Below are positions 1-32,000 of a stretch of DNA of 32,000 bases, piece after piece. Each line of letters starts with the position of its first letter. Within the stretch, counting starts at the first letter, position 1. The DNA lies in assembly GCA_030606485.1 (NCBI GenBank), contig JAUWGH010000003.1, positions 90,001-122,000 of the forward strand, given 5' to 3'. The translations under genes and the position numbers were made by a program. The stretch is from Promethearchaeota archaeon. Lineage in GTDB: Archaea; Asgardarchaeota; Lokiarchaeia; Sigyniarchaeales; SOKP01. The notes under the pieces were generated by a model, which was not told the origin of the DNA, searched no databases, and worked only from the letters and a program-made list of their open reading frames with translations.

Positions 1-234
1 AAAAATGAAATATCTTTAATTTCTGGAAGATTATCATTAAACATATATGATTAACTAAGAAAGAAACTTAATAAAATTTATAAAAAAAAAGTAATTTACC
101 TAAACGCTATAATATAAAATAGACAATAAATTTTATTAGTAAATTATATCTATTTATTATTTCTTATTAGAATTAAAAATTTATTTGGCGTTTTATTTTA
201 AAATAATAGAAGATTCAAAAATGAGATTTTAAAA

Positions 235-1218
235 ATGATAACACCAAAAAAGATTAAAGAAGTTTTAGAACACAATTGTATTAACCTTAGATTCCATGCA
301 CGCGGAGGACAAGGAGGTGTAACTGCTTCAAACTTATGCGTAGAAGCATTTTACGGTTATGGAATTTGCCAGCCTCGTTTTGGAGCTGAAAGAATGGGCA
401 GTCCAACTGAAAGTTATGTGCGGTTAAGTTTAAGCAAGGAGTTGATTAGGTCAAATGAACAAGTCTACGCTCCTCATTTTGTAGCCATTTTGGATGAATC
501 CCTAATGTGGGAGATTAATGTAACTGAGGGACTCCCAAAAGGTGGATGGATAATCATTAATACAGATATGAATCAATTAGAAATTCAAGAATTAATTGAG
601 AGAAAAGATCTAAATATTGCTACAATTCCCGCTACTACAATTGCTTTAGATGTTTTTGGAAGAAATATTACTAATACTATAATTCTTGGTGCATTAATTA
701 GAGTTTCTCAACTTTTCTCATTGGAAGAATTATCGAATGCCATCCAAAATAGATTTAAGGGCTCGATTATCGAAAAAAATATTAAAGCTATAAAACAAGC
801 AATAGATGCAACTTGTGTATATGAAGTAGAAGATGAGATAGATTTCACTGTGGATACTAAAGTAGCTTGGACACAAATTGATCCATTTCTACCTGGATAT
901 GAGGAATTAGATAAAGCGGGTGTATGGTATTGCGATGAAGATGTTATTTCTTATGGTAGTAAACAGGTAAAAACCGGTTCTTGGGGTGAATATGATATAA
1001 TATGGGATAAAGAAACTTGTACTGATTGCGCTCAATGTTGGTATATTTGTCCTGACTTCGCTATTCTAAGAGAGAAAGGTGAGGATGAATTATGGCACAT
1101 GACGGGGGTTGATCAATTTCATTGTAAATCGTGTTTAAATTGTGTGAATATTTGCCCAGTAAATGCCCTATCAAAAAAATTAAAACAAAGACCCGGCACA
1201 TGTGCCGTGGAGGAATAA
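235..1218 (+). CDS. porC: 2-oxoacid (pyruvate-type):ferredoxin oxidoreductase gamma subunit fused to delta (2x[4Fe-4S]) subunit
   Basis: N-terminal gamma motifs RFHARGGQGGVTA and FGAERMGSPTESYVR; C-terminal KTGSWG followed by CTDCAQCWYICP and CKSCLNCVNICP ferredoxin motifs typical of PorD. Confidence 0.92.
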   Translation: MITPKKIKEVLEHNCINLRFHARGGQGGVTASNLCVEAFYGYGICQPRFGAERMGSPTESYVRLSLSKELIRSNEQVYAPHFVAILDESLMWEINVTEGLPKGGWIIINTDMNQLEIQELIERKDLNIATIPATTIALDVFGRNITNTIILGALIRVSQLFSLEELSNAIQNRFKGSIIEKNIKAIKQAIDATCVYEVEDEIDFTVDTKVAWTQIDPFLPGYEELDKAGVWYCDEDVISYGSKQVKTGSWGEYDIIWDKETCTDCAQCWYICPDFAILREKGEDELWHMTGVDQFHCKSCLNCVNICPVNALSKKLKQRPGTCAVEE

Positions 1219-1220
1219 TT

Positions 1221-1228
1221 GGAGGTGA
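1221..1228 (+). promoter_or_regulatory. Shine-Dalgarno site of porA
   Basis: GGAGGTGA ending 7 nt before the ATG at 1236. Confidence 0.8.
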
Positions 1229-1235
1229 AAATTAA

Positions 1236-2459
1236 ATGTCAATAGAACCAATGAGAATATTTTTTAAGGAAATTAAAGAACCTATTGAGACTACAATGAT
1301 TGGAAATTATGCTGTCGCTGGCGGAATAACACAAACTGACCCAGATGTGATATGTGCATTTCCAATTACGCCACAAACTCAATCAGTTGAAGGATTATCC
1401 GACGTTGTGCATCAGGGTAGATTAAAGGCAGCTTTCATTAATGTTGAATCAGAATTGGCGGCTATGAGTTATTCTACAGCAGCATGTGCTGCAGGAGCAA
1501 GAACATTTACTGCAACCGCTTCTCAAGGCTATTTATTAATGGCGGAGGCTTTACCTATGGCAGTTGGTTGGCGTGTTCCATTAACTATGATGATTTCAGC
1601 CAGAGCTTTTAACGCTCCGAATTTATCAATTTGGAACTCTTGGGAATTTGTTTTAATTGATTTTGGTTGGAATTGTATCGTCTCTGAAAATGTTCAAGAG
1701 ACTTATGATTCTGCTATTTTATCCGTGATGATTTCAGACACCTCATTATTTCCCACAATGTTTGTTCATGATGGTTTCATTATATCTCATTCAGTTCAAC
1801 AATTAACATTAATTCCTGATGAGACTGTCCGGAATTTGACTCCGAAAAAACCAAGGCATCAAATTGATCCAGAACATCCAGGAACATGGGGCGGGATTGT
1901 GACTCCTAGCTATTTTATGGAAGGTAGAATGAGATTAGATGTGGATAAAAAGCCAGTTTTAAATCATATTAAAAACGTTTTTGAACGCTTTAAAAAAGCA
2001 ACAGGACGGAAATATGATTTAATTGAAACTTTTAATTTAGATAATTCTTCCAGAACTGCATTTATAACTACGGGTTCCATGTGTGGAAACATTATAAGCT
2101 GGATGACTAAAAATAAAGACATAGGGCTTATTAAAATACGCACTTATCGTCCATTTCCTTATGATGAATTACAAAATATAATCCAAGAACATAATATTGA
2201 AAAATTAATTATTTTTGAGAAATGTGACTCATTAAACAATCTCTTACCGCCATTTTCCTCTTCAATTATGACAGCAGTATATCCTCTAGGAACACTATTT
2301 AGGTCATATATTGTTGGATTAGGTGGACGAGATGTTACGAGGGATGAGTTTAATGTTGCTAAAAAGAATATGGAAAATGTGAAAGATATGAAAGGTCAGC
2401 TCTATATGTATCTTGGAGTAAGAGAGCGAAAAAATAAAATTCATGGGGTGAATATGTAA
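1236..2459 (+). CDS. porA: 2-oxoacid:ferredoxin oxidoreductase alpha subunit
   Basis: GNYAVA, FPITPQT, VESELAAMS, TATASQG, FVHDGFIISH, IKIRTYRPFP and GLGGRDV motifs; lies between the gamma-delta and beta genes. Confidence 0.93.
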   Translation: MSIEPMRIFFKEIKEPIETTMIGNYAVAGGITQTDPDVICAFPITPQTQSVEGLSDVVHQGRLKAAFINVESELAAMSYSTAACAAGARTFTATASQGYLLMAEALPMAVGWRVPLTMMISARAFNAPNLSIWNSWEFVLIDFGWNCIVSENVQETYDSAILSVMISDTSLFPTMFVHDGFIISHSVQQLTLIPDETVRNLTPKKPRHQIDPEHPGTWGGIVTPSYFMEGRMRLDVDKKPVLNHIKNVFERFKKATGRKYDLIETFNLDNSSRTAFITTGSMCGNIISWMTKNKDIGLIKIRTYRPFPYDELQNIIQEHNIEKLIIFEKCDSLNNLLPPFSSSIMTAVYPLGTLFRSYIVGLGGRDVTRDEFNVAKKNMENVKDMKGQLYMYLGVRERKNKIHGVNM

Positions 2460-2461
2460 AA

Positions 2462-3547
2462 ATGTCAAAACCAGAGAAAAATATTATTAAAGTTGAAGAT
2501 TTGCTCGCACGAAATGAAAAATGTAATACGCTATTCTTTAATTACGACAATGAAGCTTTTATGAATACAGGAATTCAAGAATCGGGTGCCACCCCACCAT
2601 TCGCTTCAACAACGACTGGTCCTGCTGGAGAAAAGATTCCTGGTAAAATTGGTGTTAAACAAGATTTAGTTACACCAATGGCATTTTTTGGTGGTAAATC
2701 TATGTTCTTAGCAACTGTAAATCCAGCATATCCTAATGATTTCATGGGAAAAGTAATTGAAGCATTAAAAACAAATGGTGGTGCTTTCATCCAAGCTTAC
2801 TCTGATTGTATGAGAGGATGGCGTCATGCGGCAGAAGATGCTTATAAAATATCAAAAATGGCTACAGATAGTGGATATTGGCCTCTTTATACAGTTAGAA
2901 TTAAAGAAGGTATACCTAAATTTTCATTTTATCGTGGATTAGACGTTGATCGTGATATATTCATTGAATACTTAAAGTCAATGGGTAAGTTTAGACACCT
3001 TTTTAAACCAACTATGAGACAAAAAGAAATAGAAGAAATTATATATTTCACGGAATTACGAAATGAAAGATTGAGAAATTTAATTGCCATTATGGGTGCA
3101 GAGAAACCTAGTGATTTATATAAGTTAAATCGAAAAAAATTTGAGCCACAAATTCATATTCAACCAGGTCATGGTTTATGCCCAGGGTGTGGAGCAGGAA
3201 TGGTGTTAAACCAATTAGCTACCGCAGCAACCCAAGTAGCAGGTAAGAATATAGTTTATGTAAATAATACGAGCTGTAGCGAAGTTTCCACTGCTAAAGA
3301 TAATGTTAGTTCTTGGAATGTTCCATGGGTGCATCATTTATTTGAATCTGGAGCAACTGTGGCGGAAGCAATTTCTACTGCCTATAAAATCCGAAAAACT
3401 AAAGGATTATTTGACGGAGATATTCCATATGTTATTCATATTGGAGGAGATGGTTCCTATTATGATATTGGCTTTCAATTTTTCAAAGCTGCTCTAATTC
3501 GAACCAGTTCTACTATGGAAATGAATGAATATTTAAACCAAAAATAA
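2462..3547 (+). CDS. porB: 2-oxoacid:ferredoxin oxidoreductase beta subunit, circularly permuted
   Basis: Has all beta motifs (YDNEAFMNTGIQ, TPPFASTTT, CMRGW, PGHGLCPGCG, NTSCSEV, GGDGSYYDIGFQ), but the normally N-terminal half is at the C-terminus. Confidence 0.9.
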   Translation: MSKPEKNIIKVEDLLARNEKCNTLFFNYDNEAFMNTGIQESGATPPFASTTTGPAGEKIPGKIGVKQDLVTPMAFFGGKSMFLATVNPAYPNDFMGKVIEALKTNGGAFIQAYSDCMRGWRHAAEDAYKISKMATDSGYWPLYTVRIKEGIPKFSFYRGLDVDRDIFIEYLKSMGKFRHLFKPTMRQKEIEEIIYFTELRNERLRNLIAIMGAEKPSDLYKLNRKKFEPQIHIQPGHGLCPGCGAGMVLNQLATAATQVAGKNIVYVNNTSCSEVSTAKDNVSSWNVPWVHHLFESGATVAEAISTAYKIRKTKGLFDGDIPYVIHIGGDGSYYDIGFQFFKAALIRTSSTMEMNEYLNQK

Positions 3548-3560
3548 TTTTTCTTTTTTT
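3548..3560 (+). terminator. Archaeal-type T-rich terminator after the por operon
   Basis: TTTTTCTTTTTTT directly after the porB stop codon. Confidence 0.5.
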
Positions 3561-3646
3561 AAAACCCTTTCTACCTTATTGTTTTTGAATTCAAAGAATT
3601 AACTTTTTAAATTCATTCAATATAATATAAAATTGGTGTAAATTAA

Positions 3647-4051
3647 ATGATTGATTTAAAAATGATTAATATTAATACCCCCCAACGAGAGATATTAATG
3701 GATATTACAAGAGAGATAAATAATATTGTATCAGAATCTAATATACAAAATGGTGTTTGTCGATTATTTGTTCCACATACAACAGCAGGAATAACCATTA
3801 ATGAAAATGCTGATCCTTCTGTTAAAAAAGATATAATAAATTTTTTAGGAAAACTAATTCCTCAAAACGCCGGATTCAGCCATATGGAGGGAAATTCTGA
3901 TGCTCATATCAAATCCACACTTGTTGGTCCTTCTTTAGAGATCTTAATTAACAATAAAAGATTAGTATTAGGGACGTGGCAAGGAATTATGTTCGCAGAA
4001 TTTGATGGACCTCGGAATAGGAAGCTTCATATTCAATTGCAAGGCGAATAA
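3647..4051 (+). CDS. YjbQ/UPF0047 family protein (secondary thiamine-phosphate synthase family)
   Basis: FVPHTTAGITINENADPSV, HMEGNSDAHIKSTLVG and LGTWQGIMFAEFDGPR signatures. Confidence 0.92.
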   Translation: MIDLKMININTPQREILMDITREINNIVSESNIQNGVCRLFVPHTTAGITINENADPSVKKDIINFLGKLIPQNAGFSHMEGNSDAHIKSTLVGPSLEILINNKRLVLGTWQGIMFAEFDGPRNRKLHIQLQGE

Positions 4052-4391
4052 CTTTTTTAATTACATATTTTAAATTTTGTAGTTGAAATTCTAGAATTTT
4101 ACAAAATAATTTTGTCGGTATTGATAATATTTTTTAAAATTTAATCATAATTACTAGTTTATATTAATTTCCTAAATTATCAACCAGAAATACGTCGCTT
4201 ATTTTTAATTTAATAATTAAAATATATAAATAATAGAAACAATACTTTTTTAAGAGAAATAAAAATAAGATACTGGGAAAAAAATAGAAATTTTTAGAGA
4301 GCTTAGTGAAAATTTGACAAAAATTGAAAGAAAAATGATTTTACAAATTTTATTTGACAAAAATATTTTATAGTTGGTGTATATTTAGAAG

Positions 4392-4952
4392 TTGAATAGG
4401 ATTAAATGGGAAGATATAAGAATCGAAGATATTGGGCTTAAAAGTATTATAAAGTTATTAGATGTTCTTAATTCAAATTCGAGTGATGTTGATAAAAATA
4501 TCGCTTATAAAAGTCTTATAAAGTTAGGAAAGGAGTTAGTTGAACCATATTTAGAGAAATATTTAATTAAAAACTATGACTATGATGGTAATCAAAGTGA
4601 GCTACTTCTTAGATTACTTATAAAATTGAATAAAAATAATAATTTATTGTTCCAATTTCAATTAAAAAACCCAGATTTCGTTAAACGTGCTGTAGCAGTA
4701 GAAAGAATTGGAGAATTAAAATTACAATCCTATTTGCCAGAAGTAATAAAATTAATAGATGATGATGATCCATCTGTTCGTTTTGCAGTCTGTAAAACAT
4801 TAAAAATATTTCTTAAAGATGATATTGTAAATTTAAATCATATTATAAAAAACAATATTCTCATATGTCTTATTGATAGGAATTCTAGAGAAAATAACCT
4901 TGTAATTAAAAAAACAATTCAACGATTAATTTCTAATTATTTCAATGTATAA
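4392..4952 (+). CDS. HEAT/PBS-type alpha-helical repeat protein
   Basis: TTG start; HEAT-like units (LKNPDFVKRAVAVERIGEL; LIDDDDPSVRFAVCKTL). Confidence 0.65.
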   Translation: MNRIKWEDIRIEDIGLKSIIKLLDVLNSNSSDVDKNIAYKSLIKLGKELVEPYLEKYLIKNYDYDGNQSELLLRLLIKLNKNNNLLFQFQLKNPDFVKRAVAVERIGELKLQSYLPEVIKLIDDDDPSVRFAVCKTLKIFLKDDIVNLNHIIKNNILICLIDRNSRENNLVIKKTIQRLISNYFNV

Positions 4953-5047
4953 TTCCACAAATTATGAGAATTTTAAATCTATAAAGATTTATTAAATCTT
5001 AAGTTAATATATAACATAGCGATACAATTAAACAAATTTGATATAGT

Positions 5048-5587
5048 ATGCCTAGTTTCGATTATACCTTTAAAGTGCTTATGTTGGGGGAAGCATCAGT
5101 AGGAAAGACAAGTTTGACGAAACGATATGTCCAAGGTATTTTTAACCCGGATGAGAAGCTGACTATCGGAGTGGATTTCTATATAAAAAATGTTGATGTC
5201 TTAGACAAAAAAGTCAAACTGCAAATATGGGACCTTGGAGGTGAACAGCGATTCCGATTTTTATTACCCACATATTGTTTGGGAGCTAATGCAACTATAT
5301 TTATGTATGACATTACTCGATTAAATACTTTAGAGAATATTCATTCTTGGTTATCAATTGTATATCAAAGAAGTGGATTAATCCCCATTATGTTAGTGGG
5401 TTCTAAGTTAGATCTAGAAAAACATGAAAGATCGGTTCATCGAGATTATGGAATTCAAGTAGCCCAAGAAAATAATTTAGCTGGTTGGATAGAAATATCA
5501 TCTAAAAATAATGTCAATGTAGATAATGTTTTTGAAACTCTTTGTAAATTTATGTTAGAACGAGCAGTAAAAAGGAGTAAATTCTGA
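5048..5587 (+). CDS. Rab-like small GTPase (Ras superfamily)
   Basis: G1 GEASVGKTS, G2 TIGVDF, G3 WDLGGE, G4 GSKLD, G5 ISSK; RabF-like motifs IGVDF, KLQIW, RFRFL, YCLGA, YDIT; no C-terminal Cys. Confidence 0.93.
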   Translation: MPSFDYTFKVLMLGEASVGKTSLTKRYVQGIFNPDEKLTIGVDFYIKNVDVLDKKVKLQIWDLGGEQRFRFLLPTYCLGANATIFMYDITRLNTLENIHSWLSIVYQRSGLIPIMLVGSKLDLEKHERSVHRDYGIQVAQENNLAGWIEISSKNNVNVDNVFETLCKFMLERAVKRSKF

Positions 5588-5590
5588 AAA

Positions 5591-6565
5591 ATGGAGCAAC
5601 GTGAAGGAGATAAAATTAATTCTATACGAAGAATATTTGAATTAATTGGAAAATCGGAAAAGAGTATTGAACAGATATACGATTTTTTGCTTAAAAATAA
5701 AAAAATTGAAGATCTCAGAAGAGTTTCAGATGATTTAGGCATAACATTAAAAAGGGGATACAAAGTTTGTGCGGTTCTAAATGAATTAGATTTAATACAA
5801 ATTTTCGATCGCCCGATGAAAATCAATTTATTAAATCCAATTGTTGCCTGGCAGAAAATAATTAATAAAAATATTAATGAATTAAGTGAAGATTTGGATA
5901 AAAAAATAAGTTCACTTGAAGAGTCATTAAACACATTTTTTAAAGTATATGAACTAAAAGAACCAGAAGTGGGAGAACCGATTGAATTCTTAAATTTTGA
6001 TACTAAAAACCTTAATTGGGTTTATTATCCCTATTTTGCTAACAGAGTTTCCAGAATTGCAATTGGAATCGCTTATGAAAATCCATTTATAAATGAACTT
6101 ACTAAAGTAGAGTTTTCAAAAATAGAGAAAGAATTAGTTGGAATATTAGCAGAAAATTTAAGAGTTTTAGCTGAACATATTCAACAAATTGAAATCTTGA
6201 TTATTTTAAATTCAAATGTATTAGAGGCTTTTTTAAATTCAATTCGATATAAAAATTTAGTTAATCATTTATATGAAAAGCAGATCAAACCCCATAAGAT
6301 TGAAGTGAGAATAACACATGAAGATTTCAGTAATTTTGCATTAAGAGACGATGAAATGCTAATTCAACCGAGCTTTGATCCATCAAATATTCTATTAGGC
6401 TCTTATATTTCTCGACAAAAAGATATTGTAAAAATTTTTAAACAGAAATTTGATGATTTATTTGAAAAAAGTCTCCTTGTTAACGATTATCTTAGAGACC
6501 ATAGAATTTTTGAAAAAAGTGAGTTATCAAATATTGATAAATTAGCTTTAGGATTCCTTCAATAA
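5591..6565 (+). CDS. TrmB-like transcriptional regulator (N-terminal wHTH, C-terminal effector-type domain)
   Basis: IYDFLL...RRVSDDLGITLKRGYKVCAVLNELDLI resembles the TrmB HTH, followed by a P-x-x-x-W/coiled segment; C-terminal VRIT...FALRDDEMLI resembles the TrmB PLD-like domain. Confidence 0.6.
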   Translation: MEQREGDKINSIRRIFELIGKSEKSIEQIYDFLLKNKKIEDLRRVSDDLGITLKRGYKVCAVLNELDLIQIFDRPMKINLLNPIVAWQKIINKNINELSEDLDKKISSLEESLNTFFKVYELKEPEVGEPIEFLNFDTKNLNWVYYPYFANRVSRIAIGIAYENPFINELTKVEFSKIEKELVGILAENLRVLAEHIQQIEILIILNSNVLEAFLNSIRYKNLVNHLYEKQIKPHKIEVRITHEDFSNFALRDDEMLIQPSFDPSNILLGSYISRQKDIVKIFKQKFDDLFEKSLLVNDYLRDHRIFEKSELSNIDKLALGFLQ

Positions 6566-6639
6566 ATTTAGTTCTCGTTTATATCACTTAATATCTAATT
6601 ATCGATAAATTACCAAAAATATAATAAATAGAGGATAAA

Positions 6640-7317
6640 ATGAAGATCATAGTATTCAGCCCTCATCCTGATGATGAGATTTTTGGCTGTGGAGGAAGCA
6701 TATTAAAATGGATTGAAGAAAACCATGACGTTCACGTTATTTATATCTCTGACAATAGAGCGACAATTACTTGGGCAAAAAAGCATGGAAATTTTATTGA
6801 AACTGAAAAAAATAAAAATTTAACTGAAGAACAAGTGGCAAAAATCGGACTTAAAGAGGCAAGAGAAGCTGCAAAATTTTTAGGATTGTCAGAGAAAAAA
6901 GTTCATTTATTTAAATTTCCTGATCAAAAAGTTAAAGATTTTATTGATAAAGGTGTACAACTTGCAAAACCAATTGTAAAGGATGCAGATAGATTTGTTA
7001 TCCCTAGTGCTAATAATGAACACACAGATCATCAAGCTACCTATGAGATTGCAGTAAGAACGGCTGAAGAACTCAAATTAAAAAATCTCGAATTTTTTGT
7101 GTATGCTTTACACAAACCTTTACGAGCAGAAGGCGAGTATTTAGTTAAAATTAAGATGGGTGATTTGCGCCAAAAATTATTTGATGGTTTACAAATTTAT
7201 AAATCTCAATTTTGGTCTAAAGAAATGTCTCGTAACACTCTTTGGGTAAAGGGAAAGCGTAGAGAACGGTTCGGATATTATAAATTTGAAGATATTGGAA
7301 AATATTACAACTTTTAA
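6640..7317 (+). CDS. PIG-L/LmbE family deacetylase, paralogue 1
   Basis: SPHPDDE and EHTDH zinc-binding motifs. Confidence 0.9.
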   Translation: MKIIVFSPHPDDEIFGCGGSILKWIEENHDVHVIYISDNRATITWAKKHGNFIETEKNKNLTEEQVAKIGLKEAREAAKFLGLSEKKVHLFKFPDQKVKDFIDKGVQLAKPIVKDADRFVIPSANNEHTDHQATYEIAVRTAEELKLKNLEFFVYALHKPLRAEGEYLVKIKMGDLRQKLFDGLQIYKSQFWSKEMSRNTLWVKGKRRERFGYYKFEDIGKYYNF

Positions 7318-7336
7318 TTTTTCTTTTAAATATTAC

Positions 7337-8011
7337 TTAGAAATTATAAAATTTACCAACATCTTTTAGTTTATAATAACCATATCTGTCTCTTCGTTTT
7401 CCTTTAACCCAAGAGCTTTGAGGACCCAGATCTTTAGTATAAAATTGTGATTTATGAAATTTTAAGGCTTCATACGCTTTAAATCTTAACTCTCCTACCT
7501 TAACCTTTATTAAATGTTCTCCTTCTGCTTTTAAGGGACAATGAACTGCAAATATATAAAATTCAAGTTGTTTAAGGTTAAGTTCTTCTGCTACCTTAAT
7601 AGCAATATCGTGAGTAGCTTGGTGATCGGGGTGTTCATTATTAGCACTTGGAATTACAAACCTATCGGCATCTTTTACAATATTTTTTATTTGCTCTACT
7701 GCCTCATGTATATAATTTTTAAGTTCTTGATCATAAAATTTTAGAAAATGTCGATTTTCTTTTTTTATTCTTAAGAATTCGGCGGATGCATCTGCTTCTT
7801 CTAATCTTATTTCAGCAAGCTGATTTTCGTCTATTCTAGTTTCTTTACAATCCTCAAGTTCATTTTTCTCTCTTGCTTTTCTATATCCTGCTCTTCCATC
7901 AGTAAACCAAATTATGTGAATGGTATGTCCATCTTCGAGCCATCTTAGAATTGAGCCACCTGCTGCAAAGATTTCATCATCAGGATGAGGTGCAAAAATA
8001 ATAATTTTCAT
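7337..8011 (-). CDS. PIG-L/LmbE family deacetylase, paralogue 2
   Basis: APHPDDE and EHPDH motifs; GGAGG SD at 8019-8023; starts 15 nt after the carB stop. Confidence 0.9.
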   Translation of the reverse strand: MKIIIFAPHPDDEIFAAGGSILRWLEDGHTIHIIWFTDGRAGYRKAREKNELEDCKETRIDENQLAEIRLEEADASAEFLRIKKENRHFLKFYDQELKNYIHEAVEQIKNIVKDADRFVIPSANNEHPDHQATHDIAIKVAEELNLKQLEFYIFAVHCPLKAEGEHLIKVKVGELRFKAYEALKFHKSQFYTKDLGPQSSWVKGKRRDRYGYYKLKDVGKFYNF

Positions 8012-8026
8012 AACTAAACCTCCCTA

Positions 8027-11000
8027 TTACCAATATGGCATTTCGCCATTATGATATTCATTTAATGATTTAATGGATATTTTTCTTTCTCGAATCTGTT
8101 CAATTGCATTAAATATTGCATATGCTAATTGCAGATTTATTATAACTGGGATATTATATTCCACTGCAAATCTACGAATTTCATACTCATCTTCCATTAT
8201 TCTCTTATATTTTTCTGCTTCCATTGCAATTGTTGGGATGTTTATTACCATGTTAATTTTTCCTTCTCTTATATAAGTTAAGATATTCGGAAATTCTCCA
8301 ATTTCTTTTACTTTTAATAATTTAAAGTTTGATATTCCTGCAGATTCAAGAGCTTTTGAAGTATGTTCTGTCGCATAAATTGAAAAACCTAAAGATTTGA
8401 TTTTGCGAGCTAAAGGAATAATATCCTTCTTAAGTTTTTCTCCACCAACTGTAATTAAAATATTACCATTCTCAATAGGAATTTTTAAATCGGTTGATTC
8501 TAATGCTTTTATTAAAGCATCAGGAAAATCATCTCCAATACATGCAACTTCTCCTGTTGATGCCATCTCAACACCCAAAACAGGGTCGGCTCCATCTAAG
8601 CGCATAAATGAAAATTGGGGGCATTTAATGGTCACGAAATTTCCAGTTGGTATATTCATTATTTTTGGATCAATTTTTTTTCCAAGAATGACTTCAGCAG
8701 CAATTTTCATAAGATTAATTCCGCGAGCTTTTGAAACTAGAGGCATAGAACGGCTTGAGCGCAAATTACATTCTATAACATATAATTTCCCTTCTTTTAA
8801 TAAATATTGGATATTAAATGGTCCCCTTATTTTTAATGCTAAAGCGATTTTTTTCGATATAGAGATTAAATTATCAATAATATCATTAGATATTGTCTGA
8901 GGGGGGATTGCCATTGTTGCATCTCCACTATGTATCCCAGCATTCTCAATATGTTCAATAATCGCACCTATAAATACAGTCTCACCGTCGCTAACACCGT
9001 CACATTCAATTTCACGTGAGTCGGTAAAAAATTTTGTGATAACAACTGGATTATCTTTAGATACTTTAGAAGCGATATCTAAAACGTGCCGTAAGGTTTG
9101 GGGATCATGTGCTACTCTCATTGCAGCACCACTTAATACGAAAGAAGGTCGAACTAACACAGGGTATCCAATTTCCTCTGCAAATTTTAACACTTCATCT
9201 TTTTCCTCAAGACTATTCCATATAGGTTGTAATATTGCTAAGTGATCAAGTAGGGCACTAAATTTTTTCCTATTTTCTGCGTTATTGATACTAATCCCTT
9301 GAGTACCTAATAATCTGAGATTAGTTTTTCTAAAAAACTCATTATATTTTTGGATTTTAACCGCTAAATTATTTGCAATTTGACCACCAACCGATACAAC
9401 TACACCATAACCTTTTTCCTTCTCGCAGATATCTACAACACGTTCGCCCGATAATTCTTCGAAATATAATTTATCTGAAATATCATAATCAGTTGAAACC
9501 GTTTCAGGATTATAATTAATCATAATTACTTGATCAACATTTAATTCCTTGAGTTTCCATACCATATTAACGCAACACCAATCAAATTCTACAGAAGAAC
9601 CGATTCTATAAGTTCCTGAGCCTAAAACAATTATTTTTTGAAGGTTCTCAGTGGTTTCTTTTTCATAATCAATATCATCTTCCATTGCAGAATATGTAAG
9701 ATAAAGATAATTTGTTTGTGCTGGCCATTCAGCTGCCAGTGTATCCATCTGATTTGTATAGGGAATTATATTATATCTTTTTCGAAGTCGTCGAATAGTG
9801 ATTGTATCAAGCCCCATTATTGTTGCTATTTGTCCATCTGAAAACCCAAAACGTTTCGCCTTTCTTAACTGATATTCTTTTTCTTCATCTGAAGACCTAA
9901 GAAGATTTAATCTTTTCAATTCTCTTTCTATATTTATTATATTTTCAATTTTATGGAGAAACCATTTATCAATTCGCGATAAACGGTAAATTTCATTGAT
10001 GGAAATTCCTTTTTTAATAGCTTCCGCCACTCTAAAAATTCTTTTATCCGTTGGATGCCTTAATTCATTCTTTAATTCATTATAATTATCAATTGGTTCT
10101 AAGTCATTACCAACAATTCCTTTCATATCGATATCCAACATTCTTATTGCTTTTTGTAATACTTCTTCGAAAGTTCGTCCAATTGCCATAACTTCTCCAA
10201 CTGATTTCATTTGTGTTCCAATGTGTCTATCTACTCGTCGAAATTTGTCTAAATCCCATCGGGGATATTTTAAAACTATATAATCAATTGAAGGTTCAAA
10301 ACATGCCGTTGTAATACCAGTTACAGTATTTTTTAATTCTGTTAACAGATATCCCAGTGCTAATTTAGTAGCAAAATAGGCTAAAGGATAACCTGTTGCT
10401 TTTGAGGCAAGTGCAGATGAGCGAGACAACCTTGCATTTATTTCAATTGCTTGAAATTCTTTTGATATTGGATTTAATGCATATTGAATATTACATTCTC
10501 CAATAATACCCAAGTTTTGAACAACTCTTATTGATGCACATCTCATCATTTGATATTCTTCATTTGTTAGTGTTTGAGTGGGAGCAACAACAATGCTCTC
10601 TCCAGTATGTATCCCCATAGGATCAACATTTTCCATACTACAATTAATAATACAATTGTTAGATACATCTCTAACAACTTCAAATTCGATTTCTTTCCAT
10701 CCCCACACTGATTCTTCTACTAAAATTTGATGTATTATTGATTGAGCTAACGCTCTTTTCGCAAATACTTCAAATTCTTTTAGATTTTCAACAATACCTG
10801 ACCCTCTACCACCTAATGTATATGCAACTCGAATCATTAATGGAAAACCCAATTCTTCTGCTGCTTTCAATGCATCTTGATAATTATCTACTGCAAAACT
10901 TTTAGGGCAAACTACACCAGATTTTTCCATTGCTTTAACAAATAAGTCTCTATCTTCAGTTGCAATTATTGCTTCGACAGGTGTTCCCAATACTCTTACA

Positions 11001-11335
11001 TTATATTTTTCCAATATTTTCTTTTCTGCTAATTCAACACCGATATTTAATGCTGTTTGACCACCAAATGATAATAAAATCCCATCAGGTCTTTCTTTTT
11101 TAATTACTTTTTCAACATAACGCATATTAATTGGGAGTAAATATATTCTATCTGATAATTGGGGATCAGTTTGAATTGTCGCGATATTTGGGTTTATTAA
11201 AATAGTATAAATTCCTTCCTCCTTAAGTGCCTTTAATGCTTGAGAACCAGAGTAGTCAAATTCACCTGCTTGACCAATTTTTATTGAACCTGAGCCTAGT
11301 AATAACACCTTTTTTATTGTATTATCAAAAGGCAT
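8027..11335 (-). CDS. carB: Carbamoyl-phosphate synthase large subunit
   Basis: IGQAGEFDYSGSQA, duplicated ATP-grasp domains (GIHTGES / GIHSGDA), RLSRSSALASKATG, C-terminal MGS-like domain; 1102 aa. Confidence 0.98.
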   Translation of the reverse strand: MPFDNTIKKVLLLGSGSIKIGQAGEFDYSGSQALKALKEEGIYTILINPNIATIQTDPQLSDRIYLLPINMRYVEKVIKKERPDGILLSFGGQTALNIGVELAEKKILEKYNVRVLGTPVEAIIATEDRDLFVKAMEKSGVVCPKSFAVDNYQDALKAAEELGFPLMIRVAYTLGGRGSGIVENLKEFEVFAKRALAQSIIHQILVEESVWGWKEIEFEVVRDVSNNCIINCSMENVDPMGIHTGESIVVAPTQTLTNEEYQMMRCASIRVVQNLGIIGECNIQYALNPISKEFQAIEINARLSRSSALASKATGYPLAYFATKLALGYLLTELKNTVTGITTACFEPSIDYIVLKYPRWDLDKFRRVDRHIGTQMKSVGEVMAIGRTFEEVLQKAIRMLDIDMKGIVGNDLEPIDNYNELKNELRHPTDKRIFRVAEAIKKGISINEIYRLSRIDKWFLHKIENIINIERELKRLNLLRSSDEEKEYQLRKAKRFGFSDGQIATIMGLDTITIRRLRKRYNIIPYTNQMDTLAAEWPAQTNYLYLTYSAMEDDIDYEKETTENLQKIIVLGSGTYRIGSSVEFDWCCVNMVWKLKELNVDQVIMINYNPETVSTDYDISDKLYFEELSGERVVDICEKEKGYGVVVSVGGQIANNLAVKIQKYNEFFRKTNLRLLGTQGISINNAENRKKFSALLDHLAILQPIWNSLEEKDEVLKFAEEIGYPVLVRPSFVLSGAAMRVAHDPQTLRHVLDIASKVSKDNPVVITKFFTDSREIECDGVSDGETVFIGAIIEHIENAGIHSGDATMAIPPQTISNDIIDNLISISKKIALALKIRGPFNIQYLLKEGKLYVIECNLRSSRSMPLVSKARGINLMKIAAEVILGKKIDPKIMNIPTGNFVTIKCPQFSFMRLDGADPVLGVEMASTGEVACIGDDFPDALIKALESTDLKIPIENGNILITVGGEKLKKDIIPLARKIKSLGFSIYATEHTSKALESAGISNFKLLKVKEIGEFPNILTYIREGKINMVINIPTIAMEAEKYKRIMEDEYEIRRFAVEYNIPVIINLQLAYAIFNAIEQIRERKISIKSLNEYHNGEMPYW

Positions 11336-12481
11336 CTATTTTAGAACCCCCATAAATTTTAAAAACATATCAAATAGAAATGCTTGAGTATCTTTAGGTC
11401 CTGGAGATGATTCGGGATGAAATTGAAGGCTAAAAATAGGTTTAGTTTTATGGATAATCCCTTCATTTGTTTTATCATCAGGATTGTAAAAGAATTCCTT
11501 AAAGCTTACTTCTTCCAAATTATCAGTATTAATTCCATATCCATGATTCTGAGTAGTAATAAAGCATCTTCCCGTTGGATTATGGATTACTGATTTATTT
11601 GCTCCTCGATGTCCAAATTTAAGTTTATAAGTTTTCGCTCCAGCACCTAAACCAATTATTTGATCACCCAAACAAATTCCCATTGTAGGAATAGAATTTT
11701 CGATTAAATTTTCAGCAACTTCAATTGCACTTTTACATTTCAAGGGATCTCCCGGTCCATTTGAAATTAGAACACCGTTTGGATTATAATCCATGATTTG
11801 GTCATAACTAAAATCATGGGGCAGTAAAATTACATTCAAATTTCTTTTCAACAAATTTCTTATAATATTAAGTTTAGTGCCCAAATCTAAAACAATCACA
11901 GTCCCAATAGGATTTGAGGGAGTGAAATGTCTTGCTCTTACAGTAGAAACTTCACTAACTAAATCTTTATTATTTGGATCTGAAATTTCTTTAACTTCCT
12001 CTTTTATTAGTTTGATATCTGGTTTTTCACCAGGGTTAAATACTTGCAATAATCCTAATTTTACTCCTTCATCTCGAATTATCTTAGTTAAAGCCCTAGT
12101 ATCAACCCATTCAATTCCAGGGACGTCTTGTTCTTGAAGAAAATCGTCTAAAGATTTCACACTTTCATAGTGACTAGGTATCTTACAATATTCATTTACT
12201 ACTAATCCTTTAATTTTAATACTATCTGACTCGAAGCATTTATGTATTCCATATTCATCCTTTATCCAATCTGGAACACCATAGTTTCCAATTAAGGGAT
12301 AAGTCATAATACATATTTGTTCATGAAAAGAGGGATCTGTAATAGTTTCATTATAACCGACCATACTGGTTGTAAATACTATTTCTCCACAAACCTTTTT
12401 TGTAGCCCCAAATCCAATTCCTTCAAAATATCTTCCATCTTGAAACATTAAAATTGCGGGACGGTCATTCTTTAAATGCAT
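11336..12481 (-). CDS. carA: Carbamoyl-phosphate synthase small (glutaminase) subunit
   Basis: GEIVFTTSMVGY, TYPLIGNYGV, SNGPGDP, GICLG (catalytic Cys), QNHGY, QFHPE; TAG stop abuts the carB ATG. Confidence 0.97.
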   Translation of the reverse strand: MHLKNDRPAILMFQDGRYFEGIGFGATKKVCGEIVFTTSMVGYNETITDPSFHEQICIMTYPLIGNYGVPDWIKDEYGIHKCFESDSIKIKGLVVNEYCKIPSHYESVKSLDDFLQEQDVPGIEWVDTRALTKIIRDEGVKLGLLQVFNPGEKPDIKLIKEEVKEISDPNNKDLVSEVSTVRARHFTPSNPIGTVIVLDLGTKLNIIRNLLKRNLNVILLPHDFSYDQIMDYNPNGVLISNGPGDPLKCKSAIEVAENLIENSIPTMGICLGDQIIGLGAGAKTYKLKFGHRGANKSVIHNPTGRCFITTQNHGYGINTDNLEEVSFKEFFYNPDDKTNEGIIHKTKPIFSLQFHPESSPGPKDTQAFLFDMFLKFMGVLK

Positions 12482-12517
12482 TTTATCCCTCTATAACTCA
12501 TTTCTCAATATTTTTTT

Positions 12518-14074
12518 TTACTCATATTCAATTGTAGATGGAGGTTTATTGGATATATCAAATACTACTCTATTGAATCCCTTAACCTCATTAATAATTC
12601 TTGTTGAAATTTCTTCTAATAAATTCCAATCAATTTTAGCAAAATTAGCAGTCATAGCATCTATGCTTTGAACTGCTCGAATTGCACAAATATATTCATA
12701 TGTTCTATGATCTCCCATAACTCCAACTGTTTTTATTGGAAGGAATACCGGAAATATTTGCCAAATATCATCATAAATCCCAGCATTTTTAATTTCTTCT
12801 TGAATTATTTGATCAGCTTCTCTTATCATACTTAATTTTTCCTCATCAACAGGACCGACACACCTTACGGCTAATCCAGGACCAGGAAATGGGTGTCTTT
12901 TTATTGATTCTTCGGGTAATCCAAGTTCTATACCTATTTTTCTAACTTCATCTTTATATAAATCTTTAAGTGGTTCAATTATATCAAAATTTAATTTTTC
13001 TGGCAAGATTACATTATGATGAGATTTAATTTTTGAAGCAAATTTACTTGTAGCTTTAGATTCGACTCGATCAGGATATATTGTTCCTTGTGCTAAAAAT
13101 TTAATATTTGGATATTTGGTTTCTAATTCCTTAGTTTTTTGTTCAAAAACTTCAATAAATGAGTTTGCAATTATTATTCTTTTTTTTTCAGGATCAGATA
13201 CTCCCTTAAGGCGCTTCATAAATAAGTTCTTTGCATCAATATAATGAAAATTTTTAAATTTTAACGTTCTTTTGAAAAATTCTTGGACTTCTAATTCCTC
13301 GTTTTTACGTAATAAATTATTATTTACAAAAATACAGTGCAATTTATCACCAATAGCTTGATGGAGTAATATTGCAGTGACTGATGAATCTACACCTCCA
13401 CTCAGTCCTAAAATAACCCTATTGTCTCCTACTTCTCCTCTGATCTTATCAATTGTATGTTCAATCCAATTTTCTAATTTCCATTCTTTTTTACATTTGA
13501 CTATTTTAAATAAAAAATTGGAAAATATTTTTTCTCCACTGATAGTATGCTTTACTTCTGGATGGAATTGCACTCCGTATATTTTGAGTTTTTCATTTCC
13601 ATAAGCTGCAATTGGACAATTATCAGTTCTTGCTAAAACTTGAAATCCTGAGGGAAGATCTAGCACTTGGTCTAAATGAGACATCCATACAGTTTCTTCG
13701 TCTAATAAAAGTTCGAATAATCCCTTATGTTCAAGAACATGTAATATTGTCTTTCCATATTCTTTACTTTCCCTCGGCTCGATTTTCCCACCAAGATGGT
13801 GAATTATTAAATGAAAACCATAACAAATTCCTAAAATTGGAATTTTATTCTGGTGTATAAATTTATAAATATTCTCAGATAGCTTGAGAGAATCTTCCGA
13901 ATATACACTACTGGGACCTCCAGATAATATTATCGCTTTAGGTTCAATACTGTTAATTTTTTTAAAATCAATATCATAAGGAAAAACTTCAGAGTAAACA
14001 TTTAAATCTCTTATTCTTCTAGCAATTAGGTGGCTATATTGACCTCCAAAATCAAGAATTATAACTGTATCCAT
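12518..14074 (-). CDS. guaA: GMP synthase (glutamine-hydrolysing), single-chain GATase + ATP pyrophosphatase
   Basis: LDFGGQY, GICYG, QFHPEV, LGLSGGVDS, IKSHHNV, RHPFPGPGLAVR, KPPSTIEYE. Confidence 0.98.
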   Translation of the reverse strand: MDTVIILDFGGQYSHLIARRIRDLNVYSEVFPYDIDFKKINSIEPKAIILSGGPSSVYSEDSLKLSENIYKFIHQNKIPILGICYGFHLIIHHLGGKIEPRESKEYGKTILHVLEHKGLFELLLDEETVWMSHLDQVLDLPSGFQVLARTDNCPIAAYGNEKLKIYGVQFHPEVKHTISGEKIFSNFLFKIVKCKKEWKLENWIEHTIDKIRGEVGDNRVILGLSGGVDSSVTAILLHQAIGDKLHCIFVNNNLLRKNEELEVQEFFKRTLKFKNFHYIDAKNLFMKRLKGVSDPEKKRIIIANSFIEVFEQKTKELETKYPNIKFLAQGTIYPDRVESKATSKFASKIKSHHNVILPEKLNFDIIEPLKDLYKDEVRKIGIELGLPEESIKRHPFPGPGLAVRCVGPVDEEKLSMIREADQIIQEEIKNAGIYDDIWQIFPVFLPIKTVGVMGDHRTYEYICAIRAVQSIDAMTANFAKIDWNLLEEISTRIINEVKGFNRVVFDISNKPPSTIEYE

Positions 14075-14340
14075 TTTAATTTAAAATTATTCTGTATAAG
14101 GCGATATTTACTTAATATTGTTAGCTTGATATCACTAATATTTTCTTATTATAAATTATATCCTAATAAAAGATTAATAATTAACTCGTTTTAACACAAT
14201 TTAATAAAAATATGAAACTTTAACCAAAAATTACAGTTCAAAATCATTATAAAGAGAAATAAAGCTAATCAGATGACAATCTATTCTTAATATAAAAATT
14301 TTAAAATATATTAAAAATTCATGAAAAATATTGAGAATTT

Positions 14341-15666
14341 TTATAATTTTTTAATATATCTATCAAATTCCCAATTAGAAACAACTTTCCTGTATAAATC
14401 AAATTCTTCTAATTTAGCCCAGAGAAAATTTCTGAATGGTCTATCACCAAAAACTCTTTTCATAAGTTCACTCTTTTCATATTCTTCAAGTGCTTCATAA
14501 AGATTCGCTGGAAGTGCCTTAATTCCTCTTTTTTTCATTTCTTTTGTAGAGATTTTATACACATTGAAATCACTAGGTTCTGGTGGCTCAATCTTTTGCT
14601 TTATCCCTTCTAATCCCGTTGCCAATAACACTGAAAATTGTAAATATGGATTTCCTGCAGGATCAGGACATCGTATTTCACATCGAGCTCCCGACTTAGT
14701 TGGAAAGCTTGGTACGCGAATTAATGGAGATCGATTCTTAAAACCCCACGCTAAATAAATTGGCGCTTCATAACCGGGAACTAAACGTTTATATGAGTTT
14801 GGCCAGCTGCACAAAACAGCACACATTTCCCTCCCATATTTTATTTGCCCTCCAACAAAATATTTCATAGTTTGGGAGATATGATTCTCATCATTTTCAT
14901 CATAAAAGATATTTTCTCCATTTTTCCATAAAGATTGATGTACATGCATCCCAGAGCCATTGATATTTTGGAAAGGTTTTGGCATAAAAGATGCGATACA
15001 ATTATATTGTGCTGCTACTACTTTTACAATCATTTTTAGCCAAACCGTATGATCTGCAGTTTTTAAGGCTGTATCATATTTAAAATCAATCTCATTTTGT
15101 CCTTCTGCAACCTCATGGTGTAATGTTTCGATTTCAATTCCGTATCCTTTCGCATACTCAGCCATATCTCTTCTCATTTTTTCGTCTATAAGATGTGGGT
15201 CATAATCAAAATATCCGCGTAAATCTCTAGGCTTGATTGCTTCCTCTTCATTTAATATGAAAAATTCTAATTCTGGCGCACACATAAATTCGTAGCCCAT
15301 TTCTTGAACTTCTTTATAGGTTTTTTGAAGAATATATCTCGGATCTCCTTCAAATCTTTTACCATCAGGTTCATATATATCGCATATAAATCCACATTCA
15401 TCTATTTTAGGAGAATTCCATGGAATGATGTGAAAAGTAAATGGATCTGGAATTGCAACCATATCAGATTCCTCTATTGAGCCATACCCAGTAATTGATG
15501 AACCATCGAAATTTTCCCCTTCTTTTAATATTGATTCAATTCGATTAATATTAACTCCAAAGCTTTTTACAATCCCATTAATTTCAGTGAATTCTAAACT
15601 TGCAAATTTTATCTCTTGATCTTCTATGATTTTTAGAATCTCTTCAATTTTTTCTTCTCTTTTCAT
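14341..15666 (-). CDS. glnA: Glutamine synthetase type I (likely GSI-alpha)
   Basis: FDGSSI, HHEVAEGQNEIDF, MPKP...NGSGMHVHQSL, NSYKRLVPGYEAP, NRSPLIRVP, EIRCPDPAGNPYL; 441 aa. Confidence 0.96.
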   Translation of the reverse strand: MKREEKIEEILKIIEDQEIKFASLEFTEINGIVKSFGVNINRIESILKEGENFDGSSITGYGSIEESDMVAIPDPFTFHIIPWNSPKIDECGFICDIYEPDGKRFEGDPRYILQKTYKEVQEMGYEFMCAPELEFFILNEEEAIKPRDLRGYFDYDPHLIDEKMRRDMAEYAKGYGIEIETLHHEVAEGQNEIDFKYDTALKTADHTVWLKMIVKVVAAQYNCIASFMPKPFQNINGSGMHVHQSLWKNGENIFYDENDENHISQTMKYFVGGQIKYGREMCAVLCSWPNSYKRLVPGYEAPIYLAWGFKNRSPLIRVPSFPTKSGARCEIRCPDPAGNPYLQFSVLLATGLEGIKQKIEPPEPSDFNVYKISTKEMKKRGIKALPANLYEALEEYEKSELMKRVFGDRPFRNFLWAKLEEFDLYRKVVSNWEFDRYIKKL

Positions 15667-15752
15667 AAGTTACACGCAAAAATACTTTATCTTATATCTT
15701 AAAATAGTAAGAGAGATTTAATAAAAAATTGGTAATTAATTTATAAATTAAC

Positions 15753-17435
15753 CTATTTTTTATTTTTATAGTTTATTGATGCTTTTATGAATGCTGTGTA
15801 GCAAGGAGAGGGAGCATACGGTTTACTTTTGAATTCTGGATGGAACTGCACCCCAACCATCCAATGATCTTCACGATTTAATTCAATACTATTAATAATT
15901 TCTCCAGTTTCATCTCTACTTGAAATTATTAATCCCTTTTGCTTAGTATCATCATCAATGTATTTTTCAATTATATGATATCTGTGACGAAATCGCTCAA
16001 TTATTTCTTCAGTTTGATATGCATCATATAATCTCGTATCTTTTTTTACCTTTATTTTTAGCCCACCTAATCTCATCGTGCCCCCTTTTGATTTGATTTT
16101 TTTCTGACTTTCAAGCAAATCAATAACTGGATAAGGTGTATTTTGGTCTATTTCTGTCGAATTTGCGTTTTTCAAACCTAAATATTTTCTGCAAAATGCA
16201 ATGAAAAATAATTGAGCTCCAAAACAAACACCCAAATAAGGGACTTTATTTTCCATTGCAAATTCAGCTGTTTTTATCATCCCTTCTACTGCTCGCTCCC
16301 CAAATCCGGGTGTTAATAAAATTCCATCGCATTCTTTTAATTCCTTTTCAATATCTGTTTCTTCTGTAATATTGATCATTTTCAAATTTGCAATGTATCC
16401 TTCATGAGCTGCAGCCTGTTCTAATGCACTATTTATTGAAATGTAGGAATCAGAAATGTTAAAATATTTTCCAGGCATACCAATTGTAACTGTTTCTTTT
16501 GTATTTTTATAAAGATTAACCATTTTTTGCCATTCAGAATAATTATTAACTGTACTATAAGTTACTAATTTTGCTTTCAGGTCTAAGAGTTCACATAAAT
16601 AATCTCCTAATTTTTGATCTTCAAATAATAAAGGAAGTTCATAAACCACATCTAAATCAGGATCTGAAATTACTGCTTCTAATGGAACATTTGTAAATAA
16701 TGAAATTTTTTCCTTAATTTTATTATCTAAAGGTTTGCTTGATCTACCGATTAAAACATCAGGCTGTAAACCAGCAGCTTGTAAAGCCTTAACTGAGTGT
16801 TGAGTAGGTTTTGTTTTATGTTGCATAATAACACTAGAATATGGAATCAAAGTAACATGAATTAGAGCAATGCTTCTTTTTGATAATTCCAGTCTTAATT
16901 GTCGAAAACTTTCTAAAAATATCTGAGACTCAATATCTCCAACAGTTCCTCCACACTCTACTAATAAAACATCTAAATCCTCCTCACCTGCAATTTTTCT
17001 TAATCGATCCTTTATAATATTCGTACAATGAGGAATTATTTGAACAGTTCTTCCAAGGAATTTACCTTCTCTTTCTCTTAAAATAGTTGAAAGATAAATC
17101 TGTCCAGAGGTAATATTATGAGAAGGATGAATATTTTCGCCCCAAAATCTTGAATACGAACCAAAATCCTGGTCAATTTCTGATATTCTATAAATATATT
17201 CATCTGAAGTAGGTACAGGTTTAAAATCCCAAACTTGTTCGGTGACAAAGCATTCTCCATGTTCAATGGGATTGAGTGTTCCAGGGTCTACATTTAAATA
17301 GGGATCGATCTTTACGCCAGAGATTTTAAACCCTCGAAATTGAAATAATTTTCCCAAACTAGCAGTTACAATGCCTTTACCAATCCCTGACATAACCCCC
17401 CCTGTAACAAACACGAATTTACAATTAGATTGCAT
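15753..17435 (-). CDS. pyrG: CTP synthase
   Basis: FVTGGVMSGIGKG, KIDPYLNVDPGT, ECGGTVGDIES, KTKPTQHSV, GVCFG, GGTMRLG, RFRHRY, QFHPEF. Confidence 0.97.
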   Translation of the reverse strand: MQSNCKFVFVTGGVMSGIGKGIVTASLGKLFQFRGFKISGVKIDPYLNVDPGTLNPIEHGECFVTEQVWDFKPVPTSDEYIYRISEIDQDFGSYSRFWGENIHPSHNITSGQIYLSTILREREGKFLGRTVQIIPHCTNIIKDRLRKIAGEEDLDVLLVECGGTVGDIESQIFLESFRQLRLELSKRSIALIHVTLIPYSSVIMQHKTKPTQHSVKALQAAGLQPDVLIGRSSKPLDNKIKEKISLFTNVPLEAVISDPDLDVVYELPLLFEDQKLGDYLCELLDLKAKLVTYSTVNNYSEWQKMVNLYKNTKETVTIGMPGKYFNISDSYISINSALEQAAAHEGYIANLKMINITEETDIEKELKECDGILLTPGFGERAVEGMIKTAEFAMENKVPYLGVCFGAQLFFIAFCRKYLGLKNANSTEIDQNTPYPVIDLLESQKKIKSKGGTMRLGGLKIKVKKDTRLYDAYQTEEIIERFRHRYHIIEKYIDDDTKQKGLIISSRDETGEIINSIELNREDHWMVGVQFHPEFKSKPYAPSPCYTAFIKASINYKNKK

Positions 17436-17916
17436 TTTAACTTCAATTACTTCGTTTCAATATTAATTATAAATAAAATATTTATTATATTTCCTTTCTT
17501 TTCAATCTTTTCTAATAAAATTTATTCACATTATTATGTTATTTATCTTATTTATTTTAAGAAAGAAATTCTAAAATAAAATAAAGGCTTGATTTATTTT
17601 TTAATATTTCTCTTTCAATATTGTAAAACCAATAACTGAAGTTGGAATTAGTGGAGTTTCCCACAGTTTTCCCACTTGTTTAGTAAGTATGTATTGTTGA
17701 TACTTTTTCTAAATTTAATTTTAAATAGGCATATACGTGCTTGATATTTCTTGAATTGCTATAGGAATCATATTAAAAAATATTTTCTATAGTGTAAAAT
17801 TAAAAAAAATTGACAATTTTTATTTTTTTAAGTTAAAATTGAATTTTTCATTTTTTTTAAATATTAGATTTCAATTTTTAAAATAAAATAGAAAGGTTAA
17901 ATTTAATTTAATATTA

Positions 17917-18837
17917 TTGAAACTTAAGAGAAATAGAAATTGGTATATAAGAATGCCATATAAAATTTTAGAAAAAAGAGAATTGGGAGAGAGCGGTATC
18001 GTATTTGAAATGGTATTGGAAACTCCATTCATTGCCAAAAAAGCCTATGCTGGTAATTTTGTTTTAGTTCGAATTAATGAAACGGGAGAGCGGATTCCTT
18101 TGACAATAGCTGATTATGATAGAGATAAGGGAACAATAACAATAGTAGTTCAAATTGCTGGAAAAAGTACAAAATTACTTTTCCATCAAAATGTTGGAGA
18201 TTCGATTCTTGATGTTGTTGGTCCCTTAGGAAATAAAATTCACATTAAAAAATATGAATATCCCGTTGTGATTATTGGAGGTGGAGTGGGAATAGCACCT
18301 TGTTACCCGCAGGCAAAGGAATTAAAAGAAGTAGGAAATAAAATTATTTCAATATTAGGCGCCAGAAATAAGGAGTTGTTATTTTGGAGAGATAAAATGG
18401 GATCTGTAAGTGATGAATTAATTATTTGTACAGATGATGGATCAGAGGGGATAAAAGGTGTTGTAACAGAACCATTAAAGGATTTATTAAAAAGAGAAAA
18501 ATTGAGTATTGTAATTGCCATTGGACCATTAATTATGATGAAATACGTGGCTCTTACAACTAATGGTTTTGATGGATTACCTAAAGTTAAAACAATTGTA
18601 TCCTTAAATACAATCATGATTGACGGTACTGGAATGTGCGGCGGTTGTCGTTTTCCAACAATTGATGGAAAAATAGGATTTGCATGTGTTGATGGACCTG
18701 ATGTTGATGGACATATTGTGGATTTTGATAATCTTTTAAAGCGTGCAAAAAGATTTGAAACGCAAGAAAAAGAATCACTAGAATTATATGATCGTGAATG
18801 TAAAGCATTAAAAAAATTTTATAAGGAGAATGGTTAA
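17917..18837 (+). CDS. NfnA/SudB-type subunit (FAD/NAD-binding, [2Fe-2S]); probable true start ATG 17953
   Basis: GERIPLTIAD, DVVGPLG, IGGGVGIAP, TDDGS, DGTGMCGGCR...CVDGP; overlaps the next gene by 8 nt. Confidence 0.92.
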   Translation: MKLKRNRNWYIRMPYKILEKRELGESGIVFEMVLETPFIAKKAYAGNFVLVRINETGERIPLTIADYDRDKGTITIVVQIAGKSTKLLFHQNVGDSILDVVGPLGNKIHIKKYEYPVVIIGGGVGIAPCYPQAKELKEVGNKIISILGARNKELLFWRDKMGSVSDELIICTDDGSEGIKGVVTEPLKDLLKREKLSIVIAIGPLIMMKYVALTTNGFDGLPKVKTIVSLNTIMIDGTGMCGGCRFPTIDGKIGFACVDGPDVDGHIVDFDNLLKRAKRFETQEKESLELYDRECKALKKFYKENG

Positions 18838-21568
18838 AATGGAAAAAGTATCACCTTTAATTGAAGTTTTAATCGATAATAAACAGAAAATTCTCAATTC
18901 TAAGAAATATAATGAGGTTGAGTTTGAAGAATTTATTAATTCTCTGATGCAAGCTGAAAATGAAAGAGAGAAAGTTTTGAAAAAAATAAAGGAATTGGTA
19001 AGAATTGATATCCAAAAATTAAAAGAAGAATTAAAAATTTCTGAAGAAAGATTAATTTATGATATCGAATATTTAAAGGAATTAGGATTATTGGAGTTTA
19101 TTGGAGAGATATCTGAATTTTATCAAAGTATCGAAGAAAAGAATGAGAAGGAAGGACTATTTCCAAATGTCTCTATAATAAGGGAGAAAAAAATTTGTAG
19201 TGGTTGTGGGTTATGTGTTTCGATTTGTCCGACTAATGCAATAAATTTCTTAAATGACATCTTAATTATTGATGATGACTTATGCATCAATTGTGGTTTA
19301 TGCTACGCTTGTTGTCATCGCTCATTTTTTCCCAAAGAGTTAAAGACAGATCAAGAAAAACTCGATTCTGATAAAAAATATTTGAAGGAATTTAATAACT
19401 ATAGGGAAATCTATTCAGCACAAACAAAAGATGATCTTATTAGAAAAGTTGCACAAGATGGGGGAATTGTCACAACATTACTAAAAACCGCGTTTAAACA
19501 GAAAATAATTGATGCCGCTTTAGTAGTCGATGTATCAGAAAAACCACATGAGCCTTTACCTCTTTTGATTGAAAAGGAAGAAGATTTATTAAAAAGTGCG
19601 GGGACAAAATATAGTAATGCTCACACATTAAAAATTTTACAAGATTCAAGAAAATTCAAGAAAATTGCAGTTGTAGGAACTCCTTGTGTTTTGGAGGCTC
19701 TCAGAAAAGTTTCAGTTTATCCACTTAATGAACCCTTTTATAATAATATTGCGTTAAAAATAGGATTATTTTGTATGGAATCATTTGATTATGAAAAGAT
19801 ACTTGATATTTTAAAGAATGAATTTCTTACTGAAGGTCAAATGAATACCGAAGAAATTAAAAAAATGGACATCAACAAAGGACGGTTCATTATTTACAAA
19901 AAAAATGGAGATTCACTAGATATTCCGATAAAAAAGATAAAAAAATATGGTCGATTTGGATGTTTTTTATGTGATGATTTAACTTCTGAGCTTTCTGATC
20001 TTTCTGTTGGGTCAATTGGATCTGAACCGGGTTGGTCTACAATTATTACAAGAACAAGTAAAGGAGTGGATTTATTTCAGCAAGCTTTTAATCTGAAATT
20101 AATCGAACAGAAAAAAATTGAAGAGGACAGTAAAAGTTTTATAACTTTAAGTAAAATTGCTAAATCCAAATTAAAAATGTATAAAGAAATTCCGAGACAA
20201 AAAATGATTGAACAAGACCCAAATGTAAGAAAAAACAACTTCCAGGAGGTCCCAAAAGGATATACACTAGAAATGGTAAAATTAGAAACTCAAAGATGCT
20301 TACAATGTGGAAATCCTTTATGTATTGAGGGTTGTCCCGTTAATGTTGATATTCCAAAATTTATAAGATTTTTAAGACAAGAGAAATTTTCTGATGCCAT
20401 CAATAATGTAAAAACATATAATTTATTACCAGCAATATGTGGGAGAGTGTGCCCTCAAGAAATACAATGCGAACAAACATGTTTATTAGGTTCTGTTTCA
20501 AAACCAATTGCAATTGGTAACTTAGAACGATTTATTGCTGATTGGGACCGAGCAAATGAACTTAAAGCATGTCCTGATTGTCAAGCTCCAAAGAATATTA
20601 AAGTAGGAATCATTGGCGCAGGTCCTGCAGGTTTAACTTGCGCCGGGGAGCTTTTAATGAGAGGATATGATGTAACAATTTTTGAAGCATTTCATACGGG
20701 AGGAGGTGTGCTAGTTTATGGTATACCAGAATTTAGATTACCAAAAGACATAGTTAGAGAAGAAATCGAAACATTAAAAACATTAGGAGGCAAAATAGAA
20801 TACAATAAGATAATAGGAAAGATAATGACTATAGAAGATTTAAAATCTATGGGGTTCAAGGCTTTCTTTATTGGAGTGGGTGCAGGACTACCTACATTTA
20901 TTAGAGTAAACGGTTTAAGCTTAAATGGTGTTTTAACGGCAAATGAATTTCTTACAAGAGCAAATTTAATGAAAGCCTATAAATTTCCAGAATATGATAC
21001 ACCTATTAAAATAGGAAAAATTGTAACAGTTCTTGGAGGGGGAAATGTAGCCATGGATTCAGCAAGAGTTGCATTGAGATTAGGTGCTGAAAGAGTAATT
21101 GTTGTGTATAGGAGATCTGAAAAAGAAATGCCTGCAAGGAGAGCAGAATATCATCATGCGATTGAAGAAGGAATTGATTTTCAATTTTTAACCAATCCAG
21201 TGAGCTTTATTGGAGATGAAAATGAAAATGTTAAGCAAATGGAGGTTATTAAAATGAGATTAGGAGAACCTGATGATTCTGGGCGACGACGCCCTATTCC
21301 AATTGAAGGTTCAGAATATAAAATAGATACAGATACGATAATTATAGCAATTGGGTCAAAAGCAAATCCTATTCTTACAAATTCAATCCCTGAGTTAAAA
21401 CTTAATAAGTGGGGTTATATTGAAACCGGTGAGCATGGAAAGACAAATCTGGAAGGTGTTTATGCGGGTGGAGATATTGTGACTGGTAGTGCGACAGTTA
21501 TTTCAGCAATGGGAGCAGGAAAGAGAGCTGCAGCTGAGATTGATAGTTATCTTACAGAAAAGATATAG
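18830..21568 (+). CDS. Fusion protein: wHTH-like + 2x[4Fe-4S] + F420-binding FrhB domain + NfnB/SudA (GltD-like) flavoprotein
   Basis: CSGCGLCVSICP and CINCGLCYACC; FrhB motifs AQDGGIVT, GTKY, VVGTPC, IGLFCMESF, CFLCDD, SVGSIGS, GWSTIITRT; from about aa 456 RCLQCGNPLCIEGCP, CGRVCPQEIQCEQTC, IGAGPAG, GGGNVAMD, YRRS, GGDIVTG. Confidence 0.9.
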   Translation: MVKMEKVSPLIEVLIDNKQKILNSKKYNEVEFEEFINSLMQAENEREKVLKKIKELVRIDIQKLKEELKISEERLIYDIEYLKELGLLEFIGEISEFYQSIEEKNEKEGLFPNVSIIREKKICSGCGLCVSICPTNAINFLNDILIIDDDLCINCGLCYACCHRSFFPKELKTDQEKLDSDKKYLKEFNNYREIYSAQTKDDLIRKVAQDGGIVTTLLKTAFKQKIIDAALVVDVSEKPHEPLPLLIEKEEDLLKSAGTKYSNAHTLKILQDSRKFKKIAVVGTPCVLEALRKVSVYPLNEPFYNNIALKIGLFCMESFDYEKILDILKNEFLTEGQMNTEEIKKMDINKGRFIIYKKNGDSLDIPIKKIKKYGRFGCFLCDDLTSELSDLSVGSIGSEPGWSTIITRTSKGVDLFQQAFNLKLIEQKKIEEDSKSFITLSKIAKSKLKMYKEIPRQKMIEQDPNVRKNNFQEVPKGYTLEMVKLETQRCLQCGNPLCIEGCPVNVDIPKFIRFLRQEKFSDAINNVKTYNLLPAICGRVCPQEIQCEQTCLLGSVSKPIAIGNLERFIADWDRANELKACPDCQAPKNIKVGIIGAGPAGLTCAGELLMRGYDVTIFEAFHTGGGVLVYGIPEFRLPKDIVREEIETLKTLGGKIEYNKIIGKIMTIEDLKSMGFKAFFIGVGAGLPTFIRVNGLSLNGVLTANEFLTRANLMKAYKFPEYDTPIKIGKIVTVLGGGNVAMDSARVALRLGAERVIVVYRRSEKEMPARRAEYHHAIEEGIDFQFLTNPVSFIGDENENVKQMEVIKMRLGEPDDSGRRRPIPIEGSEYKIDTDTIIIAIGSKANPILTNSIPELKLNKWGYIETGEHGKTNLEGVYAGGDIVTGSATVISAMGAGKRAAAEIDSYLTEKI

Positions 21569-21608
21569 TAAAAATTAATTAATTTGTTTTACATTTTATA
21601 TTTGTCTT

Positions 21609-22457
21609 TTAAGTATAGTTTAAGAAAATACTGAATAAAGGTTTTTCAAGGTTTAATTGCTGTAATTGATTCCAATTATTTAAGAGATAAGGATATAGCT
21701 CTTCGCTAAAGGCATCTAAAGCTTTCTCATTTCCGAGTTCATAAAATATAAAATTTTTCATCATTTTCACAATATCAAGAAATACTCTTGGTATTGTTTG
21801 CGGATCTGCAATACTCACGTTAATATTTAAAATATTCCAACCATGCTCTTTTGAAAACTTGATCTTAGATAGTTCCTTATCTTTATCTGATTGAATTGCT
21901 TCTATAAATCTAGAATAGAAATTCTCGATATTTCTATAAATACGCTCTGTTCTAAATCCAGAGATATATTTCTCAATTACAGTAGCACAAATATTCAAAA
22001 TCTGTTGAAATACTCCCAGTGAGTCAAATAAAATTCCATAAGATTCGATTTTTTCGGTTTCTTTCCATTGAACCATAAACTCATCGATTTGATCTCCATA
22101 AGATTTAAATGGTTTGACAAAACCTTTCCATTTTTCTTTCCATTCAGATGATGTTTTAGCATAATGAGAAAGAAAATCTTTCTTAATTACAATTAATCGA
22201 GCTCTAAGAATTTCAGCATGAGTTTCTTTCTTATCTGCTGCAATAAATAACAGATTAAATTCTGGAGCATGACTATATACCCATTTAAGGCCACTCATAT
22301 CAATAGATTCAATCCCAGACTGATCAAGCTCGTGTTTAGAAAATAAATTTAATGCTGTTAGAAGGCCTGATACTAAATCTTCATCAATTTCTAATCCAAG
22401 GGAATCTTTATATAAAATTGTAACTCCTGATTCACTGTCAACAATCCAAATATTCAT
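21609..22457 (-). CDS. Longin-like domain protein with C-terminal helical region
   Basis: N-terminus IWIV-DSESG-VTILY...DEDLVSGLLTALNLF...IESIDMSGLKWVY...LLFIAA fits the beta-beta-alpha-beta-beta-beta longin pattern common in Asgard proteins. Confidence 0.6.
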   Translation of the reverse strand: MNIWIVDSESGVTILYKDSLGLEIDEDLVSGLLTALNLFSKHELDQSGIESIDMSGLKWVYSHAPEFNLLFIAADKKETHAEILRARLIVIKKDFLSHYAKTSSEWKEKWKGFVKPFKSYGDQIDEFMVQWKETEKIESYGILFDSLGVFQQILNICATVIEKYISGFRTERIYRNIENFYSRFIEAIQSDKDKELSKIKFSKEHGWNILNINVSIADPQTIPRVFLDIVKMMKNFIFYELGNEKALDAFSEELYPYLLNNWNQLQQLNLEKPLFSIFLNYT

Positions 22458-22570
22458 GTAATTCCTTTATCTTTTTTTTAAAAAATAATTAATATTAAAA
22501 CCCATTTAATTCTAGATTAAGATTTATTCTCCTAGGAAATTAAAAGCTTTTTAATATTTTATAATTTTTT

Positions 22571-23146
22571 TTATATGTTAAATATAAACGTGGAAATGGA
22601 TAAAAATATCATATCGAAATTGATTCCTATTATAACTCCAATTACAGCGGAACAAATTAATATTAAAATTGAATATCTTTGATTTTTTCTCTTTAATTGA
22701 GGTGTTGGATAATCTACAATAAATATTACATAAAATTGAGAGATTGTATTGAATAAATAGACTCCTATGCCAATAAAGAAACAGATAATATATATTATCC
22801 AAATCCAGACATTTATTTCAATGGACATAGCAAGTATTAATTCAGGAACATTTTTTATTAAAATAGTTAATGTAATGTAAATGCCTCCAATTGGTATGGC
22901 AGAAAATATTAGACAAATTAAAAGAACTGCAGTAAATTTAAAAGTTAATAAATTTAATCCAAGAATAAAAAAATTTCCAATAAAAACCAATAAAAAAATA
23001 ATAATTAAGAGAGTAATCGAAATTATAAGGTATATTCCAAAACCCATTGCTAATGTTGTAAAAGCTCCGGGAACTTTGTTCCCCATTTTTTCAAAAAGAT
23101 CATTTTCAACAATTTTAGACATTGGCTCAGACTTCCTCAGATTCAA
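22571..23146 (-). CDS. Hypothetical multi-pass membrane protein (about 4-5 TM); start uncertain (TTG 23146 or ATG 23122)
   Basis: Long Ile/Leu/Phe-rich hydrophobic stretches; no family motif recognised. Confidence 0.65.
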   Translation of the reverse strand: MNLRKSEPMSKIVENDLFEKMGNKVPGAFTTLAMGFGIYLIISITLLIIIFLLVFIGNFFILGLNLLTFKFTAVLLICLIFSAIPIGGIYITLTILIKNVPELILAMSIEINVWIWIIYIICFFIGIGVYLFNTISQFYVIFIVDYPTPQLKRKNQRYSILILICSAVIGVIIGINFDMIFLSISTFIFNI

Positions 23147-23245
23147 TCATTCAAAATTAATATGTCTTGTTTCTCTAAATCTCATCATAGCCTTATCCTT
23201 TAATGAGCTTTTAATAAAAGTATATTAACTTTTCTAATTTAAATT

Positions 23246-23461
23246 TCAATCTGTCCGAATTAACTTTGAATCAGCTATTTTTAATTCCATTTGGCAGTTT
23301 GGACAGACCCAATAATCTGCTTTCTGGCAATGTTTGGATATACAGTCTTGACATATAACAATATCACAAAAACAGTAATATAACATCTCCAAACTAAATT
23401 TTTTTTTACATAAAAAACATATATTCTTTTTAGTAGTATTAGGTCTGTTGTGTGCAGTCAT
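23246..23461 (-). CDS. Small C4C4 RING-finger-like zinc-binding protein
   Basis: C15-x2-C18-x11-C30-x-C32-x4-C37-x2-C40-x12-C53-P-x-C56. Confidence 0.75.
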   Translation of the reverse strand: MTAHNRPNTTKKNICFLCKKKFSLEMLYYCFCDIVICQDCISKHCQKADYWVCPNCQMELKIADSKLIRTD

Positions 23462-23562
23462 AAAAGAGCGACATAATTTTATTAATAATATAATAAAACT
23501 AGATGTTATAAAAACTTAATATTATGTATTTTTTATTTTTGTTTTATTTTGTAGGAAGGAAT

Positions 23563-23580
23563 AAAAAAAGTAAAAAAAAA
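23563..23580 (-). terminator. Possible T-rich terminator downstream of mtd
   Basis: A-runs on the + strand (T-tracts on the - strand) about 90 nt after the mtd stop. Confidence 0.3.
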
Positions 23581-23671
23581 GATTCTTTATTTACTGGTCT
23601 TTAAAAAAGCATTAGTTCGATCTAATTTCAAAAATTTTAAAGATTTTTTGAGAGATACATATATTTATGAA

Positions 23672-24532
23672 TTATTCAAGTGGGATTTCTTTTTCCATTA
23701 ATTTAACTTTCTTCATTAAGTACTGCTTGGCATTATGTGGAATTCTTACTACAGAATCATTTGATTTTTCTATTTCTCTCACTTCATCACAAAGTTGTGC
23801 AGCAGTCCTCATCATTTCATGGGCGGCAGCTAATAAAGGCATATATTCTGTTTTGTCTTTTAATACAAAACATGCTCTACCTGTTAATTTAGAAACTTGA
23901 CTTGCTAATTCGAAGGCTGCTATAGCTTTTGCTTTAGCATAAGGATTTGAAAACTCGGCTGCCTCTGTAGCCATTGCGCTATCTATTATTATTTGAGGTA
24001 ATGTTGGGTACCTTCCTTCTAACATGTCCATGATTACTTTATTAAGTTCTTTTGTAATTATTGTTAAAACTCCTGTTATAGCTAATACTTTTAAAAGATC
24101 TGCATTAAAAGCACTCATTTCGATTGGATCTAAAAATGGTCTGCGGGCCCCAATCATACTATCACAATTTATTAAAATATATCCCATATTTTTTTCTTTT
24201 ATTTCATCTATTGCTTTTTTTGCCGGGGCATCCGAAATTATAATTGTAGGAATTCCTTTCGCCAATTCTCGTGCGGCTTGTGGGCCCTTGAGAGCAGCAT
24301 TTGGACTTGACATTATAATTAATTCAGGTTCAAATTCAAGTAATTTTTTCATAGTTTCTATACAATGTTCAGGGGGATGCATTTTAGCTCCAGATGTTAC
24401 TTCTCTAACATCAATTTTAGTGCCTTCAGCTCTTTCGTCCATTAAAAATGCAAGAAGTAGTGATGAGCCTATCGTCCCATTCTTCAAAATTCCGATTTTT
24501 AATATTTTTTCTTCCGACATCTTATTTTGCAC
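23672..24532 (-). CDS. mtd: F420-dependent methylene-H4MPT dehydrogenase
   Basis: KIGILKNGTIG, MDERA, SGAKM, SPNAALKGP, IISDAP, MIGARRPFLDPIEM, FNADLLKVL, FSNPYAKAKA, AAAHEMMRTAA, RIPH. Confidence 0.93.
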   Translation of the reverse strand: MQNKMSEEKILKIGILKNGTIGSSLLLAFLMDERAEGTKIDVREVTSGAKMHPPEHCIETMKKLLEFEPELIIMSSPNAALKGPQAARELAKGIPTIIISDAPAKKAIDEIKEKNMGYILINCDSMIGARRPFLDPIEMSAFNADLLKVLAITGVLTIITKELNKVIMDMLEGRYPTLPQIIIDSAMATEAAEFSNPYAKAKAIAAFELASQVSKLTGRACFVLKDKTEYMPLLAAAHEMMRTAAQLCDEVREIEKSNDSVVRIPHNAKQYLMKKVKLMEKEIPLE

Positions 24533-24639
24533 TTTTTAATCTGAAATTTAATTAAATTTAAATAAAGTTTGATTATTTAAAATTTTATATTTTTATATTA
24601 AATTAAAATTTATTTAAAGAGTTATTATTATATAATAAA

Positions 24640-24861
24640 ATGAGTTATAGAAGTAAGTTTAAAAAAAGGATTCTATTATTAACTATAATTTTAATATTCC
24701 CCATCTATAAAACTTTAGATGCTTTATTAAATAACGATACTATTGGTTTTTATTTATGGTTAATGTTCTCAATTATTTTTGGATTTTCTTTAATTATTAT
24801 GTATATTGTATATTATAAAAAAAAAATACATATTGCAAAAAAAAATATAAATGTTTTTTGA
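24640..24861 (+). CDS. Hypothetical small membrane protein (2 TM)
   Basis: 73-aa ORF with two hydrophobic helices and basic termini; extremely AT-rich. Confidence 0.45.
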   Translation: MSYRSKFKKRILLLTIILIFPIYKTLDALLNNDTIGFYLWLMFSIIFGFSLIIMYIVYYKKKIHIAKKNINVF

Positions 24862-24910
24862 TTTATTTTTAATAAATATTTTTAGAATAGAGTAAGATGA
24901 ATTTTATATA

Positions 24911-25120
24911 ATGACACATACAGATGATTTGTTTGATGGAATTTGTGGTTTAATATGTTCTATAATATCATTATACAGTTTAGTTTTTACATTTATATAT
25001 CACAATCCTGGAACTCTTTTTAATTATATCCCAGCATTCATCTTTTGGAGTATAACTTTAATAGGTAGTTCTATATTTACATATGAGATTTGCATTAATA
25101 AGAAAAAAAATGAGAAATAA
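24911..25120 (+). CDS. Hypothetical small membrane protein (2 TM)
   Basis: 69-aa ORF with two hydrophobic helices and a basic C-terminus. Confidence 0.45.
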   Translation: MTHTDDLFDGICGLICSIISLYSLVFTFIYHNPGTLFNYIPAFIFWSITLIGSSIFTYEICINKKKNEK

Positions 25121-25204
25121 AATTTAGAAAATATTGAAAAAATTTATTCAAATAGTTAATTAGCCAGACCGTTAATATCAAATTTTACAGCAATATTTTC
25201 CATT

Positions 25205-32000: not shown

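Follow-up and report, generated by a model that had tools for sequence, protein, structure and literature searches.

The GDG-x25-N signature is a textbook hallmark of all ThDP enzymes. ThDP superfamilies vary in domain order (PYR-PP versus PP-PYR, e.g., decarboxylases versus transketolases), implying that the site tolerates different chain connectivities. These changes move whole domains, whereas in the 2-oxoacid:ferredoxin oxidoreductase (OFOR) β subunit described here the chain is cut within the PP domain, in the ThDP motif. A literature search found no description of a permuted OFOR β subunit or of a PP domain interrupted at its ThDP motif.

The described protein closest to this β subunit in sequence and fold is PorB of the Methanosarcina acetivorans PFOR (9bt4 chain C), a four-subunit archaeal enzyme. 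Common to both are the CxxC…C…C, GDG, and DNE motifs and a PYR-domain α partner, but the present chain is swapped at the GDG/DNE loop, carries a ~32-residue linker between the old termini, and is longer (361 aa versus ~296); further, γ and δ are fused here into one subunit, unlike in the four-subunit archaeal PFOR. The oxalate oxidoreductase of Moorella thermoacetica (5c4i, 5exd, 5exe) also has a fused domain III + V subunit, but its β is in canonical order and its α pocket differs from the ARA…LSIW motif found here; the equivalog cut-offs for this enzyme are missed widely (137 versus 500, 171 versus 590, and 64 versus 230 bits). Single-chain PFORs (Desulfovibrio africanus 1b0p, Moorella 6cin) have homologous Mg and cluster ligands in domain VI, but carry all domains in one 1,200-aa chain with domain VI in canonical order. 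The permuted β descends from PorB-type OFOR β subunits and would work like them.

Order of the two halves in the β subunit

The window (the whole 32,000-nucleotide stretch of DNA analyzed, from a Promethearchaeota archaeon) contains three translationally coupled + strand genes, porGD, porA, and the permuted porB (Table 1), which very probably encode a three-subunit OFOR with a naturally permuted β. The operon order γδ, α, permuted β, including the γδ fusion, is kept in 13 of the 15 loci of the most distant members, and α is the best-conserved subunit in distant loci (59–71% identity). Of the NCBIfam models, PorC_KorC matches porGD at 151 bits, passing its cut-off of 81, and PorD_KorD at 55.8 bits; PorA_Arch matches porA at 286 bits, under the 550 cut-off, and porA aligned to 9bt4_B at 8.1e-51.

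Table 1. Features of the OFOR operon, in window positions
Feature	Position	Strand	Remarks
porGD: fused γ (CoA-binding domain III) + δ (2x[4Fe-4S] ferredoxin domain V), 327 aa	235..1218	+	Pfam POR 3.6e-28 and two Fer4 domains
porA: α (PYR domain I + domain II), 407 aa	1236..2459	+	Pfam POR_N 2.8e-53 and PFOR_II
Permuted porB: β, PP domain VI, 361 aa + stop	2462..3547	+	Begins 2 nt past the porA stop
New N-terminal segment, aa 1-24	2462..2533	+	28 residues up to D29, equal to the canonical GDG-to-DNE spacing
Canonical C-terminal half, aa 25-193	2534..3040	+	D29-N30-E31 Mg/diphosphate motif (nt 2546-2554), N35, fourth cluster ligand C116 (nt 2807-2809)
Linker, old C-terminus to old N-terminus, aa 194-225	3041..3136	+	Between the two PDB-aligned stretches
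Canonical N-terminal half, aa 226-346	3137..3499	+	C240-x-x-C243 (nt 3179-3190), C272 (nt 3275-3277), G329-D330-G331 (nt 3446-3454), post-GDG helix
New C-terminal tail, aa 347-361	3500..3544	+	Partly conserved (MN.YL)

A phmmer search of the permuted porB product against all PDB chains gave its best match to 9bt4_C (E 2.6e-42, far beyond chance) in two stretches of swapped order: residues 226–346 align with 9bt4_C 3–114, which holds CxxC, the third Cys, and GDG, and residues 25–193 align with 9bt4_C 121–282, which holds DNE..NTG and the fourth Cys. The oxalate oxidoreductase β, 5c4i_C, likewise matches in two swapped stretches, and the NCBIfam PorB model (NF008819) hits the chain as two separate stretches, at 199 bits versus a cut-off of 405. 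Because both the PDB chains and the family model match in this way, the permutation is a fact of the sequence, and we read permuted porB as a natural circular permutation of an OFOR β subunit with new termini inside the GDG-x25-DN ThDP/Mg motif. Collinearity with the family model, i.e., a contiguous GDG-x(25-30)-N, is absent: GDG is found ~300 residues downstream of DN, with GDG (329–331) ~31–33 residues from the C-terminal end and D29-N30 ~28–29 residues from the N-terminal end. G329-D330-G331 and D29-N30-E31 align with the corresponding motifs of 9bt4_C and 1b0p_A, and the PFOR ligands CxxC, C, and C are matched in the alignment by C240, C243, C272, and C116. The sequence-only reading had claimed just such a PorB, cut inside the ThDP/Mg motif, and had proposed its alignment to PorB HMMs as a check; the swapped stretches bear the claim out. 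The motifs are likewise at the places it gave, YDNEAF from nt 2543 (aa 28), PGHGLCPGCG from nt 3164 (aa 235 of the chain), and GGDGSYYDIGFQ from nt 3443 (aa 328 of the chain), and all four cluster Cys are retained, as it stated. The β chain starts just ahead of the DNE half of the ThDP/Mg motif, proceeds through the canonical C-half and a structured ~32-residue linker into the canonical N-half, and ends shortly past GDG and its helix.

The assembly behind the window is of metagenome type, with 13 contigs, and in another genome (G258) an apparent α-β fusion, a 715-aa open frame, was rejected because the frame runs, as X, across a scaffold gap of 100 N; an assembly or scaffolding artifact, in which an ordinary porB had its two halves put together in reverse order, is nonetheless so improbable as to be negligible. 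When aligned on window 1200–4100, contigs of two other, independent studies span 2307–3330 (with 0 differences) and 2166–3330, and each runs unbroken from porA into porB and across the internal junction at 3041–3136, such that the misassembly which the sequence-only reading had named as a possible refutation is not upheld. The same order recurs in 189 proteins from four repositories (NCBI, JGI, ENA, and Logan) and in single-contig genomes, the frame is open, with the same start context in 29 orthologous loci, and the linker region is under purifying selection (dN/dS 0.03–0.16 for aa 194–232 among same-genus orthologs). Two short metatranscriptome contigs (95–99% identity), covering 2659–2852 and 2907–3078, give a weak hint of transcription of permuted porB.

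Distribution and origin of the permuted order

The 189 homologs, retrieved by a word-index search, are 51–94% identical to permuted porB; among those listed, almost all are full-length (~361 aa), and the NCBI records name these proteins “hypothetical protein”. In a survey of 400 genomes of the phylum, with a same-order full-length match defined by E below 1e-120, such a match was observed in ~107 of the 134 genomes of the window's family and in 22 of the 26 genomes from other families of the class (single-contig ones included), i.e., in ~130 of 160 for the class. With one genome (G075) set aside, the ~240 genomes of other classes gave no same-order full-length ortholog, but only two-piece matches to canonical β subunits. 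The G075 match lies on a 2.8-kb contig, 70–83% identical to the window's operon, in a bin that is ~8% contaminated, and was rejected as most likely a binning error. Since some of the ~26 family genomes without a full-length match to this query are 99–100% complete, the permuted enzyme seems to be dispensable.

An exhaustive HMMER search of 1.84 billion representative proteins found one other full-length 50%-identity cluster with this order (P0123, 53% identity), together with fragments; every remaining match was in canonical order. A rare permutation had been claimed from the sequence, with a search of Asgard and other genomes suggested, and the HMMER search agrees with it: a single clade of those representatives carries the order. 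When 185,579 species genomes were scanned by sequence pattern, 138 carried the permuted gene, and the 80 that were listed are MAGs labeled Promethearchaeota, Promethearchaeia, or other Asgard names, plus one Nanopelagicaceae bacterium. The last, recorded as “Candidatus Nanopelagicaceae bacterium”, is a contig (DATKTW010000155.1) whose permuted porB is 75% identical, and it probably comes from a mislabeled or contaminated bin. On the sequences surveyed, the permuted β is confined to one Asgard class (Lokiarchaeia-type), with a single origin. Three orthologs of permuted porB contain one in-frame TGA each; two of these matches are full-length and ~30–40 nt longer than usual (G162:C1:39240-40352 and G274:C195:2920-4041), and the third (G273:C59:6172-7026) is partial, covering residues 2–276.

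In a tree of 98 β domains (quick search, midpoint-rooted), for which the permuted sequences were re-ordered for alignment only, the permuted sequences, 26 in number, group together as a single clade (SH-aLRT 100) with a stem of 1.21 changes per column and short internal branches. The clade falls inside a supported group (98) with canonical β subunits of other Asgard classes and without the canonical paralogs of its own genome; its sister relation is tentative, owing to the quick search, the midpoint rooting, and the long branch. The canonical β subunits of other Asgard classes were considered as direct unpermuted orthologs and rejected: they lie in ordinary porCDAB operons whose α is only 30–35% identical, which makes them relatives only, and for this reason no close unpermuted ortholog is known. 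At three loci of another Asgard class (L049, L055, and L058, from genomes G119, G117, and G122), a second OFOR with a fused γδ (309–340 aa) and an α lies beside a canonical porCDAB operon, with a canonical β running divergently from these two genes; γδ fusion in Asgard OFORs therefore occurs without β permutation.

The permutation appears to have arisen once, most simply via tandem duplication and trimming of both ends. The canonical GDG-to-DNE spacing is 28 in 81 of 87 β subunits, and the permuted family has 26–30 residues before DNE and 31–36 from GDG to the end, segment lengths that fit such a route. To look for relics of the duplication, we compared the N-terminal residues and the C-tail with shuffles, using a PSSM built on the canonical GDG-to-DNEAYMNTG stretch. 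The C-terminal DIGFQF.K.A..R segment matches the profile of the canonical post-GDG helix (p<0.0005), whereas N-terminal residues 4–20 matched the canonical helix no better than shuffles did in 25 family members (p 0.09–0.94), and the C-tail (aa 347–361) was indistinguishable from shuffles with respect to the canonical strand and DNE. The resemblances of MNEY to DNEA and of LLARN to the helix were dropped, as neither beat shuffles. A breakpoint helix at both ends, as the sequence-only reading had it, thus finds support for the C-terminal copy and none for the N-terminal “LLARN”. Among proteins of 633–2000 aa, the search for a tandem β-β intermediate returned only canonical single-chain PFOR, a blank that is weak evidence. 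Of the earlier proposal of duplication followed by trimming, then, the lengths and the C-terminal helix are in agreement, and the relics at the N-terminal end and in the C-tail and the tandem intermediate were not found; with no intermediate and no significant relic in the N-terminal segment, the route is still one that we infer.

The same two blanks, i.e., no tandem-duplicate form and no relic of the canonical helix in the N-terminal segment, would be expected if instead the gene had split at the GDG/DNE loop and its half-genes had been reordered and re-fused, a history we consider rather unlikely. The 26–30 residues before DNE equal the canonical 28-residue spacer, and the full helix is present at the C-terminal end, as duplication and trimming predicts. 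Genuine split β subunits were not found either. Proteins consisting only of the C-half were examined as fission intermediates and rejected: three have no start (P0201, P0233, P0257), one begins 8 bases off a contig edge (P0203), and one lies on an odd 3.6-kb contig and is uninterpretable (P0259). As these proteins are fragmentary or uninterpretable, they give no evidence for fission, and tandem duplication with trimming is the history we prefer.

Conservation, predicted structure, and substrate

Across 25 homologs, with identities as low as 52%, no change is seen at D29, N30, E31, N35, C116, C240, C243, C272, G329, D330, and G331, nor at D335, I336, G337, Q339, F340, K342, and R347 of the post-GDG helix. 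Permuted porB is under purifying selection: compared with three same-genus orthologs, its dN/dS is 0.08–0.10 at dS 0.41–0.78, the GDG-bearing half is the most constrained (0.04–0.05), and the N-terminal segment is constrained too.

The AF2 model of the permuted β (pTM 0.86) places a strand (6–10), a helix (11–15), and a second strand (21–27) in the N-terminal segment, and a helix (187–211) followed by a strand (212–221) at the linker (pLDDT 87–89). The C-terminal tail has a pLDDT of 50–55, and the loops around the cofactor site (35–65 and 275–282) are below 50. Foldseek ranks 9bt4 chain C first, and in Foldseek and VIA-align comparisons, which follow sequence order and take one half at a time, each half of the model superposes on the matching half of solved β subunits. 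The folded domain is likely to be the same as that of canonical PorB, with the Mg-diphosphate held by D330, near the C-terminal end, and N30, near the N-terminal end. By alignment, these residues correspond to Asp963 and Thr991 of D. africanus PFOR, and C240, C243, C272, and C116 to Cys812, 815, 840, and 1071 of the single-chain enzyme; from the homology to Asp963 and Thr991 it would follow that the two chain termini jointly build the Mg-diphosphate site.

Modeling of the heterotrimer had been suggested with the sequence-only reading, and the pair of α and permuted β was modeled. The complex scored 0.78 versus 0.00 for the best of 3 controls; among 80 solved complexes 58 attained this mark, and among 110 mismatched pairs 2 did. 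At least 99% of contacts are shared between runs and partner pLDDT is at least 84; the predicted interface is formed by β 262–358, including the post-GDG helix, and α 37–108, around the catalytic Glu helix. The model supports α-β binding, although, because PFOR and OOR complexes are already solved, its pass may reflect these look-alikes and not be independent evidence.

Within the complex, the permuted β would act as the PP domain, binding the ThDP-diphosphate and the proximal [4Fe-4S] cluster, and a small 2-oxoacid (pyruvate-type) would be oxidized with CoA, yielding acyl-CoA, CO2, and reduced ferredoxin. For each of the three subunits the top NCBIfam model is a pyruvate one (PorB, PorA_Arch, and PorC), and no equivalog cut-off is reached; the shortfalls of β (199 versus 405) and α (286 versus 550) mark a divergent enzyme with an uncertain substrate. 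Residues T45, E73, R123, and I132 of α align with the PFOR motifs ITP, SE, ARA, and LSI, are all invariant in 18 orthologs, and correspond to Thr31, Glu64, Arg114, and Ile123 of the D. africanus enzyme. The genome holds three other strong α-type paralogs, two of them adjoining canonical β subunits. Given the pyruvate models, the missed equivalog cut-offs, and these paralogs, we read the enzyme as an extra, divergent OFOR, probably pyruvate-type or acting on a small 2-oxoacid, and probably of conventional function; pyruvate-type is our best guess for the substrate, with a roughly even chance of being right.

Two further readings of the function bear on this assignment. An active permuted OFOR with a non-pyruvate substrate, such as 2-oxobutyrate, branched-chain 2-oxoacids, glyoxylate/oxalate, or aryl-glyoxylate, is a real possibility, if somewhat below an even one, given that hits were also obtained to models for VorB, oxalate oxidoreductase, and phenylglyoxylate dehydrogenase, that none of the equivalog models passes, and that the γδ fusion resembles that of oxalate oxidoreductase. 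Cultured Asgard archaea have, moreover, been proposed to live by a 2-oxoacid-centered catabolism that oxidizes several amino-acid-derived 2-oxoacids (PMC7015854), although the top-scoring models for every subunit are pyruvate ones and the α pocket has ARA…LSIW as in PFOR, unlike the oxalate enzyme. A non-catalytic or repurposed paralog, which no longer binds ThDP productively and has a structural, regulatory, or purely electron-transfer role, is very unlikely. It would suit the long stem branch, the failed curated cut-offs, the dispensability of the gene in some complete genomes, the canonical OFOR paralogs in the same genome, and the low confidence of the cofactor loops in the AF2 model, but all Mg/diphosphate and cluster ligands are invariant across the family, dN/dS is lowest in the GDG-bearing half, and the α partner retains its catalytic Glu and substrate-binding residues. 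With ligands and α catalytic residues thus kept, a dead enzyme is not expected, and an active, extra OFOR remains the reading we prefer.

Neighboring genes and implications

Permuted porB is followed, after 100 nt, by a gene of the UPF0047 (YjbQ) family (window 3647–4051, +). Homologs occur in the short flanks of 11 of 29 same-family loci (L005–L033), adjoining porB in 3 same-genus loci and ~0.9 kb off in 8, and none was found near permuted porB in the distant loci. Weak thiamine-phosphate synthase activity has been described for members of this family; if this gene has it, it would be an interesting neighbor for a ThDP enzyme. Further along the window, a 179-aa ORF (5048–5587, +) has an N-terminus like that of a small Ras/Rab-type GTPase when judged by eye (G1 motif GEASVGKT, and DLGGEQ); such GTPases are typical of Asgard archaea. 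Two convergent paralogous ORFs of ~225 aa (6640–7317, +, and 7337–8011, −), with an N-terminal HPDDE motif and a near-identical C-terminus, look by eye like PIG-L/LmbE-type deacetylases. The region 8027–17435 (−) is an ordinary run of glutamine-dependent nitrogen/nucleotide genes: carbamoyl-phosphate synthase large and small chains, GMP synthase, glutamine synthetase, and CTP synthase. A DHODB-type Fe-S subunit (17917–18837, +) precedes a 912-aa protein (18830–21568, +) in which Fer4, FrhB/FdhB N- and C-domains, a DPD-type 4Fe-4S domain, and a pyridine-nucleotide-disulphide oxidoreductase are fused; an F420/ferredoxin-type module is thereby joined to a GltD/NfnB-like one, an unusual combination. 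The stretch 25205–31998 encodes a 1,125-aa protein with a heparinase II/III-like domain, a DUF2961 protein, and, continuing past the window end, a protein with a caspase domain (Peptidase_C14).

A conserved natural enzyme with the halves of its ThDP signature at opposite ends of the chain would mean that the cofactor site tolerates a break exactly there, and for protein engineering the permuted β is a natural system, already at hand, in which to test the effects of permutation on stability and on the binding of the cofactor. That the permutation is adaptive and not neutral is doubtful; with both chain ends at the ThDP-Mg site and long-stem change in α and β, it may give a new property, candidates being cofactor binding that is gated or allows exchange, a changed sensitivity to oxygen or redox state, or a new substrate, and the enzyme would then be a distinct functional OFOR class specific to Lokiarchaeia-type Asgard archaea.

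The name “hypothetical protein” at NCBI is likely explained by collinear models scoring below their cut-offs, and metabolic reconstructions of Loki-type genomes can consequently miscount or miss the permuted OFOR. Its confinement to one class makes permuted porB a clean, synapomorphy-like taxonomic marker. In Asgard archaea, to which eukaryotes are more closely related than to any other known group, energy conservation has been proposed to center on OFORs (PMC7015854), and an extra pyruvate-type or small-2-oxoacid OFOR would fit the catabolism proposed for the cultured members of this group (PMC7015854).

What the first reader, a model, noticed from the sequence alone, without database searches (positions are those of the whole stretch)
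17917..21568. Nfn-type electron-bifurcating transhydrogenase with a covalently fused ferredoxin-FrhB (F420) module
Seen: an NfnA/SudB gene overlaps a 912-aa ORF. Its last ~457 aa are a complete NfnB/SudA (two Fe-S motifs, FAD GAGPAG, NADPH-type GGGNVAMD/YRRS). Its N-terminal half carries two [4Fe-4S] motifs plus an intact FrhB domain with four cluster Cys (GTPC, LFC, CxxC). Known: NfnAB couples NADPH oxidation to NAD+ and ferredoxin reduction, with low-potential electrons leaving through the N-terminal clusters of NfnB, and FrhB-fold domains are FAD/F420-reacting modules. Inference: the FrhB module is attached at the ferredoxin-exit side, so this could be an F420H2/NAD(P)H/ferredoxin bifurcating or confurcating hub. 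F420-dependent mtd about 2 kb away shows the organism uses F420. This is the best candidate for an undescribed system in the window.
Basis: partly seen in the sequence, partly recalled or inferred. Interest (0 to 1): 0.9.

Follow-up and report, generated by a model that had tools for sequence, protein, structure and literature searches.

The report
Nfn enzyme with fused F420 module
An uncultured Asgard (Lokiarchaeia-type) archaeon encodes an ordinary NfnA subunit next to an NfnB subunit that carries a fused ferredoxin domain and an F420-reductase (FrhB) domain. This probably links NADPH, NADH and coenzyme F420 in one enzyme, but nobody has assayed it.

Summary
Window 17917-18837 encodes a bona fide NfnA.

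All 20 cluster cysteines and the flavin and NADPH motifs are invariant in 25 homologues. The fusion is real: it appears in about 33 of 71 sampled genomes of one Asgard family, and contigs from an independent study bridge the junction. Outside that family it was not found.

In that family most genomes have either the fused or a canonical NfnB, rarely both. The genome makes F420 and has F420-dependent Mtd, but no Fno, FrhA or GltB was detected.

My best reading is an Nfn-type complex whose ferredoxin exit is hard-wired to an F420 oxidoreductase, as in Fsr and the F420-reducing CODH/Fwd of Ca. Ethanoperedens. F420 reactivity, the wiring distances and the direction of the reaction are all untested. 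The structure models were uninformative.

I found no paper describing it. This scan had already noted the same architecture in other genomes. I class it as a new variant of a known kind, of moderate to high interest.

The parts
17436..17952 (.). AT-rich divergent intergenic region between pyrG (minus strand) and nfnA. It presumably holds the promoter of the nfnA-fusion pair.
   Evidence: ORF map. GC is 0.257 in window 17001-18000. Sequence read. The promoter was not mapped.
17953..18837 (+). nfnA, the NfnA/SudB-type small subunit (FAD, NAD(H) site, [2Fe-2S]). The ORF opens at TTG 17917, but the likely start is ATG 17953, giving 294 aa.
   Evidence: NF004862 367 bits, above the cut-off of 220. 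5JCA_S 289 bits and 4YLF_A 254 bits; the alignment starts at M13. Homologues in L026 and L027 are 294 aa.
18839..21568 (+). The fusion gene: wHTH-like domain, 2x[4Fe-4S] ferredoxin domain, FrhB and NfnB. The ORF opens at ATG 18830 (912 aa). The likely start is ATG 18839 (909 aa), 1 nt after the nfnA stop and 10 nt after GGAGA.
18830..19165 (+). N-terminal domain (residues 1-112): a long helix plus a winged-helix/HTH-like bundle. It is conserved in all fusions and in two stand-alone FrhB paralogues. Its role is unknown; it may be a docking or adaptor piece.
   Evidence: Conserved columns in A1 and A2. AF2 pLDDT 84. Foldseek gave only weak HTH matches, E>1. phmmer hit to the paralogue at C1:59164-60645.
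19166..19339 (+). Ferredoxin-type domain with two CxxCxxCxxxC[P/H] motifs (C123/126/129/133 and C152/155/158/162).
   Evidence: Pfam Fer4 families. All eight Cys are invariant. [quoted passage not shown]
19388..20194 (+). FrhB-type FAD/[4Fe-4S] domain (residues ~187-455), the putative F420 oxidoreductase. Cluster Cys are 286, 315, 378 and 381.
   Evidence: PF04422 75 bits and PF04432 139 bits. FrhB structures 6QGR_B, 3ZFS_C and 4OMF 176 bits. NF006807 259 bits against a cut-off of 269. Signature residues are invariant.
20195..20227 (+). Short join between the C-terminal helix of FrhB and NfnB. It lies inside the low-confidence stretch of the model (residues 452-473).
   Evidence: pLDDT <50 for residues 452-473. 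A contig from an independent study covers 19946-20748.
20228..20560 (+). NfnB N-terminal cluster domain (Fer4_20), carrying the proximal and distal [4Fe-4S]. Cys are 490/493/498/502 and 537/541/547/551.
   Evidence: PF14691 135 bits. Alignment to 4YLF_B. The Cys are invariant.
20561..21568 (+). NfnB FAD (GAGPAG) and NADPH (GGGNVAMD...YRRS..EMPAR) domains, running to the stop codon.
   Evidence: PF07992 and PF00070. Residue-by-residue alignment to Tm and Pf NfnB.
23672..24532 (-). Context only: F420-dependent methylene-H4MPT dehydrogenase (Mtd). It is a consumer or producer of F420H2 and is not in the same operon.
   Evidence: PF01993 363 bits.

Best explanation
NfnA and the fusion protein form an NfnAB-type flavin/iron-sulfur complex. 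In it, free ferredoxin is replaced, wholly or partly, by a built-in chain.

Shown: all cofactor motifs of NfnA ([2Fe-2S], FAD), of NfnB (bifurcating-type FAD, NADPH site, proximal and distal [4Fe-4S]), of a 2x[4Fe-4S] ferredoxin domain and of an FrhB domain ([4Fe-4S], FAD signatures) are intact and conserved.

Inferred electron path: NADPH -> NfnB FAD. One electron then goes to [2Fe-2S] -> NfnA FAD -> NAD+. The other goes to the proximal and distal [4Fe-4S] -> the two clusters of the fused ferredoxin domain -> the FrhB [4Fe-4S] -> FrhB FAD, which collects two electrons and passes a hydride to F420.

Net reaction: 2 NADPH + NAD+ + F420 <-> 2 NADP+ + NADH + F420H2. This is close to equilibrium under standard conditions, so the enzyme would act as a reversible balancer of the three hydride pools.

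The organism makes F420 and needs it for Mtd (and for Mer-like enzymes), yet no Frh hydrogenase or Fno was detected. The likely physiological role is therefore to connect F420 to NAD(P)H, most plausibly by NADPH-driven F420 reduction.

The N-terminal winged-helix-like domain is probably a docking or oligomerisation piece rather than a DNA binder.
For: - Domain anatomy and scores.
- All 20 cluster Cys and the FAD and NADPH motifs are invariant in 25 full-length homologues of 59-95% identity.
- The nfnA-then-fusion gene order is kept in loci of 63% and 59% identity.
- The fused ORF occurs without stops in about 33 of 71 sampled genomes of the family. About 27 others carry an unfused NfnB of 466-526 aa, and only one genome (G138) has both. 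The fused form therefore seems to stand in for canonical NfnB.
- The fused NfnB parts form one clade (SH-like support 96) next to unfused Asgard-type NfnBs.
- In the own genome this is the only NfnA-partnered NfnB.
- F420 biosynthesis genes are present, and CofD is found in 69 of 71 family genomes.
- In a 100%-complete genome no Fno was found (best 26 bits vs cut-off 150), no FrhA equivalog (150 vs 392 bits) and no GltB.
- Published precedent exists for exactly this plug-in. An N-terminal ferredoxin domain plus an FrhB-like F420 reductase docks at the ferredoxin site of CODH and Fwd and makes them reduce F420 (PMC11493965). The same module order is fused N-terminally to a reductase in Fsr (PMC10229431).
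- The low-potential electrons of Nfn leave via the distal cluster of NfnB (PMC5861303).
Against: - There are no biochemical data on any member.
- F420 binding cannot be read from sequence. No F420-bound FrhB-type structure is described in the paper I read.
- The FrhB part misses the NCBIfam equivalog cut-offs for FrhB and FpoF.
- The inter-domain geometry is unknown: AF2 pTM is 0.51 with a disordered join.
- F420 is not a low-potential acceptor, so routing the energetic electron of a bifurcating flavin to it looks wasteful, and a simpler Fno would do the job.
- The genome has 12 FrhB-family hits with varied partners, so other routes to F420H2 exist.
- The role of the conserved N-terminal domain is unexplained.
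Confidence: 0.5

Rival explanations
1. The enzyme is a non-bifurcating F420H2:NAD(P)+ oxidoreductase. Electrons simply pass between the FrhB flavin and the NfnB flavin through the five [4Fe-4S] clusters, in either direction. NfnA is a second, optional NAD(H) port or a structural partner, and there is no obligatory 1:1 split.
For: F420, NAD and NADP have nearly equal potentials, so no energetic coupling is needed (established values; PMC5861303). No Fno was detected in the genome, so some enzyme must fill that role. GltD/NfnB-like modules serve as plain NAD(P)H input modules in other fusions, for example HdrA-GltD (PMC12054007).
Against: The NfnB part is about as close to bifurcating T. maritima and P. 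furiosus NfnB as orthologues are (565 and 498 bits). It keeps its NfnA partner in every locus examined, and NfnA is equally well conserved. The either/or pattern with canonical NfnB suggests that the Nfn reaction core is retained.
Confidence: 0.17
2. The FrhB-like module does not react with F420. It would be an FAD/[4Fe-4S] module for another substrate or partner, or only an extended wire. The complex would then remain ferredoxin-dependent or serve an unknown acceptor.
For: The FrhB family includes members that work with ferredoxin and not F420, such as HCAR (5DQR appears as a distant hit). The domain is below the equivalog cut-offs of FrhB (226 vs 331.5) and FpoF (159 vs 475). F420 contacts are undefined.
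Against: The domain is about six times closer in score to F420-reactive proteins (176, 162 and 143 bits) than to HCAR (30 bits). The FrhB signature residues are invariant. The whole family makes F420 and has F420-dependent Mtd. Every biochemically tested archaeal member with the Fd-domain plus FrhB architecture uses F420 (PMC11493965, PMC10229431, PMC3448663).
Confidence: 0.13
3. The pair is one module of a larger Hdr-type super-complex. The winged-helix-like N-domain would dock the FrhB-NfnB/NfnA unit onto HdrC-NfnB-HdrB-like or MvhD/HdrA-like proteins, so the real reaction would involve a further substrate such as a disulfide.
For: The same N-domain occurs in stand-alone FrhB paralogues. One lies tail-to-tail with an HdrC-NfnB-CCG fusion gene, and another sits in an operon with an HdrD-like Fer4+CCG gene. 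The N-domain also occurs in FrhB+MvhD fusions (P0271, P0272). In L026 an HdrC-NfnB-CCG gene lies directly upstream of nfnA. Earlier scan note e1-3113647 reads the domain as an adaptor.
Against: In this window and in L027 no Hdr-like gene is adjacent. NfnAB is a self-contained enzyme in all characterised cases. No interaction was tested.
Confidence: 0.15
4. The protein is the electron-donating small subunit of a glutamate synthase, as public annotations say ('NADPH-dependent glutamate synthase'). It would possibly be F420-dependent (FGltS-like) and matched to the nearby glnA.
For: Sources name homologues as glutamate synthase small chain. glnA lies 2.2 kb upstream on the other strand. F420-dependent glutamate synthases with FrhB-like subunits have been proposed (PMC3448663), and FrhB+PF01645 fusions exist (P0273-P0278).
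Against: No GltB catalytic domain was found in a 100%-complete genome; the best PF01645 hit is 26 bits over 45 positions. The GltD models fall below their cut-offs (TIGR01317 237 vs 448; TIGR01318 357 vs 483), whereas the NfnB/SudA-type model TIGR01316 passes. The partner gene is NfnA, not GltB. The glnA neighbourhood is not kept in L026 or L027.
Confidence: 0.03

Closest known systems
[quoted passage not shown]
   Same: Both subunits are present as adjacent genes. The NfnB part scores 565 and 498 bits and the NfnA part 254 and 289 bits against these structures. All cluster, FAD and NAD(P)H motifs are kept.
   Different: The large subunit carries about 455 extra N-terminal residues (wHTH-like domain, 2x[4Fe-4S] domain, FrhB). 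They sit on the side where ferredoxin normally docks, so F420 is the presumed partner instead of, or as well as, ferredoxin.
Zeta subunit (F420 reductase) of the F420-reducing CODH/ACDS and Fwd complexes of Ca. Ethanoperedens thermophilum (8RIU, 8RJA; PMC11493965)
   Same: The module is the same: an N-terminal 2x[4Fe-4S] ferredoxin domain followed by an FrhB-like FAD/[4Fe-4S] domain. It aligns over residues ~118-449 at 158-162 bits. The principle is also the same: a ferredoxin-dependent enzyme is converted to F420 by plugging the module onto its ferredoxin site.
   Different: There it is a separate subunit on CO- and formylmethanofuran-oxidising enzymes of a euryarchaeal alkane oxidiser. Here it is covalently fused to NfnB in an Asgard archaeon, with an additional wHTH-like domain. 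Its activity is unproven.
Fsr, F420H2-dependent sulfite reductase of Methanococcales (7NP8, 7NPA; PMC10229431)
   Same: The domain order in one polypeptide is the same: ferredoxin domain, then FrhB-type domain, then a C-terminal catalytic half. The score is 140-143 bits. The electron relay runs through five [4Fe-4S] clusters.
   Different: The C-terminal half is a siroheme sulfite reductase, not a flavoprotein. In Fsr the wiring depends on dimerisation, which could not be examined here.
HdrA-NfnB (GltD) insertions in ANME-1 and Bathyarchaeia (PMC9012536, PMC12054007)
   Same: An NfnB/GltD module is fused into another iron-sulfur flavoprotein at a ferredoxin domain, and this is proposed to change the electron carrier used.
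   Different: The partner there is HdrA, not FrhB, and no NfnA partner or F420 module is part of the same polypeptide.
[quoted passage not shown]
   Same: Fno catalyses the simple F420/NADP exchange that this enzyme may take over. FGltS is another proposed pairing of an FrhB-type subunit with a normally NAD(P)H- or ferredoxin-dependent enzyme.
   Different: Fno is a small, cofactor-free Rossmann protein with no homology, and it was not detected in this genome. FGltS needs GltB, which was not found here.

Membership tests
NfnAB (NfnB/SudA-type large subunit) | Fer4_20 domain with two [4Fe-4S] motifs, plus FAD and NADPH dinucleotide-binding domains, scoring as the NfnB/SudA/'GltA' type rather than GltD. 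| tested here: met
   TIGR01316 565 bits, above the cut-off of 471.75. The GltD models are below their cut-offs. 4YLF_B 565 bits over the full length. The Cys and the GAGPAG and GGGNVAMD/YRRS motifs are conserved.
NfnAB | An adjacent, co-oriented NfnA (PyrK-like FAD/NAD, Asp+3Cys [2Fe-2S]) partner gene. | tested here: met
   NF004862 367 bits. 5JCA_S 289 bits with the cluster motif kept. The gene order is conserved in L026 and L027.
NfnAB | Free ferredoxin as the low-potential partner, and the bifurcating stoichiometry 2 NADPH : 1 NAD+ : 2 Fd. | not testable with these tools
   This needs enzyme assays. The architecture suggests that the ferredoxin site is occupied by the fused domains.
FrhB/FdhB/FpoF family (F420-reactive FAD/[4Fe-4S] subunits) | FrhB_N and FrhB_C domains above the Pfam thresholds, with four cluster Cys and the family signature residues. 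| tested here: met
   PF04422 75 bits (cut-off 22) and PF04432 139 bits (cut-off 23.3). C286, C315, C378 and C381 are invariant, Q209 and T215 are invariant, and G211/G212 are nearly invariant, along with other signature residues. The alignment to the FrhB structures shows them shared.
FrhB/FdhB/FpoF family | Orthology to a characterised member (equivalog cut-offs of FrhB, FpoF). | tested here: not met
   TIGR03289 226 vs 331.5. NF006807 259 vs 269. NF040616 (FpoF) 159 vs 475. It is a distinct subfamily, not FrhB or FpoF proper.
FrhB/FdhB/FpoF family | Binding and turnover of F420. | not testable with these tools
   No F420-bound structure defines the contacts (PMC10229431). Indirect support comes from cofG/H/D/E being present and from F420-dependent Mtd.
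Plug-in F420-reductase modules (Fsr N-half; zeta subunits of F420-reducing CODH/Fwd) | A 2x[4Fe-4S] ferredoxin domain directly N-terminal of the FrhB domain, attached to an otherwise ferredoxin-linked redox enzyme. | tested here: met
   8RJA_E, 8RIU_B and 7NP8_A align from the ferredoxin domain through FrhB. The module is fused to NfnB.
Plug-in F420-reductase modules | A continuous cluster chain within electron-transfer distance between the module and the host enzyme. | tested here: inconclusive
   The full-length AF2 model has pLDDT 71 and pTM 0.51, with the join below 50. No coordinates or reliable domain packing were obtained.
Glutamate synthase (GltBD / FGltS) | A GltB catalytic subunit (PF01645) in the genome, and a GltD-type small subunit. 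| tested here: not met
   The best PF01645 hit is 26 bits over 45 positions in a 100%-complete genome. TIGR01317 and TIGR01318 are below their cut-offs.

The most novel reading that the evidence does not exclude
This would be the first flavin-based 'bifurcating' enzyme in which the branch that normally reduces ferredoxin is hard-wired to coenzyme F420. That would give a three-pool NADPH/NADH/F420H2 coupler. It would be a main route by which many Lokiarchaeia charge or discharge F420 for their H4MPT Wood-Ljungdahl pathway, given that no Frh or Fno was detected. Its winged-helix domain would act as a docking handle shared with other FrhB/MvhD/Hdr modules.
Probability: 0.35. Interest if true: 0.75.

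Novelty: new variant of a known kind. Interest (0 to 1): 0.62.

Why it matters
[quoted passage not shown] They carry an F420-dependent H4MPT pathway and make F420. In this genome I detected neither of the two textbook F420-coupling enzymes, Frh and Fno.

A conserved Nfn variant with a built-in F420 module is a concrete, testable candidate for that missing link. If F420 really takes the electron that Nfn normally sends to ferredoxin, this would break the rule stated in 2018 that the second acceptor of flavin-based bifurcation is 'to date always' ferredoxin or flavodoxin (PMC5861303). It would also extend the newly recognised habit of archaea of rewiring ferredoxin enzymes to F420 (PMC11493965).

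There is a practical point too. These proteins are publicly annotated as 'NADPH-dependent glutamate synthase', which is almost certainly wrong.

Tried and rejected
- Full-length AlphaFold2 model from 25 sequences: pLDDT 71, pTM 0.51, join disordered. It was too poor to judge domain packing or cluster distances.
- Complex prediction of the FrhB module (113-455) against the NfnB part (456-912): no verdict (score 0.00). It is not evidence either way.
- Foldseek of the N-domain model against the PDB: no match with E<=0.001. Only weak HTH/winged-helix rows appeared, with E>1, so the fold label stays tentative.
- RNA evidence: one metatranscriptome contig (X20, 571 nt, 20197-20767, 27 differences) comes from a relative and starts at the junction. 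It shows neither transcription of this gene nor a fused transcript. The other RNA runs held next to none of the words. Run X7 gave only short pieces.
- Assembly artefact: rejected. The fused ORF occurs in many genomes, and contigs of an independent study bridge both boundaries.
- Glutamate synthase reading: rejected for this genome.
- Conserved downstream neighbour: the 282-aa ORF at 21609-22457 is unrelated to the 286-aa ORF after the gene in L026.
- mtd and glnA linkage: not kept in L026 or L027.
- F420-contact residues: I looked for a published list, but the Fsr paper reports no bound F420.
- Literature: ten full-text searches combined FrhB, NfnB, Asgard, Lokiarchae, F420, Nfn, FGltS, Prometheoarchaeum, GltD, SudA and PDB codes. 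None found a description of an FrhB-NfnB fusion. Subscription-only papers (for example Sousa 2016, Spang 2019) were not searchable.

Full report
**What is there.** The window has about 30% GC. It lies in a 3.75-Mb, 13-contig, 100%-complete genome. The close relatives of its proteins that carry organism names are almost all named Promethearchaeota, Lokiarchaeota or Hermodarchaeota. The same DNA occurs in cold-seep and marine-sediment metagenomes of several studies. Two co-oriented ORFs fill 17917-21568.

The first ORF (P0002) is an NfnA/SudB-type subunit. It scores 367 bits against NF004862, 289 bits against the small subunit of P. furiosus NfnI and 254 bits against T. maritima NfnA. The Asp/Cys [2Fe-2S] motif is kept. 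The structure alignment and the 294-aa homologues put its real start at ATG 17953.

The second ORF (P0001, 912 aa) has these domains by Pfam:
- a 2x[4Fe-4S] ferredoxin domain (about 116-165)
- FrhB_FdhB_N (194-270)
- FrhB_FdhB_C (277-432)
- Fer4_20 (467-577)
- Pyr_redox_2 (591-897)

Its last 457 residues score 565 bits against T. maritima NfnB over the whole length and pass the TIGR01316 cut-off. The GltD models fail their cut-offs.

A GGAGA at 18824-18828, and the fact that homologues start at the equivalent of M4, suggest that translation starts at 18839. That is one base after the nfnA stop. Two corrections apply: the likely starts, and an overlooked N-terminal domain of about 112 residues.

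**The N-terminal domain.** Residues 1-112 are conserved in all fusions. They are recognisably homologous to the N-termini of two stand-alone paralogues in the same genome, which have the architecture N-domain, ferredoxin domain, FrhB (C1:59164-60645 and C10:154564-156018). The domain also occurs in FrhB+MvhD fusion proteins.

AlphaFold2 gives a confident helical model (pLDDT 84) with a long helix and a small bundle. Foldseek finds only weak winged-helix/HTH matches with E>1. One related protein carries a precomputed HTH_DeoR hit. I call the domain winged-helix-like and its role unknown.

**Is the fusion real, and how widespread is it?** An alignment of 25 full-length homologues (59-95% identity) shows every one of the 20 cluster cysteines invariant, together with the FrhB signature residues and the NfnB FAD and NADPH motifs.

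- A search of 301 genomes of the phylum, using a query that spans the junction, found uninterrupted ORFs of about 850-940 aa only in the window's own family. None was found in the 29 other families sampled.
- In a sample of 71 genomes of that family, about 33 have the fused form and about 27 have an unfused NfnB of 466-526 aa (61-75% identical). Only one genome has both.
- A scan of 1.84 billion representative proteins returned a single full-length representative plus two N-terminal fragments. All other top hits matched the NfnB part only. None of the ten long ones that I checked has an FrhB domain.
- Searching with the FrhB part among longer proteins found no other FrhB+NfnB architecture. Other FrhB fusions do exist: with MvhD, with the glutamate-synthase catalytic domain, with DUF362, and with a pyruvyl transferase.
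- On a FastTree of NfnB parts, the fused proteins form one clade (SH-like support 96) with one 522-aa unfused sequence nested inside. Its sisters are unfused NfnBs. This fits one fusion event, with possible later loss.
- Contigs from an independent study bridge both the nfnA/fusion boundary (17800-19338, 3 differences) and the FrhB-NfnB junction (19946-20748, 6 differences).

An assembly artefact is excluded.

**What the FrhB part resembles.** By sequence it is closest to true FrhB of F420-reducing hydrogenases (176 bits). Next come the zeta subunits of the F420-reducing Fwd and CODH complexes of Ca. Ethanoperedens (162 and 158 bits, aligned from the ferredoxin domain onward), then Fsr (about 140 bits). 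It is far above F420-dependent formate dehydrogenase beta subunits (51-68 bits) and the ferredoxin-dependent relative HCAR (30 bits). It misses the equivalog cut-offs of FrhB and FpoF, so it is its own subfamily.

Lemaire et al. showed by structure and assay that a ferredoxin-domain plus FrhB-like subunit docks on the ferredoxin site of CODH and Fwd and makes them reduce F420 (PMC11493965). Fsr has the same module fused N-terminally to its catalytic half, with a relay of five clusters (PMC10229431). In NfnAB the low-potential electron leaves through the distal cluster of the N-terminal domain of NfnB (PMC5861303). The module is fused at exactly that end here.

**Genomic context of F420.** The genome encodes CofG with an adjacent CofH-like gene, CofD and CofE. 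CofD is found in 69 of 71 family genomes. F420-dependent Mtd lies 2.1 kb away on the other strand, and two Mer-like LLM-family genes exist below the Mer cut-off.

With the models used I found the following:
- no Fno (best 26 bits against a cut-off of 150)
- no FrhA equivalog (150 against 392 bits), and neither [NiFe] large-subunit gene lies next to an FrhB gene
- no GltB

This is the only NfnA-partnered NfnB in the genome. The two other NfnB-like genes are HdrC-NfnB-HdrB-type fusions.

**Most likely mechanism.** The cofactor sites are shown; the electron path is inferred. NADPH reduces the NfnB flavin. One electron goes through [2Fe-2S] and the NfnA flavin to NAD+. The other passes the two NfnB clusters, the two clusters of the fused ferredoxin domain and the FrhB cluster to the FrhB flavin, which hands a hydride to F420 after two rounds.

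The sum is 2 NADPH + NAD+ + F420 = 2 NADP+ + NADH + F420H2. The three couples have similar standard potentials (about -320, -320 and -340 to -360 mV). The reaction would therefore be near equilibrium and reversible. With the usual high NADPH/NADP+ ratio and low NADH/NAD+ ratio, it would run towards F420H2. That product is what the reductive H4MPT pathway needs.

This energetic argument is my inference. It also marks the weak point of the 'bifurcation' label: a low-potential electron would be spent on a mid-potential acceptor.

**Rivals.**
- A plain F420H2:NAD(P)+ oxidoreductase without obligatory splitting.
- An FrhB-like module that does not use F420.
- Membership in a larger Hdr-type assembly through the N-domain. 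Supporting this, Hdr-like and NfnB-like genes recur next to FrhB paralogues, and in L026 one lies directly upstream of nfnA.
- The annotated glutamate-synthase role, which the lack of GltB and the NfnA partner argue against.

**What could not be settled.** The full-length model was poor (pTM 0.51) and the complex prediction gave no verdict. F420 contacts are not defined in the literature I could read. The RNA data were too thin to show expression.

**Novelty.** Ten full-text searches found no description of an FrhB-NfnB fusion. The nearest published cases are HdrA-NfnB insertions, FrhB paralogue expansions in ANME-1, and the putative F420-dependent glutamate synthases. Subscription-only Asgard metabolism papers could not be searched.

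This scan has already reported the same architecture in other Lokiarchaeial genomes, with the same reading (e1-4887001, e1-2086388, e1-3113649, e1-5004519). Those are AI notes, not independent evidence.

I add four results here:
- the either/or pattern with canonical NfnB
- the restriction to one family and one 50%-identity cluster
- the failure to detect Fno, FrhA and GltB in a complete genome

I class the finding as a new variant of a known kind: NfnAB carrying an Fsr/zeta-type F420 plug-in.

Noticed in passing
G000:C10:151712-154495 and G000:C12:77832-80597 (outside the window); L026:2213-4972: Two 921-927 aa proteins fuse an HdrC-like 2x[4Fe-4S] domain, an NfnB/GltD-like flavoprotein (46% identical to the NfnB part here) and two HdrB-type CCG domains. 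One lies tail-to-tail with the stand-alone wHTH-Fd-FrhB paralogue C10:154564-156018. In a relative (L026) the same kind of gene sits directly upstream of nfnA.
   Followed up: partly
L030 (G000:C1:50001-66000), ORFs 4365-5858(-), 9164-10645(+), 10663-11775(+), 11801-12976(+): Three FrhB-family genes cluster here. Two of them are in a row with an HdrD-like Fer4+CCG gene. A Gtr1/RagA-type small GTPase gene (3375-4286, minus strand) lies nearby. The genome has 12 FrhB_C hits in all.
   Followed up: partly
G000:C5:253268-254753: A [NiFe]-hydrogenase large-subunit ORF (435 aa) is followed, across an in-frame TGA, by a stretch that matches the C-terminal end of the FrhA model. This may be a selenocysteine-containing hydrogenase.
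   Followed up: no
proteins P0096, P0097, P0099, P0102 (626-635 aa): These are shorter relatives that hold only the FrhB_C half plus NfnB. One sits on a 177-kb contig. They may be split genes, miscalled starts or a truncated variant.
   Followed up: no
proteins P0117, P0119, P0121, P0128 (594-604 aa): The unfused NfnBs that are sister to the fused clade carry a different N-terminal addition of about 140 aa. It is rich in CPHC/CxxC pairs and looks like a zinc ribbon. This is another appendage on the ferredoxin-exit side of NfnB.
   Followed up: no
proteins P0273-P0278 (~800 aa): These are single polypeptides joining an FrhB domain to the glutamate-synthase catalytic domain (PF01645). They are fused forms of the putative F420-dependent glutamate synthase.
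   Followed up: no
window 8027-17435 (minus strand): pyrG, glnA, guaA, carA and carB lie in a row, divergent from nfnA. I confirmed pyrG, glnA and guaA by Pfam. The proximity of glnA to the 'glutamate synthase'-annotated gene appears coincidental.
   Followed up: partly
G273, G077, G141, G213 and G279 (tandem at G279:C211:65369-70546): Several relatives carry two copies of the fusion gene, in one case in tandem.
   Followed up: no
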